Shown: piece after piece, positions 1-64,000 of the stretch
Layout: each line of letters begins with the position of its first letter
Position numbering within the stretch: the stretch's first letter is position 1
Notes under the pieces: generated by a model
The model's input: the letters and a program-made list of their open reading frames with translations, nothing else
What the model was told of the DNA's origin: nothing
Databases searched by the model: none
Source of the DNA: Acidimicrobiia bacterium
GTDB taxonomy: Bacteria; Actinomycetota; Acidimicrobiia; Acidimicrobiales; SHLQ01
Direction: 5' to 3'
Length of the DNA stretch: 64,000 bases
NCBI GenBank assembly: GCA_033344795.1
Contig: JAWPMS010000001.1
Location: 2,054,992 to 2,118,991 of the forward strand
Position numbers and translations under genes: made by a program

Positions 1-462
1 GAGCAGGAAGTCGATCAGGTCATGTTCTGCAGGTGTGTGCCCGCGACGGACGTCGATGACATAACCGACCGATTGAAACGTGAAGAAGGAGATGCCGATG
101 GGCAGTGCAAGACGGAGTGTTATCTCCGACGTGGAGAGGCCAATCGCATCGAGACTGCCCGAAAACGTTTCTATGAAGAAGTCGAAGTATTTGAAGACGA
201 ACAGGATCGCGAGCGGGACGACGATTCCTACGACGGTTGCTTTCCGGGCATGTTGTGGCCGGCCTTCGATTGTCACCGCAGCGAAGTAGGCCGTGAGCGA
301 GCAAATCAGAATGAGTGCGACGAAGCGCACGCCGCCGAACCCGTAGAAAAACAGGCTTGCCCCAAGGAGCAGCACATTCTGGCTGCGTACTGTTCGCGCC
401 AAGGAATAGGCGATGAAGACAAGGACGAAGAAGACGAGATAGTCGAATGAATTGAACAGCAC
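1..462 (-). CDS. MBOAT-family membrane O-acyltransferase (AlgI/DltB-like), N-terminal 154 codons; continues past the left edge
   Basis: Hand translation of the minus frame ending at nt 1; it is absent from the ORF track because it is open at the edge. Sequence: V-LFNSFDYLVFFVLVFIAYSLA...TLRLALPIGISFFTFQSVGYVIDVRRGHTPAEHDLIDFLL. The LPIGISFFTFQ..Y.IDV.RG block is the MBOAT/AlgI N-terminal signature. GTG at 462-460 is preceded by an in-frame stop at 477-475. Confidence 0.8.
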   Translation of the reverse strand, partial: MLFNSFDYLVFFVLVFIAYSLARTVRSQNVLLLGASLFFYGFGGVRFVALILICSLTAYFAAVTIEGRPQHARKATVVGIVVPLAILFVFKYFDFFIETFSGSLDAIGLSTSEITLRLALPIGISFFTFQSVGYVIDVRRGHTPAEHDLIDFLL

Positions 463-576
463 GCCGGCCTGACACTATCGAGTTGGGCAGTCCGAGAGCG
501 TGAACAAGCGGCCACGGCTGCGCTGTCCCGAGGTGCATGGTCGCCGTGAGCGGAACTTCTCGAATATTGTCCAGGC

Positions 577-1464
577 ATGGCGTTGCCAACCACCTCGATC
601 GTCATTCGTACGTTGAACGAAGCTGAGCACCTCGGAACGTTGTTCGATTCCATCGACCAACAGGTGCAACAACCGGACGAGATCGTGCTTGTCGACAGCG
701 GGTCGACCGACCAGACCGTCGCCATCGCCGAGGCTCGAGGTGCATCGATCGTGCACATCCCTCCTGGCGAGTTCACCTTCGGGCGAGCGCTGAATTGGGG
801 TTGTGAGGCAGCCAAAGGTGAGGTCCTCGTCTTCGTTTCGGCGCATGTATATGCCCTCCACGAGACGTGGCTGTCGGAGTTGATCGAACCGTTTGCCAAT
901 CCGCAGGTTGGCCTCTCCTACGGCGGACAGACCGGTGACCATCGCAGCAACTTCGCGGAGATCCAGCTCCTGAAGCGCTGGTTTCCAGACGACGGAGGAA
1001 CCCTCGATCAACAGAATCCGTTCTGCAACAACGCGAATTGCGCCGTGCGTAGGACCCTTTGGGAAGACGAACCGTACGACGAGACGCTCACGGGTCTTGA
1101 GGACATGGCGTTCGCTCGACGGATCCGAGCTGCCGGGCATCACATTGCCTATGTGCCGAACGCGAAGATCGCTCACGTCCACGAAGAGGCAGCACGGCAG
1201 ACCTTCAACCGCTACCGACGCGAGGCGATCGCGTATCAGAACATCTTCGGCTCCGAACAGATGGGAATGTCGAGCGCCGCTGGCTTGGCTGCGGCGAGTA
1301 TCACCTCCGACGTGCGGGCCGCAGTGCGACAACGCAAGATCGGTGCGATCCCCTCGGTCGTGTCGTTTCGGGTGGCCCAGTTCGCGGGCGCATGGGCGGG
1401 ACACCGAGACGACCCGTCGGAGTCGCGTCAGATCGTTCGACGCATGTATTACCCGAGAGGGTGA
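577..1464 (+). CDS. glycosyltransferase family 2
   Basis: 295-aa ORF. SIVIRTLNEAEHL...IVLVDSGSTDQT N-terminus and a downstream acidic motif fit the GT-A/GT2 fold. Divergent from the MBOAT gene. Confidence 0.8.
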   Translation: MALPTTSIVIRTLNEAEHLGTLFDSIDQQVQQPDEIVLVDSGSTDQTVAIAEARGASIVHIPPGEFTFGRALNWGCEAAKGEVLVFVSAHVYALHETWLSELIEPFANPQVGLSYGGQTGDHRSNFAEIQLLKRWFPDDGGTLDQQNPFCNNANCAVRRTLWEDEPYDETLTGLEDMAFARRIRAAGHHIAYVPNAKIAHVHEEAARQTFNRYRREAIAYQNIFGSEQMGMSSAAGLAAASITSDVRAAVRQRKIGAIPSVVSFRVAQFAGAWAGHRDDPSESRQIVRRMYYPRG

Positions 1465-1468
1465 CCTC

Positions 1469-1936
1469 GTGACCGAGACGGCTCTGTTCGTCTACGGCAC
1501 CCTCCGACGCCCGGTGGGCGGACCGCCAGCCGATACCCACTTCCACGAGCGAATCGTCGAGGGAATTCTCGCGAGTGCACCAGCGACGTTGTCGAACTGT
1601 GCGTTGTACGACCTGGGTTCGTATCCAGGACTCGGTCGCGGAAACGGAGTTGCGATCGGGGAGTGTTTCGATGTGTCGCCCTCGACGCTTCGTATCACAG
1701 ATCAGATCGAGGGTCATCCCGACTTTTATGTTCGTCGAATCGAAACGATCCTGCTCGCGGACGGTGAGGCACGCGAAGCCTGGGTCTACTGGGCGCCCGA
1801 ACGTCTCCTTGCGAATGCGGCGACGATCGAGTCGGGAGATTGGTTCGAACGCCCTCGCGGTGTCGTGGAGAGCGCCCCGATCGAGCATCAGTTGGCCCAT
1901 GACATGGCACTCGAGCAGCGAAAGTCGATGGGCTGA
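1469..1936 (+). CDS. gamma-glutamylcyclotransferase (AIG2/GGCT-like) family protein
   Basis: LFVYGTLRRP...YDLGSYPGL...EGHPDFYVRR motifs. The start was moved to GTG 1469, 5 nt after the GT2 stop; the track ORF 1097.. overlaps the GT2 gene. Confidence 0.75.
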   Translation: MTETALFVYGTLRRPVGGPPADTHFHERIVEGILASAPATLSNCALYDLGSYPGLGRGNGVAIGECFDVSPSTLRITDQIEGHPDFYVRRIETILLADGEAREAWVYWAPERLLANAATIESGDWFERPRGVVESAPIEHQLAHDMALEQRKSMG

Positions 1937-2060
1937 CCGATCACTTCGCTCCAATACTGATCAGTGGCTTCGCTGCTCGCTAACCTCTACTCGACAGTTG
2001 GGGTTTTTGCCCGGTTGTCAGCGACCCGACCGCTAGTCAACTCGAGGCACTGCGATTCCC

Positions 2061-4286
2061 ATGACCGAAGCATCCAAGATCATCTACACCTGGACCGACG
2101 AAGCGCCTGCGCTTGCAACTCTGTCCTTTCTGCCAGTGATCGAAGCGTTCACCGGCGTTGCAGGGGTCGAGGTGGAGACTGCAGACATCTCACTCGCCGG
2201 TAGAGTCCTGGCGCTCTTCCCGGAACGTTTGTCAACCGATCAGCGGGTACCCGACTACCTTCACGAGTTGGGCGAGCTTGCAAAGACGCCGGAAGCAAAC
2301 ATCATCAAGCTTCCCAACATCAGCGCATCCCTTCCACAGTTGAAAGCTGCGATCGCCGAACTACAGGCCAAGGGTTTCGACGTTCCCGACTACGACGAAG
2401 AGCCCACAACCGACGAGGCAGCTGAAGCAAAGGCGCGGTACGACAGAGTCAAAGGCTCGGCCGTGAACCCGGTGCTGCGTGAGGGAAACTCGGACCGTCG
2501 GGCTCCCGGTGCGGTCAAGAAGTACGCACAGAAGAACCCGCACTCGATGGGCGAATGGTCATCAGCGTCTGACAGTCACGTGGCGACAATGTCCGCGAAT
2601 GACTTTGCGCACAACGAGGTGTCCACGACGATCGAACAAGATGGTTCGCTTCGGATCGAACATGTCGCGGCAGATGGAACGGTCACCGTGCTCAAAGAGG
2701 AGGTCCCCGTTCTCGCTGGGGAAATCGTCGACGCGACGTTCATGAGCGCATCGGCATTGGAATCATTCCTTGCGGCGCAGATCGCGGACGCCAAGGAGCG
2801 CAACGTTCTCTTCTCGCTGCATGTGAAGGCCACCATGATGAAGGTGTCCGATCCGATCATCTTCGGTCATGCGGTGAAGGTGTTCTTCGCGAACGTGTTC
2901 GAGGAACACGGCGACAAGCTCGACGCAGTCGGCGTCAATGTGAACAACGGTCTCGGAAATCTTCTGGCTGGTCTCTCGGAGCTCTCCGACGCCGACCGTG
3001 CTGCGGTGGAGTCGTCGATCGCGGCCGCGTACGCCGCTGGGCCTGACATTGCCATGGTCAACTCGGATAAGGGAATCACGAACCTTCACGTACCGAGCGA
3101 TGTCATCGTCGACGCATCGATGCCAGCAATGATCCGCAGCTCCGGCCAGATGTGGAACAAGGACGGTGAGCTGCAAGACACAAAGGCCGTCATCCCCGAG
3201 AGCAGCTACGCAGATCTGTACTCGGAGACGATCGCATTCACCAAGGCGCACGGTGCATTCGACCCGACCACGATGGGCACCGTTCCCAACGTCGGGTTGA
3301 TGGCACAAAAGGCAGAGGAATACGGATCGCACGACAAAACCTTCGAGATCGAGAGCGACGGTGTTGTGCGTGTCGTGCGCAGCACTGGTGCGACAGTCTT
3401 CGAGCACCAGGTGCAAGCCGGCGACATCTGGCGGATGTCGAAGGCCACCGACGAAGCCATTCGCGATTGGGTGAAGCTCGGCGTGAGCAGAGCTCGTGCG
3501 ACCGGGTGGCCAGCCATCTTCTGGCTCGATGGCGCACGTGCGCACGACGCACAGCTGATCGACAAGGTGCACGCCTACCTCCCCGAGCACGACACGACCG
3601 GCCTCGACATTCAGATCATGAACGTTGGCGACGCAACCCGCTACACCCTCGAGCGGGTAGCCGCCGGAGAGAACACGGTTTCGGTGACCGGAAACGTGCT
3701 TCGCGATTACATCACCGACCTGTTCCCGATCATGGAGGTCGGCACGAGCGCAAAGATGCTTTCCATCGTTCCGCTGATGAACGGTGGCGGGATGTTCGAG
3801 ACCGGTGCGGGAGGTTCTGCTCCAAAGCACGTGCAGCAGTTCGTGGCCGAGAATCATCTCCGATGGGATTCGCTGGGTGAGTTCTTGGCGCTCGCGGTTT
3901 CGTTGGAACACCTCGCCGAGGTGGCGAACAAGCCGGCAGCCCGCATTCTGGGTGATGCACTCGATGCAGCAACCGAGAAGCTGCTCGACGAAGGCAAGTC
4001 GCCCTCTCGAAAAGTCAACGAGCTCGATAATCGCGGATCTCACTTCTACCTAGCGATGTATTGGGCGCAAACGCTCGCCGCACAATCGGAAGATGCCGAT
4101 CTTGCGCAACGGTTTGCCCCTGTCGCTGCGGCGCTCACCGAGGCAGAAGCTCAGATCGTTGATGAGCTGAATGGGGTGCAGGGTCAACCGGTCGACATCG
4201 GTGGCTATTACTTCCCAGATGTTGCCAAGGCGGCGGATGCAATGCGGCCGAGTACGACGCTGAATGCGATCATCGACGCCATCTGA
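2061..4286 (+). CDS. icd: NADP-dependent isocitrate dehydrogenase, monomeric type
   Basis: 741 aa. The N-terminus [22 protein letters not shown] and the length are typical of the ~740-aa monomeric IDH family. Confidence 0.92.
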
Positions 4287-4303
4287 CCGAGGTGCGGTTG
4301 CGG

Positions 4304-4978
4304 CTAGCTGTCCGCCCAGCGGTCATCGATTGGGAGTTCGCTGCTTGCATCCGTGAGGTCGATGGTCGTCAGATCGATGACGACTTCTTCGGGCTCGGCA
4401 TCTGCAGCAAGCTGCGCGCGTCGACGGAGTCGGCCATACCACTCTCGTGCGAGCATCGAACCCAGGCTGAAGGAGAACGGCGCCCCGAGTACCGCTCCGA
4501 TGGTGAACCAGTTCCTTCGGTTGGGAACCAGGGTGTTGGTCGTGAATTCATCGCGTAGTTCACGTGCGTCGAGAATCCAGCTGTTTGGTCGAACCGGGAG
4601 CTTTTTGTCCACTTCATCAACTATCACGGCTTCGATCATCGGTCCGTTTCGAATCAGCCAGTAGCTGGCCAAGCCTGCCGCCAGCACGGCGAGAACCTCG
4701 AGGATCTGTTCACTATCTGGAATGGCCCGATACGAAAAGGGTCCCAGCCGGTCTCGTTGATGGAGCCGCCTCGTCCAGGCCGCCCCGAGCACCGCGACGA
4801 ACGGTCCGGTGAGCGCCGCCCCGGTGAGAAGCCAGCTCAGGCCAGATCCGAGCTCGCATTCAGCTCCCTCGCACACGAAGGTCTCATCACCCGACCGTGC
4901 ATGAATCTGCCACGTGAGAATGAGCGAGATCAAAGCCGCGATCGGCAGAGTCTTTGCGGTGAATGGAACGTTCGTCAT
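4304..4978 (-). CDS. hypothetical membrane protein
   Basis: 224-aa ORF with several hydrophobic helices. Its ATG overlaps the stop of the upstream rhomboid gene (ATGA-type 4-nt overlap at 4975-4978). Confidence 0.6.
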   Translation of the reverse strand: MTNVPFTAKTLPIAALISLILTWQIHARSGDETFVCEGAECELGSGLSWLLTGAALTGPFVAVLGAAWTRRLHQRDRLGPFSYRAIPDSEQILEVLAVLAAGLASYWLIRNGPMIEAVIVDEVDKKLPVRPNSWILDARELRDEFTTNTLVPNRRNWFTIGAVLGAPFSFSLGSMLAREWYGRLRRRAQLAADAEPEEVVIDLTTIDLTDASSELPIDDRWADS

Positions 4979-5835
4979 GGTCCTGGGTGCCAGCTCGGAG
5001 TTGTGCTGTCCTCGAGTATCTCACGCCCGCCGAAGCGAGGGTCCCATTGGCCTTGCGGGTGTTGGGTGAGGTATTTGTGCTGCCACAGCCGTTGGCGAAA
5101 GTTGTCGTTTGTCCGGGCGCCCAGTGCAATCACCGCGCCGGCGATGAATCCACCCACATGAGCGAGCCACGCGATGCCATCGGTTGGAGAGATGAAAAAC
5201 TGGCTGCCGAACCAGAATGTCAGGACGATCCACGCACGCAGATCGAGCAGGACGATCACGGCGATGGTCTTCACGCGCGCCCACGGGAACCACACGATGT
5301 ATGCACCCATGACTCCAGCGACCGCCCCGGAAGCGCCGATCACCGGGATGAGTGAGTCTGGATCTCCAGCGACGTGAGCGATGGATGCGACCACTCCGGC
5401 GAAGAGGTAGAAGACCAGATACTTCAGGCGCCCAAGGTGGTCCTCGATGTTGTTGCCGAACACCCAGAGAAACAACATGTTGCCGCCCAGGTGCATGAGG
5501 CCACCGTGCAGGAACATCGAAGACAGCGCGGCGAGGTAGACGTTCTTGTCGGGAAAGCGAGCATCGGCTGACGGAGCGGTACAGATATCAGCCGTACCCG
5601 CGATCGACGTGAAGGCTTCGGAGTTCGGCGCGAGGACACTGCAGTACTCCTGCTCGCTCAGCGGTTCACCGGAAGTGAGCTCGTCTGGAATAGCTGCGGT
5701 CTCGAAGGTGAAGTCCGTTCCCGCGTCGATCTCCACGGGCTGCAACAAGAAGTACACGAGCACGTTCACGACGATCAACGCAATTGTGACGATGGGTACA
5801 CGCATCGTCGGGTTCTCGTCCTTCAGCGGAAACAC
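4975..5835 (-). CDS. rhomboid family intramembrane serine protease
   Basis: C-terminal 286 aa of track ORF 4975..6720. Motifs: FPLKDENPT..., HGGLMHLGGNMLFLWVFG, GASGAVAGVMGAY (catalytic GxSG) and AHVGGFIAG (catalytic His). The start is set at GTG 5835 (alternative ATG 5805); the rest of the 581-aa ORF is antisense to folD. Confidence 0.85.
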   Translation of the reverse strand: MFPLKDENPTMRVPIVTIALIVVNVLVYFLLQPVEIDAGTDFTFETAAIPDELTSGEPLSEQEYCSVLAPNSEAFTSIAGTADICTAPSADARFPDKNVYLAALSSMFLHGGLMHLGGNMLFLWVFGNNIEDHLGRLKYLVFYLFAGVVASIAHVAGDPDSLIPVIGASGAVAGVMGAYIVWFPWARVKTIAVIVLLDLRAWIVLTFWFGSQFFISPTDGIAWLAHVGGFIAGAVIALGARTNDNFRQRLWQHKYLTQHPQGQWDPRFGGREILEDSTTPSWHPGP

Positions 5836-5868
5836 AGCACGACTGTACTTGCTGGGTAGATTTGCCGA

Positions 5869-6726
5869 ATGACTGCTCAGTTCCTCGCCGGTGGCCCCGT
5901 GGCCGAATCCGTACTCGCCGATGTTTCGACCCGCGCTGCAGCGCTCAAAGCGAAGGGTATTCAGGTCGGCCTCGGCACGATTCTCGTCGGGGATGATGGA
6001 CCCTCTGCGTCGTACGTCAAGAAGAAGCATGAAACGTGCGAGCAGGTCGGAATCACCTCGCATCACAAGGCGATCCCAGCCGAAGCTGGCCAGGCGGCGC
6101 TCGTCGAGGCGCTGAACGACTTCAACACCGACCCGACGGTGCACGGCTACATCCTGCAGCTGCCGCTTCCCGACGGATTCGACGCCGCCGAAGCGCTTGC
6201 ACTCATCGACCCCGCAAAGGACGCCGACGGTCTCCACCCAGAGAATCTCGGAAAGCTCGTGCTCCAGGAGCCGGGTCCGCTCCCGTGCACACCTGCCGGC
6301 ATCGTTGAGATGTTGAAGTACTACGAGATCGATGTACAGGGCAAGAATGTCGTGGTCGTCGGTCGAGGAACCACGCTCGGTCGGCCGATGGCTTTGCTCA
6401 TGACGACGAAACAACCTGGCGCCAATGCGGCGACCACCGTTGTGCACACCGGTGTTCCCGACATCGCCAAGTACACCCGCGAAGCCGACATCGTTATCGC
6501 TGCCGTCGGTCGACCCGGCACGATCACCAAAGACATGGTGAAGCCCGGAGCGGTTGTGGTCAGCGGCGGAATCAGTTGGGAGGGCAAGAAACTTCTCCCC
6601 GACGTGAACGAAGACGTCGGCGAAGTGGCCAGCTGGATCACTCCGCGATTGGGCGGGGTCGGTCCATTGACCGTTGCGATGCTGCTTTCGAACACCGTGT
6701 TGGCTGCCGAACAGGCGCACTCCTGA
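5869..6726 (+). CDS. folD: bifunctional 5,10-methylenetetrahydrofolate dehydrogenase/cyclohydrolase
   Basis: 285 aa. SASYVKKKHETCEQVGI, VHGYILQLPLP, CTPAGIVEML and VVVGRGTTLGRPMALLM are FolD hallmarks. Confidence 0.93.
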   Translation: MTAQFLAGGPVAESVLADVSTRAAALKAKGIQVGLGTILVGDDGPSASYVKKKHETCEQVGITSHHKAIPAEAGQAALVEALNDFNTDPTVHGYILQLPLPDGFDAAEALALIDPAKDADGLHPENLGKLVLQEPGPLPCTPAGIVEMLKYYEIDVQGKNVVVVGRGTTLGRPMALLMTTKQPGANAATTVVHTGVPDIAKYTREADIVIAAVGRPGTITKDMVKPGAVVVSGGISWEGKKLLPDVNEDVGEVASWITPRLGGVGPLTVAMLLSNTVLAAEQAHS

Positions 6727-8465
6727 GCCAGGAATCGATTCTTCGGCGGGGATTCCGGCTCATCGGTCGGAGCTTTCGGGCGCATCCGGTCCCGCACGCG
6801 ATTGCGATAACCGGTGCGGTGCTATTTGCGGTCTCGGTCGTTGCGTTGAGCCGCGCGATCGCGTGGGTCACCGACGAGCTCATCGTGCCCGGCCTCGACG
6901 GGGATGGTGTCACCGACTCGCAACTGGTCACCGGGTTCCTCATCATTTTGGTCATCGCGATGGTTCGTGGCGCGGGGGCGGTCGTTCGCCGGTATTACCT
7001 GGCCATGGCCGAGTATCGGACCGGGGGCACGTGGCGAGGGCAACTCTTCGATCAGTACCTGAAACAACCACTGTCGTTTCATCGATCGATCCCTACCGGT
7101 CAACTCCTCGCTCACGCAGACAACGACCTGGTCGTTGCGGGGATCGTGTTGAAACCGCTCGCGTTCGCTGTGGCGACCGTCGTGTTGGCGTTTCTGGCGA
7201 TCGTCAGCCTTGCACTGGTACACCCATTGTTTGGCCTGGTCGCCGTCGTGCTGCTCCCGATTCTGATGACGATCAATCAGCTGTATTCAACTCGAGTGGC
7301 TGGACCGGCAGCCGAAGTGCAACAGGCGGTTGCGTCGGTCACCAACGTTGCCCACGAGAGCTTCGATGGAATCATGGTGATCAAAACGCTCGGGCGGACC
7401 GACGATGAGGTCGACCGAATGCGTTCCGCATCGGCTGATCTGCGAGCGAAACGTCTGCAGGTCGGACGGTTGCGTGCCGTCTTCGAACCGCTGTTGGAAA
7501 CGCTTCCCAGCATCGGTGTGGTTGTGCTCTTGCTGATCGGTGCTGGCCTCGTCGATGAGGGAAGTGTCTCGGTCGGAGAGGTGGTTGGGGCAATGTCGCT
7601 GTTCAGTGTGCTCTCTCTACCGATCAGGATTGTTGGGTTCTTCCTGCAGTCGATGCCCGCGTCGGTCGTGGCGCTCGAACGAATCGACAAGGTCCTCGAC
7701 CTTCCGTTGCCCGAGGCACACGGTGGGAGCGTGCGCGAGCTGCCTGACGGCCCACTCGAACTGTCCTTTGACGATGTGTCGTTCTCTCACGGCGAACACG
7801 TGGTGATCGATTCGTTGAATCTGCGTGTCGCCGCTGGAGAAACGGTCGCCCTCGTCGGCGCCACGGGCAGCGGAAAGACCACCTTGATCGAGCTCGCAGC
7901 GGGTCTGATTCCTCCCAGTTCGGGGTCCATCTCGCTCGGAGGTGTCGGACATGACGACCTGCTTCCCCAAGCACGGGCCGAGCGCCTCGGCGTGGTCTTC
8001 CAGGAGACCTTTCTCTTCGCGGAGTCGATTGCCGAGAACATCACGATGGGCGAAGCGGCGACATCCGAGCAGATCGCCGTGGCGGCGCGGACCAGCAATG
8101 CAGTCGACTTCATCGAGGCCACACCCGAGGGCTACGACACGATTGTTGGCGAACGAGGCGCGACGTTGTCCGGTGGTCAGAAGCAGCGAGTCGCACTAGC
8201 TCGCGCCCTGTTTCGAAACCCGTCGCTGCTCTTGCTCGACGATGCGACCTCTGCGCTCGACCCGACCGTCGAAGCCGAGATCTTACGCGGGCTCGACGGG
8301 GGATCGATGACGATTCTGATGGTGGCGCACCGTCTCTCGACGATCGCACTCGCCGATCGTGTGGCGTTCCTCGAAGATGGCGCGGTGCGGGCGCTTGGGA
8401 CGCACGAGGAACTTCTCGTCCTCGAGGGGTATCGAACCCTCGTCCAAGCCTACGAGGAAGCATGA
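6723..8465 (+). CDS. ABC exporter, fused permease/ATPase (heterodimer partner 1)
   Basis: Six-helix TMD followed by Walker A GATGSGKTT, signature LSGGQKQR and Walker B LLLLDD. The start is unresolved: there is no ATG/GTG/TTG in frame between the folD stop and the conserved N-terminus. CTG 6723 or ATT 6738 are the only nearby options; the track ATG 6576 overlaps folD by 150 nt. Confidence 0.85.
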   Translation: MSQESILRRGFRLIGRSFRAHPVPHAIAITGAVLFAVSVVALSRAIAWVTDELIVPGLDGDGVTDSQLVTGFLIILVIAMVRGAGAVVRRYYLAMAEYRTGGTWRGQLFDQYLKQPLSFHRSIPTGQLLAHADNDLVVAGIVLKPLAFAVATVVLAFLAIVSLALVHPLFGLVAVVLLPILMTINQLYSTRVAGPAAEVQQAVASVTNVAHESFDGIMVIKTLGRTDDEVDRMRSASADLRAKRLQVGRLRAVFEPLLETLPSIGVVVLLLIGAGLVDEGSVSVGEVVGAMSLFSVLSLPIRIVGFFLQSMPASVVALERIDKVLDLPLPEAHGGSVRELPDGPLELSFDDVSFSHGEHVVIDSLNLRVAAGETVALVGATGSGKTTLIELAAGLIPPSSGSISLGGVGHDDLLPQARAERLGVVFQETFLFAESIAENITMGEAATSEQIAVAARTSNAVDFIEATPEGYDTIVGERGATLSGGQKQRVALARALFRNPSLLLLDDATSALDPTVEAEILRGLDGGSMTILMVAHRLSTIALADRVAFLEDGAVRALGTHEELLVLEGYRTLVQAYEEA

Positions 8466-8472
8466 TGTCGGA

Positions 8473-10260
8473 GTGTCGGGCGTGTTAGGCGTCGAACTCT
8501 TGGAGGAGGAACAACCTCCCGCATTGACCATCTTGCGCCGCGGCGTGGGATCGAGTCCCGAGTTGCGCCGCGGGCTCGGGGTCACGGTGGTGTTCGCCCT
8601 TCTGAGCGCTCTTGCCCGCCTCGTGTTGCCCGTGCTGATCCAGCAGACGCTCGACGGCGGTTTCGACGAAGGAAGCGTCGATGTCGACTTCGTCGTAAAG
8701 GCCACCCTGGCGGCGGGCGCGTTGATCATGGTGATCTATCTGCTCACGACGCTGACGTATCGGCGGGTCATCATGACGGCCGAGAACACGTTGATGGCTA
8801 TGCGTCTCCGCACCTTCACGCACATCCAACGACTGAGCCTTGCTGAACATACGTCGAGCCGAAAGGGAGTGCTCACGGCTCGAGTCACAAGCGATGTCGA
8901 GACGCTCGCGCAGTTCGCACAATGGGGAGCTCTCGCCTGGATCGTGGACTCGTCGCTCATCATCGGCACGCTCGCCGTCATGGCGTTCTACAGCTGGCAG
9001 CTGGCGCTCATCACGATCTTGATCTACATCCCGCTGCTGCCGATCCTTCGAGCGATTCAAGGGCGGCAACTTCGTGCCTACAACGACGTTCGCACAAAAA
9101 CGGCGGAGACCCTCGGTCGAACCTCGGAAGCAATCAGCGGCGCAGCCGCGATCCGGGCGTACGGGTACCAAGACGAGGTTGGCGAGCGTCTTCGCGCCGC
9201 CAATGACGATCTGGTCGCCTCGCAGACTCGGGCCCACAAATTCTTCTCGATCCTGGCACCGACCATGGACTTTTTCGGCGGCGTTGCCACTGGGGCGGTG
9301 GCCGTGGTGGGCGTGATGCTCGGCCCCGACACGTTGTCCGTCGGTGAGGCGACGGCCTTTCTCTTCCTCGTCACCATCTTGATTCAGCCCATCTCACAGC
9401 TGGGTGAGGTTCTCGACCAGACCCAAACCGCACTCGCTGGCTGGTGGAAGATTCTGCAGATGCTCGATGTGCCGATCGACGTGGTCGAGGCCAGCCCCGG
9501 CATCGCACTCGATGCTGGACCTCCCGAGGTCGAACTGAGCGGTGTGGACTTCAGCTATCGAACGGGCGACCAAGTCCTTCACGACATCAACGTCGTCATC
9601 GAAGCCGGAAGTTCGGTTGCAATCGTCGGCGAGACCGGAAGTGGGAAGACTACGATGGCGAAGCTCTTGACCCGGCTTGCTGATCCCACGTCAGGGTCGG
9701 TACTCGTCGGGGGTGTGGACCTTCGCGAGGTCTCAACGGCAAGTCGAAACCGGACGATTCGAATGGTGCCGCAGGACGGCTTCCTCTTCGACACGACTTT
9801 GCGCGAGAACATCCGTTTCGGGCGACCGGGTGCGACCGATGCTGACATCGAATCTGCGGCCGTCTCCTTGGGTTTGCACGATTGGCTGCGGTCGTTGCCT
9901 GATGGTCTCGATACCCTCGCCGGCGAGCGCGGGGAGGGGGTGTCTGTCGGTGAGCGACAACTGGTCGCGCTCATTCGTGCGCAACTCGCGGACGCCGGTC
10001 TGTTGATCCTCGATGAGGCCACCAGCGCGGTCGATCCCGAGACCGAGGTCCGGATGGCGACTGCGCTCGAGCGGCTCAGCAAGGGTCGAACCACGATCTC
10101 GATCGCTCACCGTCTCTCGACCGCTGAGCGTGCGGACATCGTCATCGTTATGGACGAAGGGCGAATAGTCGAGCACGGCTCGCACCGAGATTTGATCACA
10201 CAGGGTGGTATTTATGCTGACCTACATGCCGATTGGGTGGGAAACACGCAACAAGCGTGA
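8473..10260 (+). CDS. ABC exporter, fused permease/ATPase (heterodimer partner 2)
   Basis: TMD plus Walker A GETGSGKTT, signature VSVGERQ and Walker B LLILDE. The start was moved to GTG 8473 (alternative GTG 8482), just after the partner-1 stop at 8465. Confidence 0.85.
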   Translation: MSGVLGVELLEEEQPPALTILRRGVGSSPELRRGLGVTVVFALLSALARLVLPVLIQQTLDGGFDEGSVDVDFVVKATLAAGALIMVIYLLTTLTYRRVIMTAENTLMAMRLRTFTHIQRLSLAEHTSSRKGVLTARVTSDVETLAQFAQWGALAWIVDSSLIIGTLAVMAFYSWQLALITILIYIPLLPILRAIQGRQLRAYNDVRTKTAETLGRTSEAISGAAAIRAYGYQDEVGERLRAANDDLVASQTRAHKFFSILAPTMDFFGGVATGAVAVVGVMLGPDTLSVGEATAFLFLVTILIQPISQLGEVLDQTQTALAGWWKILQMLDVPIDVVEASPGIALDAGPPEVELSGVDFSYRTGDQVLHDINVVIEAGSSVAIVGETGSGKTTMAKLLTRLADPTSGSVLVGGVDLREVSTASRNRTIRMVPQDGFLFDTTLRENIRFGRPGATDADIESAAVSLGLHDWLRSLPDGLDTLAGERGEGVSVGERQLVALIRAQLADAGLLILDEATSAVDPETEVRMATALERLSKGRTTISIAHRLSTAERADIVIVMDEGRIVEHGSHRDLITQGGIYADLHADWVGNTQQA

Positions 10261-10294
10261 TCTGATTCGCTTGCCAGCGGCGCGGCTGACATCA

Positions 10295-10338
10295 TTCGAC
10301 CGCACGAACTAACTAGTTCGACCGCACGAACTAACTAG
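10295..10338. repeat. perfect 22-bp tandem duplication TTCGACCGCACGAACTAACTAG x2 abutting the RBS of the next gene
   Basis: Read directly: unit 1 is 10295-10316 and unit 2 is 10317-10338, with AGGAGG at 10337-10342 and ATG at 10351. The unit junction creates a 7-2-7 inverted repeat CGAACTA-AC-TAGTTCG (10305-10320). Confidence 0.9.
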
Positions 10339-10350
10339 GAGGTCTTCACT

Positions 10351-10596
10351 ATGTGGGGAATCATCGGCGCAGTCATCATGGGAACGATCATCGGCTTTGG
10401 TGGCCGAGCGATCCTTCCAGGCGGCCAGGACATCGGGTTGCCAAAGACCATCGGACTCGGAATCGTCTCTGCGTTCGTCGTATCGCTCGTGACCTCAGGT
10501 CTCGGCTTCTTCGGACAGGTCATTCTTGGTTCGATCGTTGCTGCAGGCCTGCTCTGGCTCGCGATCAAGCAAGGATGGCTCAGCGCCACGAGCTGA
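10351..10596 (+). CDS. GlsB/YeaQ/YmgE family (transglycosylase-associated) small stress membrane protein
   Basis: 81 aa. MWGIIGAVIMGTIIGFGGRAILPG... and glycine-rich TM helices are typical of the family. Strong RBS. Confidence 0.8.
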   Translation: MWGIIGAVIMGTIIGFGGRAILPGGQDIGLPKTIGLGIVSAFVVSLVTSGLGFFGQVILGSIVAAGLLWLAIKQGWLSATS

Positions 10597-10636
10597 ATGG
10601 CTCCAGCGCTTGACGCCACGCAATAAGCGTTGAATT

Positions 10637-10659
10637 GACCGGGCTGTTTCAGCCCGGTC
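10637..10659 (+). terminator. stem-loop, candidate intrinsic terminator after the GlsB-like gene
   Basis: GACCGGGCTG-TTT-CAGCCCGGTC is a perfect 10-bp GC-rich stem followed by TCTTC, a weak U tract. Confidence 0.55.
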
Positions 10660-10712
10660 TCTTCGCGTCCGGGTACTCTTGAGTCGTCAACGAACGAGCT
10701 TGAGGAGCAATC

Positions 10713-11699
10713 GTGAAGGACCCAGTACGCATCGCAGTAACCGGAGCAGCAGGGCAGATCGGATACAGCCTGCTGTTTCGCATCGCGAGTGGCGAAATGC
10801 TCGGCAACGACCAGCCGGTGATCCTCCAAATGCTCGAGATCACTCCGGCACTCGGGGCGCTCGAAGGCGTCGCCATGGAGCTCGATGATTGCGCTTTCCC
10901 GCTCCTCGCTGGCACGGTGCGAACAGATGATGCCAATGTCGCGTTCGGCGACGCCGACTACGGTCTCCTCGTCGGCGCCATGCCACGAAAAGACGGGATG
11001 GAACGTGCCGATCTACTTCAGGCCAACGGCGGGATATTTGGTCCGCAGGGCAAGGCGATCAACGACAGTGCGAAGAGGGATGTCAAGATTCTCGTCGTTG
11101 GCAATCCCGCGAATACGAACGCGCTGATCGCACAGTCGGCCGCTCCCGATCTCGATCCGAGACAGTTCACCGCGATGATGCGACTCGATCACAACCGGGC
11201 CATGACGCAGGTGGCGCAAAAGACTGGCACGACGGTCAACGACGTCACGAACATGACGATCTGGGGTAACCATTCGGCAACGCAGTATCCCGACGTGTTC
11301 AACGCAAAGGTGAACGGTCGCAACGCCGCAGAGGTCATCGGCGATCAAGCCTGGCTCGAGAACGATTTCATTCCGACGGTGCAGAAGCGTGGGGCTGCCA
11401 TCATCAAGGCGCGCGGGCTGTCTTCCGCTGCGTCGGCAGCGAACGCCGCGATCGACCACATGCGCGATTGGACAATGGGCACTCCGGACGGCGACTGGGT
11501 GTCGATGGGAATTCCTTCCGACGGGAGTTATGGCGTCCCGGAAGGAATCATCAGTTCGTTCCCGGTGACTTGCTCGGATGGCCAGTACTCGATCGTGCAA
11601 GGTCTCGACATCGACGACTTCAGCCGTGCTCGGATCGATGTGTCGACCGCCGAGCTCACGAGCGAGCGCGATTCTGTTGCCGACCTGGGACTGATCTAA
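10713..11699 (+). CDS. mdh: malate dehydrogenase
   Basis: 328 aa with a GTG start. [43 protein letters not shown] and IWGNHS motifs match the MDH clade. Confidence 0.92.
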
Positions 11700-11770
11700 C
11701 CAGCGTTTCGGGGTCGTCTCTCTACGTGGTTTCTTTGTAGTCTTTCCGAGGCGGAGTTCTCGGAGGGTTC

Positions 11771-13207
11771 TTGGTGGTTCGATATATCTCACGTGCCGTA
11801 GTTGGCGCGCTGTCCATACTGCTCCTTGGGGTCATGGCGTTGTCCATCTTCGGTGGCACGCTCTCTGCCGCAACGCCGTCACCCTCTACCGCTGAGACCG
11901 CGCGGCTTCTCGGATACATGTGGGGCGACGGAACCTATGAGGGTGGTGTGTGGGACGTCAACGGACCGAGCGGGACGTCCAGCCTGATCGAAGAGCTCGT
12001 CGAAGAACACGGCGGCATCTGGACCAACCGCCAAAGGCTCCAATTTCGATTGCCCGCTCCCTATGACTGGACCAGCTGGAAGGACGGACTCCCCGACGAC
12101 GACGCCGACGTGCGTGACGCGGTCTCGAGTCCGCACTTTCTTGCGGCGGTCATGGAAACCGAGGCGAGCGTCGGTGGTCAGATCTACGACCAGAGTCAGT
12201 GTTGTGTTCCCGGGTACACCCGAGGCCGACTCACCCAGTTGAGAGATCTCCTGCGTGATCGAGGATTCTCGACGGCCACGCTCGTGGAATTCGGAAACGT
12301 CGACAGTGGCAAGATCACCGTCGACGCTTCCGAGTGGGCCGAGCTCCGCGGCAGCCATAGGTTCGTCTGCCCAGTCCAACAATCCGATATTCGCCTGCCG
12401 GGAGGCACCGACTACAACCAGTACGGGAACATCCGATGGTTCGGTTCCGAGACCCGGTGGTCTTCACTGGTGCGCAACGATTGCACTTCTGGAGGGGCCG
12501 TTCCGCCCGTGCAACCTCAAGTGGGAACGTGCTCGGTCACCGTGGTCAACGGCGACGAAGCCAAGATCGACTGGACCTTCACGCTCGGTGAGGCGTCGAT
12601 CCGCCGAGATGGACAATTCGAAGCATCGGTGTCAGCGCGCGACGGCTCGTATTCCGAGTCCCCCGGCGATGGGTCATTTTCATACGAGGTCAGGCTCCAA
12701 GCGTTTGGGGAACAATCCACCGCTCCGTGCGGCGTGATCACGATTGGTGCCGAGGTCGATGGCCCTTGTTCGGTGACGGCGGTCGCGGGTGGAGTCCGAG
12801 TGGCTTGGGATGATTTCGGCCGCGATCGATATTCGGTGCGCCGAAACGGGTCGTGGGTCGCTTCGGTGAGCGACGGATCGACGTTCTTTGTTTCGGATCA
12901 GGGCACGATCGGTGACGTTTGGACCGTGCGGTACAGGGTGGCCGGAGCGGTGACAAACGTGCCGTGTGAATCTGGGCAGCCTCCAGTCGATGGTCCGTGC
13001 GCCGTGACCACAATCGGAGCTGGCGTGAACGTGAACTGGGACGACATCGCTGGTGATCCCACGTATCAAGTACGTCGCAACGGCAAGTGGTTGGCGTCGG
13101 TGTCGGGCGAGAGCCAGTACGACCATGTTGGGGGCACGCCCGGTGACACCTACACCGTGCGCTACCGTCAAAACGGTGCAACAACAGATATTCCCTGCTC
13201 TGCATAG
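11771..13207 (+). CDS. secreted multidomain protein: signal peptide, N-terminal domain with two LAGLIDADG-like motifs (inferred), three Cys-bracketed FN3-like modules
   Basis: 478 aa. The signal-like N-terminus ends LSA/ATP. Motifs: LLGYMWGDG (11906-11932) and LAAVMETEA (12140-12166). Three ~67-aa modules of form C...W...Y.VRR.G...Y.V.Y....C lie at 12530-12730, 12767-12967 and 12998-13198. Paralog of the next gene. Confidence 0.8.
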   Translation: MVVRYISRAVVGALSILLLGVMALSIFGGTLSAATPSPSTAETARLLGYMWGDGTYEGGVWDVNGPSGTSSLIEELVEEHGGIWTNRQRLQFRLPAPYDWTSWKDGLPDDDADVRDAVSSPHFLAAVMETEASVGGQIYDQSQCCVPGYTRGRLTQLRDLLRDRGFSTATLVEFGNVDSGKITVDASEWAELRGSHRFVCPVQQSDIRLPGGTDYNQYGNIRWFGSETRWSSLVRNDCTSGGAVPPVQPQVGTCSVTVVNGDEAKIDWTFTLGEASIRRDGQFEASVSARDGSYSESPGDGSFSYEVRLQAFGEQSTAPCGVITIGAEVDGPCSVTAVAGGVRVAWDDFGRDRYSVRRNGSWVASVSDGSTFFVSDQGTIGDVWTVRYRVAGAVTNVPCESGQPPVDGPCAVTTIGAGVNVNWDDIAGDPTYQVRRNGKWLASVSGESQYDHVGGTPGDTYTVRYRQNGATTDIPCSA

Positions 13208-13262
13208 CTCACGCGTTCGCGGCCTTCGATGTCGGGTTCTTTTCCTCCTTGGAGTCACGTGC

Positions 13263-14672
13263 ATGGCCCTCGTCGTGGGCCTCGCTCGTCCCGTGGCGGC
13301 GCAAGGCGACGGCCCGACCGAGGGCGAGACAGCTCGGCTCTTGGGATACCTCTGGGCTGACGGGTCGTTCTCGGGAGGTGTGTGGGATGCCACTGGCCCC
13401 AGTGGTGGGTCGACGCTCATCGAACATCTCGCGGAGCGACATGGAGCGACATGGGTCGACCGGTCACAGCTTCGGTTCACTCTTCCGGCTCCCTATGACT
13501 GGACGGAATGGAAAGACAGCCTTCCCGATGACGATGCGCGAACGAGACGAGCGGTCCGGCACCCACACTTCCTCGCGGCCGTGCTCGAAGGTGAAGGATC
13601 GACGGCCGGACTCGTCTACGACCAGAGCTCATGTTGCACCGCTGGTTTCTTGCGGGGGCGGCTCACGGATCTCCTCGCATTGCTACAGCAGCGGGGGTTT
13701 ACGTCCGCACGACTGAATCAGTTCGGCGATGTCGACAGTGGCGACGTCCGCATCAACTCATCGGAGTTTGCCGAGCTTCGGGCGGGACACGCCTTCGTGT
13801 GTCCCGCGGCAGGCGGCAACGTGCGAGTTCCCGGAGGGCAGCAGTACGCGCGGTTCGGCAACATTCGTTGGCTCGGCCCGGGAACCGACTTTGCGCTGGT
13901 CGTCCGCGACGACTGTCGGGCCGGAGTTGCTGTCGCACCCGTTGGGCCCCCAGTCGGGGACTGCGTCGTCACTGTCGACCCCGGAAGGCGGCTCCGGGTG
14001 ACCTGGAGTTATGCGCGCGGTTCCGTTGCGATCCGACGCGACGGGGTCTTCGTGCAGGCGTCCTCAGCACTCGAGAAGTCGTTCGTTGAGTCGCGCCCGG
14101 CTGGCGCTACGACCTATGAGGTTCGGGTCACCGCCGACGGACTGCGCACCGATGCGGTCTGCGGTACGGCAAACAGCGCCGGAGTGGTTCAGGCTCCTCC
14201 GGACGTCACCCGATGTATGGGCCGTGTGGTCACCGTCTTGGGCACGGGAGGACCCGACGTTCTCGATGGGACGACGGAGGTCGATGTGATGCACGGCTTC
14301 GCCGGTGATGACCTACTGCGAGGCTTCGGGTCAGATGACGTGCTCTGTGGTGGGTTGGGCAATGATCGCCTACGTGGTGGATACGGGAACGACCATCTTC
14401 TCGGCGGTGGCGGAGCGGACCTCCTTGTGGGTGGGCCCGGGGCGGACACGGCACGCGGTGGCAACGGTCCGGACCGGCTCGAAGGTAACCGTGGACCAGA
14501 TGTCCTCATCGGCGATGCGGGTAACGACGTGCTGCGAGCAGGTGCCGGCTTTGATTCGCTCTTCGGGGGGAGGGGAGTGGACGTGCTACGGGGCGGCCCA
14601 CACCGAGATACGTGCGTTGGCGGGTGGGGTGCTGATCTGCTTGCCGCAGATTGTGAACGCTCGACCCAATAG
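13263..14672 (+). CDS. secreted paralog: same LAGLIDADG-like N-terminal domain, one FN3-like module, C-terminal RTX-type (GGxGxD) calcium-binding repeats
   Basis: ETARLLGYLWADGSF (13338-13364) and HFLAAVLEGEGS (13572-13598) align with the upstream gene along about 200 aa. One module lies at 13962-14162. The glycine/aspartate nonapeptide block GGLGNDRLRGGYGNDHLLGGGGADLLVGGPGAD... spans 14298-14643. The start is uncertain: ATG 13263 gives a short signal peptide, and ATG 13125 would overlap the upstream gene by 83 nt. Confidence 0.8.
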   Translation: MALVVGLARPVAAQGDGPTEGETARLLGYLWADGSFSGGVWDATGPSGGSTLIEHLAERHGATWVDRSQLRFTLPAPYDWTEWKDSLPDDDARTRRAVRHPHFLAAVLEGEGSTAGLVYDQSSCCTAGFLRGRLTDLLALLQQRGFTSARLNQFGDVDSGDVRINSSEFAELRAGHAFVCPAAGGNVRVPGGQQYARFGNIRWLGPGTDFALVVRDDCRAGVAVAPVGPPVGDCVVTVDPGRRLRVTWSYARGSVAIRRDGVFVQASSALEKSFVESRPAGATTYEVRVTADGLRTDAVCGTANSAGVVQAPPDVTRCMGRVVTVLGTGGPDVLDGTTEVDVMHGFAGDDLLRGFGSDDVLCGGLGNDRLRGGYGNDHLLGGGGADLLVGGPGADTARGGNGPDRLEGNRGPDVLIGDAGNDVLRAGAGFDSLFGGRGVDVLRGGPHRDTCVGGWGADLLAADCERSTQ

Positions 14673-14694
14673 TCGGACTCTGCGGGTCTCTCTG

Positions 14695-15537
14695 CTACTT
14701 CAGGAACTTCGAGGTGGTGTTGTCCGCCAAGACCTTGCCACTTGTCTGGCAGGGAGCGCAGTAGTTCACCGTGTACTTGTTGTACGCGACCTCTCGAATG
14801 ACATCGCCACAGCGCGGGCATGGTTCACCGGTCCGGTTGTGTACCGCTGAGGGCCGCTTGGCGCTTGCGACGATCTCGTCCTGTGTACGTTCGAACTCCA
14901 GGGAGGATGCGATGCACGTGTCGATCGCACCATGAAGCGCAGCGATCTGATCGGCGGAGAGTTTGCCAGTCGAGGCGAAGGGCGAGATTTGGGCTTCGTG
15001 GCAGATGTCGTTTGCAAGTCGGCGGCCCAAGCCCGCCATGATCGTCTGGCGACGCAAGAACCCGTGGAGCCGCATCGAGTGTTCGCCGAGGAGGCCCGCG
15101 AGTGCCGACTCGTCAACCGAGTCTGCGTCAGGGCCGAGGTAGTCGAGTGGTGGGTCTGCATCGAGATCCGCATCGATCGGCATGACCCAGACGCCGGCCC
15201 GTTTGTCGGTGCCGGCTTCGGTGAGCAGAAGTGCCGTGCCATCGTCGAAGGTCCAACGAGCCTGCCCGCCGCGTGGTTTCGCCGACTGCTTTTCGTCAGG
15301 GCGCAGCCTGCCTCCCTGCATCAGGTGCACGATGAAGACGGCCGTATCCATCCACAGCCGGAGGTACTTTCCCCGGGTGTCGACCCTGTGCAGAACTTCG
15401 CCGTGCGTGGAAGCGGGGTCGGGCGCGAACGTCTTGAGCACGTAGAAGGTGATTGGCCGGAATGCGGTCAACGTTTTGCCCGCCCAGTCGGTGTTGAGCC
15501 GCTCGGCGTGCGCCTGAATCTCGCCGATCTCAGGCAT
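14695..15537 (-). CDS. Fpg/Nei family DNA glycosylase/AP lyase
   Basis: 280 aa. N-terminal MPEIGE has the catalytic Pro2/Glu3. The C-terminal zinc finger is CPRCG-x16-CAPC, and there is an H2TH-like middle region. Confidence 0.85.
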   Translation of the reverse strand: MPEIGEIQAHAERLNTDWAGKTLTAFRPITFYVLKTFAPDPASTHGEVLHRVDTRGKYLRLWMDTAVFIVHLMQGGRLRPDEKQSAKPRGGQARWTFDDGTALLLTEAGTDKRAGVWVMPIDADLDADPPLDYLGPDADSVDESALAGLLGEHSMRLHGFLRRQTIMAGLGRRLANDICHEAQISPFASTGKLSADQIAALHGAIDTCIASSLEFERTQDEIVASAKRPSAVHNRTGEPCPRCGDVIREVAYNKYTVNYCAPCQTSGKVLADNTTSKFLK

Positions 15538-15880
15538 CGCGACCTCGGAGGAGAGTGGTCAGAAGGGGTCCGTGTTTGAGCAGGCGGTCGATGTCACCGT
15601 CGATCTCAAGTCTTCCCGTGAGGAACGCCCGTTGTGCGTGTATCTCGCCGTCACGGAGCTGCCGAGCAGTCTCGACATCCTGTCGAATAGTGAGGTCAGG
15701 GGTGGCGGCAGGTCCATCGATGACGACCGCAGAGCCGTCCACGAGCTTCACGTGGAAGTGATCGACAACCCCTTCGTCATCGGTCACTTGTTGTTCGATC
15801 GTGAAGTCTGCATCCGCCGGGATTGCCCCGGAGTCAAGCCCTTCGATGGTCTCTGCGGTGTGCTCGGCGAACTCGGCCAT
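15530..15880 (-). CDS. SCP2 sterol-binding domain protein
   Basis: The C-terminus ...AQRAFLTGRLEIDGDIDRLLKHGPLL is typical of SCP-2. The start was moved to ATG 15880 (MAEFAEH), because the track start 15997 overlaps the divergent gene. There is an 8-nt overlap (ATGCCTGA) with the downstream Fpg/Nei start. Confidence 0.7.
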   Translation of the reverse strand: MAEFAEHTAETIEGLDSGAIPADADFTIEQQVTDDEGVVDHFHVKLVDGSAVVIDGPAATPDLTIRQDVETARQLRDGEIHAQRAFLTGRLEIDGDIDRLLKHGPLLTTLLRGRDA

Positions 15881-15917
15881 GTGCACAGTCTGCCCATGAC
15901 GCTGCAACACTGCACGT

Positions 15918-16700
15918 GTGTCGACGTCACTTCCCGTTGGTTCGGAGTCGCTCCACGAGAGCAACGGCGATCCGCGCTGGGTGGAAGTGTGGGACAACTG
16001 GTTCGTGATTCCCGAGGATGGCGTGGGTGGCTATGTGACACTCACGATCCGGCCGCTCGACGGCGTCTGTTGGTACTGGGCATCGTTGGTGGGGCTGGGA
16101 CGACCGTTGACCACGGTCCTCGCCGATGACGTGCCGTTGCCGGTCGGTTCTTCGATGGAGCTCAGAGCGTCGGGTCTGTGGACGGAAACCACAGTGTTGC
16201 GGCCGTTCGAACACCTGACCACTGACCTCGAGGCGTTCGGCGTCGCAATCGATGCACCGCGCGATGTGTGGACGGGCGCGTTCGGCGATCGAGTCGCCGT
16301 TGGTTTGGAGCTCGATTGGGACACCGAGGGACCACCTGGACCGTCGCCCGTGCCGGGTACGACCGGGTACCGGCTCGTCGGCAAGATGCACGGCGAGGTG
16401 TTGCTCGACGATCAGCGTTGGGAGCTGGAGGGTGTCGGTGTCCGAGACCATTGGTGGGGAGTCCCGGATCGAGCGGCGCGTTGGCGGGCATGGGCTGGTC
16501 GCGACGGGTCGTTCGTGCACAGCGACGGCGGCGCGCTCGATCTCGACATCGATGCGATCATCCGAGAGCTACCGACCGGCGAAGTGCACCCAGGCTTGAC
16601 CGTCGTTGGATGGGCACCTGCAGGCGGCGACGGACGTCGACATGCGAGAGCGATGTTGGTGGACGATCGAGGCGGGGGATGGCTCGAAATCGTTCGCTAA
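15918..16700 (+). CDS. hypothetical protein
   Basis: 260-aa ORF with a GTG start and Trp/Gly/Asp-rich sequence. I do not recognise the family. Confidence 0.55.
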   Translation: MSTSLPVGSESLHESNGDPRWVEVWDNWFVIPEDGVGGYVTLTIRPLDGVCWYWASLVGLGRPLTTVLADDVPLPVGSSMELRASGLWTETTVLRPFEHLTTDLEAFGVAIDAPRDVWTGAFGDRVAVGLELDWDTEGPPGPSPVPGTTGYRLVGKMHGEVLLDDQRWELEGVGVRDHWWGVPDRAARWRAWAGRDGSFVHSDGGALDLDIDAIIRELPTGEVHPGLTVVGWAPAGGDGRRHARAMLVDDRGGGWLEIVR

Positions 16701-17617
16701 GCGCTGTGTGCTTCGTCGGCGGCCGGTTGGGCGAAGCGTGAAAGGGCGACGACCACGATGGCCGACGCTGTTGCGAGCAGAACCGCTGCAACCCAGGGAG
16801 CACCGTTGGGAAGATCGAGTCCGGTGCCAGAGATCGTTTGGTCGTGGTCGATGATCCCGACGCCGTTCGGCCATGGCCACAACACGCGAAGTGAACCGAG
16901 CATCAGTCCAATGAGGGCCGCCATCACCACGTCGTGGTGGTGCTCCAGCACGAAGTTGAGTCCTGACGAGAACAGCGCGAGACCGATGATGGCCCCGATG
17001 CCGACAAGAGCGATCTCGTCGATGTGGCGCTCGTCGACCGCGTCGAGCACGGCCGCGTACATGCCGATCATCAACAAGATGAAGGATCCCGAAATGCCAG
17101 GCAGGATCATCGCGCAGATTGCGAGGGCGCCCGCTCCAATGAGAAACGCCGGCCCGGGGTTGGCCACGGGACCCGACTGAAATCCAAGAAGCACGAACGT
17201 CGCGAGGCCGACCACACCAGCGATACCGACGTGTTGCAGCGAGGGTTCACGGAGCAGGCCCTTCGCCACGAAGATCGAGCCGAGGACAAGACCAAAGAAG
17301 AGACCCGCCATGGCTTCGGGATAATCGAGGAGCGCGGACTCGATCAGGCTCGCGAGCACTGCGACCGCCGTACCGATGCCGGCAAGAAGCGGTAGCAGGA
17401 ACAACCAATCGACGCTTCTCAGCCGCTGCGTGAAACCGGCGAGATCGCCGCGGATCAGCCGACCGAGTGCCTTGCTTCCGATCCCGATGTTGTGGATGAG
17501 GCCGTTGTAGATGCCCAAGATGAGCGCGACGGTCCCTCCGGAAACGCCGGGTACAACGTCGGAAGCACCCATGGCGAAGCCTCGAGTGAATTGGAGAAGA
17601 ACTCGCTTCATCATCAT
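16697..17617 (-). CDS. DUF368 family membrane protein (polyprenyl-phosphate transporter PopT family)
   Basis: 306 aa. The N-terminus FTRGFAMGASDVVPGVSGGTVALILGIY is the DUF368 signature, and a second PGISGS half-repeat is present. Confidence 0.85.
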   Translation of the reverse strand: MMMKRVLLQFTRGFAMGASDVVPGVSGGTVALILGIYNGLIHNIGIGSKALGRLIRGDLAGFTQRLRSVDWLFLLPLLAGIGTAVAVLASLIESALLDYPEAMAGLFFGLVLGSIFVAKGLLREPSLQHVGIAGVVGLATFVLLGFQSGPVANPGPAFLIGAGALAICAMILPGISGSFILLMIGMYAAVLDAVDERHIDEIALVGIGAIIGLALFSSGLNFVLEHHHDVVMAALIGLMLGSLRVLWPWPNGVGIIDHDQTISGTGLDLPNGAPWVAAVLLATASAIVVVALSRFAQPAADEAHSA

Positions 17618-17648
17618 CGAGAATCTATCGGTCGGTCATGTTGGGGCT

Positions 17649-18536
17649 GTGACCCTTCGTTGGAACAATGGACGAGTTGTGTCTCGCCTGTCGAATACCG
17701 CCGGTCTCATTGCGAATGGAGCGGTCGAGCTGTTCACCGAGGTGACCGCTCCGGCCGAGCAGTTCGGCGTCCCGATCCTGCTTCTCTCCGAGGCTGAGGC
17801 GCCGAGTAGCCGCTGGCCCGAAGCGTTGATCGATGGGTTGGTGTCTGCCGGGTCTGCAGTGATCAGATTCGACACCCGCGACATTGGTCGAAGCAGCTGG
17901 GTCGACGAGCCGTACACGATGGCGGACCTGGCCGGAGATGCGCTTGCGATTCTGGAGGATCTCGGCGTGCGCCGCGCGCACCTCGTCGGTCGGTCGATGG
18001 GCGGCATCGTTGCACAACATCTCGCGCTGGATTCGCCAGAACGCGTCGCTGGTCTGACGCTCATCTCGTCGACGCCCGGACGACGAGACGAGTACGGGCT
18101 GCCGGAAGACTGGTTGATCGAGGCGATGTCCGAGAGGCTCTTCGCTGATCTTCCGGTCGGGGTCGTTGCTCGTGTCGAGTGGGTGATCGATCAGCTCGAG
18201 TGGTTCTCGGGCCCATTGGTCGACTTCGATCGACGGGCCGCTGCCAGAGACGTGTACGCAGAAGTGTCGGAGATGTGGCGCGGACCAAACGGCCACGGGC
18301 TGGCGGTCGTGGAAGCGCCCGATCGGTTCGATGAGTTGCGCGCGATCACCGCCCCATCGGTGGTGATCCACGGAACCGCAGATCCCGTCTATCCGGTTGG
18401 TCACGGGCAAGCGCTCGCTGAACAGATCCCGAACGCTCGACTGCAGTTGATCGAAGGCTTGGGCCACGAGCTCCCGAATGGCTTCGTTCCGCAGCTGCTC
18501 CAGATCCTGACCGCATTCCAGGACACGATTCACTGA
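17649..18536 (+). CDS. alpha/beta hydrolase
   Basis: The nucleophile elbow is GRSMGG and the C-terminal HGTADP...GH motif supplies the catalytic His. The start was moved to GTG 17649 (alternative 17679), because the track start overlaps the DUF368 gene. Confidence 0.75.
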   Translation: MTLRWNNGRVVSRLSNTAGLIANGAVELFTEVTAPAEQFGVPILLLSEAEAPSSRWPEALIDGLVSAGSAVIRFDTRDIGRSSWVDEPYTMADLAGDALAILEDLGVRRAHLVGRSMGGIVAQHLALDSPERVAGLTLISSTPGRRDEYGLPEDWLIEAMSERLFADLPVGVVARVEWVIDQLEWFSGPLVDFDRRAAARDVYAEVSEMWRGPNGHGLAVVEAPDRFDELRAITAPSVVIHGTADPVYPVGHGQALAEQIPNARLQLIEGLGHELPNGFVPQLLQILTAFQDTIH

Positions 18537-18570
18537 TTGGCCCATCGGTCGACATCGCAGTTGACGGCAA

Positions 18571-18607
18571 GAGACCCGCCCACTTCTCGATCGTGGACGG
18601 GCCTCTC
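18571..18607 (+). terminator. imperfect GC-rich hairpin after the hydrolase gene (candidate terminator)
   Basis: GAGACCCGCCCAC-(9 nt)-GTGGACGGGCCTCTC pairs about 12 bp with one bulge and one mismatch. It starts 35 nt after the stop and has no clear U tract. Confidence 0.35.
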
Positions 18608-18734
18608 GTCGACAGCGTTCGAGTCAATCTCATGTCGTTCCGTTGGGCAGTGTCGTTGCCATGGGTGAGGGAACGTGAGGGAAATGGCTCTTCGCTGACG
18701 AGGTATCTGTGGTTGTCTAGTGGCTCACCTATCT

Positions 18735-18768
18735 GTGACCTGTGTCACCGGTTGGTGACACAGGTCAC
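18735..18768. promoter_or_regulatory. 34-bp nested perfect palindrome (15-bp arms, 4-nt centre) in the leader of the acyl-CoA ligase gene; candidate operator
   Basis: GTGACCTGTGTCACC-GGTT-GGTGACACAGGTCAC. Each arm is itself GTGAC-N4-GTCAC, giving four GTGAC/GTCAC half-sites. It lies 164 nt upstream of ATG 18932. Confidence 0.6.
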
Positions 18769-18931
18769 TTTGCCGGAAAGTGCGGCGTACGTCAAGCCGA
18801 ATCGAATCGTCACCCGCACGGGCGGTTCGTTTCTTGTCCGTCCCGAGCTGCTCACGCTCGCCCCGAGGGGGTCTACACTCGCAGTCGTTGAAGTTTGATC
18901 AGATCTAGAACAACCCGAAAGCGAGTCCTCC

Positions 18932-20479
18932 ATGGTGTTCACCTCGAATCTCCCTGATGTCGAGATCCCCACCGGGATTTCAATCACAGATTTCACCCTG
19001 CGCATGGCCGATGAGCTCGGTGACAAGCCAGCAATCATCGACGGACCTTCGGGGCGGACCCAGAGCTACGCCGAGCTCAAGAGCGGCATTCAGCTACTCG
19101 CCGGAGGTCTCGCAGCGCGAGGCTTCGGCCCAGGACACACGCTCGGGCTGATGGCCCCCAACATTCCTGAGTACGCATCGTTCTTTCATGGCGCGGCCTA
19201 CGCCGGTGGAACGGTCACCACGATCAACCCGACGTACACGGCAGGCGAAGTGCAGCATCAGCTGCATGACTCCGGAGCGTCCATTCTTGTAACCATCTCG
19301 ATGTTCCTCGACGTTGCGCGAGAAGCCGCGGTAGGCACAAAAGTCGAGGAGATCTTCACGATCGACCCGGTCGAAGGCGTTCTCTCGATGTTCGACCTGC
19401 TCTCGAGCCCGCCGCTGACCGAACAGGTTCCGGTTGACACTGACTCGACTCCGGTCGTCCTTCCCTACTCCTCCGGAACGACGGGTCGCAGCAAGGGTGT
19501 TGTCTTGTCGCACGACAACCTGACGGCCAACATCGAGCAGTGCAAACACATGCTCAGCTACGAATCTGACGACGTGGCCCTTGCGATCTTGCCGTTCTTT
19601 CACATCTACGGCATGCAGGTTTTGATGAACGGACTGCTGGCAAACGGCGTCACCATCGTGACGATGCCTCGCTTCGATCTCGAAGAGGCGCTGACCATCG
19701 TGCAAGAGCACAAGGTCTCGTGGTTCTTCGCCGTTCCTCCGATTGTTCTCGCGCTCGCCAAGCACCCACTTGTGGATCAATACGACATGTCGTCGATCAA
19801 GGTGATCTTCTCCGGAGCGGCGCCGTTGTCCGGTGAACTGGGTGAGGAGGCCGCAACACGTCTCGGCTGCGATGTCATTCAGGGGTATGGCATGACCGAG
19901 CTTTCGCCGGTGTCGCACGCGACGATTCCCGGTGAGGGAAAGGCCGGCTCCTCGGGCATCACCGTTTCGAACACCGAGTGCCGAATCGTGGACCCCGAAG
20001 GGAACGATCTGTCGGTTGATGAGGATGGTGAGTTGTGGATTCGCGGCCCGCAGGTCATGAAGGGTTACCTCAACAACCAGCAAGCCACCGATGACACCAT
20101 CGACGCCGACGGGTGGCTGCACACCGGTGACGTCGCGCACTTCGATGAGGACGGCTTCATATACATCGTCGATCGCATCAAGGAGCTCATCAAGTACAAG
20201 GGATTCCAAGTTCCCCCTGCGGAGCTCGAGGGCCTGCTCTTGACGCACCCCGCCGTGGCCGATGCAGCGGTGATTGGCATTCCCGATGACGAAGCCGGCG
20301 AGATCCCCAAGGCCTTCATCACGCTGAAGCCTGGCGCCGAGGCCACGGCTGAAGAGATCCAAGAGTTCGTGGCATCGGACGTCGCGTCCTACAAGCAAGT
20401 ACGTCTGCTCGAGTTCATCGATGCGATCCCCAAGTCGGCTTCGGGCAAAATTCTTCGCCGAGAACTACGCGACCGATGA
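18932..20479 (+). CDS. AMP-dependent acyl-CoA synthetase/ligase (4-coumarate-CoA ligase / FadD-like)
   Basis: 515 aa. AMP-binding motif LPYSSGTTGRSKGVVLSH, GYGMTE, WLHTGD and the C-terminal SASGKILRR lysine motif are present. Confidence 0.9.
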   Translation: MVFTSNLPDVEIPTGISITDFTLRMADELGDKPAIIDGPSGRTQSYAELKSGIQLLAGGLAARGFGPGHTLGLMAPNIPEYASFFHGAAYAGGTVTTINPTYTAGEVQHQLHDSGASILVTISMFLDVAREAAVGTKVEEIFTIDPVEGVLSMFDLLSSPPLTEQVPVDTDSTPVVLPYSSGTTGRSKGVVLSHDNLTANIEQCKHMLSYESDDVALAILPFFHIYGMQVLMNGLLANGVTIVTMPRFDLEEALTIVQEHKVSWFFAVPPIVLALAKHPLVDQYDMSSIKVIFSGAAPLSGELGEEAATRLGCDVIQGYGMTELSPVSHATIPGEGKAGSSGITVSNTECRIVDPEGNDLSVDEDGELWIRGPQVMKGYLNNQQATDDTIDADGWLHTGDVAHFDEDGFIYIVDRIKELIKYKGFQVPPAELEGLLLTHPAVADAAVIGIPDDEAGEIPKAFITLKPGAEATAEEIQEFVASDVASYKQVRLLEFIDAIPKSASGKILRRELRDR

Positions 20480-20501
20480 CCGCAGCCTTGCGTCCTACGC
20501 A

Positions 20502-22187
20502 ATGACCACGGAGACGCCGTCAACCGAAGCGGTCGAGTTGCTCCGCGCCGAACTCGGCACCATCGACCTAGGCCTCGATCTTCCCGGAAGCGAAGAGGCC
20601 AGGCGAGAGCGCACAGAACTGATCGACCAGATCGACGACTACCTCTTGCCGCGGTTACGGCGCCTCGACGCGCCACTGCTGGCGGTACTCGGTGGCTCGA
20701 CCGGCGCAGGTAAGTCGACGATCACGAACAGTCTTGTTGGCGCGGACGTCACCCCGGCTGGCGTGCTACGCCCAACAACTCGCGCCCCCGTGCTCGTCTG
20801 TCATCCCGAAGATCTCGCATGGTTCCAGGACCCGGAGGGGGTGCTGCCAGGGCTGCCTCGGTCGAGCGGCGAAACGGCAGTCGGCACGACCGGGCTCCGT
20901 GTGATCACTTCGTCTCACCTCGAGCCGGGGCTCGCGATACTTGACGCGCCCGACATCGACTCTGTCGAGGTCGCGAATCACGACCTCGCCGCACAGTTGC
21001 TCGGAGCTGCTGACCTCTGGTTGTTCGTGACCACGGCAGCCCGATATGCAGATGCCGTTCCGTGGGAATACCTGGCGTTGGCCCAGGAGCGGTCGGCGGC
21101 GCTTGCCATCGTCATCAACCGAATCCCACCCGGTTCTGAAGACGAGGTAGCCGACCACTTCGGAGCGATGCTGCTCGAGCGCGGCCTCGGCGCCACCACC
21201 GTGTTTCGCGTGTCCGAAGGCGAGCTCATCGAGGGCCGAATCGGTGCAGAATTGGAGCCCGCTCGCGAGTGGCTCCGATCGTTGGCCGAAAACGCGGGCC
21301 AACGGCAAGAATTGGTACGTTCAACGCTCGCTGGCGCAATCTCCTCGATTCCCGACCGAGTCGAACGAGTGGCCGCCGCTCTCGACCTACAGGAAGAGCG
21401 GATCGAAGCGCTTCGCGATGTTGCGTCGCGCCGCTATGCCAGAGCGCTCGTGGACATCGATCTCGAACTCGATCGAGGGACGTTGTTGCGAGGTGAGGTG
21501 CTCGATCAATGGCGTGAGTTCGTTGGCACCGGAGCGCTCATGTCCACGCTCGAAGCCGGTGTCAGTCGAGTCCGTGACACGATCCGTAGCGTATTTCGGT
21601 CGGGCCCTACACCAGATCAACAAGCTGCGGGTCAGCTCGAATCAAACCTCGTGATCGTCACCCGTGACGCTGTCGATCGCGCTGCCATTGACGTCGTCGA
21701 GCAGTGGGATGGGCGTCCGGGAGGACAACAAGCCCTCGGCAGCGCCCCGAGAGGCATCGAGCGGGCGGGCAAGCAGCTCACCCCTCGCATCGAACATGAA
21801 CTCGCTGCGTGGGAGGAGTACGTCCTCGACCTCGTCCGCGAGGAGTCTGGCGACAAGATCACGTTGGCGCGCACGCTCTCGACCGGCATCAATGGTGTCG
21901 GAGTGGCCCTGATGATCGCGGTGTTCAGTCAGACGGGTGGGATCACCGGGGGAGAAGCGGCAGTCGCCACTGGAACCGCTGCCGTATCGCAGGCGGTGTT
22001 GACCGCCGTGTTTGGTGAGCAGGCGGTGCGAGACCTCGCCCGCAACGCTCGCGCCGACTTGATCTCACGCCTCGAACGGCTGCTTCACGAAGATCTCGAA
22101 CGATTTGAAGCGTTGCTCGGGGACGCGAGTGCATCGGGCGACGCCCTTCGAGGTCGCGCGGACGACCTCCGCCGGGCGATCGGATAG
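20502..22187 (+). CDS. dynamin-like / YfjP-type GTPase family protein (partner 1)
   Basis: The P-loop GGSTGAGKST is followed by DAPDID (G3-like). A long helical C-terminal region carries a glycine/alanine-rich hydrophobic patch. The start was moved to ATG 20502, after the ligase stop. Confidence 0.75.
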   Translation: MTTETPSTEAVELLRAELGTIDLGLDLPGSEEARRERTELIDQIDDYLLPRLRRLDAPLLAVLGGSTGAGKSTITNSLVGADVTPAGVLRPTTRAPVLVCHPEDLAWFQDPEGVLPGLPRSSGETAVGTTGLRVITSSHLEPGLAILDAPDIDSVEVANHDLAAQLLGAADLWLFVTTAARYADAVPWEYLALAQERSAALAIVINRIPPGSEDEVADHFGAMLLERGLGATTVFRVSEGELIEGRIGAELEPAREWLRSLAENAGQRQELVRSTLAGAISSIPDRVERVAAALDLQEERIEALRDVASRRYARALVDIDLELDRGTLLRGEVLDQWREFVGTGALMSTLEAGVSRVRDTIRSVFRSGPTPDQQAAGQLESNLVIVTRDAVDRAAIDVVEQWDGRPGGQQALGSAPRGIERAGKQLTPRIEHELAAWEEYVLDLVREESGDKITLARTLSTGINGVGVALMIAVFSQTGGITGGEAAVATGTAAVSQAVLTAVFGEQAVRDLARNARADLISRLERLLHEDLERFEALLGDASASGDALRGRADDLRRAIG

Positions 22188-22190
22188 TCC

Positions 22191-23744
22191 GTGGACGCTG
22201 CCGTCAACTCGGAGTTGATCAACCGGCTCGAGGCTTTGGACGAGGCTCGCGAGATAGCGGCCAGGTACTTCGATGAAGAAACGGTCTCGGATCTGGACCA
22301 GGTCCGAGCGAAGGTTCGAGCGCGCCTTCGGCACGGCACGGAGCACACGGTTGTCGCAATCGCCGGCGCGACGGGTTCTGGCAAGTCGAGCATCGTGAAT
22401 CGACTCGCGGACGCGCAGCTCAGCGAAGCCTCGGTTCGAAGACCGACGACATCCTCGACCCACGCGGTCGTGTGGGGCGATCAGGACGCTGGGCCGCTCC
22501 TCGACTGGCTCGAGGTGTCGCGACGTCATCGGGTGTCGGACGGCGATGAGGATCTTGCGGGCCTGGTCCTCCTCGACCTGCCCGACCACGACTCGACCGC
22601 AGTAGAGCACCGAATCGAGGTCGACCGGCTGGTCGAACTCGTCGACATTTTGGTCTGGGTGACAGACCCGCAGAAGTATGCCGATGCGGCACTTCATCTC
22701 GGGTACATCCAGCCGCTCGCCAATCATGCCGGGATGCTCCGCTTCGCGCTCAACCAGGTCGATCGACTCGACGACGGGGGAGCGAAGATCTCGGCGGACT
22801 TCGCCAGGCTCTTGCGCGAAGACGGCATCGAGAACGCCTCGGTCCTGTCGATCTCGGCGGCTACGGGTCAAGGGTTCGATGACCTCCGTGCCGTGCTTCG
22901 TGATGCGGTCGAGGCCCGTACGGCCTCGTTGGTTCATGCGCATGCTGATCTGGTCGACGCCAGCAGTCTTTTGGCTACCACCGGCTCGCTCAACGACTCG
23001 AAGAAGTCTGTCGGTGATCTGGTCGAAGGACTGTCGGAGGCTGCTGGTTCGGTGGATGCTGCGACGGTCGCCGAACGGCACCACCGTCGCCAAGGAAGTT
23101 TGGCGATGGGATGGCCGTTCACGAGGTTCCTCCGTCGCCTTGCTCGCAAGCCGCTCGCGGATTTGCCAGGGCCGGGTCGATCGAGTGCTGCGGCTCCGCG
23201 AGCTGACGTAGCGCTTCGTGACTTTGCCGAGCAGGTTGCTGGTGACTCGACAGCGCCGTGGCCGAACGCGCTTCGGTCAGCGGTCGGCGCTCAACGTGAT
23301 GAGTTGCTCGATGACCTTCGCCGTGTCGTTGGACGCGAGACGGTAAAGGCCGGGGAGCGACCCCGTTGGTGGACGGCGGTGGCGTGGCTTCAGCGCCTTT
23401 TCGCAATTACAGCGATCGTTGGACTCGGTTGGTTGCTCGTCGTTGCGATTCTCGGCGGATTCTTCCAAATCGCCACCGACCCGCTGCTCCCCCCGACGCC
23501 CGAGGCCGAATGGATGCCACTGCCCTCGGCACTTCTGCTTGGCGGTGTCGTCGCTGGACTGATTGTGGGGTTGCTTGTCCGTTTGCCGTTGTCGGTCGGT
23601 GCGCGACGTCGAGGTCGGCGCGCTCGAAAGGCCATCGAACGCCAGGTGCAAGAACATGCAGAGACGCGGGTCATCGCTCCCGTCACGGCAGTTGTTGAAG
23701 ACCACGCCACGCTCGACTCGCTGCGACGCAAGGCTGCCGGCTGA
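22191..23744 (+). CDS. dynamin-like / YfjP-type GTPase family protein with two C-terminal TM helices (partner 2)
   Basis: GTG start 3 nt after the partner-1 stop. P-loop AGATGSGKSS, DLPDHD and NQVD (G4-like) are present. The hydrophobic segments are WWTAVAWLQRLFAITAIVGLGWLLVVAILGGFF and LPSALLLGGVVAGLIVGLLV. Confidence 0.75.
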   Translation: MDAAVNSELINRLEALDEAREIAARYFDEETVSDLDQVRAKVRARLRHGTEHTVVAIAGATGSGKSSIVNRLADAQLSEASVRRPTTSSTHAVVWGDQDAGPLLDWLEVSRRHRVSDGDEDLAGLVLLDLPDHDSTAVEHRIEVDRLVELVDILVWVTDPQKYADAALHLGYIQPLANHAGMLRFALNQVDRLDDGGAKISADFARLLREDGIENASVLSISAATGQGFDDLRAVLRDAVEARTASLVHAHADLVDASSLLATTGSLNDSKKSVGDLVEGLSEAAGSVDAATVAERHHRRQGSLAMGWPFTRFLRRLARKPLADLPGPGRSSAAAPRADVALRDFAEQVAGDSTAPWPNALRSAVGAQRDELLDDLRRVVGRETVKAGERPRWWTAVAWLQRLFAITAIVGLGWLLVVAILGGFFQIATDPLLPPTPEAEWMPLPSALLLGGVVAGLIVGLLVRLPLSVGARRRGRRARKAIERQVQEHAETRVIAPVTAVVEDHATLDSLRRKAAG

Positions 23745-23752
23745 AGAAGCGT

Positions 23753-24478
23753 CTACGAACGCGCGAGCGAGTCTTCGATCTTGGGGAAGATCACATCGGT
23801 CATGTAGCCGTAGCCCTTGGAACTCGGGTGGAACTTGTCTGCGGCGAGACCATCGCGAGAGGGCCAATCCCATGGCCAGAACAAGTGCAACGACCGCTCC
23901 TTGGCGTTGGCTTCGATCAAGCCGTTGATGCGACGTGCGAGCACGCTGTTGAAGGCGGATGACACACCGACCCGCGCGACGACAGAGCCATCAGGGATCG
24001 TGTCGAGGATCGTGCGAACATCCCGAAGTGTTCGCGGCCAGCTACCTGGTGCCATGAGGTTGTTGGCGCCAGCGAGGTGGGTGACCAGAGACGGTTCATG
24101 ACCTGCGGCGCGAAGCTCGGCCAATCGAGGGAGCTGGTGTTCGACAATGTCACTGAATTGCGCGCCTGTGATTCCCAGGTTGATGACGCGCCACGGATCT
24201 CCGGTGGAGCCCCGGAGGCGTTCGAGACTGCGCGGAATCCAGCTATCGCTGGGATCGGGGGTCCCAATACCTTGCGACGTGGAGTCGCCGAGAGCGATCC
24301 AGAGCGGCCCGTCGGACTGCACCGCGTCAACATTCCATCGATCCCAGAACTCGGCATGGGGTTCTCGCTGCAGTTCAATCTCGGACACCGCTGAGGATGC
24401 TATGGACATCACCCGACTGAGGGGGCCGGTCGTGCGCCGGGGCATCGGTGCAAACTCCATCGCCTGAGTGTCGCCCAA
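23753..24478 (-). CDS. SGNH/GDSL hydrolase family protein
   Basis: Block I is IALGDSTSQG (catalytic Ser), with a later GxND-like GANN and a C-terminal D..H region. The start could be one of several downstream ATGs. Confidence 0.75.
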   Translation of the reverse strand: MGDTQAMEFAPMPRRTTGPLSRVMSIASSAVSEIELQREPHAEFWDRWNVDAVQSDGPLWIALGDSTSQGIGTPDPSDSWIPRSLERLRGSTGDPWRVINLGITGAQFSDIVEHQLPRLAELRAAGHEPSLVTHLAGANNLMAPGSWPRTLRDVRTILDTIPDGSVVARVGVSSAFNSVLARRINGLIEANAKERSLHLFWPWDWPSRDGLAADKFHPSSKGYGYMTDVIFPKIEDSLARS

Positions 24479-24555
24479 ATCGTTCTTCGATCCAACGTGA
24501 TTCGCGTGTCGATCGAAACCGGACCCGATGTGGGCGACGAACTACCGTAACGGCC

Positions 24556-25392
24556 ATGAGAGCACGCAGTATGTTGTTCGGTCCCGCCCAACGCGTCGAC
24601 TTCGTCGCAAAGTTCGTCGCCAGCGGTGCCGATATCGGCGTCCTGGACCTCGAGGATGCGACGCCTGAGGCAATGAAGGCCGACGCCCGAGCCGCGATCG
24701 CGGCGGCGAGGCCAGGCCAAGCCGATCGAGGTTCGATGCGCCTTTTCGTACGAACGAATTCGCTGGGCTCGCCACACTTCGCAGATGATCTCGCGGCTGC
24801 CGCTGAAGCGATCGTCGACGGGATCGTCGTACCCAAACTCGAGACGGATCGCGAAGTGGGCGACGTCCGTCGCGAGATGGTGTCGATTGGGCTGGCGGAC
24901 GCGCAGCTTTGTGCCGGGATCGAATCGGTGGCCGGCGTGCATCGAGCGATAGAGGTCGCTGGCGCTGGAGCAGACATGGTGTACTTCGGAGCCGAGGACT
25001 TCATCACCGATATCGGTGGCGTTCGTACGCCGGGCAATACGGAGGTGCTGTACGCCCGCTCGCGCGTCGCCATCGCGGCCCGGATGTCGGGAATTCCGGC
25101 ACTCGATCAGGTCGTTGTCGACTTTGGCGACCACGCCCGATTCCGAGAAGAGGCAAACATGGCGAGATCGCTGGGATATCAGGGAAAACTCTGCATTCAC
25201 CCCAGCCAGGTCCCCTTGGCCACGGACGCCTTCTCGCCGTCGGAAAGTGAACTGGAGCGTGCCCGAGCGCTGCTGCAGGCGGCGGCCGACGCTGAATCCA
25301 GGGGGCTCGGGGTGATTTCGTTCGAGGGGGCTATGGTCGACGCTCCAATCATTCGACGCGCGCAGCAGGTCATCGATCTCGCCGACGGCTGA
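24556..25392 (+). CDS. HpcH/HpaI aldolase / citrate lyase beta subunit (CitE)-like protein
   Basis: LFGPA..., VLDLEDA, VPKLE, FGAEDF and KLCIHPSQV motifs fit the CitE family. The start was moved to ATG 24556. Confidence 0.85.
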   Translation: MRARSMLFGPAQRVDFVAKFVASGADIGVLDLEDATPEAMKADARAAIAAARPGQADRGSMRLFVRTNSLGSPHFADDLAAAAEAIVDGIVVPKLETDREVGDVRREMVSIGLADAQLCAGIESVAGVHRAIEVAGAGADMVYFGAEDFITDIGGVRTPGNTEVLYARSRVAIAARMSGIPALDQVVVDFGDHARFREEANMARSLGYQGKLCIHPSQVPLATDAFSPSESELERARALLQAAADAESRGLGVISFEGAMVDAPIIRRAQQVIDLADG

Positions 25393-25475
25393 GCTCTACG
25401 CCCTGAAATCAACGAGATTTCGTCTCGATAAGGGCCATCTGGCCCCTGGGCGATTCGGCCCATTCACCGATCTGA

Positions 25476-26774
25476 TTGGTAATGGAAGAGTCGATGACCG
25501 TCGTTGTTGTCACGGAGTCGCCCGCTCCTGCGTCGTCGCAGGACGATCGCCCGCGCACTGAATTTGAACTTCGCGTCGCTCGATTCGCTCGCGCGATACT
25601 CCTCGCTCTCGGGATCGCCGTTCTGATGGCAAGTATTGCCGGCGCCGGTATTGGTGGCGAAGGAGCCCAAGCTGACCGCCTCGGAGGCGACTTCCCGGCG
25701 TTCTATGGAGCCGGAGGCATCGTGTGGTCGGGCGACATCGACACGTTGTACGACCCGGTCCGGCAGCGGACGGAGCAGACCGAACTTGGTCTCGATGGGT
25801 ACTTGGCCTTTGCGTATCCGCCGCACGTAGCAGCCGCCTATGCACCGCTCAGCACGCTCGACTTTCAGGTGGCGTACGCCGTGCACACCATGTTCATGGC
25901 AGCGGCGTTTGTTGGCGCTCTGTTGGTCTTGTCCGGACCCGTTCCGTTGATCGCACGATGGAGATGGCCGTTGATGGCCGCCGGGTTCACCTTCTACCCA
26001 TTGTTCACCGCTGTCGGCGGTGGGCAGAACGCTGCGCTGACGGTGTTCATGCTCGCCCTCGTATGGCGCGGCTTGCATGACGACCGGCCCGCGCTGGTCG
26101 GGATAGCTACTGGCCTGCTCCTGTATCGGCCGCAGTATGCGATCCCGCTGATGGGCCTGCTGCTTCTCTCTCGCCAGGGTCGCGCTCTTGCGTGGGCCGT
26201 GGCAGTCGGAGCGCTCACATGGGCTGGCACGGCTGCTGTGCTCGGGGTCAGCTGGGTCTCGACCTGGTTTGACGAGGTGGTGCCGTTCGTGGAGCGCGAC
26301 GCCGAGGTGAACGCATCGAATTCAATCTCGATTCTGGGATTTCTGCAAGCGTCTTGGGGTGCTGACGCTCGCCCGGCGATCGTCATCGGCGCCCTTGGAG
26401 CGGCGCTGGTCATCATCGCAATGATGTGGCTCTGGGCCAATCCCGAGCGATTCTCGATCGCCGATCGAATGGGTGCGCTTGCCATCGGCGTCCTGCTCAT
26501 CAGTCCTCACACGATGTTCTACGACGCGAGCCTGGTTCTGATTGCTGGCGTTGCGATGCTGCATCGCGCCGGTCAAGGTTCCCGACACGTCGATCATGCG
26601 ACGGCGTTCAAGGTGGCCGCCCTCGTGTGGGTTGGCTCCCTCCTGCACGTGTTGGGCGACGGGATCGGCGCGACGCCTCTCGCACTGGTCGTCTTCTCCT
26701 GTTTTGTTGCGTTCTTCTATCAAGTTTCGAACCACGACTCGGTTCGAGCAGACATGGAGTTGTCCGATGCGTGA
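25476..26774 (+). CDS. GT-C type polyprenol-dependent glycosyltransferase, GT87/DUF2029 family
   Basis: 432 aa and polytopic. The GGDFPAFYGAG...LYD loop motif after TM1 is typical of DUF2029. TTG 25476 or ATG 25482/25494 are possible starts. Confidence 0.75.
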   Translation: MVMEESMTVVVVTESPAPASSQDDRPRTEFELRVARFARAILLALGIAVLMASIAGAGIGGEGAQADRLGGDFPAFYGAGGIVWSGDIDTLYDPVRQRTEQTELGLDGYLAFAYPPHVAAAYAPLSTLDFQVAYAVHTMFMAAAFVGALLVLSGPVPLIARWRWPLMAAGFTFYPLFTAVGGGQNAALTVFMLALVWRGLHDDRPALVGIATGLLLYRPQYAIPLMGLLLLSRQGRALAWAVAVGALTWAGTAAVLGVSWVSTWFDEVVPFVERDAEVNASNSISILGFLQASWGADARPAIVIGALGAALVIIAMMWLWANPERFSIADRMGALAIGVLLISPHTMFYDASLVLIAGVAMLHRAGQGSRHVDHATAFKVAALVWVGSLLHVLGDGIGATPLALVVFSCFVAFFYQVSNHDSVRADMELSDA

Positions 26775-27534
26775 CCTGTCGATCATCATCCCGGCGTTCA
26801 ACGAAGCGGAACGAATTGGTGAAACCCTCGACTCGATCGCCGCGTTCTTGGTCGAACGAAATCTCGACGACGAGGTGATCGTCGTCGACGACGGATCGTC
26901 CGACGACACCATTGCCGTTGTCGAGTCGTATCGCCCAAAGTTCCGCCGGCTCGTCGTGCTCGACTCTCCACGCAATCTTGGGAAGGGCCACGCGGTCCGG
27001 AAAGGGATGTTGACGGGAACGGGTCGACAGCGTTTGTTCCTCGATGCGGACAACTCGACCGATGTACGTGAGTTCGATCGACTGATGGCCGCCGCTGCGA
27101 ACGAACCGATAGAGCCGGCCGTGGTCATCGGCTCGGTCGCGGTGAACGGATCTGTCGTGGCCATCAAACAGCCCGGCATTCGAGCCACCCTGGGTCGCAT
27201 CGGCAACCGGATCATTCAACGACTCGTTCTCCCCGGAATCGAGGACACCCAACGCGGATTCAAGGTCTTCACCGGCGAAGCGAGCGACGCCGTCTTTCGA
27301 CGATGCACCAGCAATGGGTGGGCGTTCGATGTGGAGGCACTAGCTCTGGCTCAAGGTCTGGGGTATCACATTCTTGAGGTTCCAGTGACGTGGGAGCATC
27401 GTGAGGACTCTCGCGTGAAGACCGGTGCGTACTTCACTGCGCTGCTCGACGTTGCCCGCATCAAGGTGCGAGTCCAGAAACAACTGCGTGAGTCCGGAGC
27501 GGTAGTGTCCCAGGATGCAACCGCCGCCAAGTGA
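26767..27534 (+). CDS. GT2 polyprenol-phosphate glycosyltransferase (dolichyl-phosphate glucosyl/mannosyl-transferase-like)
   Basis: MRDLSIIIPAFNEAERI...VIVVDDGSSDDT...NLGKGHAV...LDADN. ATG 26767 overlaps the GT87 stop by 8 nt (ATGCGTGA). Confidence 0.85.
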   Translation: MRDLSIIIPAFNEAERIGETLDSIAAFLVERNLDDEVIVVDDGSSDDTIAVVESYRPKFRRLVVLDSPRNLGKGHAVRKGMLTGTGRQRLFLDADNSTDVREFDRLMAAAANEPIEPAVVIGSVAVNGSVVAIKQPGIRATLGRIGNRIIQRLVLPGIEDTQRGFKVFTGEASDAVFRRCTSNGWAFDVEALALAQGLGYHILEVPVTWEHREDSRVKTGAYFTALLDVARIKVRVQKQLRESGAVVSQDATAAK

Positions 27535-28738
27535 CACAACGAACGTCTCGATAGAGACGATTCGGACTGCACGCGCCCGCATCGAAGACACCATCATCTG
27601 CACGCCGTTCGCGCAATCGATCACCCTTTCGTCGATCGTGGGTGCTGACGTCTTCTTGAAGTTCGAGAACCTCCAATACACCGGTTCGTTCAAGGGTCGT
27701 GGCGCACGAAATCGTTTGCTCGATGTTGAGAACGGTCGGGGTGTAATTGCGATGTCGGCTGGAAATCACGCGCAAGGAGTCGCCCACCACGGCTCGTTGC
27801 TCGGCCTCGAGACGACCATCGTGATGCCGGCCAACACCCCCTTCGTCAAAGTGGCCAGAACCCGTGATCTCGGTGCCAAGGTCGAGCTCGTTGGTCACGA
27901 TGTCATGGAGTCGGCAGTCCGGGCGCGCGAGCTGGCGGTTGAACGTGACCTGGAGTTCATTCACCCGTTCGACGATCCTGCGGTCATCAGCGGCCAAGGA
28001 ACGATGTTCCTCGAGATGCTGGAAGCCGAGCCGGATCTCGACATCATCCTGGTTGCCGTAGGTGGCGGTGGGCTTGCCTCTGGAGCGGCGGTCGTGGCTG
28101 CGCATCACCACACCCCCGTGCAGGTGATCGGTGTGCAGACCGAGCGATATCCCTCGATGGCCGATCGGCTCGAATCGCGGCCGTCGACCGCGATCGGCGG
28201 CTCGACGATCGCCGATGGCATCGCGGTCTCAGAACCCGGCGAGATCACGAGCGCGATACTCGCCGAACACCATGTTGAGATGCTCGTCGTGAGCGAGGCC
28301 GCGATCGAACAAGCCATCGCCATGTTGCTCGAAATCGAAAAGACCGTCGTTGAGGGCGCGGGCGCCGCAGGACTCGCCGCGATGATGGAATACCCGGATG
28401 TCTTCGCTGGCAAGAAGGTCGGCGTCGTCCTGTGCGGTGGCAACATCGATCCACGGACGTTGTCGATCGTGACCTTGCGCGGCCTCGCAAACCAGGGTCG
28501 TCTCAGCCGGATTCGAGTTGAGCTCGATGACACTCCAGGACGCCTCTCGTTGGTCTCTGAAGTCATTGCGGCCGCGGCAGCGAACGTGGTTCAGGTCGAT
28601 CACGACGGGTTGGGCTCGACGGGAGCGCGAAGCACCGTTCTCGAGCTACGCATCGACACGCTCGACAGTGACCACGCGCAACGGGTGCTCGAAGCCTTGC
28701 GAAGCCACGACCTCCGAGCCGACCTGCTCGACTGGTAG
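27515..28738 (+). CDS. ilvA: threonine ammonia-lyase (threonine dehydratase), ~400-aa form with C-terminal regulatory domain
   Basis: The PLP-lysine motif is FLKFENLQYTGSFKGRGA and the glycine loop is GGGGLASG. The ACT-like tail is RIRVELDDTPGRL. Confidence 0.88.
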   Translation: MQPPPSDTTNVSIETIRTARARIEDTIICTPFAQSITLSSIVGADVFLKFENLQYTGSFKGRGARNRLLDVENGRGVIAMSAGNHAQGVAHHGSLLGLETTIVMPANTPFVKVARTRDLGAKVELVGHDVMESAVRARELAVERDLEFIHPFDDPAVISGQGTMFLEMLEAEPDLDIILVAVGGGGLASGAAVVAAHHHTPVQVIGVQTERYPSMADRLESRPSTAIGGSTIADGIAVSEPGEITSAILAEHHVEMLVVSEAAIEQAIAMLLEIEKTVVEGAGAAGLAAMMEYPDVFAGKKVGVVLCGGNIDPRTLSIVTLRGLANQGRLSRIRVELDDTPGRLSLVSEVIAAAAANVVQVDHDGLGSTGARSTVLELRIDTLDSDHAQRVLEALRSHDLRADLLDW

Positions 28739-28746
28739 GTCATCTG

Positions 28747-28795
28747 CAAATTTGAAGGATGCTGGGTCAGTCTGGCCCGCAGCGCTTCAAATTTG
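28747..28795. repeat. AT-rich 11-bp inverted repeat CAAATTTGAAG / CTTCAAATTTG separated by 27 nt, between convergent genes
   Basis: Read directly: arms at 28747-28757 and 28785-28795. It fills the 59-nt gap between the ilvA-like stop and the Nudix-like stop and may be a bidirectional terminator or a protein site. Confidence 0.5.
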
Positions 28796-28797
28796 TC

Positions 28798-29358
28798 TTA
28801 GGGCAGGCGGCCGACGTAGGCGAGTGCCCGGCGGACGAGCTTCTCGTGCCCTGGCGACAGCTCGGCGGCGACGGTTGGACTCGTGACCTCGTCCGGTCGG
28901 AGCCACACCAAGTCGAGTGCGTCCTGGCTTGGCTCACAGTCGCCTTCGATGGGAACGACATAGGCCAAGCTCACCGCATGTTGGCGCGGATCATGGAACC
29001 CGGTGATGTCCGGATTCGGGAAGTACTCGATCACCGTGAATGGCTGTGGCGACGCTGGGATCTGCGGTAGCGCGAGCGGGCCGAGATCCTTCTCGAGATG
29101 CCGGAGCAGCGCGTCGCGCACCCTCTCGCCGTACAGGATTCGTCCGGAGACCACCTCGCGGTTGACGTCACCATCGGCGCCGAGGCGTAGGAGCAGACCA
29201 ATGTGCGTCACGATGCCGAGATCATCGGTGATGACCGGGATGGCATTGATGTAGATGACGGGCATCTTGCCGCGCATCGTGGCAAGGTCGTCTTCGGAAA
29301 GCCAGTTGCTCTGGGTTTCGGTGATGTCGCTCATGCGTGCTCCTCGGCGGCGCGCCAA
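28798..29358 (-). CDS. NUDIX-fold DUF4916-like protein
   Basis: 186 aa. The pattern NWLSEDDLA...PVIYINAIPV...HIGLLLR...HDPRQHAVSLAYVVP matches my recollection of the actinobacterial DUF4916/Nudix-like family. An alternative start is ATG 29334. Confidence 0.6.
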   Translation of the reverse strand: MARRRGARMSDITETQSNWLSEDDLATMRGKMPVIYINAIPVITDDLGIVTHIGLLLRLGADGDVNREVVSGRILYGERVRDALLRHLEKDLGPLALPQIPASPQPFTVIEYFPNPDITGFHDPRQHAVSLAYVVPIEGDCEPSQDALDLVWLRPDEVTSPTVAAELSPGHEKLVRRALAYVGRLP

Positions 29359-29454
29359 ACGGTTCGTCGCTCAGCAACAGAGATCGTAGACGGTGGGGTG
29401 GGTCGACCAGAGCGACCTCCCGAACGTTGACTGTTGTAGCTCGCACTCGTCTGG

Positions 29455-29489
29455 GACGGGAGTTCGACGTTCTTCGTCGAACTCCCGTC
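29455..29489 (-). terminator. perfect 15-bp stem / 5-nt loop hairpin 10 nt after the stop of the Sec-peroxiredoxin-like gene
   Basis: Plus strand reads GACGGGAGTTCGACG-TTCTT-CGTCGAACTCCCGTC. There is no U tract, as is common in GC-rich genomes. Confidence 0.6.
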
Positions 29490-29499
29490 TCAGTGACGA

Positions 29500-29982
29500 C
29501 TATGCCAGCTTCTTGCGCTCGAAGAGCACCTTGCGAATGATGTCGCTGGCGGTGAAACGGCCGATCGGTCCGGTGGAGTAGAGCGACTGTGCGATCTCCC
29601 CATCGGGGTTGATCAGGAAGGCCGTTCCGTGCAAGAAGACCTTGTCGCCGTCCTGGTACGCGGCTCCTGTATCGGCAGAGACCGTCGGCGCGTCGAGCTC
29701 TCCCCACATCGGGAAACCGACATAGAGCCCAGATCGGAGTGCCTGTACCTTTTCGACCGGATCTACGGAGCCACCGACCACCTTGATGCCGAGCTCCATG
29801 AGGGGAAGTCCATGCGTTGCGAAGTCAACCAACTGTTGACGGCAATATGGTCACCAGTCACCTCGGTAGAGCAGCACCGCCGCCCAGGATCCGGCGACTG
29901 AAGCGACCATGTCGCCGGCTTCGCCGTCGTGGTTCACTCCCATGATCGGGGGGAGCTTCGTCCCATTCTCGAGAATATGCAT
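29500..29982 (-). CDS. peroxiredoxin-like (AhpC/TSA, PRX-like2) protein with in-frame TGA (29853..29851) at the first Cys of the WCPxC motif; candidate selenoprotein (Sec44)
   Basis: Hand translation of the minus frame: MHILENGTKLPPIMGVNHDGEAGDMVASVAGSWAAVLLYRGDW-TGA-PYCRQQLVDFATHGLPLMELGIKVVGGSVD... The frame is continuous with track ORF 29500..29832, which only starts at an internal TTG. An upstream in-frame stop lies near 30070. Confidence 0.75.
29818..29844 (-). other. bacterial SECIS-like stem-loop immediately downstream of the in-frame UGA
   Basis: The RNA reads UGA-CCAUAU-UGC-C-GUCAAC-AGUUG-GUUGAC-UUC-GCA. The perfect 6-bp upper stem begins 11 nt after UGA, the 5-nt apical loop contains GU, and UGC/GCA forms a lower stem. 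Confidence 0.6.
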
Positions 29983-30031
29983 TTCCCGAACGTAGCCGCT
30001 CGTTTGAGACTCTGCTGGTAACAATGGAGCA

Positions 30032-31600
30032 ATGACGGAGAACCCTGATCTTCGTTCCGTTCGCGTGGAAATCGATGCTCAGCTGGATGCCACTCCGACT
30101 GCGGACCCCCCACTCGTTCACGGTGGGCCGAGAGGAGCGAAACGAGGTGCGATCATCGCCATTCTTGGAGTCGGTTTCGTCGGGCTCTTGCTTGTACTCG
30201 CCGAACGCGAGTCCGCGAACGAGGTAGCAGAATCGCCCACGCCGACGACCTCGCCCACCGCAGCCGACGAGTCAAACGATGGTCAATTCGGCACACCGTT
30301 GTCTGGGCCGACCGAGTTGTTCCAGCCGACAAGCGGTGCCTCGCAACTGCAGTCCGTGGTTCGAGTTTCTTCCGGCTTCCTTGGCCTGACCCGTAACCAA
30401 GATTCGGACGGGATGCCGGTCATTGTGCAATCCGTCGATGGCATCGATTGGAGCGAGGTCAACACCGTGTTCGACGACTCGCTCCCCGAACGCAGCGCCG
30501 AATTGCCCCCAGCGATCTTCGAGGGTCTCGTTCAGACGGACGAAGGACTTGCGTTGCTCCGAAGAACGACCGAGATGAGCGCCGAGGACGACGCCTCAAG
30601 GACAATCTCACGCATCCTGAGGTTGCGCTCGTCCGATGGTGTCACATGGAGCGTCGATCCCAACTTTGCGCCATTCGACTCTGCAGGTGGATCAACCCGC
30701 GTCGTTGCTCACGTTGCCGGTTCGTTCGTGGCCAGTACCCAGAGGCCGATCGAGAACCCGTTGCTGCAGGAGCTCCTCGAAGGAGAGGTCGACGATGTGT
30801 TGCTCTCAACAGCGTTCTGTTCGGTCGAGCCGCAAACGGACGGACAACTGCGCTTCATTGCCTGCAGTGGAGCCGAGGCCCTCATCCTCACTGCGGCCGA
30901 CGCGAATGATCCTGCCCGGTTCGAACTCCTTGGCCAATGTGCGGTGTTCCTCAGCCAGCGATGGGCTGGCGAGTCATCGTTCTGGGTGGTCCAGAGCGGT
31001 AGTGGTGTTGCCGAGCTGGCTGGTGCGAATTCGCTCCTGTTCCCCCCGTCGGTTGCCGAGGACGGGCGAATCGTGGCGATCGACTTCCCGAGCCCTCCAA
31101 CGACCGGCGAACTGGCGTGCGACTACTTCATCGACGTCCAACCGTCGCCATCTCCAGCGGTCGGGGTCTGGGATCCGCAAAATTCTGCGCAACCGGTCCG
31201 ACACCCCATCCCTGAAGGGATTGACGTGTCGAGTCTGCTGTCGGTGCGAGCCGAGCCGACGATCTCGCGCGCAGGCCTACTGGTGCTGATCGGCTCCGGG
31301 CTCACCTCGATCGATCTCACATCGATCGATCTGGATTCTGGGGTGTGGGAGGACGTCTTGACGCTCCCCGTGCGCCCCGATGACGAGACCTCGGTGCAGA
31401 TCACCGCGGATGGATCGCGACTGATCTACCTGGACTCCTCGAGAATCACCGTCATCCAGCTCGACACGAGGATGACGGGATACCTCGAGAGCGCAGGTGG
31501 CAACCGGCCCGGTTTCCCACAGATCATCTATGCAGACAACGGCGTGGTCTTTGCCAGAGGCGCGAATTCGACCTTCAAGATCGATGTGCCGACCAGCTAA
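30032..31600 (+). CDS. hypothetical single-pass membrane protein with large extracytoplasmic domain
   Basis: 522 aa. An N-terminal cytoplasmic segment is followed by the TM helix AIIAILGVGFVGLLLVLA and a Pro/Thr-rich linker. I recognise no family. Confidence 0.6.
   Translation: MTENPDLRSVRVEIDAQLDATPTADPPLVHGGPRGAKRGAIIAILGVGFVGLLLVLAERESANEVAESPTPTTSPTAADESNDGQFGTPLSGPTELFQPTSGASQLQSVVRVSSGFLGLTRNQDSDGMPVIVQSVDGIDWSEVNTVFDDSLPERSAELPPAIFEGLVQTDEGLALLRRTTEMSAEDDASRTISRILRLRSSDGVTWSVDPNFAPFDSAGGSTRVVAHVAGSFVASTQRPIENPLLQELLEGEVDDVLLSTAFCSVEPQTDGQLRFIACSGAEALILTAADANDPARFELLGQCAVFLSQRWAGESSFWVVQSGSGVAELAGANSLLFPPSVAEDGRIVAIDFPSPPTTGELACDYFIDVQPSPSPAVGVWDPQNSAQPVRHPIPEGIDVSSLLSVRAEPTISRAGLLVLIGSGLTSIDLTSIDLDSGVWEDVLTLPVRPDDETSVQITADGSRLIYLDSSRITVIQLDTRMTGYLESAGGNRPGFPQIIYADNGVVFARGANSTFKIDVPTS
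31301..31330 (+). repeat. 15-bp tandem duplication (1 mismatch) inside the CDS, encoding LTSID-LTSID
   Basis: CTCACCTCGATCGAT / CTCACATCGATCGAT, read directly. Confidence 0.85.
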
Positions 31601-31609
31601 TCGGCCGAC

Positions 31610-32392
31610 CTAGACGCTCTGGCCCGACAGATTGCGGTTCTTGATCTTGGCCTTCACGTAGTCGCGGTTCATGAACGCGATGAAGTCGAGGCTGATCTCT
31701 TTCGGGCAGGCCTCGTGGCACTCACCGTGGTTGGTGCACGTACCGAAGAAGTCTTCCATCGTGTCGACCATGTTCTCGGTGCGTTCCCAGCGCTCGGGCT
31801 GACCCTGTGGGAGAAGGTTGAACTGTTGCACCTTTGCCGACGTGAACAACTGGGCGGCCGAGTTGGGACATGCTGCGACACATGCGCCACAGCCAATACA
31901 TGCAGCCGCATCCATTGCGAGGTCGGCTGCGGGCTTTGGCACCGGAATCATGTTGGCATCGGGTGCACTGCCCGTTGCCACCGAGATGAACCCGCCAGCC
32001 TGTTGGATCTTGTCCATCGCGGCACGGCTCACCGCAAGATCCTTGATGACCGGGAACGATGAGGCTCGGAATGGCTCGATGGTGATGTGATCGCCATCGG
32101 CGAATGTCCGCATGTGCAGCTGGCAGGTCGCCTGACCCTTGTTTGGGCCGTGTGCTTGACCGTTGATCATGAGTGAACACGTGCCGCAGATGCCCTCGCG
32201 GCAATCGCTCTCGAAGGTGACCGGCACCTTGTCGTCGTGGATCAAACGTTCGTTCACCACGTCGAGCATCTCGAGGAAGCTCGAATCGGGGCTGATGTCC
32301 TTGGCCTCGTATGTCTCGAAGTGGCCCTTGTCGGTTGGGCCGTTTTGGCGCCAGACCTCGAGGGTGAGGTTGATGTTGTTTTCGTCACTCAT
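31610..32392 (-). CDS. sdhB: succinate dehydrogenase/fumarate reductase iron-sulfur subunit
   Basis: 260 aa with three Cys clusters: CREGICGTC, CIGCGACVAACP and C..HGEC..ACP. Confidence 0.93.
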   Translation of the reverse strand: MSDENNINLTLEVWRQNGPTDKGHFETYEAKDISPDSSFLEMLDVVNERLIHDDKVPVTFESDCREGICGTCSLMINGQAHGPNKGQATCQLHMRTFADGDHITIEPFRASSFPVIKDLAVSRAAMDKIQQAGGFISVATGSAPDANMIPVPKPAADLAMDAAACIGCGACVAACPNSAAQLFTSAKVQQFNLLPQGQPERWERTENMVDTMEDFFGTCTNHGECHEACPKEISLDFIAFMNRDYVKAKIKNRNLSGQSV

Positions 32393-32405
32393 GCTTTTCC
32401 CCGGG

Positions 32406-34355
32406 TCACTTGTAACTGCGCTGGCTCAGCGCGACATGTTCGAATTCGAGTTGCTCTTCGTGTTTGGTCTGTTCGGTGTCGGCACCGTTCCACTCCCACG
32501 CCGCGACATGTTTGAAATTCTCATCGTCGCGGAGGGCCTCGCCCTCTTCGGTCTGTGATTCGACTCGGAAATGGCCGCCGCAAGACTCTTCTCTGACGAG
32601 AGCGTCTCGAGCCTTCAGCTTCGCGAGTTCGAAGAAGTCGGCGACGCGGCCAACCTTTTCGAGTTCGGTGTTCATCGACGTGGCATCACCCTTGACCCGA
32701 ACGTTTTTCTTGAACTCATCCTCGAGCGAGGCAATCTCGGATTGCGCCTTCTCGAGTCCGTTCTTGTCGCGTGCCATGCCGATGCGATCCCAGACGATCT
32801 TGCCGAGTTCTCGGTGGTAGTGCTCTGGCGACTTCGTGCCGTTTACCGACAGCCACATGTTTGTCTGATCGGCAACTTCGGCCTCGGCAGCCTTGAAGAC
32901 CGGATCGTCGGTTGGGACGACGCCCTCTCCGAGCTTGCCGGCGAGGTAGTCGCCAATCGTGTACGGAAGCACGAAGTAGCCGTCGGCGAGCCCCTGCATG
33001 AGCGCCGAGGCACCCAAGCGGTTTGCACCATGGTCGGAGAAGTTGGCCTCGCCGACCGCGTAGGTGCCTGGAATCGTGGTCATCAGGTGGTAGTCGACCC
33101 AGAGCCCACCCATCGTGTAGTGGGTGGCCGGGTAGATGCGCATCGGACGTTCGTACGGGTTCTCGCCGGTGATGTTGGCGTACATGTCGAACAAGTTGCC
33201 GTACTTGGCCTTGATCGTCTCCAAGCCATCTCGTGCGATTGCGTCCTTGAAGTCGAGGAAGACGCCGTTCTTCAGAGGTCCGACGCCCCGGCCTTCGTCG
33301 ACGACGGTCTTTGCGTTTCGTGACGCCACGTCGCGAGGGACGAGGTTTCCGAACGCTGGATACTTGCGCTCGAGGTAGTAGTCGCGCTCAGCTTCGGGGA
33401 TATCGGCAGCCATCCGAGCGTCGTCGAATTCGTTCGGCACCCAGATACGACCGTCGTTTCGGAGCGACTCGGACATGAGGGTCAACTTGGACTGATGATC
33501 CTCCGAAGCCGGAATACACGTCGGGTGAATCTGCGTGTAGCAAGGGTTGGCAAAGAAGGCGCCTCGTCGATGAGCTCGCCATGCGGCGGTCACGTTGCTC
33601 ATCATCGCGTTCGTCGAGAGGTAGTAGATGTTGCCGTACCCGCCGGTTGCGAGCACCACCGCGTGCGCAGAGTGCGATTCGACTTCGCCGGTCAGTAGAT
33701 CGCGGGTGATGATTCCCGCTGTTTCACCGTCTTTGGTGACGACGTCGAGCATTTCCTTGCGGTTGTGCATTTCGACCGCGCCGCTGGCGATCTGACGGTT
33801 GAGCGCCGAGTACGCACCGAGCAACAGCTGCTGTCCGGTCTGACCTCGTGCATAGAAGGTGCGAGAGACCTGAGCACCGCCGAAGGACCGGTTGTCGAGC
33901 AGGCCGCCGTAGTCGCGAGCAAAGGGAACACCTTGGGCAACGCACTGATCGATGATGTTGACCGAGACCTCGGCCAGCCGATGCACGTTGGCCTCGCGGG
34001 AGCGGTAGTCGCCGCCTTTGACCGTGTCATAGAAAAGACGGTGAACCGAGTCACCATCGTTGGGGTAGTTCTTTGCGGCGTTGATGCCGCCCTGCGCGGC
34101 GATCGAGTGCGCGCGGCGCGGGCTGTCGTGGAAGGTGAACGCTTTCACCTTGTAGCCAAGCTCGGCCATCGTGGCCGCAGCGGAGGCACCAGCGAGCCCC
34201 GTGCCGACGACGATGACGGTGAACTTGCGCTTGTTGCTCGGGTTCACCAACTTCATCGAGAACTTGTGGTTCTCCCACAGGGTGGCGATGTCTCCCTCAG
34301 GGACTTTCGAGTCGAGCGCTGGGCTCGTGGTTCGGGAGTTCATGGTTGCGGTCAT
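32406..34355 (-). CDS. sdhA: succinate dehydrogenase/fumarate reductase flavoprotein subunit
   Basis: FAD motifs [14 protein letters not shown] and [12 protein letters not shown] are present, with a length of about 649 aa. The start is set at ATG 34355, which overlaps the sdhC stop by 1 nt (TAATG). Confidence 0.93.
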
Positions 34356-35206
34356 TACGCCTCTGCCTTCTCGATCTCGTGCTCGAAGCACTCGAGGGCA
34401 GCAGCCTCGCTACCAGAGCCTTCGCATGGGTTGTCTTCTGGATCGATCACACCAGCTTGAGTGAGGATCGGAAATGTCAGGTTGCCAACAAGGATGACAC
34501 CGGCGAGGCCTGTCGCAAGGATTCTGCGGGCGCTGTTGTACCTCGGGTTGTTGAGCCCAAGGCTCTGGAAGAGCGACCACGTGCCGTGGAAGATATGGAT
34601 GGCCAGAGCAACGTTTGCGACGATGTAAATGATTGCCACCGGCAGGTTCGACAAGCTTGTCGAGAGGTTGTGGTACGGATCGCCACGCACATAGTCGGTG
34701 TGCGGCAAGACGCCCCAAGTCAGATCCGCAAGATGGAAGATCAGGTACAACAAGATGATCGGCCCGGTCCAGCGCATGGTGCGGCTGGCGTAGTTGGCGG
34801 CGACGTAATCACGCCCACCGGGGTAGCTCTTTTGTCCATCGATCCAGTTTGCGTTGTCGCTCGCCTGCCGGCTGATCTCCTTGGTCGTGTATGCCGCCGC
34901 GATGTGCAGACCGAACATTGCGATGAGGCCGAGGCGGAGGATCCAGAGCACCACGTTGCGGGGAAGGATGTGGCCGCCGAGTTCGCGAAGCGCCTCCGCG
35001 TATTCGTGCAATTCGACCGGTCCCTCATAGACGTGGAAGTTGCCGATCATGTGAGCGACGACGAAGCCGAGAAGCCCGATGCCGGTGATCGCCATGATCC
35101 ATTTTCGTCCGACGGCCGACTGCCAGATGTTGAGCGGAAAGGGGAGTGGCTTCTTCCGGGTCCGGATGGGCTGTGGGTCCCGAAGATTGGGCATTGTCTG
35201 CGCCAT
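34355..35206 (-). CDS. sdhC: succinate dehydrogenase membrane anchor / cytochrome b subunit (single-subunit, multi-helix type, Sdh1-like operon order CAB)
   Basis: 283 aa and polytopic, with His residues in TM helices. It is the first gene of a C-A-B operon and has an AGGAG RBS. Confidence 0.8.
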
Positions 35207-35360
35207 GACGCTCCTGTTCGAGGGATTTCGCGGGGTCGAAGCCGCGCCAACAAACCTACTTACTGGTCGGGTTCATCGGCCAGCCCAGTGTGACGGGCAT
35301 CGCACAACAATCGGCGGACACTATGCGGGTATTGACTTCTGGAAGGGTGTGCCTTGTGTC

Positions 35361-37454
35361 TCAGACGGCGGTGAAGAGGTACCGGTTGCTCGAGATGTCA
35401 ACGTCTCGTTGGAGGTCGACGACCGCGAGCACGACCTCGGCCTCGGCGCCGATTCTCCCACCACGGATAGCGATGTCATCGAGAAAGACGACGTCATCGG
35501 CAGGCGCGACGCCGGTCCACGAGCGAGTCGCTTGGCCGCGTTGGTCGGTGATCATCGCCGTGACCTTGACCTCGACGTCCTCTGCGCCGTCGTTGCAGAG
35601 GTGAAGTCCCAGCGAGCTCGTGGTCCTGGCAGCGATGGTTGGCGTTGCTGGGTACATGACGGGCAGCAGCGGGCGCAGCGATTTCTTCGCCACGGTGAGA
35701 GCAGGACGCGGGGTTCCATCGGCGTCGTTCAATGCGCGGGTAAGCCCAGGAGCGGTGGCCCGCCACAAGCCGGCGCAAAAGCCACCGCACGGTTGGTATT
35801 TGAGAACCCGCAGCGTCTCGATCATCGTTTTCAGTACGTCTGCCTGATGGGCCTGCATCGCCGTCGCCCACGAGTTCAGATCGGGATAGGTGGTCGGCGG
35901 AATCTTGGCTCGCAAGGTGTCAGGTTCAGCGCCGTGCACCGAGAAGAGCTGATCGAGGTCTGGGTCGATGTCCGACAGCGGCAGTGCCTGCGCCCCCATG
36001 TCCGACACGAAACGGACGAGGCGAGGAAGTGTCGCGGCATACTCGACGATGTCTGAGGCATGGCCGTCGAACCAGCCAAAGTAGAGGCCAACGTCCGACC
36101 CTGACAGATGCGGCACGTGCGGCGCCACGTCGGAGTGCGCAACCACCGGGCGAGAAGGATCATCGCGAAGGAATGTTCTCCGAATCGCTCGATCGAGAAC
36201 CGTCCGGTTCCAACTCGGAATCTGTTGTTGGCGAATGTCGGGAGCTGCATTCGTTCGGGGTGTGTTCGTATGCGGGCGCATGTGGCCACCCCAGATGACC
36301 ACCGATGGATGATGCGAGAACAAGTCGATCATGTCTCGGACCTGGCGCTCGGCCTGACCGGTGACGCTACGGGCATACGACCCGACGAGAGGGACGTCCT
36401 GCCAGACGAGCACCCCGAGTTCGTCACAAGCGTCGATGAACTCACGACGGGTCACGTGACTTCGAATTCGCACGAGGTTGAACCCGGCGTCACGGATCGC
36501 CTCGACCTCGGCGCGCATGTCCGAGACCTTCATGCCGGTCATGTCGAGCGACAACGGCGCGATGTTGATTCCGCGAACGAACGTGCGGTGATTGTTGACG
36601 CGAAGAATGAAGTCGCGCATCGAGGTCGAGCGGAATCCGATTCGACGGTGTTTCCGGTCGCTGATCGCCTGACCGCTGATCCGTGCGATCACGCGAAGGT
36701 CGAACAGGGGTTGGTCTCCTGCTCCGGTCGGCCACCAGAGCTCTGGCTCGGTGACCGTCACATGCCATTCGACTCGGTTCTCGCCGGCTGCCACCGTGTG
36801 GGTGGTGGATTGCGTGATCCCAGCCAGTTCGGTCGTCACCTCGACTTCACCAGGTTCCGCAGCCAGAAGAACGGCGCGAAGCGTGACTTCAGCACGAGCG
36901 GAGTCGGCTGAAGTGCACAGCGCTCGGAAATGTCTGATGGCTACGGGGCCAGTGTCGACGAGCTCCACTTGTTGCCAGATCCCCGCGGGGTTCCAGTCGG
37001 CGGGGATACCGGGTCCTTCCGTGAACCAGCCCGTCAGCTCGCGTTTGGGGCCATCCCCTCCGATGCGGGGCGCCGCCACCTCGATGGCGAGCACGGAGCT
37101 CCCGGCCTTTGAGACGAGGTCGGTGATTTCGAATCGATGGTTGGTGAAGTACCCCTCGGTCTGGCCGACGTATGCGCCGTCGAGAAAGATGTCGCCCGCA
37201 TAACAAAGGCCGTTGAGCCGGAGCCATCGACGCTGCCCGGGTTGCAGGCTCGGGACGGTGATGTCGGCTCGATACAGCAGCGTTCCGTCGAAATCGGTGA
37301 ACTCCGGGTTCGTCTGCCAGTGCGACGGAACAACGATCGGTGTCCAGGAGCTGTCGTCGAAGTCAGGATCGCTGAACTGGCGCTGTAACTGCTCGTTGGA
37401 TCTTGCAGCGCGCCAGTTGGTGATCGCAGGTTCGATGGGCACGTCAACCGGCAC
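35361..37454 (-). CDS. glycoside hydrolase family 2 (beta-mannosidase/beta-galactosidase-like)
   Basis: 697 aa with a GTG start. The N-terminal sugar-binding domain pattern is W..I.VPS.W...F.DF.G...YR, followed by the LNG....D.F.NG..VG jelly-roll and a TIM-barrel region. Confidence 0.8.
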   Translation of the reverse strand: MPVDVPIEPAITNWRAARSNEQLQRQFSDPDFDDSSWTPIVVPSHWQTNPEFTDFDGTLLYRADITVPSLQPGQRRWLRLNGLCYAGDIFLDGAYVGQTEGYFTNHRFEITDLVSKAGSSVLAIEVAAPRIGGDGPKRELTGWFTEGPGIPADWNPAGIWQQVELVDTGPVAIRHFRALCTSADSARAEVTLRAVLLAAEPGEVEVTTELAGITQSTTHTVAAGENRVEWHVTVTEPELWWPTGAGDQPLFDLRVIARISGQAISDRKHRRIGFRSTSMRDFILRVNNHRTFVRGINIAPLSLDMTGMKVSDMRAEVEAIRDAGFNLVRIRSHVTRREFIDACDELGVLVWQDVPLVGSYARSVTGQAERQVRDMIDLFSHHPSVVIWGGHMRPHTNTPRTNAAPDIRQQQIPSWNRTVLDRAIRRTFLRDDPSRPVVAHSDVAPHVPHLSGSDVGLYFGWFDGHASDIVEYAATLPRLVRFVSDMGAQALPLSDIDPDLDQLFSVHGAEPDTLRAKIPPTTYPDLNSWATAMQAHQADVLKTMIETLRVLKYQPCGGFCAGLWRATAPGLTRALNDADGTPRPALTVAKKSLRPLLPVMYPATPTIAARTTSSLGLHLCNDGAEDVEVKVTAMITDQRGQATRSWTGVAPADDVVFLDDIAIRGGRIGAEAEVVLAVVDLQRDVDISSNRYLFTAV

Positions 37455-37477
37455 GGGCCCAACGATAGACGGACGCG

Positions 37478-37549
37478 TTCACATCTGTGAATAGGGCGTG
37501 AATGACGTAAGGACTGTGAACGAAAAGAGAACGCTGTAAGGACTCTGAA
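37478..37549. promoter_or_regulatory. motif cluster in a divergent promoter region: palindrome TTCACA-TC-TGTGAA plus two copies of GTAAGGACT(G/C)TGAA 29 bp apart
   Basis: Read directly: the palindrome is at 37478-37491 and the direct repeats are at 37507-37520 and 37536-37549 (13/14 identical). The region is AT-richer than its surroundings. Confidence 0.45.
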
Positions 37550-37650
37550 GCTCTCCTGAACAACGACCTCTCCGTGCAATAGAAGTCGCACCGGCGAGAT
37601 TTCGTTGTGGATGCCTCGGCAACCCGTCGAGGCGGAAACGGGAGACAATC

Positions 37651-38961
37651 ATGAAGAGAGCAACGCTGGTGATCATCGCCATGCTGGCGGCGATTCTGCC
37701 GATAGCGGCATCTGGAACAGCAGGTGCACAATCGACGACAACGACGACTGAAGCCACGTACACGGTCGAGTTCCGCAACATCACGACCGGTCAATACCTC
37801 ACACCTCCGAACTTCGCGGCACACACTCGTCAGGTCGATGTGTTTCAGCGGGCCCGCCCGGCCTCCCCAGGGGTTCAGGCCGTGGCGGAAAACGGAGGCG
37901 TCTCCGTTTTGGCAGCCGAGCTCACCGCAGCTGTCGACGATGCTGGTCTTGGAGTGTCGGGCGTTGGCGCTGATGATGTGCTGGCTCCAGGAGAATCGAC
38001 CTCGTGGGAGTTCACGACTTCAGCCGATCGTCTCAGCGTCGTCTCGATGCTGATCTGCACCAACGACGGTTTCGCCGGACTCGATTCGCTTCGACTGCCG
38101 CGGTATGACGAAGGCACCACCGTCAGGCGTCTGCGGGCATACGACGCAGGAACCGAGATCAACACCGAGAATCGTGCCGACGTTCCTCCTGCGCCGTTCT
38201 GTGGCGACGGTGATGGCTCTGGGGAATCGAACCCTGAGCTCGCCGAAGACGGCGTCATTCGCCGTCATCGCACCATCCGTGGCGTCGGGGACCTTCCGTC
38301 GACATTCGATTGGCAGGGCCGGGTGGCAGAGATCGTCATCACCCGAAACGATCCGACACCCACGTACACCGTGACCTTCGAGAACATCACCGATGGTCAG
38401 TACTTCACGCCTCCGAACTTCGCCGGACATGATCGAGACGTTCGGGTCTTCAAGGTGGGACAACCAGCGAGTGCCGGCGTGCAGTCGGTCGCCGAAAACG
38501 GTGGTGTGCCCGACCTGGCTGCTGAATTGAGCGCCGCGGTGGATGATGCGGGCTTCGGCGTGAGTGGCGTCGCGCCTGCTGACGGACCGATTGGCCCCGG
38601 TGAGTCGGTCACGTTCAGCTTCCAAACCGAGGAGAGCAGACTCTCTCTTGTCGCGATGTTGATCTGCACCAACGACGGCTTCGGTGGGCTCGACAGCATC
38701 AAGCTGCCGGGTCGAGCTGGCCGTACACAAACCAGACACGTTCGTGCGTTCGATGCCGGTACCGAGATCAACACCGAGAACCGGGCTGACGTTCCGCCTG
38801 CACCATTCTGTGGTGAAGGTGATGGATCGACGATGTCCAACCCCGAGCTCGCCGAAGACTTCGTGGTCGTGCCTCACCGCACGCTGCGCCAGGTCGGTGA
38901 CCTCGGTGAACAGTTCGACTGGGTGGGTGCAGTCGCCACCGTGACGATCACTCGCAGCTAG
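37651..38961 (+). CDS. secreted protein with two tandem spondin-N (Spond_N)-like domains
   Basis: A signal peptide is followed by two ~195-aa repeats at 37756-38346 and 38362-38958. Each carries TYTV.F.NIT.GQY.TPPNFA.H, ICTNDGF.GLDS, AYDAGTEINTENRADVPPAPFCG.GDGS and NPELAED. Confidence 0.75.
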   Translation: MKRATLVIIAMLAAILPIAASGTAGAQSTTTTTEATYTVEFRNITTGQYLTPPNFAAHTRQVDVFQRARPASPGVQAVAENGGVSVLAAELTAAVDDAGLGVSGVGADDVLAPGESTSWEFTTSADRLSVVSMLICTNDGFAGLDSLRLPRYDEGTTVRRLRAYDAGTEINTENRADVPPAPFCGDGDGSGESNPELAEDGVIRRHRTIRGVGDLPSTFDWQGRVAEIVITRNDPTPTYTVTFENITDGQYFTPPNFAGHDRDVRVFKVGQPASAGVQSVAENGGVPDLAAELSAAVDDAGFGVSGVAPADGPIGPGESVTFSFQTEESRLSLVAMLICTNDGFGGLDSIKLPGRAGRTQTRHVRAFDAGTEINTENRADVPPAPFCGEGDGSTMSNPELAEDFVVVPHRTLRQVGDLGEQFDWVGAVATVTITRS

Positions 38962-39867
38962 CTAGAACCGCAACTTCGTAGGTTGCGAAACAAGTCGAGC
39001 GGCCCTGGTCTCGCTGCGGAAGGCGTACAGCCCCGCAGCGATGATCAGGGCCGTTCCCGCGAACGTCAACGCGTCTGGCACGTCGTTGAAGACGACGATC
39101 TGTAGCGCTATCGCAAACACCATGATGGTGTAACGAAACGGAGCGCTGAAGCTGAGATCGCCCACTCGAACCGTGACCACGCTGGCCAAGTATCCGATGG
39201 CGATGAAACAGGCTGCCGCACTGAGCCTGATCGCGTTTGTGCCCGAGACGGTGCTCCAGCCTTCGGCCAGAGAACCAATGCCGCCGACCGCGGTAATTGA
39301 GGCAGCTGCAGCAAGCGAGACGATCACCGACGGAGTGTCGACGGGGATGCGAGTGGTTGCCAGCTCACGGATGATGATCCCCACAACCACCACCAGCCCG
39401 ACGAGCAACCACGGATTGAAGTCGCTCGAGCCTGGCCTGATGATGATCAGCACGCCGACGAAACCGACGACCACGCTCGCCACCCGGTGCAGGCTCACGC
39501 TCTCGCGAAGGAGCCGGGCTGCAATGAACGTCATTGCGACCGGCACGATCTGCAGGACAGCGGTGAGACCCGCCAATGGAGCGTGCGTCAGAGCATTGAG
39601 AAACAGCACGGTGCCAACGGTCTCCATACTGACGCGAAGCGCAAGCGGGCGACCGAAGTGGCTTCTGAGATCGCGGATCAGTCGCATTCTCGCGGCAGCC
39701 ACCATGAAGATCGCAACGACGACGAGGCCGCGAAGAAAGATTGCCTGGAAGACGGGGATCGTCTCTGTCGTCAGCTTGATCAGTGCGTCATTGACGACGT
39801 ACCCGGCCATGCTGAGCGTCATCCAACCGGCGCCACGCAGGTTTTCCGATCGGGTGGGACTTGGCAC
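38962..39867 (-). CDS. DMT superfamily (EamA-like) transporter
   Basis: 301 aa with 10 predicted helices in two EamA-like halves and a GTG start. Its stop abuts the spondin-like stop (TAGCTA). Confidence 0.75.
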   Translation of the reverse strand: MPSPTRSENLRGAGWMTLSMAGYVVNDALIKLTTETIPVFQAIFLRGLVVVAIFMVAAARMRLIRDLRSHFGRPLALRVSMETVGTVLFLNALTHAPLAGLTAVLQIVPVAMTFIAARLLRESVSLHRVASVVVGFVGVLIIIRPGSSDFNPWLLVGLVVVVGIIIRELATTRIPVDTPSVIVSLAAAASITAVGGIGSLAEGWSTVSGTNAIRLSAAACFIAIGYLASVVTVRVGDLSFSAPFRYTIMVFAIALQIVVFNDVPDALTFAGTALIIAAGLYAFRSETRAARLVSQPTKLRF

Positions 39868-39923
39868 CTTGGGACGTTACCGACCGAGAGGTGGCAGAGT
39901 GCATCCATGAATCTGAGGTCACG

Positions 39924-41249
39924 GTGAGCACAGAACGGATCGTCCGCACCTACATGACGCTGATCGGTACGTACACGCTCGCCGCATCACTGATCTGGAG
40001 CGTGAACACCCTGTTTCTCCTCGATGCCGGTCTGAGTATCGCCGAGGTGTTCGTGGCAAACGCCGCGTTTTCGGTCGGCATGGTCCTGTTCGAGATACCC
40101 ACGGGTGTCGTCGCGGACACGCTTGGTCGCCGCACTTCTTACCTGATCAGCGTGGTCATCCTTGGCGTCACGACCATCCTGTATCTGATCGCTGCCGAGC
40201 TCAACGCAAGCATCACGACCTTCGTCGGGGTCTCGGTGTTGATGGGTCTCGGGTTCACGTTCTACTCGGGGGCCCTTGAAGCTTGGCTGGTCGATGCATT
40301 ACAGAGCGTCGATTCGGATCGTCCGCTCGACGGCGTCTTCGCTCGGGGACAGCAGGTCAGCGGGGTCGCGATGTTCACGGGCACCATCGCCGGTGGATTC
40401 CTCGGCCAGCTCGATCTCGCAGTCCCGTTCGCTGCACGAGCGATCCTTCTGGTGATCGTGTTCGGGATTGCCTCGAGGCTGATGCATGACATGGGGTTTT
40501 CGCGATCTCGGCTCGAGCTCCGGACGATCGGAACCCAGATGCGGCGTCAGGCATCCGTCGGTGTGTCTCATGGCTGGAATGAGCGAAGCCTCCGGCTGCT
40601 GATGATCTCGGGCGGCGTCCGGGGAGTCTTCTTCGGGTGGGCCTTCTACGCCGCGCAGCCCTACTTCCTTGAACTTCTCGACCGCGATGCAGTCTGGATC
40701 GTCGGCCTCATCACCGCGGGTGTGTCGCTCGCGACGATTGCGGGCAACCAGCTCGTCGGGATCTTCAGCAAGCGATGCGCCAAGCGGACGACCATGCTGC
40801 TCTGGGGTGCATCCGCCGGCACGCTCGCTGCGATCACCATCGGGTTCACGTCTTCGTTCGCCGTGGCGCTGGTGGCTTTGTTCACCGTCGCAGCCTCGAT
40901 GGGCGTGATGAGTCCTGTCCGACAGGCGTTCTTGCACGAGCTCGTCGATAGCGACAGTCGGGCAACCGTGCTTTCGTTCGATGCGATGGTCACCGCTATG
41001 GGCGGCGCGGGCGGGCAGCTGGGTCTCGGACGCGTTGCTGATGCAAGCTCGCTGAGCACCGGCTACATCGTCGGGGGCGCCACGACCGGGTTGGCCTTGC
41101 CGGTTCTGTGGTTGCTGAGGGGCCGCAGCTCCTCGGCGGACGACATCGAAAAGGCCGATCGCGACGCTGGTGTGGATTCCAGCTGCCCGGCAGGGTTGCC
41201 GTCGATCGCGGGCGTTCACCCCGTAGCGGTGGATGCGGCGACGTCGTAG
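39924..41249 (+). CDS. MFS transporter
   Basis: Polytopic, with the MFS loop motif GVVADTLGRR after TM2. The start is set at GTG 39924, which has GAGG 5 nt upstream; alternatives are 39891 and 39954. Confidence 0.75.
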   Translation: MSTERIVRTYMTLIGTYTLAASLIWSVNTLFLLDAGLSIAEVFVANAAFSVGMVLFEIPTGVVADTLGRRTSYLISVVILGVTTILYLIAAELNASITTFVGVSVLMGLGFTFYSGALEAWLVDALQSVDSDRPLDGVFARGQQVSGVAMFTGTIAGGFLGQLDLAVPFAARAILLVIVFGIASRLMHDMGFSRSRLELRTIGTQMRRQASVGVSHGWNERSLRLLMISGGVRGVFFGWAFYAAQPYFLELLDRDAVWIVGLITAGVSLATIAGNQLVGIFSKRCAKRTTMLLWGASAGTLAAITIGFTSSFAVALVALFTVAASMGVMSPVRQAFLHELVDSDSRATVLSFDAMVTAMGGAGGQLGLGRVADASSLSTGYIVGGATTGLALPVLWLLRGRSSSADDIEKADRDAGVDSSCPAGLPSIAGVHPVAVDAATS

Positions 41250-41262
41250 TTCGTCGACTGCT

Positions 41263-41886
41263 TCAGTCGGGAACGTTCCCGCGACCGTTCCTCAGCTTGC
41301 CGCGAACGTCGTCGATAGCCGGCGTGTCGCCGTCCACAAAGAGCTCGTGTGCGGCGACTGCCATCGCCGCGAGCTGCGTTGCTTCTGGCGGATCGTCCCC
41401 GAAGAGTTCGATCTGTCGCTCACGTAGGTACGCCCCGGCTTTCCTGGTCGCCGACGAGGCTCGCATCCCGCTGTCGTCAAACTCGAATCGCCATGATCGC
41501 GCTCGGTTGGTGATCTCGACCTTTGTCCCCTGTTCAGGCCAGATCCCCGCTGCAGGGAAGACCCGACAGTCGTAGGTGCGACAGGTCCGGGGTCGATATT
41601 CGTAGATCGAGCAGCGTTCGTCGACCAGCATCGGACAATGCCCGTGCTCGTCGTAACCCATCACATCGAATCCGGCTGGTAGTCCGGTTGCTGCGGCAAG
41701 AAGGCCTCGGTCGATGTGACTCCGTGCAGGCTCGCCGGGCTCGATCAAGATGAACTGACTCGAGCGACAGCACGCGGTGCAGGAGCCGCAGGGAACGTCC
41801 GCATCAGCTCGCCCGGCGAGCGAAGTGAGTGTCTCGGAGGTCCACGTCATGTAGTCGCCGGCGTGGGTGGGCGTCTGGTCGGTCAT
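41263..41886 (-). CDS. YkgJ-family cysteine-cluster (UPF0153) protein
   Basis: CGSCTACCRS...CPML...RCSIY..RP..CR.YDC is the CxxCxxCC zinc/iron-chelating pattern. Confidence 0.75.
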   Translation of the reverse strand: MTDQTPTHAGDYMTWTSETLTSLAGRADADVPCGSCTACCRSSQFILIEPGEPARSHIDRGLLAAATGLPAGFDVMGYDEHGHCPMLVDERCSIYEYRPRTCRTYDCRVFPAAGIWPEQGTKVEITNRARSWRFEFDDSGMRASSATRKAGAYLRERQIELFGDDPPEATQLAAMAVAAHELFVDGDTPAIDDVRGKLRNGRGNVPD

Positions 41887-41965
41887 CGCCCGAACGAGGC
41901 TAGCGACACGACGGGAGTCCCTTCATCCCTTTTCGATCAGGGTTCCGGCGGTGGTACCGTCGGGC

Positions 41966-43531
41966 ATGAAGCAGCTGTCTGCGCTCGACGCCACCTTCCT
42001 CTACATGGAAACGCCGTACTCGTACGGTCACGTCGCGAGTGCGTCGATCTACGAGCGGCCGTATCCGGGCTACGACGCCTACCAGACACTTCGTTCGACA
42101 GTTGAGGCGAGGCTGGGAGTTCTCGAGCCGCTCCGGCGCCGACTGGTCAAGGATCCGCTGGACCTCGACCTTCCGCATTGGGTGATCGACCCCGACTTCG
42201 ACCTCGACTTTCACATCCGACACATCGGTCTGCCGCCACCCGGAGACATGACCCAGCTGCAAGCTCAGGTCGCGCGTCTGGCCGGACGTCCGCTGGATCA
42301 GAGCCGGCCGCTATGGGAGGCATATGTCATCGATGGCTTGCCAGACGATCGGTTTGCCTTGTTCATGAAGATGCACCATGCAACCGTTGATGGAGCGGCG
42401 GGCGCCGAATTGTTGGGGATGATCACCGATACCGAGCCGGGCGCAGACCGTCCCGAGCTGAACGTTCCTCTGACGCCCGCCGGTCGTTTACCGACAACGG
42501 GAGACCTGCTTCGCACCGGGCTATTCGGTCTGGCGACACAACCGCTCAAACTCGTGAGGTTTCAGGCCAAACTCATCAAGGAGTTGGCGGACTCGAGTCG
42601 GAACAACGGGCTCAAACCGCTTGCCGATGTGCTCGGCAAGATGATTCCCGGCCAAGCTGGCAGCGTCGTACGCAACTGGGCCCACGACGAAGACGGCGTT
42701 GATGCGCCCGTGACCGCAGCGCCGAGCACGTTCTTCAACGCAAGCATCGGGCCCCATCGCCGATTCGAAGCTCGATCGGTCGAACTCGCGCGGGTCAAGG
42801 CGTTGAAGACCGCTACAGGCGCGACGGTGAATGACGTGGTGATGGCGATCTGTGCTGGCGCAATGCGGACCTGGCTCGAGGGGAGAGGCGAGCTCCCAGA
42901 AGTCCCGCTCGTGTCAATGATTCCCGTATCGATTCGAACAGGAGAAGAAACCGATCGGTGGACCAACCGAGTCTCTGCGATCTTCGCCGACATCCCCACC
43001 GATGAGGCTGACCCACTTGTTCGGTTGGCCAAGGTCAACCAGGCGATGGTCACGGGTAAGGAACAATTCGAGATGTTGCCCGCCGACATTCTGGTGGAGC
43101 TGAGCCAGGCAGCTCCGCATGCGCTGTCGATCAGGGCTTCGCGCGTCGCCAGTCGGATGCGCCTCGGCAACCGGGTGTCGTTGCCGTTCAACCTTGTGAT
43201 CTCAAATGTGCCGGGTCCGCGTGAGCCGTTGTACCTCGGCGAGGCAAAGCTCAACCACTACTACCCCGTATCAACGGTGGTCGAAGGTCAAGGCCTCAAC
43301 ATCACGGTGCAGAGCTATCTGAACACACTCGACTTCGGCCTGGTCAGTTGCAGTGACCTCGTGCCAGATCTCGACCGACTGGCAGATCTCATCGTCAGCG
43401 AGGTCCAGGTGCTCGAGGCCGCGGTGGCAAAGGCTGCTGCCTCCAAGAAGAAAGCGCCAGCCAAGAAGAAAGCGCCAGCCAAGAAGAAAGCGCCAGCCAA
43501 GAAGAAAGCGCCAGCCAAGAAGAAAGCGTGA
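41966..43531 (+). CDS. wax ester synthase/diacylglycerol acyltransferase (WS/DGAT) with C-terminal (KKKAPA)n tail
   Basis: MKQLSALDATFLYMET is followed by the catalytic HHATVDGAAG (HHxxxDG) and NVPGP near the C-terminus. The start was moved to ATG 41966. Confidence 0.88.
   Translation: MKQLSALDATFLYMETPYSYGHVASASIYERPYPGYDAYQTLRSTVEARLGVLEPLRRRLVKDPLDLDLPHWVIDPDFDLDFHIRHIGLPPPGDMTQLQAQVARLAGRPLDQSRPLWEAYVIDGLPDDRFALFMKMHHATVDGAAGAELLGMITDTEPGADRPELNVPLTPAGRLPTTGDLLRTGLFGLATQPLKLVRFQAKLIKELADSSRNNGLKPLADVLGKMIPGQAGSVVRNWAHDEDGVDAPVTAAPSTFFNASIGPHRRFEARSVELARVKALKTATGATVNDVVMAICAGAMRTWLEGRGELPEVPLVSMIPVSIRTGEETDRWTNRVSAIFADIPTDEADPLVRLAKVNQAMVTGKEQFEMLPADILVELSQAAPHALSIRASRVASRMRLGNRVSLPFNLVISNVPGPREPLYLGEAKLNHYYPVSTVVEGQGLNITVQSYLNTLDFGLVSCSDLVPDLDRLADLIVSEVQVLEAAVAKAAASKKKAPAKKKAPAKKKAPAKKKAPAKKKA
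43445..43528 (+). repeat. perfect 18-bp tandem repeat AAGAAGAAAGCGCCAGCC x4 plus a 12-nt partial unit, in frame, ending at the stop codon
   Basis: Read directly: units at 43445-43462, 43463-43480, 43481-43498 and 43499-43516, with the partial unit at 43517-43528 and TGA at 43529. All full units are identical at the nucleotide level. Confidence 0.95.
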
Positions 43532-43558
43532 CTGGCTACCGGCCGGTAACCTAGAGCC

Positions 43559-44434
43559 ATGTCTACCCAGTCCACCATCGATATCGGCGGTCCCGTCAAC
43601 GTGGTGGCCCACGGTGGGTCTGGCGCTCCAATCCTGTTGATCCATGGCCTTGGGGGCTCACACGTCAACTGGCACGCGGTCGCCGGGCCATTGACCGAAT
43701 ACGGCACGGTCACCGCGATTGACCTGATCGGATTTGGTCGCACGCCACCGGCCGGACGCCTTGCCACGGTCCAGTCTCAGCGAGACCTCGTGATCCAGTA
43801 TCTGGAGACCCACGCAGACGGGCCGGCGACCCTGATCGGAAATTCGATGGGCGGCCTGGTTTCCCTTCTCGTCGCGCGGAAGGCTCCCGAACTCGTGGAT
43901 TCACTCGTCCTTGTCGACGCTGCTCTCCCGGCGGCCCGACTTCGTATCGACCCCACCGTCATCAAGGGTTTGATTCGGCCATTGGTGCCCGTGCTTGGCG
44001 CACGCGCGTACGAAAAGGCCATGGAGGATCCAGAGGCGTACATGGACGAGATGGGCAAGATCTTGTTCGTCGATCCTTCCCGCATGCCAGCCGATGCAAG
44101 GCGCGTGAGCGTCGAGATGGCGACGGAGCGAGCCACGATGCCGTGGGTTTCACAAGCCTTCTCCGAGGCCGCGAAGTCATTGTTCGCCGTGCTCTTGAAG
44201 CGCAAGTCATTCGCCGCCGACGTTCGAGAGATCCAAGTTCCGGCGCTCATCGTCCAAGGCGCACAGGACCGACTCGTCGACGTGGAGTCAGCCCGTTGGC
44301 TCGCCGCAGAGCGACCCGACTGGAAACTCAAGGTATTCGACAACGTCGGGCACGTGCCAATGCTCGAAGTGCCTGAGCAGTTTCTCGATGTGGTTGGGTC
44401 CTGGCTGTCCGAACGCGCTGCGGTTCGTTCTTGA
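43559..44434 (+). CDS. alpha/beta hydrolase (esterase/lipase-like)
   Basis: 291 aa. The oxyanion region is HGLGGS, the nucleophile elbow is GNSMGG, and the C-terminus has D...GH. Confidence 0.8.
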   Translation: MSTQSTIDIGGPVNVVAHGGSGAPILLIHGLGGSHVNWHAVAGPLTEYGTVTAIDLIGFGRTPPAGRLATVQSQRDLVIQYLETHADGPATLIGNSMGGLVSLLVARKAPELVDSLVLVDAALPAARLRIDPTVIKGLIRPLVPVLGARAYEKAMEDPEAYMDEMGKILFVDPSRMPADARRVSVEMATERATMPWVSQAFSEAAKSLFAVLLKRKSFAADVREIQVPALIVQGAQDRLVDVESARWLAAERPDWKLKVFDNVGHVPMLEVPEQFLDVVGSWLSERAAVRS

Positions 44435-44459
44435 CGAACCGCGTCTGGTCGTGCGTGGG

Positions 44460-45521
44460 TCAGTCGATCCACCGATCGACCACACGTTGCACGTGCCCGT
44501 CGACTTGCAGGTCAGCGAGTGCGGCATTGATCGGTTCTCGCCAAGGGGAATCCTGCTGCAGGCCGAAGGTCTCGAATTCCTCGTACAACACGTCTCCGAC
44601 GCCAGCGATGCCGTACTGCTCGCCGAGCGCGTCGAGAGCGAACGGGTTCGTGACGACTACGTCGATGGTTCCCGAGTCCGCAGCCTCGAACATCTCGGTC
44701 TGTGAGTCGAAACCTCGGACCTCGACCGCTTGCGACATGAGGTAACTCTCGAAGGTCGACCCCGCCACGGTTCCCACGACTCGACCGTCGAGCTCTTCGA
44801 GCGATGTCACGCTCAGCTCCCGAGCTTTCGACAGGTCGGCGGTGACCTGTGAAACGAATGCGCCGACCAAGAACAAACTCGCGAGCATTGCAACCAAAGC
44901 CACGAACCGGCCTCGGAGAGACTTCGGAGACATGTCGCCGTATCCCACGGTTGTGACGGTGACGGCCGCCCACCAGATGCCGTCGATCACGCCACGAGGA
45001 TAGGAGTGATGAAAGTCGCTCATGTCCTCGTCGCGTCGTTCGACCAGCCAGATGAGGTGCCCGATGATCACCAGCCCGATGCCCGCATACAGGAGCACTC
45101 GAAGTGCGCCCGAGCCGAGCAACGTTCCGAGCAATGAGGCGTCCGACAACACCCGCTCATGAACGCCGAGTTGCGGGCCCGAACTGATGACGGCCGACGA
45201 GAAGTCGAGACGAGCCTCGCGCTCGGCCGTTGGCGCGAGCGGAGCGACCGCGACGTCTGCGTCGCCACGCTCCAACCGCTCGAGCATGTTCGTGAACGAA
45301 TCGGCCCAGACCACCTCGTAGTCGATGCCGATTTCTGTTGCGACGTCGTCCCAGATCTCCATGTAGAAACCATCGGGCCGATCGCCACTGCGCTCGACGA
45401 ACGGAGCGATCTCGGTGGTCACGACCGTCACACGTTCGGTCTGTGAGCCTGCGCTGCCCATGTTCGCGAGCGTGGCGAACCCGCACACCAGTACGACCAA
45501 CAACACCTTCACTCGAGTCAC
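44460..45521 (-). CDS. GluR0-type ligand-gated potassium channel (periplasmic binding-protein fold split by a 2-TM K+ pore)
   Basis: A signal peptide is followed by SBP lobe S1, then TM, the pore helix with TVTTVGYGD (filter 44934-44951), a second TM and SBP lobe S2. Confidence 0.8.
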   Translation of the reverse strand: MTRVKVLLVVLVCGFATLANMGSAGSQTERVTVVTTEIAPFVERSGDRPDGFYMEIWDDVATEIGIDYEVVWADSFTNMLERLERGDADVAVAPLAPTAEREARLDFSSAVISSGPQLGVHERVLSDASLLGTLLGSGALRVLLYAGIGLVIIGHLIWLVERRDEDMSDFHHSYPRGVIDGIWWAAVTVTTVGYGDMSPKSLRGRFVALVAMLASLFLVGAFVSQVTADLSKARELSVTSLEELDGRVVGTVAGSTFESYLMSQAVEVRGFDSQTEMFEAADSGTIDVVVTNPFALDALGEQYGIAGVGDVLYEEFETFGLQQDSPWREPINAALADLQVDGHVQRVVDRWID

Positions 45522-45543
45522 GCAGACAAGCTAGCTTCACAAC

Positions 45544-46278
45544 ATGATCGAACACTTCGTTGACATCGAGACTGCAGACGGCGCCATGAATTCGTTTGTG
45601 ATTCACCCCGACGAAGATGGGCCGCACCCAGTGATTCTGTTTCTCATGGATGCACCCGGAATGCGCGATGAGATTCGCGACATGTGCCGCCGGCTCGCCA
45701 GTGTTGGCTACTACGTGGTCGCCGGCAACCTCTACTACCGTCGCGTTCGAGAGTGGAATCGTTTTGAGCTCGGCGGCACGGTCGAAGAGCTGCAAGCACA
45801 CATGGCGAGCCTCACGAATGACATGGTCGTGTCCGATGCGGGTTCAATGATCGGCTACGCAGATGCGGATGAGGCAGCGGATGCATCTCGTGTGGGAACG
45901 CTCGGTTATTGCATGAGTGGACCGTTCTCCCTGATGACAGCCGCTCGATACAACGAGCGGGTCAAGGCCGCCGCGTCTATGCACGGAGTGAAGCTCGCGA
46001 CGGATGCTGACGACTCTCCGCATCGGCATCTCGACGAGATGAACGCCGAGGTGTACGTCGCAGCGGCCGAGCTCGACCAGCACATCACTCCCGAAGAGGT
46101 CGCAGCGTTTTCTGATGCGCTGGAGGCGTCCAGCACAACGGGTCGAGTGGAGTGGTACCCCGGAACCGACCATGGCTTCACTTTTGCGGGTCGAGGGCCG
46201 ATCTACGACAAGGCTGGCTCGGAGCGCCATTGGGAGCGTCTCCACAGTCTCTTTCATCGCAATCTTCGGATGAACTGA
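45544..46278 (+). CDS. dienelactone hydrolase family protein
   Basis: 244 aa. The nucleophile motif is GYCMSG, with N-terminal P.ILF..DA.G and a C-terminal HGF. Confidence 0.8.
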   Translation: MIEHFVDIETADGAMNSFVIHPDEDGPHPVILFLMDAPGMRDEIRDMCRRLASVGYYVVAGNLYYRRVREWNRFELGGTVEELQAHMASLTNDMVVSDAGSMIGYADADEAADASRVGTLGYCMSGPFSLMTAARYNERVKAAASMHGVKLATDADDSPHRHLDEMNAEVYVAAAELDQHITPEEVAAFSDALEASSTTGRVEWYPGTDHGFTFAGRGPIYDKAGSERHWERLHSLFHRNLRMN

Positions 46279-46299
46279 AGCGACGTCGGAAGCCGAGCT

Positions 46300-47937
46300 C
46301 TACTCGGTGAGCGACTTGGCCAAGCGCAGCGAGGCCACAGCTTCGGGAGCTGCCAGGGCCTGCATTGCGACTTCGTTGTCGGGCAACGAATACACCTCGC
46401 CGTCGTCATTGATCATGATGTATCGATCGAGCCCGCGCAGGAACGTGCGGTCGTGACTGACCGCGATGACCGTGCCAACGAATCCATCGAGCGCCTTTTC
46501 CAATGCATCGGATGACTCGATGTCGAGGTTGTCTGTTGGCTCGTCGAGCAGCAGCACGTTGTGTCCCTCGAGTTCGAGGCAGAGCACCTCGAGCCGAGCC
46601 TTCTGTCCGCCGGACAGCGTCTCGAAGTCTTGTCGCGCATGTGAAGCAAGCCCGTAACGAGCGAGCGCGCGCATTGACCCCTCCTCATCATGGAGGCGTT
46701 CGCGCACGATCTGGACGGCTTCCCGGCCGATGAAGTCGGGCCGGTCATTGATCTGGGTGAACGTGCCGACCGACGTGCGTGGCCCGAGGCCGATCGTGCC
46801 TTCGTCCGGTTCGATCTCCGCAGCGAGCGCCCGGAGTAGGTGAGTCTTGCCTGTTCCGTTCGGACCGATCAGACCGACTCGTTCGCCGAAGTGGACCTCG
46901 TCAGAGAATGGATAGAAGAGATCGTCGATCGATACGTCGACGATGTTGAGGACCCGACGGGCCGAGTCGGCGCCTCGAAGTTTCACGTGAATCTGCTGGT
47001 CGGCCACAGGCGGGGGAGGGGGTCCGATCTTCACGAACTTCTCCCAGCGCGTCTCGGCTGCGTTGGCCTTCGTCGCGTTCTTGAAATTCTGGGCTGCCCG
47101 CGTCTTCATCACTTTCATGTGCGCATGGAGCCGCCGCTCTTCATCGTTCCATCGCTTCAACGCATCGCCAAGAAGCGTCTGGCGATGCTGTCGCGCCTCG
47201 GGGAATGTGGCATACGAACCGCCGTGGACCCAGCAGCCGCTGCCTTCGAGCACCACGATCTTGGTCGCCGCGCGCTCAAGGAGCGCTCGGTCATGGCTCA
47301 CCATGAGGATCGTGCTCGGGCACCGTTGGATCTGCCCCTCCAACCACTCGCGAGTCGGAATGTCGAGGTAGTTATCCGGCTCGTCGAGCAGCAAGACATC
47401 GACGCCACTGTTCAACAGCAGATCCAGCACCAACCTCTTTCGTTCACCGCCGGACAGCTCGCCGACCAGTCGCGTCGAGAAGTCGTCCACGGGCGTCTTC
47501 ACGCTTCGTTCAGCGGCGGCGCCCCACTGCGACTCGAGCTCGTATCCCCCGAGCTCGCCCCAGCGAGTGATCGCCTCGGCGTATGCCATGCCATCGTCCT
47601 CGCCGCTTGCCATCGCTCGTTCGGATTCGATGAGTGCGAGACCGGCTGCACGGAGCTCGGGAAGCGCGATGTCCAGCAACATCTCGCGCAACGTCGCGTC
47701 CGGACGGCCCATGCCCACGTCCTGGGTCATGGTCAAGACGGAGCCGCCAACGGAGAAGTCGCCGCCGTCGGGCTCGATCTCTCCGGACAGGATCCGCAGA
47801 ATCGTGCTCTTTCTGACGCCGTTCGCCCCGACGATCGCTGCGTGATCTCCGGGAGAAACCCCGAAGCTGATGTCGAAGAACAGCGAATCAGCGCCGGGCG
47901 GTGCGTAGTCGAGATCGGAGACAACGATGCTGGTCAC
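46300..47937 (-). CDS. ABC-F family ATPase (two tandem ABC domains, no TMD)
   Basis: There are two Walker A sites (GANGVRKST, GPNGTGKTH), two signature motifs (LSGGERKR, LSGGQKAR) and an inter-domain linker. The start is GTG 47937; the track TTG 47985 is also possible. Confidence 0.85.
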   Translation of the reverse strand: MTSIVVSDLDYAPPGADSLFFDISFGVSPGDHAAIVGANGVRKSTILRILSGEIEPDGGDFSVGGSVLTMTQDVGMGRPDATLREMLLDIALPELRAAGLALIESERAMASGEDDGMAYAEAITRWGELGGYELESQWGAAAERSVKTPVDDFSTRLVGELSGGERKRLVLDLLLNSGVDVLLLDEPDNYLDIPTREWLEGQIQRCPSTILMVSHDRALLERAATKIVVLEGSGCWVHGGSYATFPEARQHRQTLLGDALKRWNDEERRLHAHMKVMKTRAAQNFKNATKANAAETRWEKFVKIGPPPPPVADQQIHVKLRGADSARRVLNIVDVSIDDLFYPFSDEVHFGERVGLIGPNGTGKTHLLRALAAEIEPDEGTIGLGPRTSVGTFTQINDRPDFIGREAVQIVRERLHDEEGSMRALARYGLASHARQDFETLSGGQKARLEVLCLELEGHNVLLLDEPTDNLDIESSDALEKALDGFVGTVIAVSHDRTFLRGLDRYIMINDDGEVYSLPDNEVAMQALAAPEAVASLRLAKSLTE

Positions 47938-47960
47938 CGGTCCAGCGTAGGGTTCGAGGC

Positions 47961-48854
47961 TTGAGCCGCCGCCTCGTTCTTGCAACGGTTGTCCTTGTCG
48001 CTGCCTTAATCGGTGGCAACTTCTCCGCGCTCAAGTTCGCGCTTGACCACACCACCCCGTTTCTTCTGGCCAGCATGCGCACCGTCATAGGAGGGACCTT
48101 CCTCATCGTCATTGCTCGGATGCGGGGAGAAGAGTTCCCGAAACGAGTGGCCGATTATCGAAACATCTTCGTGGTTGGCTTCAGCATCACGACCGTTTCG
48201 AGCGCCCTGCTGGTGTTCGGCGTCAATCGTGTGCCGGCTGGACTGGCATCCTTGGCGTCGTCGACGATGCCCTTGTTCACCGCTGTCCTCAGCCTGATGC
48301 TGCTCGGGACCAAGACGAGCGCTCGCGGTCGGGTCGGGCTCCTCGTCGGATTTGTCGGGGCAGCGGTTCTGGCAAGCCCTTCGCTCGGTGGGTCGACTGC
48401 CGCTATCGGCATTCTGTCGTTGATCGGTGGCGCGGTCACGTGGGCTTTCGGCACCGTGTACATGAAGTGGAAGGACTTCAGCGCCATCTCTCCGATCATG
48501 CTCGTCGGGGTGCAGCTGCTGATGTCGGCGAGCATGCTCGTTCCGTTTGCACTGATCGTCGAAGGAACGGCTGAAACCGACTGGGGGATTGGATTGTTGC
48601 TGCCATTGCTGTTCGCTGCCATCCCGGCAAACGCGGTCACGTTCTCGCTCATGGCCACGGTTGTCAAACGTGCCACCCCAACCGTGGCGGCGAGTACGGC
48701 CTACATGATTCCCGCCTTCGGAGTCCTCTTTGGTTGGTTGCTTCGCGGCGAACGCCTTGGCGTTGTAGAGGCGTTCGGCGGCCTCCTGGTCGTCGTGGGG
48801 GTGTACATCGTGGTTGGTGTCGGTAGTCGTCCAGTCGACGTCAGGCGTGGTTGA
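47961..48854 (+). CDS. DMT superfamily (EamA-like) transporter
   Basis: Polytopic with two EamA-like halves. The start was moved to TTG 47961, because the track start lies inside the divergent ABC-F gene. Confidence 0.7.
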   Translation: MSRRLVLATVVLVAALIGGNFSALKFALDHTTPFLLASMRTVIGGTFLIVIARMRGEEFPKRVADYRNIFVVGFSITTVSSALLVFGVNRVPAGLASLASSTMPLFTAVLSLMLLGTKTSARGRVGLLVGFVGAAVLASPSLGGSTAAIGILSLIGGAVTWAFGTVYMKWKDFSAISPIMLVGVQLLMSASMLVPFALIVEGTAETDWGIGLLLPLLFAAIPANAVTFSLMATVVKRATPTVAASTAYMIPAFGVLFGWLLRGERLGVVEAFGGLLVVVGVYIVVGVGSRPVDVRRG

Positions 48855-49981
48855 TGCGCGCGTTCACGATCTACGCCACGAACTTTCTCCTCGCCTGCGC
48901 CATCGGGGTGGTCTTCGTGTTCTTCGAGGACGTCCAAACCAAATTTGGTCTGTCCGACCTCGAGGTTGGACTGATCGCTGGTGCGGGCTTCGGCGCGTCG
49001 TTCTTCGTGCAGCTGACGGTCGCTCCGTTGGCGGACCGCGGCGGAACGGGCCCTCTGGCCATCGTGGCGCTCGTCGCGGGAATCGTTGGACTGTTGGGCT
49101 TTGCGTTTGGAACCAACGTGTTGTTCCTGGCCATCGGACGCTCGTTGAGCGGCGTCGCGCTCGGGCTTTTCATGATGTTGGCGCGCAAAGCCCTCATCGG
49201 ACTCGACGCTGAAGGCGGTGGGGCCAAGCTCGGGATCCTGTTGTCAACAGTCGTCGCTGGGTTCATCACCGGGCCGTTGATTGGCGCTGCGTTCGAACCT
49301 CTAGGTTTCGAGGCGCCATTCGTGATCGTGGCGACAGCACTGGCACTCGTAGGTTTCCCGGCGACCTTGGCAATTCGTGGTTCGGAGATCGCGATTGCCG
49401 GTGTCGACTACCGCGATCTGGGAACACTCATTCGTCGTCCGAAAGTGCAGTCGGCGATGATCGTGCAGGTCATCGTCTTTGGGTACATCGGTGTGTTCAA
49501 CGCTTCGATCGATCGCTTTCTCACCGATCTCGGTGCCTCGACGCAGATGGTTGCGGTGGTCGTCATCTTCGTCGGAGCACCCTTGGTGGTGCTTCCGCGT
49601 ATCGCCGGAGCGCTTGCCGAATCACGCGGTGGATCCGCGGTCATGCTCCCCGCGTTGCTCATTTTGCTCCCGGCGATGTTTGGCTACGGACTGGTGTCGA
49701 CCGTGGGGCTCGCCATGTTCTTTGGCGTCCTCCATGGATCTGGTGAGTCCTTTGCGTCCGTGAGCGCCCAGGTTCTCGTGCTCGAAGTCACCGGCGCCGA
49801 ACGGGCAGCGGTCGGGTCGGCCCTGCTCGATGCGGCCGGGTTGTTGGGCGCCACGCTGGCGGCGTTCAGCGCACCGATTGCGTACGGTGCCGTTGGCCAA
49901 GATCTGTTCATCTACACGGGTGTCATCGGCGCCATTCTGGCCGCGGCAGCGTTGTTGCGGGTTCGCAGCGCGTGGGACTGA
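48854..49981 (+). CDS. MFS transporter
   Basis: About 375 aa and polytopic, with the motif PLADRGG after TM2. ATG 48854 overlaps the upstream TGA by 1 nt. Confidence 0.7.
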   Translation: MRAFTIYATNFLLACAIGVVFVFFEDVQTKFGLSDLEVGLIAGAGFGASFFVQLTVAPLADRGGTGPLAIVALVAGIVGLLGFAFGTNVLFLAIGRSLSGVALGLFMMLARKALIGLDAEGGGAKLGILLSTVVAGFITGPLIGAAFEPLGFEAPFVIVATALALVGFPATLAIRGSEIAIAGVDYRDLGTLIRRPKVQSAMIVQVIVFGYIGVFNASIDRFLTDLGASTQMVAVVVIFVGAPLVVLPRIAGALAESRGGSAVMLPALLILLPAMFGYGLVSTVGLAMFFGVLHGSGESFASVSAQVLVLEVTGAERAAVGSALLDAAGLLGATLAAFSAPIAYGAVGQDLFIYTGVIGAILAAAALLRVRSAWD

Positions 49982-50004
49982 ATCGATGACGTAATGTCGC
50001 CATC

Positions 50005-50970
50005 ATGACCAAGCTCGGATATCAGATTCCCAACTTTACGTACCCCGACACGGCTCCCAACGAGATCTTTGGCCGCGTCGTCGACCAAGCAAAGGCAGCC
50101 GAAGCGGCCGGGTTCGACCGCGTCTTCGTGATGGATCACTTCTACCAGCTGCCCGGAATCGGTGAGCCCGACGAGCCCATGTTCGAGTGTTACTCGTTGC
50201 TCTCTGCGATCGCTCAGCACACCTCGACGGTGCGTCTGTCGGCCCTCGTCACCGGCAACACGTACCGCCACCCGACGCTGCTCGCCAAAGCGGTCACGGC
50301 GCTCGACCACGTATCGGGCGGACGCGCGACGCTTGGGATTGGATCTGGTTGGTTCGAGCTTGAACACGACTCGCTCGGGTACGAGTTCAACACGTTCACC
50401 GAACGATTCAAGAAGCTCGAGGAGGCGCTCCAGATCATCGGTCCGATGTTGCGCGGAGAACCTGTCAGCCTCGATGGCGAGTACTACAAGGTGGTCGACG
50501 CGGTGAATTCACCAGCACCCATCAGCAAGATCCCGATCATGATCGGCGGCTCGGGCGAGAAGAAGACGCTTCGGATGGTCGCTCAATACGCCGACGAATC
50601 GAATCTCGCCACGAGCCCGGTGTCGGAGACTCCTCGCAAGCTCGAAGCGCTGGCCGAACACTGCGAACGCCTCGGCCGAGATCGCAGCGAGATCAAGGTC
50701 ACCAAGCTGACGATGTGCATCCTGGCCCCGACGATGGAGGAGGCCGAAGCCGACATGGCCGAGATGGCTGCGGTGAAGGGTTGGGACGCCGAGACGCTCG
50801 GCATGTTGAAGAGCTTCTTCATCTACGGTGACACCGATACGGTCGGCGAGGCGCTCGAAGAGTCCATGGCAACGGGGCTCGATGGCATGACAATCAACCT
50901 GCCGGTGAATGGACACAAGCTCGAACGAATTGCGGCGCTCGGCGAACTCGCCGGATCGATCGTCAACTGA
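50005..50970 (+). CDS. LLM-class (luciferase-like) F420-dependent oxidoreductase
   Basis: 321 aa. KLGYQIPNFTYP, FDRVFVMDHF, LGIGSGW.E.EH and IMIGGSGEKKTLR fit the Rv1855c-type LLM pattern. Confidence 0.85.
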   Translation: MTKLGYQIPNFTYPDTAPNEIFGRVVDQAKAAEAAGFDRVFVMDHFYQLPGIGEPDEPMFECYSLLSAIAQHTSTVRLSALVTGNTYRHPTLLAKAVTALDHVSGGRATLGIGSGWFELEHDSLGYEFNTFTERFKKLEEALQIIGPMLRGEPVSLDGEYYKVVDAVNSPAPISKIPIMIGGSGEKKTLRMVAQYADESNLATSPVSETPRKLEALAEHCERLGRDRSEIKVTKLTMCILAPTMEEAEADMAEMAAVKGWDAETLGMLKSFFIYGDTDTVGEALEESMATGLDGMTINLPVNGHKLERIAALGELAGSIVN

Positions 50971-50974
50971 CGAC

Positions 50975-51640
50975 ATGCACCTGACGTGGGATCTGCCCCT
51001 TGATCCTGACGGTGTTGCGGGCACACTCGAAGACGGAACGGCTTTCGTCATTCGCCCATTGCGGCCCACGGATGGCCCAGCGCTCGAGGCGTCGTTCGAG
51101 CATCTTTCGCCTCGATCTCGATACCTTCGATTCTTCGCCGCACGTGAACGTTTGGGTCCCGAGCTTCTCGAGTCGCTCATCAACATCGACCACGATCGTC
51201 ACCGAGCATGGGTCGTCTCCGACCCGACCGCGCCCTCGGACATCGGGAGTGACGAAGGTCGGGGAGTGGCGATCGCTCGGCTCATCGTGATCCAAGACGA
51301 GCCCCGGGTTGCCGAAGCATCGCTCTCGGTCATCGACGAGTATCAAGGGCGCGGCTTTGGTCGTTTGCTTCTCGAGCTGCTGATTGGCACGGCACGTGAC
51401 ACGGGAGTGGAGTTCATTCGATTCGAGACGTTGTTCGAGAATCGTGGGATGCGAGCGTTGTTGGCCGGGCTCGATGCGAATCGCAACCAGGAGCTGAGTG
51501 ATCGCGAGGTTCTCGTCTACGACGTGCCAGTCGATCCGGAAGAGGAGGGGCAGCCGTACGGCGCGCTCTATGAAATCCTTCGATTCATCGCTGCGAACGA
51601 CACTGAGGACCGCGGCGAGTTCGAGGAGGACCTCAGATAA
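50975..51640 (+). CDS. GNAT family N-acetyltransferase
   Basis: IRPLRPTD...RYLRFF...V.DEYQGRGFGRLLLELL is the acetyl-CoA-binding Q/RxxGxG/A motif. The start was moved to ATG 50975. Confidence 0.8.
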   Translation: MHLTWDLPLDPDGVAGTLEDGTAFVIRPLRPTDGPALEASFEHLSPRSRYLRFFAARERLGPELLESLINIDHDRHRAWVVSDPTAPSDIGSDEGRGVAIARLIVIQDEPRVAEASLSVIDEYQGRGFGRLLLELLIGTARDTGVEFIRFETLFENRGMRALLAGLDANRNQELSDREVLVYDVPVDPEEEGQPYGALYEILRFIAANDTEDRGEFEEDLR

Positions 51641-52745
51641 AGGGAAGGTCGACGATCTCCGCGCTGGTCAGGCCGTTCGGTGTCTGCACCTGGACGGTTT
51701 GGCGAGCTTCGACCACCACCCGTTTGATCTGTGCGATGCCGATCGTCCGAGCGAGACGCGGACTGTGGACGATGGCGCTCAGCGTGCCGACCGTGTCGCC
51801 GTCGAGGGTCACCGGCGTCCGTTCCGGCAGGGGCCAGGCTTCGGTGAGCTCGGTGTCGACTTCAACGCCGACCATGAGCCGTTCGGGCCCGCCAGCTTCG
51901 ACCACTGCTTGAAGAGCCGCCTTTCCGATGTAGTCCGCGTCGAGTTCCGTGTCGACGTATCGAGCCATCCCGACTTCGAATGGATTCGAGTCCGGCGTGT
52001 TGTCGCCTCCGAAGCTCAGGAGGCCGCTCTCCACCCGTTCCACGTGGTTGGGTGCGCCCGGGCCAATCCCGTATTTTTGGCCAGCGGCAGCAACGATGTT
52101 CCAGAGATCATTTCCCCGTGAGCTGTCCTGAAGGAAGAGCTCGAAGCCCCCTTGTTTGCTCCACCCGGAGCGGCTCAGGACGATCGGAATTCCGGCAACT
52201 TCGGTCTCGATGAACCAGAAGTACTTGAGGGTGCGGATGAACTCGCCAAAGAGGTCGGCGATGAGGTCGACCGCCATTGGTCCCTGGACGGCCAAAGGTG
52301 AGACGTCGGGTTCGGTCACTTCGACATCGAATCCTCGCTCGGCCGCAATGGCTTTGCACCAGAGCAACATGTCGTTGTCGGCGATCGAGAACCAATACCG
52401 GTTGTTGCTCAGCTTCATCAAGATCGGATCGTTGAGGATTCGGCCAGCGTGGTCGCACATGGCGACGTACTTTCCTTGCCCTTCGACCATCTTGGAAAGG
52501 TCTCGTGCTGTGAGGTACTGCGCGCATGCATCAGCATCTGGCCCGCTGATCTGTACCTGTCGTTCGACGGAGACGTCCCACATGGCCACGCCATTGATGA
52601 GGCGTTCGTATTCGGCCCGGAGATCTCCGTACGACGTGGGCATCACCATCTTGTTGTAGATGCTGACATCGCTCACCCCGGCACTGATCGTTGCCTCGTG
52701 AAAGGGTGTCCTGCGAATACGCGGGCTGAGGGTGATCCGATTCAT
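51633..52745 (-). CDS. aminomethyltransferase (GcvT/glycine-cleavage T) family protein
   Basis: RRTPFHE......YE..R..V...DVS....QISGPDA...L..RD and PLAVQGP motifs are present. The start was moved to ATG 52745. Substrate specificity is not deducible. Confidence 0.8.
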   Translation of the reverse strand: MNRITLSPRIRRTPFHEATISAGVSDVSIYNKMVMPTSYGDLRAEYERLINGVAMWDVSVERQVQISGPDADACAQYLTARDLSKMVEGQGKYVAMCDHAGRILNDPILMKLSNNRYWFSIADNDMLLWCKAIAAERGFDVEVTEPDVSPLAVQGPMAVDLIADLFGEFIRTLKYFWFIETEVAGIPIVLSRSGWSKQGGFELFLQDSSRGNDLWNIVAAAGQKYGIGPGAPNHVERVESGLLSFGGDNTPDSNPFEVGMARYVDTELDADYIGKAALQAVVEAGGPERLMVGVEVDTELTEAWPLPERTPVTLDGDTVGTLSAIVHSPRLARTIGIAQIKRVVVEARQTVQVQTPNGLTSAEIVDLPFI

Positions 52746-52806
52746 TCCGTCAGTATGCCACCGTTCACTGAACGATCGTCCAGTCGACTCGCAACCAATT
52801 TTGCGG

Positions 52807-54828
52807 CTATGCCCGGCCAAGCATGATTGGCTGAGCGGCGCCTTCGTCCCGATCGGGGTCGTTCAAGAAGAGCACGACCTCCTGGTCACCCACGATCACG
52901 TCGACCACTTCGACGTCGGGAACGTCGGTTGCGCCCCATCCGACGCCGTCGGGGGAGTACAGCACGATCGAGTCGTATGGCTGTCCGTTCCCGTTTGTGT
53001 CCTGCCACTTCACCGCCCAGGCGACGGCGCCATAGTCACCTGCTCGCACGTTCATGAGCTGGTATCCGGTGGTGTCGAGATCGGGAGCGAGGTCAGAGAG
53101 GGTGAGAGCGCTCGTGGTTCCGTCGGGGTTGCCGCGTAGCAACTGCGAAGACTCTTCGGCCCAATTCGGGGAGAAGGTTGTCCCGTCTGCCAGCCCGGCC
53201 GGCCGTCCGAACCTGAAGGAGTTCGTCGGTTCGGATTTCCAGTCGTCTCCGGCAGTCGACGTCCACATCGTGTACGTCGACTCGGACGGAACGTCGAGCG
53301 CGTAGTTCGTGGAATCGAAGATGGCTGACCATTGTCCGCCGGTGGAGCGAACATCGATGAGGAATCCGTTCTCCCCCTCGAAGATGCGGCCGAGGTTCGT
53401 CACCTCTTCTCCGTCGATGATGAAGCCGGCATTCACCGCGTTCCAACTCTCCGGCGTGGTGACACCAAGGCTCTCCCATGAGGCGTAGTTGGGCGGCACC
53501 GGCTCGTCTCCTTCGCCTTCAGCATCGAGGTAGGGAAGTTCTTCTCCGCAGCCGCTCGCAAGAGCCCACGCCCGCACCGCTGCGTCATGGGCTTCGTACA
53601 ACGCGTCGAGTTCGACGTTTTCTTCAGCGACGAATCGCTGGTCGATGATTCCGTTGTCGGAGTAATAACCCTGGATCTCGTCATCGAACTCGTTCGACAG
53701 CGCGTCGAGTTCGGTCGAGCACTTGACGAACCCAGCGCAGCCGGGGACCCGAGCGACCGATTGCAGTGCATCGGCGTAGATCTCTTGTCCCCGCAACTCC
53801 TGTGCAGCCCAGTACGCCTCGAGCTCGGCCTGCTCGGCATCGGTGAGCTCGCGATCGAAGTCGAACTCGGGCCCTTCGGGCTCGTCGATCCACGCGGTCT
53901 CGAGAGCATCGTTCAATGCCGCCTCGCACGGGTTCTGTTCGAAGCCTTCGATCCACGTGATGCCGGTCTGGTCGATGTTGATGACGTCGTTCGTCCGGGG
54001 ATCGATGCTCGCCCCGTTCGCAACGGCGATGTCGGTGGCCTCGTCCCAGTCGATCTGGCCGTTGGTGTGCACGAGGACGAATGTCTCGTTTCCTCGCGTC
54101 GCGAACTGCACGGCATATGGCGGCCAGGCCGAGCGGTCTTGACCGAACACGCTCGTGAGATCGAGTTCGGTCCATGTCCAGTCCTGGCCAGCGTTGGCGG
54201 AGCGGCCGAGTTCGAGCGCCTGCCCCGCTGCTGTGCCGGTGCTCACCGTGTACAGCAAGCCGGATTCGTTGGAGTCGAGTGTGCTCACGAATCGATCTCC
54301 GGCGCTGTTCTGCGACCAGTTCGAGCCATCGAATGTGTAAATCGTGTCGTTGCGGAAGAAGCCGACGCTCTCGTCGTAGTCGTCATAGGTGACCCCTGGT
54401 GCGGTCGAGAGGACGTAGTAGAGCCCATTCGTACTTCCGCTCTGAAACACGTTGTAGCCACCGGGAGCCCCATCGTCGGAGGCCGGGCTGAGGGAAAGTG
54501 CGGCGCCCGGTTCGGGAAGCGCTATGTCGATCGGCGTTTGTGTGTCGCTGGATGAGGGCGCTGAGGTGCCGCTTCCCGTTGAGCCCGCTGCATCCGATGC
54601 TTCAGCTTGTCCTTCGGTGGCGAGGTTGGCCTCTGCGTCGCTCGATCGTCCTGCGATCCAACTGCCTGCCACGAGAGCGACGAGGAGGGTGGCGACCACC
54701 GTCCCGCCGGCTCTGCGCTGCTTGCGGCGCTTCGAGCGAGATCGCACTGCGTCGCTTCCTTCGGGTGAGAGTTGGAGGTCGTTGCTCTGCGTGCGGAGCT
54801 GGTTTCGGAGTCGATCGTTGAAATCCAT
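52807..54828 (-). CDS. single-pass membrane protein with ~600-aa extracytoplasmic domain, downstream of an ECF sigma gene (candidate anti-sigma/sensor partner)
   Basis: ATG 54828 lies 2 nt after the sigma stop. A short basic cytoplasmic N-terminus (KRRKQRR) precedes the TM helix VVATLLVALVAGSWIA and a Ser/Asp/Gly/Trp-rich domain with degenerate Asp-box-like SPDGVGW / AGQDW strings. No zf-HC2 motif is visible. Confidence 0.65.
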   Translation of the reverse strand: MDFNDRLRNQLRTQSNDLQLSPEGSDAVRSRSKRRKQRRAGGTVVATLLVALVAGSWIAGRSSDAEANLATEGQAEASDAAGSTGSGTSAPSSSDTQTPIDIALPEPGAALSLSPASDDGAPGGYNVFQSGSTNGLYYVLSTAPGVTYDDYDESVGFFRNDTIYTFDGSNWSQNSAGDRFVSTLDSNESGLLYTVSTGTAAGQALELGRSANAGQDWTWTELDLTSVFGQDRSAWPPYAVQFATRGNETFVLVHTNGQIDWDEATDIAVANGASIDPRTNDVINIDQTGITWIEGFEQNPCEAALNDALETAWIDEPEGPEFDFDRELTDAEQAELEAYWAAQELRGQEIYADALQSVARVPGCAGFVKCSTELDALSNEFDDEIQGYYSDNGIIDQRFVAEENVELDALYEAHDAAVRAWALASGCGEELPYLDAEGEGDEPVPPNYASWESLGVTTPESWNAVNAGFIIDGEEVTNLGRIFEGENGFLIDVRSTGGQWSAIFDSTNYALDVPSESTYTMWTSTAGDDWKSEPTNSFRFGRPAGLADGTTFSPNWAEESSQLLRGNPDGTTSALTLSDLAPDLDTTGYQLMNVRAGDYGAVAWAVKWQDTNGNGQPYDSIVLYSPDGVGWGATDVPDVEVVDVIVGDQEVVLFLNDPDRDEGAAQPIMLGRA

Positions 54829-54830
54829 GA

Positions 54831-55463
54831 TCAGGCCTTGTTCGAATCGGAGGGAACGTCGGGGTCGGGGAAGGGGTCTGTGGGAGCTGGGGTCTCCAGC
54901 TTCGAACGCAGCTGGGTGAGGCCGGTGGAAAGCCGACTCTTCACCGTGCCGGTGGGCAGGTCTAGCGCATGAGCCGTCTCCTCGGTACTCCAATCGAGGA
55001 GGTATCGGCAGACGACGACGGCGCGGTATTTCACGTCGAGGTCGGCAAGCGCCTCGTCGAGCGAGGTGTCGTGCGTCGACGGCAGGGCGATGGTTTCGGT
55101 CGTCCACGGTAGACGCCGATTCAGCTTGCGGTGCCAGCTTCGCGCCCAGTTGAGGCCGACGCGATACACCCACCCACCAGGGTTCGAATACTGAGACACG
55201 TCACTCCAACGGTCGAATGCTCGGGTCATTGCCTCGTCTGCCGCCTCGCGTCCCCAGCCCGCATCGCCGAGGGTGATGCTGAGCGCTCTCGCGACGTCCT
55301 CGTAGGTTGCGACATAGAAGGCATCGAAGCTCCGGCTCGCCGATCGCGCTGCTCGCCGCGTCACCGTTGCGCGAGAGACCGTGGCGCGAGCTCCGGCAGG
55401 CCTGTTGAGGGTTGCTTCCATGTCCCCTAAACGTTCAGGCTCGTCCTTTGGTTCGATCCTCAC
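54831..55463 (-). CDS. ECF-type RNA polymerase sigma-70 factor
   Basis: Region 2 is FDAFY...ALSITLG....AAD..M.AF..W and region 4 is Y..VVV.RYLLDWS.EE.A..L..P.GTVKSRL. GTG 55463 overlaps the upstream stop (GTGA); an alternative start is ATG 55421. Confidence 0.85.
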   Translation of the reverse strand: MRIEPKDEPERLGDMEATLNRPAGARATVSRATVTRRAARSASRSFDAFYVATYEDVARALSITLGDAGWGREAADEAMTRAFDRWSDVSQYSNPGGWVYRVGLNWARSWHRKLNRRLPWTTETIALPSTHDTSLDEALADLDVKYRAVVVCRYLLDWSTEETAHALDLPTGTVKSRLSTGLTQLRSKLETPAPTDPFPDPDVPSDSNKA

Positions 55464-57328
55464 GAGAGAAATTCTCGTCGAAGTGTTTGTGCCTGCGCGT
55501 TCGATGGTGCTCTGGCGTCTACCTCGTCGAGAGCGCGCGCACCTGCGCTCAGATCTCCACGCTCGAAGTGAACGACGGCCAGGTTCAGATGAGGCTCGAT
55601 GGCCACTGGGTCGAGCCGTGCCGCATGTTCGAGCTCAGCAATAGCGGCATCCGACCTGCCCGCCAGGGCGAGAGCGATGCCGTGGGTCAGCTCGGTGGCC
55701 GGGTTGTTCGGATCGCTCGTGTCGAGGTCTTCCAGCGAGTCCAATGCGGCGTTCAGCGCCTCCTCGCTTCCGTCGCGACGTGCGATCTCGAGGAGCACGA
55801 TTCCGCGCTCGGCGAGAAACGCCGGATCCCGCGGTGAGGTGGCGAGGCCGGCCTCCAGGCGAAGCAAGGCCTCTCGATACCCATCGAGGGTTCCGGGGCC
55901 CGCTGCTGCCCGAGCTGCGATGAAGTCGTAGCGGATCGAGTCGGGCCGCCTATTCCGCGCAATGTCGGCCGCGGCGAGCGCCACATTTCCGTCTGGAGCA
56001 TCGATGACGCCGTTGACTGCGTGGTCCGCAGCCACGTCCGAGAGCCCGGCCACGGCGCAGACCGCGGCGAAAAAGCCGGCGACCAGCATCGTTGCCTCTT
56101 TTGCCCCCGAAACCGAAGTGAACAGCGGAGGTCGAAGTTCACCGCGCTGGGGTCTGCGCGCCACGAGCAATCCAGCCAGGACCCAGAAGACCGGATCGAG
56201 CTCCGCGAGCGGAAACAAGAAGAACTGCTGCGTCACGTAGCCGATGACCGCGACGCCCAGGGCGGCGTCGGTCGGATCATCGGCGCGCAGCCGTTGCATT
56301 GCCGTGACGAGCAGTCCGAGCTGGAGCAACACCATTCCGGCCCCCGTGACCAGACCCCCGGAAAGGCTGGTGTCCAGCAGACCGAGGTGTGCACGATCGG
56401 TGATCACGTCCCGTCCATGCTGGATCACGTACCGCTCATCGACGTGCGCCCCAAACACGGTTCGGTACCCCTCGGGGCCATAGCCGAGCACGCCACGGGT
56501 AGGGCTTTCGAAGAGTGCATCGACTCCGACCTGCCACTCATCGAGGCGCCCCACGACGACCCCGGTGTCGAACTCGGTCAAGGTGGCGGCGCGGTCACCA
56601 AGCGAGGTCGTTGCGAGGAGCCCGACGATGAACAGCAGGCCCATGACCCCCAAAATCCACGTCCGCCGCCGAACCACAAGGCTGATCGTGGCGACCGCAA
56701 TGCCGACCCAGGCAGCTCGTGATTGAGACAGCGCCAACGCCGAAGCGCCGAGGATGCTGCCGAGCACACCGGCGACCCGCCACGCCAGGGGTGCGACCTT
56801 GTCGACTGCAACAGCCGCGCAGAGCGGCACGGCCAGCACCATCGCCGCGCCGAGAAACGCGGGCTGGCCAAACGTTCCACCCGCACGATCGCCCGCAAAG
56901 TCGCTTGCGAAGGATCCAACCTGACCCACCTCGAGCAACGTGTACACGCCACCAAGTGAGGTCGCGATCGTCGTTGCACGCAACACGATGGGCGACGCGG
57001 TCTTCGGATAGATCGACGCAGTGGCGAAGAGACCCGCGAACATGACCCAGGCGGCGAGTCCGAGGTGGCGATCAGGCGTTCCGATCAACGAATGCCAGAG
57101 ATCTTCCGACAGGGCCGTGGACAACGCCAGCCCCGCCAAGGTGATGACCCACCCAAGAACCGCCCACCGAGGAAGCGGTCGCAGTCGCACATCGCCTGAA
57201 CCGAGCGAGATGGCGATCGCTGCGAAGCAGAGGGTGCTCAGCAGCGCCCAGCGAAGCGGGCCGAATCGGTCCCATCCCCACGGATCCACTGCAAGAAGAG
57301 CCGCTGCGGCGATCATTCCGAAGCGCAT
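55460..57328 (-). CDS. O-antigen ligase/polymerase (Wzy_C)-like polytopic membrane protein with C-terminal TPR repeats
   Basis: 622 aa with about 12 helices, including an LSQSRAAWVG loop typical of Wzy_C. The C-terminal ~200 aa are soluble and carry TPR-like A..L..A..LDP repeats. Confidence 0.75.
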   Translation of the reverse strand: MRFGMIAAAALLAVDPWGWDRFGPLRWALLSTLCFAAIAISLGSGDVRLRPLPRWAVLGWVITLAGLALSTALSEDLWHSLIGTPDRHLGLAAWVMFAGLFATASIYPKTASPIVLRATTIATSLGGVYTLLEVGQVGSFASDFAGDRAGGTFGQPAFLGAAMVLAVPLCAAVAVDKVAPLAWRVAGVLGSILGASALALSQSRAAWVGIAVATISLVVRRRTWILGVMGLLFIVGLLATTSLGDRAATLTEFDTGVVVGRLDEWQVGVDALFESPTRGVLGYGPEGYRTVFGAHVDERYVIQHGRDVITDRAHLGLLDTSLSGGLVTGAGMVLLQLGLLVTAMQRLRADDPTDAALGVAVIGYVTQQFFLFPLAELDPVFWVLAGLLVARRPQRGELRPPLFTSVSGAKEATMLVAGFFAAVCAVAGLSDVAADHAVNGVIDAPDGNVALAAADIARNRRPDSIRYDFIAARAAAGPGTLDGYREALLRLEAGLATSPRDPAFLAERGIVLLEIARRDGSEEALNAALDSLEDLDTSDPNNPATELTHGIALALAGRSDAAIAELEHAARLDPVAIEPHLNLAVVHFERGDLSAGARALDEVDARAPSNAQAQTLRREFLS

Positions 57329-57454
57329 CAGGAGGCGGCACTCATCGATTCGACACGTGGTGGTGGGTTTCTTTGTATGTCACAAAGTAATCCTTGTGAT
57401 GTGCACCGGCACAACCATACGCTTTGACGTGCCCCGAGACGAAGAAGAGTCATC

Positions 57455-58942
57455 ATGAAACAAATCGACCACCTGATCAATGGCGTCACCGTGAAGGGAT
57501 CTTCGGGCAACACAAAGCCGGTGTTCAATCCTGCGACCGGAGAGCAGACCGCTGAGGTCGCGGTCGCGTCGGCGGCCGAGGTTGATTCGGCCGTTCAGGT
57601 TGCACAAAAGGCGTTCGAAGAATGGCGTCATGTGAGCATTGCGCGGCGAACCAAGCTCATGTACAACTTCCGCAATCTCGTCGACGCGAACACCGATGAG
57701 TTGGCACGTCGTTTGACCTCAGAGCACGGCAAAGTGCTCAGCGACTCTGCGGGTGAGGTCGCTCGTGGCCTCGAGAACATCGAATTTGCCTGTGGCATGG
57801 CCGATGTCCTCAAAGGAAGCGTCAGCGAGAACGCCTCGACCGGCGTTGATGTGCAGACGGTGCGACGCCCGCTGGGTGTCGTCGCGGGGATCACGCCGTT
57901 CAACTTTCCGGCAATGATTCCGCTGTGGACGATCCCCAACGCCGTCGCGGCAGGCAACGCCTTCGTTCTCAAACCATCGGAGCGAGATCCTTCCACGCCG
58001 ATGTTCATCGCGGAACTCTTCCACGAGGCTGGGTTTCCCGACGGACTTCTGAATGTCGTCAACGGTGACAAGGTCGCCGTCGACGCGCTGCTCGAGCACG
58101 AGCTCGTGCGCGCCGTCAGCTTCGTTGGGTCCACCCCGATCGCGAAGTACATCTACACGACTGCGGCGGCCAATGGAAAAAGGGTTCAAGCCCTCGGCGG
58201 CGCAAAGAACCACATGGTCGTGCTCCCGGACGCCGACATCAACCTTGCTGCAGATGCCGCTGTCTCAGCCGGCTATGGCTCGGCTGGAGAACGCTGCATG
58301 GCCATTTCGGTCATCGTGGCCGTTGGTGACTCGGCCGATCCTCTGATCGAGGCAATCCGCGAGCGCACCGGTCGCCTCGTGATCGGCGACGGCACCGACC
58401 CCGCCAGCGAGATGGGCCCCCTCATCACCGAAGAACATCGAGATCGGGTTGCCGGTTACATCGACGCGGGTGAAAAGGCCGGTGCCACGGTTGTCGTCGA
58501 CGGTCGGGATCAAGCCTTCGACGGCAAAGGGTTCTTTCTCGGCGTCAGCCTCATCGACAATGTCACGACAGACATGTCGGTGTACACCGATGAGATCTTC
58601 GGTCCCGTGCTCAGCGTCGTACGCGTCGAGACGTTCGCCGAAGCAATGGACATGATCGAGAAGAACCAGTGGGGCAATGGAACGGCACTCTTCACCCGAG
58701 ACGGCGGCGCCGCTCGCCGGTTCCAAGAGGAGGTTGAGGCCGGCATGGTGGGTATCAACGTTCCGGTACCCGTTCCGGTCGGCTACCACAGCTTCGGCGG
58801 CTGGAACGACAGCTTCTTTGGTGACACCACGATGTATGGCCCCGAAGGCATGCGCTTCTACACCCGGCCAAAGGTCACGACGACTCGCTGGCCAGATCCG
58901 GCGACCAGCACGGTCGATCTCGGATTCCCGACGAACTCGTAG
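57455..58942 (+). CDS. mmsA: CoA-acylating methylmalonate-semialdehyde dehydrogenase
   Basis: 495 aa. The aldehyde dehydrogenase catalytic Cys lies in GERCMA, and the N-terminus and length fit the MmsA subfamily. Confidence 0.88.
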   Translation: MKQIDHLINGVTVKGSSGNTKPVFNPATGEQTAEVAVASAAEVDSAVQVAQKAFEEWRHVSIARRTKLMYNFRNLVDANTDELARRLTSEHGKVLSDSAGEVARGLENIEFACGMADVLKGSVSENASTGVDVQTVRRPLGVVAGITPFNFPAMIPLWTIPNAVAAGNAFVLKPSERDPSTPMFIAELFHEAGFPDGLLNVVNGDKVAVDALLEHELVRAVSFVGSTPIAKYIYTTAAANGKRVQALGGAKNHMVVLPDADINLAADAAVSAGYGSAGERCMAISVIVAVGDSADPLIEAIRERTGRLVIGDGTDPASEMGPLITEEHRDRVAGYIDAGEKAGATVVVDGRDQAFDGKGFFLGVSLIDNVTTDMSVYTDEIFGPVLSVVRVETFAEAMDMIEKNQWGNGTALFTRDGGAARRFQEEVEAGMVGINVPVPVPVGYHSFGGWNDSFFGDTTMYGPEGMRFYTRPKVTTTRWPDPATSTVDLGFPTNS

Positions 58943-58961
58943 CGAACGCAAAAGCGACAAA

Positions 58962-58996
58962 GGGCCACCGCTGCATCGAACAGCGCTGGCCCTTTT
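58962..58996. terminator. bidirectional rho-independent terminator between convergent mmsA and the RDD gene
   Basis: AAA-GGGCCACCGCTG-CATCGAA-CAGCGCTGGCCC-TTTT pairs 11 of 12 bp. It is flanked by an A run and a T run, so it works on both strands. Confidence 0.75.
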
Positions 58997-59015
58997 CGTT
59001 CCAGGGAAGTGGGCC

Positions 59016-59561
59016 TCAGATGGGGTTGCCGTTCGGGAAGATCGGCATGAGTCCGCCTGCGGGGACTTGAATGGCCTGATTGTTCAGGACCTTGTCGTAG
59101 AGCGTCTTCTTCTCGGGGTCGAAGAGCATCCAGAGGGAGCCGACGGGCAGGCCGCACACGACCGAGTTGAAGATCGCGGACACGATGTAGCGGATTGCTG
59201 CGCCGCCCATGCCGAGCATGCCGCCGTTTGCGTCGACGACCTGCACGCCTTGCATCCGTTTGCCGGGCGTCTGGCCGGTGGTGCCGACACCGCCGATGTA
59301 CATGTACAACGCGGCGGCGAGAATCGCGAGATACAGGACGACCGCTGCGAGGAAGCCAAGTGCGCCACTGATCTGTCCCAAGATGAACACGATGATGAAG
59401 GCGGGAACGAACATCGCCAAGACGATTCCCGCATCGATCAATACGGCGATAAGTCGTTGGCCAAAGGAGGCCGGAGTCCCGGCTGTCATCCCCGTGGGTG
59501 GTGGCGCTGCTGGAAAATCACTCATGTCCCGTCCTTTTTGAAGCACTCCGTCGCGCTTCAA
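59016..59561 (-). CDS. RDD family membrane protein
   Basis: The Pro-rich N-terminus is followed by FGQRLIAVLIDAGIV (RDD-type first helix) and ...LYDKV near the C-terminus. An alternative start is ATG 59525. Confidence 0.75.
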   Translation of the reverse strand: MKRDGVLQKGRDMSDFPAAPPPTGMTAGTPASFGQRLIAVLIDAGIVLAMFVPAFIIVFILGQISGALGFLAAVVLYLAILAAALYMYIGGVGTTGQTPGKRMQGVQVVDANGGMLGMGGAAIRYIVSAIFNSVVCGLPVGSLWMLFDPEKKTLYDKVLNNQAIQVPAGGLMPIFPNGNPI

Positions 59562-59648
59562 TCTTTGGTCAGAACGGTTCTACCATCCGCCTGGAATCAC
59601 AGCCCACGTGGGGTCACGACTGGCTGCACCCTGTGGTAAGCACGGGGC

Positions 59649-61064
59649 ATGAGTAGACCCACGACCCTCGGTGAGCTGATCAAGACCGGATGGACCTCGG
59701 TCCCCGTTGCTGAAGAAGTTCGCAGAAACGCGGTTGAGCGCATCCGTAACGGGGATCCACTCGTAGCCCAGGTTCTCGGATACGAGGACACGGTTCTCCC
59801 GCAGCTCGAGAATGCGCTTCTCGCTGGCCACGACGTGATCTTCCTCGGCGAGCGTGGGCAAGCCAAGACTCGGATGATCCGCAACCTCACCGAGTTGCTC
59901 GATGAGTGGATGCCGATCGTCTCCGGTTCGGAGATAAACGATGACCCGCTCAATCCAGTCTCGTCCCATGCCAAGACGCTCATCGCCGACCAGGGAGACG
60001 ACACTCCCATCGATTGGGTCCATCGAGATTTTCGCTACGGCGAGAAATTGGCCACGCCCGACACGTCCATTGCCGATCTCATTGGCGAAGTCGACCCGAT
60101 CAAGGTGGCCGAAGGCCGATATTTGAGCGACGAACTCACGTTGCACTACGGGTTGGTGCCCCGTTCGAACCGAGGCATCTTTGCCATCAACGAGCTGCCG
60201 GACCTCTCTGAACGAATCCAGGTTGGCCTGCTGAACGTGCTCGAGGAACGCGACGTGCAGATTCGCGGATACAAGGTGCGCCTCCCCCTCGACGTGATGC
60301 TGTTTGCATCGGCCAACCCCGAGGACTACACGAACCGCGGCCGAATCATCACACCTCTGAAGGACCGTTTCGGCTCTCAGATCCGCACGCACTATCCACT
60401 CGATGTCGAAACCGAGATGACGATCGTGCTGCAGGAGGCTGTGCTGCCTCCCGCGGACGTCATCGACGTTCGAGTTCCTGAATTCATGCTCGAAGTCGTT
60501 TCGGAGTTCTCTCAGCAGGCGCGCGAGTCGAGTCAGATCAACCAACGTTCTGGCGTGTCCGTGAGGCTCTCCGTCGCGAACTACGAAGCAATCGCAGCGA
60601 ATGCCGTTCGTCGAAGCCTGATGTCCGGGTCCGAGATTGCCGTTCCGCGTATCGGTGATCTTGCAGCGATCGCCGCGACGACTTCAGGAAAGATCGAGGT
60701 CGAAGCGTTCGAGGACGGCAGCGAGGGTCGAGTGATCGATGCGCTGCTCCGCTCGGCGGTTCACACGGTGTTTGCCGACTCTGTGGATGCGACGTTGCAT
60801 GGGCCGATCGTCGACGCGTTCGAGGAAGGCATCACCGTCGACGTTGGGGCGGATGTCGATACCGACGTCTACCTCGGCGTGCTTGCGCAGGTACCGGCGC
60901 TCCAACCGGCGATCGACGCGTTGTTGGAAGGTGACGAGATCGACACCGACGAACCCGCAGTTGTTTCCTCAGCGATCGAGCTGATTCTCGAGGGGCTGCA
61001 CCTCGCAAAGCGCCTCAACAAGAACGTGCACGGCGCCACGGCGCAGTACCGGGGGCGAAGCTAG
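59649..61064 (+). CDS. AAA+ ATPase of the Mg-chelatase-like / sigma-54-interaction-domain-like family
   Basis: 471 aa. Walker A-like FLGERGQAKT, Walker B-like GIFAINELPDL, and ITPLKDRFG (sensor/Arg-finger region) are present. The family is usually paired with a VWA protein, and none is present here. Confidence 0.75.
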   Translation: MSRPTTLGELIKTGWTSVPVAEEVRRNAVERIRNGDPLVAQVLGYEDTVLPQLENALLAGHDVIFLGERGQAKTRMIRNLTELLDEWMPIVSGSEINDDPLNPVSSHAKTLIADQGDDTPIDWVHRDFRYGEKLATPDTSIADLIGEVDPIKVAEGRYLSDELTLHYGLVPRSNRGIFAINELPDLSERIQVGLLNVLEERDVQIRGYKVRLPLDVMLFASANPEDYTNRGRIITPLKDRFGSQIRTHYPLDVETEMTIVLQEAVLPPADVIDVRVPEFMLEVVSEFSQQARESSQINQRSGVSVRLSVANYEAIAANAVRRSLMSGSEIAVPRIGDLAAIAATTSGKIEVEAFEDGSEGRVIDALLRSAVHTVFADSVDATLHGPIVDAFEEGITVDVGADVDTDVYLGVLAQVPALQPAIDALLEGDEIDTDEPAVVSSAIELILEGLHLAKRLNKNVHGATAQYRGRS

Positions 61065-61190
61065 GGCCTTCGTTCGGTCCCGGCCCTGCGGGCTCCTCTG
61101 GTCATGGTGCGTCATCTGATTGCAACACGCTCTTTACGGGACATTTTTGTCCCTGATGCCTACTGTACGTGGTAGGCGTGAGGAGAACAG

Positions 61191-62795
61191 ATGCCCGAGC
61201 AGGACAATCCAGACGACGGCGGCGTGACCGGACCCCAGCTAGGGCCGCCACCGCCGCGAGCAAAGCAGCAACCGACCTCGGTTGCCGAGAGGCCACCCGA
61301 TCCGCCGCCTGCGTTGCCTCGTCCAGACCCGGCACCACTGCTTCCGAGCAGGGTTGATTCGCCAACGACGGGCACCGGCGAGATCCTCGGCGTCCTCGCG
61401 GCGGGTTTCTTCGGAAACCTCGTGCTCCGCACGGGGGTGGTCTCCTCGGCTGCGATGGCACTGGTCATCTTGACGCTGGCAGTGGTCGTGGTTTCTACCG
61501 GTCGAATCCGTCGACGCGAACCGCTCGTGTTCCTCGGCCTCGCTGCGGCGATTGCCCCGTGGCTCGCGATCCGTTCCGACAATGCGCTCACGGCAATGAA
61601 CGTGGCAATGATCGTCATCCTCCTTGGCGTTGCCGCAGGGATTTCGAAACGCGGAAGCGCCTTCGACGCTCGGGTACGCGACCTCGCAAATCACGTTTGG
61701 TCTCCCATCTACGAATGGCTATATGGACTGACGATCATCAACCGGTTCGCCTCGGCCGCCACCGCAGAGCACAAGCTCGCGCCGTTCCTCCGAGGAGCGG
61801 CCGTCGCGGTCCCCGTGCTCATCATCTTCACGACACTCTTGGCAAGCGCTGACGACGTCTTCGCGAAGTTCCTGCTCCTCGGCGATCTACCGTCGCTGAT
61901 CGGGCACGTGATCTTGTCGCTGGCCGTGGCGGTGCTGTTGTTTGGCTGGGTCAGCCGAGCTGCACACGCGGCTCCGGAGTCGAAGAGCCCGTTCAACATC
62001 CGTTTCCTTGGCCCGCTCGAAGTCACGATGATCCTCGGCAGTCTCGCGACGTTGTTCGCTGCGTTCGTCGCGACGCAGGTGGTAGTCGACCTCGGGGGAG
62101 CGAACCACGTCCTCGAGACCGAAGGCCTGACGCAGGCAGAACACGCTCGTGCTGGATTCTTTCAACTCCTGTGGGTCGCTGGGCTTTCGCTCGGACTCGT
62201 CGGCGGACTTCGGGCGACACGAATCCTCGAGCCAGAGAAGGGTCGAGATCGGTTCATCCCTCTCGCCTTGGTGACCCTGTTCCTGACCCTCTTGATCGCG
62301 TTTGTGAGCATCGATCGACTCTCGCTTTACGTCGGGTCCTTTGGACTGACACCGTTGAGGTTCTGGGCGCTTGCGGGAGCTGCCGGTATCGCGCTGCTCA
62401 TCGTGGCTTACGGGGTCTCGATCTTGGGGTGGCGGTCGGGCGCTCAGTGGTTTCCGGGTGTGGCCATCGTCTTGGGAGCGCTCTTCACCCTTGGCTTGAA
62501 CGTCTCCAACCCTGACGCGAGGGTCGCCGACTACAACATGGACCGGTCGACATCGGTCGATGTCGGTACGCTCAGCACGTTGAGTGACGATGCCGTCGAG
62601 ACGATGATCAACTCGATCCACAAGCTCAACGCCGTCGACCGTGAAAGCCTGCGCAGCGAGCTTTGTCTACGACCAATTCGACAGACGACGTTCGGCGCCT
62701 TCGACTACAACTCCGGCCGCGTGGCCGCAGACGGGGCGTTGGATTCGTTCTGCGACGGGGGTCGTCCCACCGAAAGCGGTTGGAGGGGCGACTGA
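61191..62795 (+). CDS. DUF4153/DUF4173-like polytopic membrane protein (copy 1) with Pro-rich N-terminus
   Basis: 534 aa with an AGGAG RBS and many TM helices. The blocks GFFQLLWV and LTPLRFWA are shared with the next gene. Confidence 0.65.
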   Translation: MPEQDNPDDGGVTGPQLGPPPPRAKQQPTSVAERPPDPPPALPRPDPAPLLPSRVDSPTTGTGEILGVLAAGFFGNLVLRTGVVSSAAMALVILTLAVVVVSTGRIRRREPLVFLGLAAAIAPWLAIRSDNALTAMNVAMIVILLGVAAGISKRGSAFDARVRDLANHVWSPIYEWLYGLTIINRFASAATAEHKLAPFLRGAAVAVPVLIIFTTLLASADDVFAKFLLLGDLPSLIGHVILSLAVAVLLFGWVSRAAHAAPESKSPFNIRFLGPLEVTMILGSLATLFAAFVATQVVVDLGGANHVLETEGLTQAEHARAGFFQLLWVAGLSLGLVGGLRATRILEPEKGRDRFIPLALVTLFLTLLIAFVSIDRLSLYVGSFGLTPLRFWALAGAAGIALLIVAYGVSILGWRSGAQWFPGVAIVLGALFTLGLNVSNPDARVADYNMDRSTSVDVGTLSTLSDDAVETMINSIHKLNAVDRESLRSELCLRPIRQTTFGAFDYNSGRVAADGALDSFCDGGRPTESGWRGD

Positions 62796-62796
62796 A

Positions 62797-64000
62797 GTGA
62801 CCGGTCGGACGGACCAACAAGCGCCAACTCTCCCGGCGATCGACGAGCCAGACGGACAGACGGTCGATCGCGCTCGGCTGCGGTTCGTCCGAGCGCGTCG
62901 GGCGGGCTTCGCGCTAGCGCTGGCGCTCGCCGTCGGGTTGTCCACGAGCAGCGGTCTCGGGCTCGCGGTCAGCTGTCTCGCTCTGCTGCTCGGTATCGCC
63001 TGGGGTATTGGGTTTCGCTCGACCACCGCGCGGTGGTGCGCGTCAGCCGGGGTGCTGGCCCCCTGGCTGATCGTCCGTGACAACACATGGCTCCTCCTCT
63101 GCATCATCTTCACCGTCGTGCTTGTCGCCTTCGTCTCCGCGTTCGGAGCGGCCACCGAGCAGAGGTTGGGGGACTTGTCGGTGGGCGCGATCTGGCGGCG
63201 AGTACGTCCGCGCCCAATCGATGCACCTCCCGCGTTGGGAGAGTCGGAGCGCACTGCGGTAGCTCTTGTTCGCGGTGCCGTGATCGCGACACCGATCGTG
63301 CTCGTCTTTTGGGCCCTGCTGGCCTCCTCGGACGAGGTCTTCGCCGAGATCGCCGATCCATCCATCGTGCCTGTGGGAAGAGGTGGGCTCTTTCTTGTCG
63401 TCCTGCCGCTCTGTCTCGGTCTCCTTCGTTTTGCGGTGATCGGGCGACCGTCGCAGCCGGCGGTACCCCGGCCCGCCTTTGGTTCGCTCGAGTCGAGCGT
63501 GGTGCTGACGCTCGTCTCGGCGTTGTTCACCCTCTTCATCTCGCTGCGCGCTGCGACGATCGGTCGCGAGTTGTCCGATGCCGCACTGCGATCTGAGGTT
63601 CGTTCCGGGTTCTTCCAGCTCCTCTGGGTCGTCGCGCTGACGGTTGTGTTGGTCCTGGCGATCCGTCAGATCGCCGGAGCTCCCACGCTGGAACGACATG
63701 TTCGTCGCCTGAGTCTCCTCACGATCTTCTTGGCTGCGGTGATCGACGGCCTGGCCATGCTCAAGATCGCCGACTACGTCAGCGAGACCTTCCTGAGCCC
63801 GCTTCGTTTCTGGTCGTTTGGCTTTGGGCTATGGCTGCTCGTCGTCCTGGCCTTGACCGCCCTTCGTGTCGCTGGGGTACGAGCTGGCGACCATTGGTTC
63901 ACCGCTGCCCTCGTTTCAAGTTGGATGGTCTTCGTGTTTGCGATGGGTGCGGTCAACCCGGACCGACGGATCGCCGAGCACAACTTCGCGAATCCTCCGA
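62797..64000 (+). CDS. DUF4153/DUF4173-like polytopic membrane protein (copy 2), 3' end beyond the right edge
   Basis: Hand translation from GTG 62797, 1 nt after the upstream TGA, is open to nt 64000: VTGRTDQQAPTLP...SGFFQLLWVVALT...LSPLRFWSFG...NPDRRIAEHNFANPP. It is collinear with copy 1 and absent from the ORF track because it is open-ended. Confidence 0.7.
   Translation, partial: MTGRTDQQAPTLPAIDEPDGQTVDRARLRFVRARRAGFALALALAVGLSTSSGLGLAVSCLALLLGIAWGIGFRSTTARWCASAGVLAPWLIVRDNTWLLLCIIFTVVLVAFVSAFGAATEQRLGDLSVGAIWRRVRPRPIDAPPALGESERTAVALVRGAVIATPIVLVFWALLASSDEVFAEIADPSIVPVGRGGLFLVVLPLCLGLLRFAVIGRPSQPAVPRPAFGSLESSVVLTLVSALFTLFISLRAATIGRELSDAALRSEVRSGFFQLLWVVALTVVLVLAIRQIAGAPTLERHVRRLSLLTIFLAAVIDGLAMLKIADYVSETFLSPLRFWSFGFGLWLLVVLALTALRVAGVRAGDHWFTAALVSSWMVFVFAMGAVNPDRRIAEHNFANPP

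What the first reader, a model, noticed from the sequence alone, without database searches (positions are those of the whole stretch)
29500..29982. In-frame UGA at the first Cys of a WCPxC redox motif plus a SECIS-like hairpin: candidate selenocysteine peroxiredoxin-like protein
The ORF track shows only a 110-aa fragment (29500..29832, internal TTG). Reading the same minus frame upstream keeps it open back to ATG 29982: MHILENGTKLPPIMGVNHDGEAGDMVASVAGSWAAVLLYRGDW-[TGA 29853..29851]-PYCRQQLVDFATHGLPLMELGIKVVGGSVDP... The TGA sits exactly where PRX-like2/AhpC-TSA redoxins carry the first Cys of the (F/Y)RGxWCPxC motif. A protein starting after the TGA would have no active site. Directly downstream the mRNA can fold as UGA-CCAUAUUGCC-GUCAAC-AGUUG-GUUGAC-UUCGCA. 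That is a perfect 6-bp upper stem beginning 11 nt after UGA, a 5-nt loop containing GU, and a UGC/GCA lower stem. As far as I recall, this spacing and loop content are what the E. coli fdhF-type bacterial SECIS requires. Prx-like proteins are a known bacterial selenoprotein class, so the biology is plausible. The gene would be mis-annotated as truncated or a pseudogene by standard callers. It also implies a Sec-decoding system (selA/selB/selC/selD) elsewhere in the genome; none is in this window.
Basis: partly seen in the sequence, partly recalled or inferred. Interest (0 to 1): 0.8.

Follow-up and report, generated by a model that had tools for sequence, protein, structure and literature searches.

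The report
Selenocysteine Prx-like redox protein gene
This is a real gene for a small thioredoxin-fold redox protein whose active-site residue is selenocysteine, encoded by an in-frame UGA and a conserved RNA hairpin; the family has been known from ocean metagenomes since 2005, so it is a sound but ordinary find that gene callers routinely truncate.

Summary
On the minus strand, ATG 29982 to TAG 29500 is one 160-codon frame broken only by TGA 29853..29851.

- **Protein family.** With U read as C, the product matches Pfam AhpC-TSA end to end (E 3.9e-13).
- **Conservation of the TGA.** At that column, 65 loci (the window plus related loci) carry TGA and 30 carry TGC/TGT. None carries TAA or TAG.
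- **Coding on both sides.** Both flanks are under purifying selection: pN/pS is 0.16 upstream and 0.20 downstream.
- **The hairpin.** GUCAAC-AGUUG-GUUGAC (29840..29824) starts 10 nt after the UGA. It is 97.7% paired in 58 distinct TGA sequences, with compensatory A-U to G-C changes. It is absent from Cys forms that encode the same peptide.
- **Synonymous sites.** All 8 codons over the hairpin are frozen, against 2 of 74 elsewhere (p = 1e-9).
- **Fit to the published model.** The hairpin meets the bacterial SECIS consensus.
- **Sec use in the lineage.** An Acidimicrobiales MAG with a homolog (54% identity) encodes, 9 kb away, an FdhF homolog with TGA at E. coli's Sec140 position.

The family is the known "Prx-like 1 / Prx-like thiol:disulfide oxidoreductase" UxxC selenoprotein. 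The rest of this genome could not be searched for selA/B/C/D. All 76 database homologs are truncated calls.

Verdict: a real selenoprotein gene, and a new member of a known kind.

The parts
29500..29982 (-). Complete selenoprotein gene: 160 codons (ATG 29982; Sec-UGA at codon 44; stop TAG 29502..29500). Thioredoxin-fold Prx-like protein with a U44-P-Y-C47 redox motif.
   Evidence: Translation. Pfam AhpC-TSA 49.9 bits, E 3.9e-13, profile positions 5-123 of 124. Fifteen species-level genome loci match residues 1-158/160 at 78-94% identity.
29854..29982 (-). N-terminal 43 codons upstream of the UGA, missed by ORF callers.
   Evidence: Conserved as protein with free synonymous change: pS 0.61, pN 0.095, ratio 0.155. 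Conserved start M[HYF]ILENG, with unconserved sequence and stops before it.
29851..29853 (-). In-frame UGA read as selenocysteine (U44), at the first position of the UxxC motif.
   Evidence: TGA in 65 loci and TGC/TGT in 30 loci at the same column; never TAA or TAG. U44 aligns with the conserved Thr of the peroxiredoxin T-x-x-C motif.
29842..29844 (-). Codon for C47, the second residue of the UxxC motif. It occupies the position of the peroxidatic Cys of peroxiredoxins and is the inferred resolving partner of Sec.
   Evidence: Invariant in all aligned homologs. Aligns with the Cys of 'TPVC' in PDB 5xbs and of AhpC.
29824..29840 (-). SECIS core: 6-bp stem GUCAAC/GUUGAC with the 5-nt loop AGUUG. 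The stem starts 10 nt after the UGA, so 16 nt separate the UGA from the loop.
   Evidence: MFE folds. 97.7% paired in 58 distinct TGA sequences; pair 24-32 is A-U in 36 and G-C in 17. Only 52.6% paired in 26 Cys forms. Codons 48-55 are nucleotide-invariant in 16 close relatives: 8/8 against 2/74 elsewhere, p = 1.3e-9.
29810..29850 (-). Extended SECIS fold in this window. Two further short stems, UUGC 29845..29842 with GCAA 29820..29817 and CCAU 29850..29847 with AUGG 29813..29810, lie below the core hairpin.
   Evidence: 46-nt fold -13.5 kcal/mol, z = -2.08. The lower helix is only 64.7% paired across the family, so it is weakly supported.
29500..29832 (-). The truncated 110-aa ORF (internal TTG) that mechanical ORF calling reports. 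It lacks both U44 and C47.
   Evidence: ORF list. All 76 database homologs are such 90-115 aa fragments.
29451..29493 (.). 19-nt inverted repeat (95% complementary, 5-nt spacer) starting 7 nt after the stop codon. A likely transcript-end hairpin without a U tract.
   Evidence: the repeat finder I1. Not called by the T-run terminator scan. Function is inferred only.

Best explanation
The region 29982..29500 (minus strand) is a single functional gene for a 160-residue thioredoxin-fold 'Prx-like' thiol/selenol oxidoreductase. Its active site is Sec44-Pro-Tyr-Cys47.

Inferred decoding mechanism. The UGA at 29853..29851 is decoded as selenocysteine. The mRNA hairpin GUCAAC-AGUUG-GUUGAC lies inside the coding sequence, 10 nt downstream. 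It acts as a bacterial SECIS: it binds SelB·GTP·Sec-tRNASec and delivers it to the ribosome when the UGA is in the A site.

Inferred chemistry. Sec44 sits at the N-terminal, nucleophilic position of a thioredoxin-like CxxC motif. It attacks an oxidised substrate (a disulfide, sulfenic acid or peroxide), forms a selenenylsulfide with Cys47, and is re-reduced by a cellular thiol system.

Shown here:
- the gene structure;
- conservation of the UGA;
- Sec/Cys alternation at the same column;
- purifying selection on both sides of the UGA;
- an RNA-level constraint with compensatory change in the hairpin, specific to the UGA forms;
- Sec use in a related Acidimicrobiales MAG.

Inferred only: the SelB interaction, actual Se incorporation, the substrate and the reductant.
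For: - Sequence and frame.
- Full-length match to AhpC-TSA only when the upstream 43 codons are included.
- All 76 protein-database homologs are truncated at the same place.
- TGA in 16 of 16 close genomes (the window plus 15 loci) and in 65 loci overall; TGC/TGT in 30 loci at the same column.
- Full-length CxxC homologs exist in the representative library.
- pN/pS is 0.155 upstream and 0.20 downstream.
- Codons 48-55 are frozen at synonymous sites, 8/8 against 2/74, p = 1.3e-9.
- The upper helix is 97.7% paired, with A-U to G-C (17 sequences) and G-C/G-U/A-U variation.
- The same columns are only 52.6% paired in Cys forms encoding the same CRQQLxDF peptide.
- The hairpin meets the consensus bSECIS limits quoted in PMC13188914. 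Loop 5 nt (limit 3-9). Stem 6 bp (4-16). G at loop position 2. 16 nt from UGA to loop (16-37). MFE -9.7 to -13.5 kcal/mol (limit -7.5 or lower).
- TGA ends 29 of 54 long ORFs in the window, so it is not reassigned genome-wide.
- Locus L030 is an Acidimicrobiales MAG holding a homolog of this protein (54% identity). It encodes, 9 kb away, a molybdopterin formate-dehydrogenase homolog (38% identity to E. coli FdhF, E 2e-148). Its in-frame TGA aligns with FdhF Sec140. Its downstream hairpin has the same design: a 6-bp stem and the 5-nt loop GGUCU. The source's gene call reads through that TGA.
- The GOS 'Prx-like 1' selenoprotein set contains YRGHWUPYCRRQL...YSSGPIGR reads that are homologous to this protein (31% identity, E 8e-25).
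Against: - No selA, selB, selD or tRNA-Sec was found in the 64-kb window or in 755 kb of related loci. The rest of this genome could not be searched.
- No Rfam family matches the hairpin. This is expected, because Rfam holds no general bacterial SECIS model.
- The hairpin is small, and its stability over shuffles depends on the stretch folded: z = -0.35 for 66 nt and -2.1 for 46 nt.
- Within the closest 16 genomes the hairpin is invariant. Covariation therefore comes only from more distant homologs and rests mainly on one pair (24-32) with two haplotypes, which may reflect few evolutionary events.
- Five sequences (CAC, His at codon 49) break one or two pairs in the fixed register.
- No experimental evidence of Se incorporation exists for this protein.
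Confidence: 0.93

Rival explanations
1. Pseudogene or truncated gene. The TGA is a true stop produced by mutation. At most the 110-aa fragment from TTG 29832 is made, and it has no active site.
For: ORF callers and all public annotations report only the fragment. No Sec machinery is seen in the window.
Against: The same TGA at the same column occurs in 65 loci spanning about 35-97% protein identity, and no other stop type or frameshift appears. The upstream 43 codons are under purifying selection (pN/pS 0.155). The hairpin is conserved at synonymous sites. Decay would give scattered lesions.
Confidence: 0.01
2. The UGA is recoded, but not as selenocysteine. For example, the hairpin stimulates near-cognate read-through (Trp, Cys or Arg), or Cys is inserted through the Sec-tRNA pathway when selenium is scarce.
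For: The comparative data show recoding and an RNA signal but do not identify the inserted residue. UGA-C is a weak termination context, and all 58 distinct sequences have UGA CC.
Against: The UGA alternates only with Cys codons, at a redox-active CxxC position. This is the signature of Sec/Cys pairs. The hairpin fits the SelB-type bSECIS model. It resembles the hairpin after the Sec codon of an FdhF homolog in a related MAG. The family is already catalogued as a selenoprotein.
Confidence: 0.04
3. Two separate products: a 43-residue peptide that terminates at the UGA, and an independently initiated C-terminal domain. The hairpin would then be a regulatory or coupling element.
For: A TTG/GTG lies shortly after the hairpin in many homologs, and gene callers use it.
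Against: The Pfam domain spans the junction (profile positions 5-123). The C-terminal piece would lack both redox residues. Cys homologs are single continuous proteins. The start codons used by callers fall at different places (query coverage 56-69%).
Confidence: 0.01

Closest known systems
Prx-like 1 / 'Prx-like thiol:disulfide oxidoreductase' selenoprotein family. Sources: Zhang et al. 2005, Sargasso Sea, PMC1088965; Zhang & Gladyshev 2008, GOS, PMC2398784; listed in the 2026 review PMC13188914 as PF00578, UxxC.
   Same: Both have the PF00578 domain and a thioredoxin-like UxxC motif with Sec first. Both have many Cys homologs and are abundant in marine samples. GOS reads such as YRGHWUPYCRRQL...YSSGPIGR align over the whole protein (31% identity, E 8e-25).
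   Different: This sequence belongs to a sub-branch (…WUPYCRQQLVDF…STGPIGRFT…) found mostly in contigs labelled Acidimicrobiales. That exact motif was not found in the stored part of the GOS dataset, and the file was cut when stored. No NCBIfam model reaches its cut-off, so current annotation pipelines truncate the gene.
Canonical peroxiredoxins (AhpC, BCP/PrxQ, archaeal Prx; PDB 5xbs, 5uka and others), and the Sec-containing Prx with a TxxU motif.
   Same: Same fold and Pfam family. C47 aligns with the peroxidatic Cys.
   Different: The conserved Thr of T-x-x-C is replaced by Sec. The catalytic Arg is not matched in the AhpC alignment: G119 aligns with it and the neighbouring H118 is conserved. 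Scores are far below every NCBIfam peroxiredoxin cut-off (29.8 against 272 bits). In Sec-Prx the Sec replaces the peroxidatic Cys (TxxU). Here it is the other position (UxxC), as PMC1088965 notes.
E. coli fdhF SECIS, the reference bacterial Sec insertion element.
   Same: A hairpin inside the ORF just after the UGA. The spacer is 10 nt here and 11 nt in fdhF. Both have a short upper stem and a small loop with G-U at loop positions 2-3: AGUUG here, and GGUC within AGGUCU in fdhF.
   Different: This hairpin has no bulged U in the 5' arm: it is a perfect 6-bp stem, whereas fdhF has 6 nt against 5 nt (GGUUGC/GCACC). The loop sequence differs. Binding to SelB was not tested.
Sec-containing FdhF homolog of the Acidimicrobiales MAG GCA_051011555.1 (locus L030, TGA at 950..952).
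   Same: It lies on the same contig as a homolog of this protein (54% identity). It has an in-frame TGA followed by a 6-bp stem and a 5-nt loop, GGUCU, with G-U at loop positions 2-3.
   Different: It is a different protein family (molybdopterin oxidoreductase). The spacer is 12 nt instead of 10. The lower stems are stronger (-20.7 kcal/mol).

Membership tests
Bacterial selenoprotein gene (comparative criteria used in the metagenome selenoproteome surveys PMC1088965 and PMC2398784) | In-frame UGA conserved among orthologs, with coding conservation on both sides | tested here: met
   TGA in 65 loci. pN/pS is 0.155 upstream and 0.20 downstream.
Bacterial selenoprotein gene (comparative criteria used in the metagenome selenoproteome surveys PMC1088965 and PMC2398784) | Cys-containing homologs with Cys aligned to the UGA | tested here: met
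   30 loci carry TGC/TGT at the same column. Full-length homologs with YRGxWC(P/R)xC.
Bacterial selenoprotein gene (comparative criteria used in the metagenome selenoproteome surveys PMC1088965 and PMC2398784) | bSECIS consensus model (PMC13188914): 3-9 nt loop, 4-16 bp upper stem, G in the first two loop positions, 16-37 nt from UGA to loop, MFE -7.5 kcal/mol or lower | tested here: met
   Loop AGUUG is 5 nt with G at position 2. Stem is 6 bp. 16 nt from UGA to loop, which is the lower limit. MFE is -9.7 (39 nt) and -13.5 (46 nt) kcal/mol. The bSECISearch program itself was not run.
Bacterial selenoprotein gene (comparative criteria used in the metagenome selenoproteome surveys PMC1088965 and PMC2398784) | Hairpin maintained by selection: compensatory change, and absence from the Cys forms | tested here: met
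   97.7% paired, with A-U in 36 and G-C in 17 sequences at one pair. 52.6% paired in Cys forms. Synonymous freeze, p = 1.3e-9.
Bacterial selenoprotein gene (comparative criteria used in the metagenome selenoproteome surveys PMC1088965 and PMC2398784) | [quoted passage not shown] | not testable with these tools
   None in the window or in 755 kb of related loci, and the rest of the genome is not available. Indirect support: a Sec-FdhF homolog lies on the same contig as a homolog of this protein in an Acidimicrobiales MAG. Actinomarina, in the same class, has selA/B/C/D (bioRxiv 10.64898/2026.04.03.716425).
Bacterial selenoprotein gene (comparative criteria used in the metagenome selenoproteome surveys PMC1088965 and PMC2398784) | Selenium actually incorporated at the UGA | not testable with these tools
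   Requires 75Se labelling or mass spectrometry.
Prx-like 1 / Prx-like thiol:disulfide oxidoreductase selenoprotein family | PF00578 (AhpC/TSA) domain | tested here: met
   49.9 bits against a cut-off of 26, E 3.9e-13, profile positions 5-123 of 124.
Prx-like 1 / Prx-like thiol:disulfide oxidoreductase selenoprotein family | Thioredoxin-like UxxC motif, with Sec first, in place of the Prx TxxC/TxxU motif | tested here: met
   W-U-P-Y-C. U44 aligns with the Prx Thr and C47 with the peroxidatic Cys.
Prx-like 1 / Prx-like thiol:disulfide oxidoreductase selenoprotein family | Sequence homology to published family members | tested here: met
   31% identity over 152 residues, E 8e-25, to a GOS 'Prx-like 1' read (JCVI_READ_1093018630248) from Dataset S1 of PMC2398784.
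Canonical peroxiredoxin (AhpC / BCP / Prx) | Catalytic triad: the conserved Thr/Ser of T-x-x-C, the peroxidatic Cys, and a conserved Arg | tested here: not met
   Thr is replaced by Sec. In the AhpC alignment the Arg aligns with G119. Only the Cys position is kept. The Arg assignment rests on one pairwise alignment.
Canonical peroxiredoxin (AhpC / BCP / Prx) | Score above the NCBIfam equivalog cut-offs | tested here: not met
   The best match is TIGR03137 AhpC, 29.8 bits against a cut-off of 272.
E. coli fdhF-type SECIS | Upper stem-loop about 11 nt after the UGA, with G-U in the apical loop | tested here: met
   10-nt spacer against 11 in fdhF. Loop AGUUG against AGGUCU.
E. coli fdhF-type SECIS | Bulged U in the 5' arm of the upper stem | tested here: not met
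   Perfect 6-bp stem with no bulge. In fdhF the arms are GGUUGC and GCACC. That the bulged U matters for SelB binding is from my own knowledge of the E. coli literature.

The most novel reading that the evidence does not exclude
In this Acidimicrobiales-centred branch of the Prx-like family, Sec may be the ancestral and dominant state, with the sampled Cys forms making one derived clade.

The 17-nt SECIS core has been held almost unchanged across proteins as low as about 35% identical. It is either invariant or changed by compensatory pairs. It even restricts residue 52 to Val or Ala (GUU/GCU), whereas the Cys forms use Leu, Ile, Val, Met, Thr or Ser there.

This would mark a widespread, un-annotated Sec-decoding trait in high-GC marine Acidimicrobiales that current pipelines miss, since they have no NCBIfam model for the family.
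Probability: 0.4. Interest if true: 0.4.

Novelty: new member of a known kind. Interest (0 to 1): 0.3.

Why it matters
- **Annotation.** The gene is systematically mis-annotated. All 76 database relatives are 90-115 aa fragments lacking the active site, and no NCBIfam model covers the family. A curated model with a Sec exception would repair the truncated calls seen here (all 76 database relatives) and any others like them.
- **Biology.** The gene flags its host, a high-GC bacterium most likely of the order Acidimicrobiales, as a selenium user. This agrees with the known enrichment of Sec use in marine microbes.
- **Teaching value.** The Sec and Cys sister sets give a clean natural example of an RNA signal written into synonymous sites of an otherwise identical peptide.

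It does not change what is known about selenoproteins. The family, the motif and the SECIS design are all established.

Tried and rejected
- **Rfam.** At gathering threshold there are no hits in the window. At E up to 10 around the gene, the only hits are chance miRNA matches to the downstream inverted repeat.
- **tRNA search.** ARAGORN found no tRNA-Sec in the window or in any locus.
- **Sec machinery by tblastn.** E. coli SelA, SelB and SelD were fetched and searched against the window plus 755 kb of loci. Nothing was found except a weak SelB match at 22647..23018. That match lies in the second ORF (22191..23744, no Pfam hit) of a pair whose first ORF (20421..22187) matches Dynamin_N.
- **Second selenoprotein, GC3 filter.** A scan for other in-frame TGA candidates using a GC3 filter was uninformative. 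It did not even recover the true gene.
- **Second selenoprotein, clustering.** Redox-motif TGA contexts were clustered across all loci. Only the Prx-like family recurs as a plausible protein; the other clusters are out-of-frame artefacts.
- **Source of the window.** An exact-protein look-up of a neighbouring window gene found nothing on record.
- **Promoter and terminator scan.** Nothing was found.
- **Literature.** No paper in the library links high-GC Acidimicrobiales with selenocysteine. Only the Actinomarina preprint, on the same class, does so.
- **Genome-wide reassignment of TGA.** Considered and rejected, because TGA ends 29 of 54 long ORFs.
Full report
**1. Observation.**
On the minus strand the frame that starts at ATG 29982 runs to TAG 29502..29500. 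It is interrupted once, by TGA at 29853..29851. The translation is MHILENG...LLYRGDW-[TGA]-PYCRQQLVDFATHG...ERKKLA.

Mechanical ORF listing gives only 29500..29832, 110 aa, from an internal TTG. With U read as C, the 160-residue product matches Pfam AhpC-TSA over profile positions 5-123 of 124 (49.9 bits, E 3.9e-13). The domain therefore needs the 43 upstream codons.

**2. Conservation of the UGA and of both flanks.**
A search of 5.8 billion proteins returned 76 relatives (43-97% identity). Every one is a 90-115 aa fragment covering only the C-terminal 56-69% of the query. The named ones are 'hypothetical protein' entries from Acidimicrobiales MAGs.

Fetching the DNA shows why.
- In 15 species-representative genomes, tblastn matches residues 1-158/160 at 78-94% identity, and codon 44 is TGA in every one. 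Thirteen are labelled Acidimicrobiales.
- The same holds in more distant genomic homologs: L027 (59%), L030 (54%) and L028 (43%).
- A metagenome scan added 80 loci. Overall, 65 loci have TGA and 30 have TGC/TGT at this column. None has TAA, TAG or a frameshift.
- HMMER against 1.84 billion cluster representatives gives the same picture. It finds a mix of truncated calls of about 110 aa and full-length proteins of 156-177 aa carrying YRGxWC(P/R)xC.

Among the 15 closest ungapped sequences, the N-terminal segment has pS 0.61 and pN 0.095 (ratio 0.155). This is the same regime as the C-terminal part, where the ratio is 0.20. The start M[HYF]ILENG is conserved, and the sequence before it is unconserved and contains stops. 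This excludes a pseudogene and a sequencing error.

**3. The hairpin is an RNA-level element tied to the UGA.**
In the 16 close sequences, codons 48-55 (CGT CAA CAG TTG GTT GAC TTC GCA) are identical at every nucleotide. Almost every other codon varies. Among amino-acid-invariant degenerate codons, 8 of 8 in this stretch are single-codon against 2 of 74 elsewhere (Fisher p = 1.3e-9).

Across 58 distinct TGA-form sequences, the 6-bp helix (alignment columns 20-25 with 31-36) is 97.7% paired. Pair 24-32 is A-U in 36 sequences and G-C in 17. That change couples a synonymous CAA-to-CAG (Gln) change with GUU (Val) to GCU (Ala). Pair 20-36 is G-C in 49, G-U in 8 and A-U in 1. The loop is AGUUG or AGUUA throughout.

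The 26 distinct Cys-form sequences encode nearly the same peptide (C-R-Q-Q-L-[LIVM]-D-F in most). They use other codons and pair at only 52.6% of these cells. Their 39-nt folds are mostly -2 to -7 kcal/mol, against about -7 to -18 for the TGA forms. The hairpin is therefore not a by-product of the protein sequence.

Five sequences with His at codon 49 (CAC) break one or two pairs of the fixed register, and ViennaRNA shifts them to a 4-nt loop with a bulge.

**4. Fit to the bacterial SECIS model.**
The 2026 review quotes these consensus constraints (PMC13188914): an apical loop of 3-9 nt; an upper stem of 4-16 bp; a G in the first two loop positions, usually followed by G or U; 16-37 nt between the UGA and the loop; and an MFE of -7.5 kcal/mol or lower.

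| Criterion | Limit | This hairpin |
|---|---|---|
| Apical loop | 3-9 nt | 5 nt (A-G-U-U-G) |
| Upper stem | 4-16 bp | 6 bp |
| G in first two loop positions | required | G at position 2, followed by U |
| UGA to loop | 16-37 nt | 16 nt (the lower limit) |
| MFE | -7.5 kcal/mol or lower | -9.7 (39 nt); -13.5 (46 nt) |

The 46-nt fold has z = -2.1. A 66-nt stretch gave z = -0.35, so thermodynamics alone would not have been convincing.

For comparison, the E. coli fdhF element read from NC_000913 is UGA-CACGGCCCAUC-GGUUGC-AGGUCU-GCACC. Its spacer is 11 nt against 10 here, and its loop also has G-U. It has a bulged 5' arm that this hairpin lacks.

**5. Does the lineage decode Sec?**
The window holds no tRNA and no SelA, SelB or SelD. 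The one weak SelB hit, at 22647..23018, lies in the second ORF (22191..23744, no Pfam hit) of a pair whose first ORF (20421..22187) matches Dynamin_N. None was found in 755 kb of related loci either, and the rest of the genome is out of reach.

TGA is the commonest stop of the window's long ORFs (29 of 54), so it is not a general sense codon.

Indirect but specific support comes from locus L030 (NCBI MAG GCA_051011555.1, 'Acidimicrobiales bacterium'; this Prx-like homolog is 54% identical and carries TGA).
- Nine kilobases upstream, the source's own gene call of 676 residues reads through an in-frame TGA at 950..952.
- The product is a molybdopterin oxidoreductase (PF00384, E 5e-73) that is 38% identical to E. 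coli FdhF (E 2e-148).
- Its TGA aligns exactly with FdhF Sec140: CNRT-U-HAPSV against CARV-U-HGPSV.
- The hairpin after it is GUCGUC-GGUCU-GGCGAC, again 6 bp with a 5-nt loop and G-U at loop positions 2-3, 12 nt after the UGA.

A preprint also reports selA/B/C/D in all 84 complete Actinomarina genomes, which belong to the same class, Acidimicrobiia.

**6. What the protein is.**
The best solved-structure matches are peroxiredoxins and AhpC (E about 1e-5). In those alignments C47 falls on the peroxidatic Cys and U44 on the conserved Thr of T-x-x-C. The AhpC catalytic Arg aligns with G119, next to the conserved H118. No NCBIfam peroxiredoxin model comes near its cut-off.

The protein therefore has a thioredoxin-like U-x-x-C centre on a Prx scaffold. 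The most likely chemistry is inferred, not tested: nucleophilic attack by Sec44, a selenenylsulfide with Cys47, and re-reduction by a thiol system. The substrate is unknown.

**7. Context.**
The gene is monocistronic in appearance.
- A 19-nt inverted repeat (29451..29493) starts 7 nt after the stop codon.
- DUF4916/NUDIX (28798..29358, minus strand) lies beyond it, and a PLP-dependent enzyme gene at 27515..28738 (plus strand).
- On the other side lie a divergent 522-aa ORF without Pfam hits (30032..31600, plus strand) and sdhB/sdhA (31610..34391, minus strand).

The neighbourhood is syntenic with L001-L015 at 71-82% nucleotide identity over up to 19 kb. Window G+C is 60-63%.

**8. Comparison with what is known.**
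'Prx-like protein' with a UxxC motif was already a 'previously known' selenoprotein family in the 2005 Sargasso Sea study (22 sequences). In the GOS survey it appears as 'Prx-like 1', pfam00578, UxxC, with 225 selenoproteins in 37 samples and 2,740 Cys homologs. It is listed in the 2026 review as 'Prx-like thiol:disulfide oxidoreductase'.

The GOS sequence file contains reads such as ...LLYRGHWUPYCRRQL...YSSGPIGR.... One of them aligns with this protein over 152 residues (31% identity, E 8e-25). The exact CRQQLVDF sub-branch was not found in the stored, truncated part of that file.

In an NJ tree of 81 full-length conceptual products, the sampled Cys forms make one clade nested among Sec forms. 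Sampling was biased by the search patterns and the root is a midpoint, so the direction of change is only suggestive.

**9. Verdict.**
This is a genuine selenoprotein gene with a conserved, covarying SECIS. It is a new member of a long-known family in a lineage where Sec use is plausible and partly documented.

Its practical value lies in annotation: every public relative found is truncated, and no NCBIfam model exists. The one criterion that could not be met is a direct check of selA/B/C/D in this genome.

Noticed in passing
L030:653-2683 (+), TGA at 950..952: An Acidimicrobiales MAG contig (GCA_051011555.1) carries a formate-dehydrogenase-H homolog with an in-frame TGA aligned to E. coli FdhF Sec140. 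A SECIS-like hairpin, GUCGUC-GGUCU-GGCGAC, follows it. The gene sits next to FTHFS and to NuoF-like and NuoG-N-terminal-like genes, 9 kb from a Prx-like homolog that also carries TGA.
   Followed up: yes
window 29451-29493: A 19-nt inverted repeat (95% complementary, 5-nt spacer) starts 7 nt after the stop codon. It has no T tract, so the terminator scan misses it. Rfam gives only chance miRNA hits to it.
   Followed up: partly
L001 and L002 (JBLIMK010000007.1, CAXMRH010000155.1): These contigs are labelled Verrucomicrobiales and Chthoniobacterales MAGs. They carry the closest homologs (94% and 89% protein identity) and are syntenic with the window and with the contigs labelled Acidimicrobiales. 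They are probably mis-binned or mislabelled.
   Followed up: partly
window 30032-31600 (+): A 522-aa ORF with a coding-like GC pattern by codon position but no Pfam family. It is divergently oriented, 49 bp from the selenoprotein start, and lies between it and sdhB. blastn hits from related loci span this interval.
   Followed up: no
window 20421-23744 (+): Two adjacent large ORFs of 588 and 517 aa. The first matches Dynamin_N, and the second gave a weak tblastn hit to the SelB GTPase domain. Together they look like a bacterial dynamin-like protein pair.
   Followed up: partly
window 37651-38961 (+): A 436-aa ORF matching the Spondin_N domain (E 6.5e-17). I know this domain mainly from animal extracellular-matrix proteins.
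   Followed up: no
L056-L091, L097, L104, L108 (Cys forms) against the TGA forms: Residue 52 is restricted to Val or Ala (GUU/GCU, which pair with AAC/AGC) in the TGA forms. It is Leu, Ile, Val, Met, Thr or Ser in the Cys forms. The SECIS appears to constrain the protein sequence. The sampled Cys forms make a single clade in an NJ tree.
   Followed up: partly

What the first reader, a model, noticed from the sequence alone, without database searches (positions are those of the whole stretch)
43445..43528. Perfect 18-bp x4.7 tandem repeat giving a WS/DGAT acyltransferase a (KKKAPA)n tail
The wax-ester synthase/DGAT gene ends ...AVAKAAAS-KKKAPA-KKKAPA-KKKAPA-KKKAPA-KKKA-stop. The four full units are identical at every nucleotide, including synonymous positions. 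This argues for recent slippage-type expansion, a potential VNTR, rather than an ancient conserved domain. Lys/Ala/Pro repeats of this type are best known from actinobacterial histone-like proteins, where they bind DNA or other polyanions. On a neutral-lipid-synthesising enzyme such a tail is unusual. It could tether the enzyme to nucleic acid, polyphosphate, anionic membrane or the lipid-droplet surface (speculation).
Basis: partly seen in the sequence, partly recalled or inferred. Interest (0 to 1): 0.6.

Follow-up and report, generated by a model that had tools for sequence, protein, structure and literature searches.

The report
Repeat-built lysine tail on wax-ester synthase
A storage-lipid-making enzyme (WS/DGAT) of an Acidimicrobiia-type bacterium ends in a disordered, strongly positive lysine/alanine/proline tail encoded by a perfect 18-bp tandem repeat; the repeat is young, but such tails are common and fast-changing across this enzyme family, which nobody seems to have described, and they probably stick the enzyme to DNA or to negatively charged membrane or lipid-droplet surfaces.

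Summary
Window 43443-43528 holds an 18-bp unit x4.8 at 100% identity. It encodes S-(KKKAPA)4-KKKA-stop at the end of a genuine WS/DGAT gene (41966-43531, HHATVDG motif, both Pfam domains, TIGR02946 above cutoff).

The array is recent and slippage-type. It is perfect even at the minor codons AAA and CCA, whereas the 88%-identical ortholog carries a diverged 18/36-nt array.

The tail is not unusual for this family:
- 90 of 198 close homologs carry a C-terminal tail of at least 15 aa with net charge of +5 or more.
- So do 48 of 145 cluster representatives found with a core-only query.
- These tails are built from different in-frame repeat units (PAAKK, KKSAP, KKAPV and others).
- They vary by whole units between near-identical alleles.
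- No K-rich segment was found in 669 kb of flanking DNA.

The tail turns an acidic enzyme (core -13) into a protein with a +16 disordered end.

Function is inferred, not shown. I think it is a non-specific polyanion tether, to nucleoid DNA and/or to anionic phospholipid of membrane or lipid droplets. The analogies are MLDS, HBHA/TadA and PhaM/PhaF.

I rate it a new variant of known kinds, of moderate interest.

The parts
41966..43531 (+). WS/DGAT (wax ester synthase / diacylglycerol acyltransferase) gene, 521 aa plus TGA stop
   Evidence: ORF list. Pfam PF03007 and PF06974, and TIGR02946 at 448 bits against a cutoff of 310. N-terminus MKQLS... aligns with homolog starts. It is the only WS/DGAT in the window.
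41975..42841 (+). Catalytic domain (residues 4-292), containing the HHxxxDG active-site motif HHATVDG at 42374-42394
   Evidence: Pfam WS_DGAT_cat E=3e-67. Motif located. H137, H138, D142 and G143 are invariant in alignment A2.
42959..43408 (+). WS/DGAT C-terminal domain (residues 332-481)
   Evidence: Pfam WS_DGAT_C E=3e-35. Aligns to solved structures 7NXG and 6CHJ up to query residues 491 and 482.
43370..43450 (+). Last helix of the fold (residues 469-495), moderately amphipathic with an acidic polar face; the tail is appended directly to it
   Evidence: AlphaFold2 model: helix 469-495, with pLDDT about 95 for residues 471-490. Hydrophobic moment 0.45-0.48, the 97.6th percentile within the protein, net charge -3 to -4. 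The equivalent C-terminal helix of Mtb Tgs1 is proposed as a lipid-inclusion binding motif (PMC10699116).
43424..43528 (+). Polycationic tail (residues 487-521): VAKAAAS(KKKAPA)4KKKA; 16 Lys, no acidic residue, net +16; predicted disordered
   Evidence: Translation. Residues 499-521 have pLDDT below 50 and no secondary structure. Core net charge is -13. It is the only K-rich segment in the 64 kb window.
43443..43528 (+). Perfect 18-bp x4.8 in-frame tandem repeat (unit CCAAGAAGAAAGCGCCAG; in codon register AAG AAG AAA GCG CCA GCC)
   Evidence: TRF 100% identity, score 172. Lag-18 identity run of 68 nt.
43559..44434 (+). Alpha/beta-hydrolase gene (291 aa), 27 nt downstream on the same strand; probably co-transcribed
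   Evidence: Pfam Abhydrolase_1, Abhydrolase_6 and Hydrolase_4. No terminator-like or promoter-like site lies between the genes. The gene pair is conserved in close orthologs L001, L002, L098/L099 and L102/L103, but not in the wider family.

Best explanation
The gene encodes an ordinary two-domain WS/DGAT acyltransferase. An in-frame minisatellite has built a 35-residue, intrinsically disordered, histone-H1/PAKKA-like polycationic tail (net +16) onto its last helix.

Shown here:
- The array in this lineage was homogenised or expanded recently by replication slippage or unequal exchange of an 18-bp (6-codon) unit.
- A homologous 18-nt-periodic tail already existed in the common ancestor with the closest relative.
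- Basic tails of this kind are a recurrent feature specific to WS/DGAT genes. They are gained, lost and resized often, always in the lysine reading frame and always with net positive charge.

Inferred:
- The tail is kept by selection for charge, not for sequence.
- It works as a non-specific electrostatic tether to cellular polyanions. These would be nucleoid DNA (as for the PAKKA tails of MLDS, PhaM and PhaF) and/or anionic phospholipids of the cytoplasmic membrane and lipid-droplet monolayer (as for HBHA/TadA).
- It thereby places an otherwise acidic, peripheral enzyme, and the lipid bodies it seeds, at those surfaces.
- Repeat-number changes tune tail length and charge.
For: Structure and recency:
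- Perfect array.
- Minor codons are amplified with the unit.
- Ortholog L001 (88% aa identity, same synteny) has a diverged 18/36-nt array encoding AAPAKKKAAPRKKAPAKKK....

Recurrence:
- 90 of 198 unique close homologs have tails of at least 15 aa with net charge of +5 or more. Median length is 57 aa and median charge +13.5, reaching 140 aa and +30.
- 48 of 145 representatives from a core-only search have such tails.
- Carriers include Ilumatobacteraceae, Iamiaceae, other Acidimicrobiales MAGs and a MAG labelled Halioglobus; two Mycobacterium genomes carry shorter, less lysine-dense basic tails.

Specificity:
- 31 of 84 WS/DGATs have a K-rich window, against 0 of 2572 flanking ORFs.
- 23 AAGAAG-dense DNA segments lie inside WS/DGAT genes and 0 outside them in 669 kb.

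Selection on composition:
- K:R is 2.2:1 in tails against 1:4 in cores.
- Tails are A 25%, K 18.5%, P 11%, with D+E under 4%.
- All TRF periods in the lysine-coding tail arrays are multiples of 3. Forty-two of 86 gene 3' ends (last 420 nt) have a tandem repeat, at 62-100% identity.

Lability:
- At least 33 state changes on an NJ tree of 198 tips.
- Unit-sized indels separate near-identical alleles.

Disorder: pLDDT is below 50 for residues 499-521.

Charge: whole-protein mean is +3.5 with a tail and -11.9 without.

Published analogies:
- The MLDS PAKKA C-terminus binds DNA non-specifically, K-to-E substitution abolishes this, and it tethers lipid droplets to DNA (PMC5504291).
- The HBHA K/A/P C-terminus is needed for PI/PIP2 binding and for lipid-inclusion formation (PMC6176652).
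- PhaM PAKKA motifs attach PHB granules to the nucleoid, and PhaF segregates PHA granules (PMC9049629).
- Tgs enzymes sit at the membrane and on lipid inclusions (PMC10699116).
Against: - No binding, localisation or phenotype data exist for any tailed WS/DGAT.
- About half of the homologs, including syntenic orthologs at about 70% identity (P0002, P0006, P0009) and the two crystallised enzymes (7NXG, 6CHJ), work without a tail. The tail is therefore dispensable for catalysis.
- Tail-less enzymes have equally acidic cores: -12.1 against -10.7, p=0.046, in the wrong direction for charge compensation.
- The strict PAKKA motif is absent in the window (it has PAKKKA) and is present in only 16 of 90 tails.
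- Sequence cannot tell DNA from phospholipid, RNA or polyphosphate as the in-vivo partner.
- The exact copy number rests on one assembly.
Confidence: 0.6

Rival explanations
1. The tail is neutral, slippage-prone low-complexity sequence. It is tolerated junk at a permissive C-terminus with no function of its own. It appears and disappears by mutation pressure only.
For: - The tail is absent in about half of the homologs and is lost within clusters at 92% core identity (P0291, P0293).
- At least 33 gains or losses are needed on the tree.
- The crystallised, active enzymes lack it.
- Non-basic repeat tails also exist: P0086 (TVAGDPTVAAT)n and L059 PEPEPK....
Against: - There is strong gene specificity: 31 of 84 WS/DGATs against 0 of 2572 neighbouring ORFs, and 23 against 0 AAGAAG-dense DNA segments.
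- Independent repeat units (PAAKK, KKSAP, KKSSA, KKAQA, KKAPV, KKKAPA) all converge on a K/A/P(T/S) composition with almost no acidic residues.
- They are always read in the Lys frame (AAG), never in the Glu or Arg frames of the same DNA.
- Lys is enriched about 9-fold over the core, in genomes that otherwise prefer Arg.
Confidence: 0.2
2. The tail specifically tethers the synthase, and the lipid bodies it nucleates, to the nucleoid. This would be a one-polypeptide version of PhaM-PhaC or of MLDS on lipid droplets. It would serve droplet partitioning at division and/or DNA protection. This is a sharper sub-case of the best explanation.
For: - PAKKA-type tails of MLDS and PhaM bind DNA non-specifically and attach storage granules to the nucleoid (PMC5504291; PMC9049629).
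- The window tail has four PAKKKA motifs and a net charge of +16.
- Many homolog tails carry strict PAKKA (16 of 90).
Against: - There is no direct evidence.
- WS/DGAT substrates and products are membrane and lipid-droplet lipids, and Tgs enzymes fractionate with membranes (PMC10699116).
- The like tail of HBHA binds phosphoinositides rather than serving DNA tethering (PMC6176652).
Confidence: 0.3
3. The repeat, or its copy number, is an assembly artefact.
For: Short perfect repeats can be mis-resolved by de Bruijn assemblers. No identical protein or flank exists in the public collections searched, so there is no independent copy.
Against: - The array is only 86 bp long. That is shorter than typical reads; this point rests on general knowledge and was not tested here.
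- An independently assembled ortholog has a homologous 18-nt-periodic tail of similar length at the same position.
- Dozens of other assemblies show such tails, some with 100%-identical units: L084 15 nt x5.3 and L057 30 nt x2.2.
Confidence: 0.04
4. The repeat acts at the DNA or RNA level, as a phase-variation switch or as a regulatory or translational-coupling element for the downstream hydrolase, rather than through the peptide.
For: The array ends 30 nt before the start codon of the downstream hydrolase. It is purine-rich (AAGAAGAAAG).
Against: - The unit is 18 nt, that is 6 codons, so copy changes never shift the frame. All TRF periods in the lysine-coding tail arrays of homologs are multiples of 3.
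- There is no promoter-like or terminator-like site.
- Tail-less orthologs keep the same hydrolase neighbour 9-40 nt downstream without any repeat.
- Tails occur in the wider family, where no hydrolase follows.
Confidence: 0.03

Closest known systems
Characterised bacterial WS/DGATs (Acinetobacter-type 'O-acyltransferase WSD' PDB 7NXG; Marinobacter-type DGAT PDB 6CHJ; M. tuberculosis Tgs1)
   Same: Same two-domain fold family (PF03007 and PF06974), the HHxxxDG motif, and alignment to the end of the last helix.
   Different: The solved enzymes end 5-7 residues after the aligned core (463 and 455 aa) and have no basic tail. Tgs1 is 463 aa, and its proposed binding motif is the C-terminal amphipathic helix only (PMC10699116).
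MLDS / TadA / HBHA (actinobacterial lipid-droplet-associated proteins with C-terminal Lys/Ala/Pro repeats)
   Same: A C-terminal, disordered, K/A/P-repeat polycationic tail on a protein of the neutral-lipid storage machinery. Repeat number varies among homologs. Binding to DNA (MLDS), to heparin and to PI/PIP2 (HBHA) depends on the tail (PMC5504291, PMC6176652).
   Different: Those are small structural proteins, with an N-terminal droplet-targeting or coiled-coil domain, not enzymes. They come from Corynebacteriales. Their motif is PAKKA or KKAAPA, whereas here it is PAKKKA. There is no homology outside the low-complexity tail: Pfam finds only the WS/DGAT domains.
PhaM and PhaF (PHA/PHB granule proteins with PAKKA or AAKP histone-H1-like C-termini)
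   Same: The same logic. A lysine-rich tail links a carbon-storage granule, and in PhaM the polymer synthase, to the nucleoid (PMC9049629).
   Different: They are separate adaptor proteins in Proteobacteria acting on polyester granules. Here the tail is fused to the synthase itself and the product is wax ester or triacylglycerol.
Histone-like HupB/Hlp (MDP1) C-terminal domain and the eukaryotic histone H1 C-terminal domain
   Same: PAKKA or S/TPKK-type low-complexity K/A/P repeats and non-specific polyanion binding (cited in PMC5504291; otherwise from general knowledge).
   Different: Those tails extend dedicated DNA-binding folds. Here the tail extends a lipid acyltransferase.
In-frame coding minisatellites (VNTRs)
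   Same: Perfect head-to-tail units whose length is a multiple of 3. Unit-sized length polymorphism between near-identical alleles is shown in homolog clusters.
   Different: Polymorphism at this very locus could not be tested, because no near-identical strain was found.

Membership tests
WS/DGAT (wax ester synthase/acyl-CoA:diacylglycerol acyltransferase; TIGR02946, PF03007+PF06974) | N-terminal catalytic domain scoring above the curated thresholds | tested here: met
   PF03007 at 227.6 bits against a cutoff of 23.6. TIGR02946 at 448 bits against a cutoff of 309.95.
WS/DGAT (wax ester synthase/acyl-CoA:diacylglycerol acyltransferase; TIGR02946, PF03007+PF06974) | HHxxxDG active-site motif | tested here: met
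   HHATVDG at residues 137-143. H137, H138, D142 and G143 are invariant in A2.
WS/DGAT (wax ester synthase/acyl-CoA:diacylglycerol acyltransferase; TIGR02946, PF03007+PF06974) | WS/DGAT C-terminal domain | tested here: met
   PF06974 at 122 bits, residues 332-481.
WS/DGAT (wax ester synthase/acyl-CoA:diacylglycerol acyltransferase; TIGR02946, PF03007+PF06974) | Acyl-CoA-dependent wax ester or TAG synthesis activity | not testable with these tools
   Needs an enzyme assay.
PAKKA / histone-H1-like lysine-rich polyanion-binding tails (MLDS, PhaM, PhaF, HupB C-terminus) | C-terminal tandem Lys/Ala/Pro repeats with high net positive charge | tested here: met
   (KKKAPA)4KKKA: 16 K in 35 residues, net +16.
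PAKKA / histone-H1-like lysine-rich polyanion-binding tails (MLDS, PhaM, PhaF, HupB C-terminus) | Strict PAKKA pentapeptide motif | tested here: not met
   The window has PAKKKA x4, one Lys longer. Strict PAKKA occurs in 16 of 90 homolog tails.
PAKKA / histone-H1-like lysine-rich polyanion-binding tails (MLDS, PhaM, PhaF, HupB C-terminus) | Intrinsic disorder of the free tail | tested here: met
   In the AlphaFold2 model, residues 499-521 have pLDDT below 50 and no secondary structure. This is a prediction only.
PAKKA / histone-H1-like lysine-rich polyanion-binding tails (MLDS, PhaM, PhaF, HupB C-terminus) | Sequence-independent DNA or polyanion binding that depends on the lysines | not testable with these tools
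   Needs EMSA, heparin and liposome assays with a K-to-E control, as in PMC5504291.
HBHA/TadA/MLDS protein family (as homologous proteins) | N-terminal coiled-coil or droplet-targeting domain homologous to HBHA | tested here: not met
   The Pfam scan finds only the WS/DGAT domains. The rest of the protein aligns end to end with WS/DGATs. It is not a member; only the tail is analogous.
Coding VNTR / minisatellite | Head-to-tail near-identical units | tested here: met
   18 bp x4.8 at 100% identity.
Coding VNTR / minisatellite | Copy-number polymorphism among strains at this locus | tested here: inconclusive
   No near-identical strain was found. Ortholog L001 differs in copy number and unit sequence. 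Homolog clusters show unit-sized polymorphism.

The most novel reading that the evidence does not exclude
Many bacterial WS/DGATs, this one included, carry their own histone-H1-like tail that physically couples neutral-lipid synthesis and nascent lipid droplets to the nucleoid (or to anionic membrane domains). In a single polypeptide this would do what MLDS does for Rhodococcus droplets and what PhaM does for the PHB synthase. Tail length would be tuned rapidly by in-frame repeat slippage, giving population-level variation in droplet positioning or partitioning.
Probability: 0.3. Interest if true: 0.6.

Novelty: new variant of a known kind. Interest (0 to 1): 0.45.

Why it matters
How peripheral, transmembrane-less WS/DGATs find the membrane and seed lipid bodies is only partly understood. 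How bacterial lipid droplets are positioned relative to the nucleoid is likewise unclear. The known droplet-DNA and droplet-phospholipid links run through separate small proteins (MLDS, TadA, HBHA) that are confined to Corynebacteriales.

If the tail is functional, a third to a half of the WS/DGATs sampled here have solved the same problem by fusing a polycationic tether to the synthase itself. These come mostly from Acidimicrobiia, with some from other Actinomycetota and a few MAGs labelled Proteobacteria. The feature is absent from every enzyme studied so far.

There are two practical points:
- Such tails are a simple handle for targeting or immobilising engineered wax-ester or TAG synthases.
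- They are a caution for heterologous expression, because they can cause DNA binding and aggregation.

The family also gives a clean natural example of selection on charge rather than sequence, with continual repeat turnover.

Tried and rejected
1. Exact-protein look-up of the window enzyme in public assemblies: not on record.
2. Exact 42-nt flank-plus-unit search of metagenome contigs: 0 hits.
3. Protein-guided metagenome scan: best relatives only about 50% identical. Copy-number polymorphism at this locus therefore could not be tested.
5. Charge-compensation idea (tails arise on more acidic cores): rejected. Tail-bearing cores are -10.7 and tail-less cores -12.1, a weak difference in the opposite direction.
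6. Recent tail loss by nonsense or frameshift in tail-less orthologs: no K-rich remnant in any frame after their stop codons.
7. Generic AAG microsatellite or genome-wide habit of K-rich tails: rejected for the neighbourhoods sampled, with 0 of 2572 ORFs and 0 DNA segments outside WS/DGAT genes.
8. Regulatory or terminator role of the repeat: no promoter-like or terminator-like site between the two genes.
9. WS/DGAT-hydrolase operon as a family-wide trait: true only for the close ortholog group, 2 of 76 wider loci.
10. A regex anchor for the core end failed on distant representatives. It was replaced by phmmer coordinates.
11. Literature searches for a lysine-rich or extended C-terminus on WS/DGAT returned nothing relevant. 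The 'PAKKA' hits are eukaryotic lipid-droplet papers in which the term occurs once or twice; none concerns a bacterial WS/DGAT tail.
12. tRNA and Rfam scans of the window: nothing found.
Full report
**1. Observation**

The sequence at 43443-43528 is a perfect tandem array. Tandem Repeats Finder gives period 18, 4.8 copies, 100% matches, no indels and score 172, with unit CCAAGAAGAAAGCGCCAG. It is by far the strongest tandem repeat in the 64 kb window; the next scores 88.

A direct scan finds a 68-nt run of identity at lag 18 covering exactly 43443-43528. The longest comparable run elsewhere in the window, at any lag from 3 to 60, is 22 nt. The chance expectation is about 10^-32.

The protein ends AVAKAAAS-(KKKAPA)4-KKKA, followed by TGA at 43529-43531.

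**2. The gene**

The ORF listed from GTG 41867 most likely starts at ATG 41966 (MKQLSALDATFLYMET...). This is where all homologs start.

The 521-aa product is a WS/DGAT:
- Pfam WS_DGAT_cat covers residues 4-292 (E=3e-67).
- Pfam WS_DGAT_C covers residues 332-481 (E=3e-35).
- NCBIfam TIGR02946 scores 448 bits against a cutoff of 310.
- The catalytic HHxxxDG motif is present as HHATVDG at residues 137-143.

It is the only WS/DGAT in the window. Its tail is the only lysine-rich segment in any ORF of the window.

The nearest solved structures are 7NXG (463 aa) and 6CHJ (455 aa). They align through the last helix and then end, so they have no tail.

An AlphaFold2 model built on a 25-sequence alignment (pTM 0.71) ends the fold with helix 469-495. 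Residues 499-521 have pLDDT below 50 and no secondary structure.

The tail proper is residues 487-521. It has 16 Lys, no acidic residue and a net charge of +16. The core has a net charge of -13.

**3. Surroundings**

An alpha/beta-hydrolase gene (43559-44434, 291 aa) follows 27 nt downstream on the same strand. No promoter-like or terminator-like site lies between the two genes.

This gene pair is conserved in the close ortholog group: L001, L002, L098/L099 and L102/L103. It is not conserved in the wider family, where 2 of 76 loci have it.

Upstream, on the other strand, lies a CxxCxxCC-domain gene. Window GC content is 61.8%. All best homologs come from Acidimicrobiia or Acidimicrobiales metagenome-assembled genomes.

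**4. Is the tail unusual? No.**

*Close homologs.* I aligned the 120 best database homologs and cut at the end of the core. Fifty-one of them carry a C-terminal extension of at least 15 aa with net charge of +5 or more. Fifty-one have little or no extension, and 18 have other extensions.

After adding full-length genes recovered from GTDB genomes and metagenome contigs, 90 of 198 unique proteins have basic tails. Median tail length is 57 aa and median charge +13.5, with extremes of 140 aa and +30.

*Tail-blind sample.* To avoid any bias from the tail itself, I searched 1.84 billion cluster representatives with the core only (residues 1-486). Of the best 150, at 34-53% identity, 145 have a complete C-terminal core. 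Of these, 48 (33%) have basic tails.

*Carriers.* They include Ilumatobacteraceae, Iamiaceae and other Acidimicrobiales MAGs. They also include a MAG labelled Halioglobus (L043). Two Mycobacterium genomes (L017, L022) carry shorter, less lysine-dense basic tails.

**5. The tail is specific to this gene family and compositionally selected.**

*Specificity.* I examined 669 kb of DNA flanking 84 homologous genes. None of 2572 stop-to-stop ORFs of at least 100 aa has a window with 7 or more Lys in 20 residues. Among the WS/DGATs themselves, 31 of 84 do. At the DNA level, 23 AAGAAG-dense segments lie inside WS/DGAT genes and none outside them.

*Composition.* Pooled tails are A 25%, K 18.5%, P 11%, T 9%, R 8.5% and S 7.6%, with D+E under 4%. 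Lys is only 2.1% of the cores. The K:R ratio switches from 1:4 in cores to 2.2:1 in tails.

*Charge.* Tails change the mean whole-protein charge from -11.9 to +3.5.

*Repeat units.* They differ between lineages: PAAKK x6 in L049, KKSAP x5 in L084, KKSSA x4 in L040, KKAQA in L035, KKAPV in the P0058 cluster and KKKAPA here and in L015. All converge on the same composition and always use the Lys frame. This pattern argues for selection on charge and disorder, not on sequence.

**6. The array is young and the tails are dynamic.**

*The closest relative.* P0001 (locus L001) is 88% identical in protein sequence and has the same WS/DGAT, hydrolase, DLH gene order. Its tail is a homologous 47-aa sequence, AAPAKKKAAPRKKAPAKKKAAPRKKAAARKKAAPRKKAPAKKS. 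Its DNA has 18-nt periodicity at only 78% identity over 6.6 copies, with a 36-nt higher-order period at 88%. An 18-nt-periodic tail therefore predates the split, and the window's lineage has since homogenised or expanded a single unit.

*Codons.* The unit carries the minor codons AAA (20% of Lys codons in window genes) and CCA (15% of Pro codons). They are copied 5 and 4 times in the array. That is what unit amplification predicts, and not what codon selection predicts.

*The family as a whole.* Forty-two of 86 gene 3' ends (last 420 nt) contain tandem repeats. The lysine-coding arrays have periods of 15, 18, 30, 36, 45 or 78 nt, all multiples of 3. Identities range from 62% to 100%, and two others are perfect (L084 15 nt x5.3; L057 30 nt x2.2).

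*Length polymorphism by whole units is directly visible:*
- P0068 and P0070 are identical over 567 residues except for one 5-aa unit.
- The P0058 cluster has members of 509, 514, 519 and 524 aa. They differ by KKAPV-type units while their cores are 94-96% identical.
- In the P0083 cluster, two members at 92% core identity have no basic tail at all.

*Gains and losses.* On a neighbour-joining tree of 198 cores, tail presence or absence needs at least 33 changes. Shuffled labels need 65 on average. There is phylogenetic signal, but also many gains and losses.

Syntenic tail-less orthologs (P0002, P0006, P0009) show no tail remnant after their stop codons.

*Limits.* Polymorphism at this exact locus could not be tested, because no near-identical strain exists in the searched collections. 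The read-level check for artefact could not be done either. An artefact is unlikely, given the independent homologous arrays.

**7. How it most likely works (inferred)**

A proline-punctuated K/A/P polycation cannot form a membrane-inserting helix. It is the same kind of sequence as several tails with published functions:
- The PAKKA C-terminus of Rhodococcus MLDS binds DNA without sequence specificity. K-to-E substitution abolishes binding. It attaches lipid droplets to genomic DNA (PMC5504291).
- The K/A/P C-terminus of HBHA is required for PI/PIP2 binding and for lipid-inclusion formation. Its Rhodococcus homolog TadA is associated with lipid inclusions, regulates their assembly and aggregates them in vitro (PMC6176652).
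- The PAKKA motifs of PhaM attach PHB granules to the nucleoid, and the histone-like C-terminus of PhaF partitions PHA granules (PMC9049629).

WS/DGAT-type Tgs enzymes are peripheral proteins. They are found at membrane microdomains and on lipid inclusions. The C-terminal amphipathic helix of Tgs1 has been proposed as the binding motif (PMC10699116).

In the window protein the tail is appended directly to the equivalent last helix. That helix is moderately amphipathic (hydrophobic moment 0.45-0.48, the 97.6th percentile within the protein) but has an acidic face.

I therefore propose that the tail is a non-specific electrostatic tether. It would bring an acidic enzyme to anionic surfaces: the nucleoid and/or the anionic phospholipids of membrane and droplet. 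Repeat-number change would tune its reach and charge.

The evidence does not tell the partners apart. I give the nucleoid-tether sub-case about 0.3.

Several points count against an essential role:
- Half the family lacks the tail.
- Tail-less cores are just as acidic.
- The strict PAKKA motif is absent here.

**8. Rivals**

- *Neutral low-complexity growth* (about 0.2). This fits the lability. It does not fit the gene specificity, the frame constancy or the charge bias.
- *Assembly artefact* (about 0.04). See section 6.
- *A DNA-level regulatory or phase-variation role* (about 0.03). This is contradicted by units that are multiples of 3, by the lack of signals, and by tail-less orthologs that keep the same neighbour.
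- *A role as a modification or degradation platform* (lysine methylation as in HBHA, or pupylation). This cannot be addressed with these tools.

**9. Comparison with what is known, and novelty**

The enzyme is a member of the WS/DGAT family; all testable defining features are met.

The tail works like, but is not a homolog of, the PAKKA or histone-H1-like tails of MLDS, HBHA, TadA, PhaM, PhaF and HupB.

Full-text searches found no description of a lysine-rich or extended C-terminus on WS/DGATs.

I rate it a new variant of known kinds: a known enzyme family carrying a known type of tail in an apparently undescribed but widespread combination. Interest is moderate (0.45). The perfect repeat in this window is one ordinary instance of a family-wide phenomenon. 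The phenomenon itself is a testable lead on how bacterial neutral-lipid synthesis is localised.

Noticed in passing
window 10295-10338 (and the gene starting at 10352): A perfect 22-bp x2 tandem direct repeat, TTCGACCGCACGAACTAACTAG. It lies immediately upstream of a GGAGG ribosome-binding site and the ATG of a small (about 80 aa) hydrophobic protein (MWGIIGAVIMGTIIGFGG...). It is the second-strongest tandem repeat of the window and could be a duplicated operator or leader element.
   Followed up: no
window 43559-44434; L001 1716-2591; L102 4017-4910; L098 from 3992: The WS/DGAT gene is followed at 9-40 nt by a conserved alpha/beta-hydrolase gene (a possible lipase or esterase partner) in the close ortholog group only. 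The pairing is absent in 74 of 76 wider homolog loci.
   Followed up: partly
Loci L036, L043, L045, L048, L049, L055, L084 and others (C-terminal region of their WS/DGAT genes): A sister WS/DGAT subfamily at 45-50% identity has a conserved linker motif, EWAxPQxPxPMRxGGDGVEPI, between the core and the lysine-rich tail. The window protein lacks it. Its function is unknown.
   Followed up: no
P0086; L059 (Mycobacterium sp. MAG); L055/L056: Some homologs carry non-basic or unusual repeat tails: (TVAGDPTVAAT)n in P0086, PEPEPKPEPEPEPEPE in L059 and (KGSGS)n in L055/L056. The C-terminus of this family is therefore a general hotspot for repeat growth.
   Followed up: no
P0122 (804 aa); P0245, P0259, P0265 (about 930-954 aa); P0162, P0163, P0167: Some WS/DGAT cluster representatives are fused to other modules. 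One has a C-terminal alpha/beta-hydrolase-like region. Others are apparent tandem WS/DGAT duplications or carry N-terminal extensions of 230-290 aa.
   Followed up: no
P0272: A named Acidimicrobiia species with a complete-genome-sized contig, Salinilacustrithrix flava (WP_432427205.1), carries a WS/DGAT with a 54-aa lysine-rich tail. It is a candidate experimental organism for testing the tail; whether it is cultured was not checked.
   Followed up: no
window 1-64000: No tRNA genes and no Rfam family at gathering threshold were found anywhere in the 64 kb window.
   Followed up: yes
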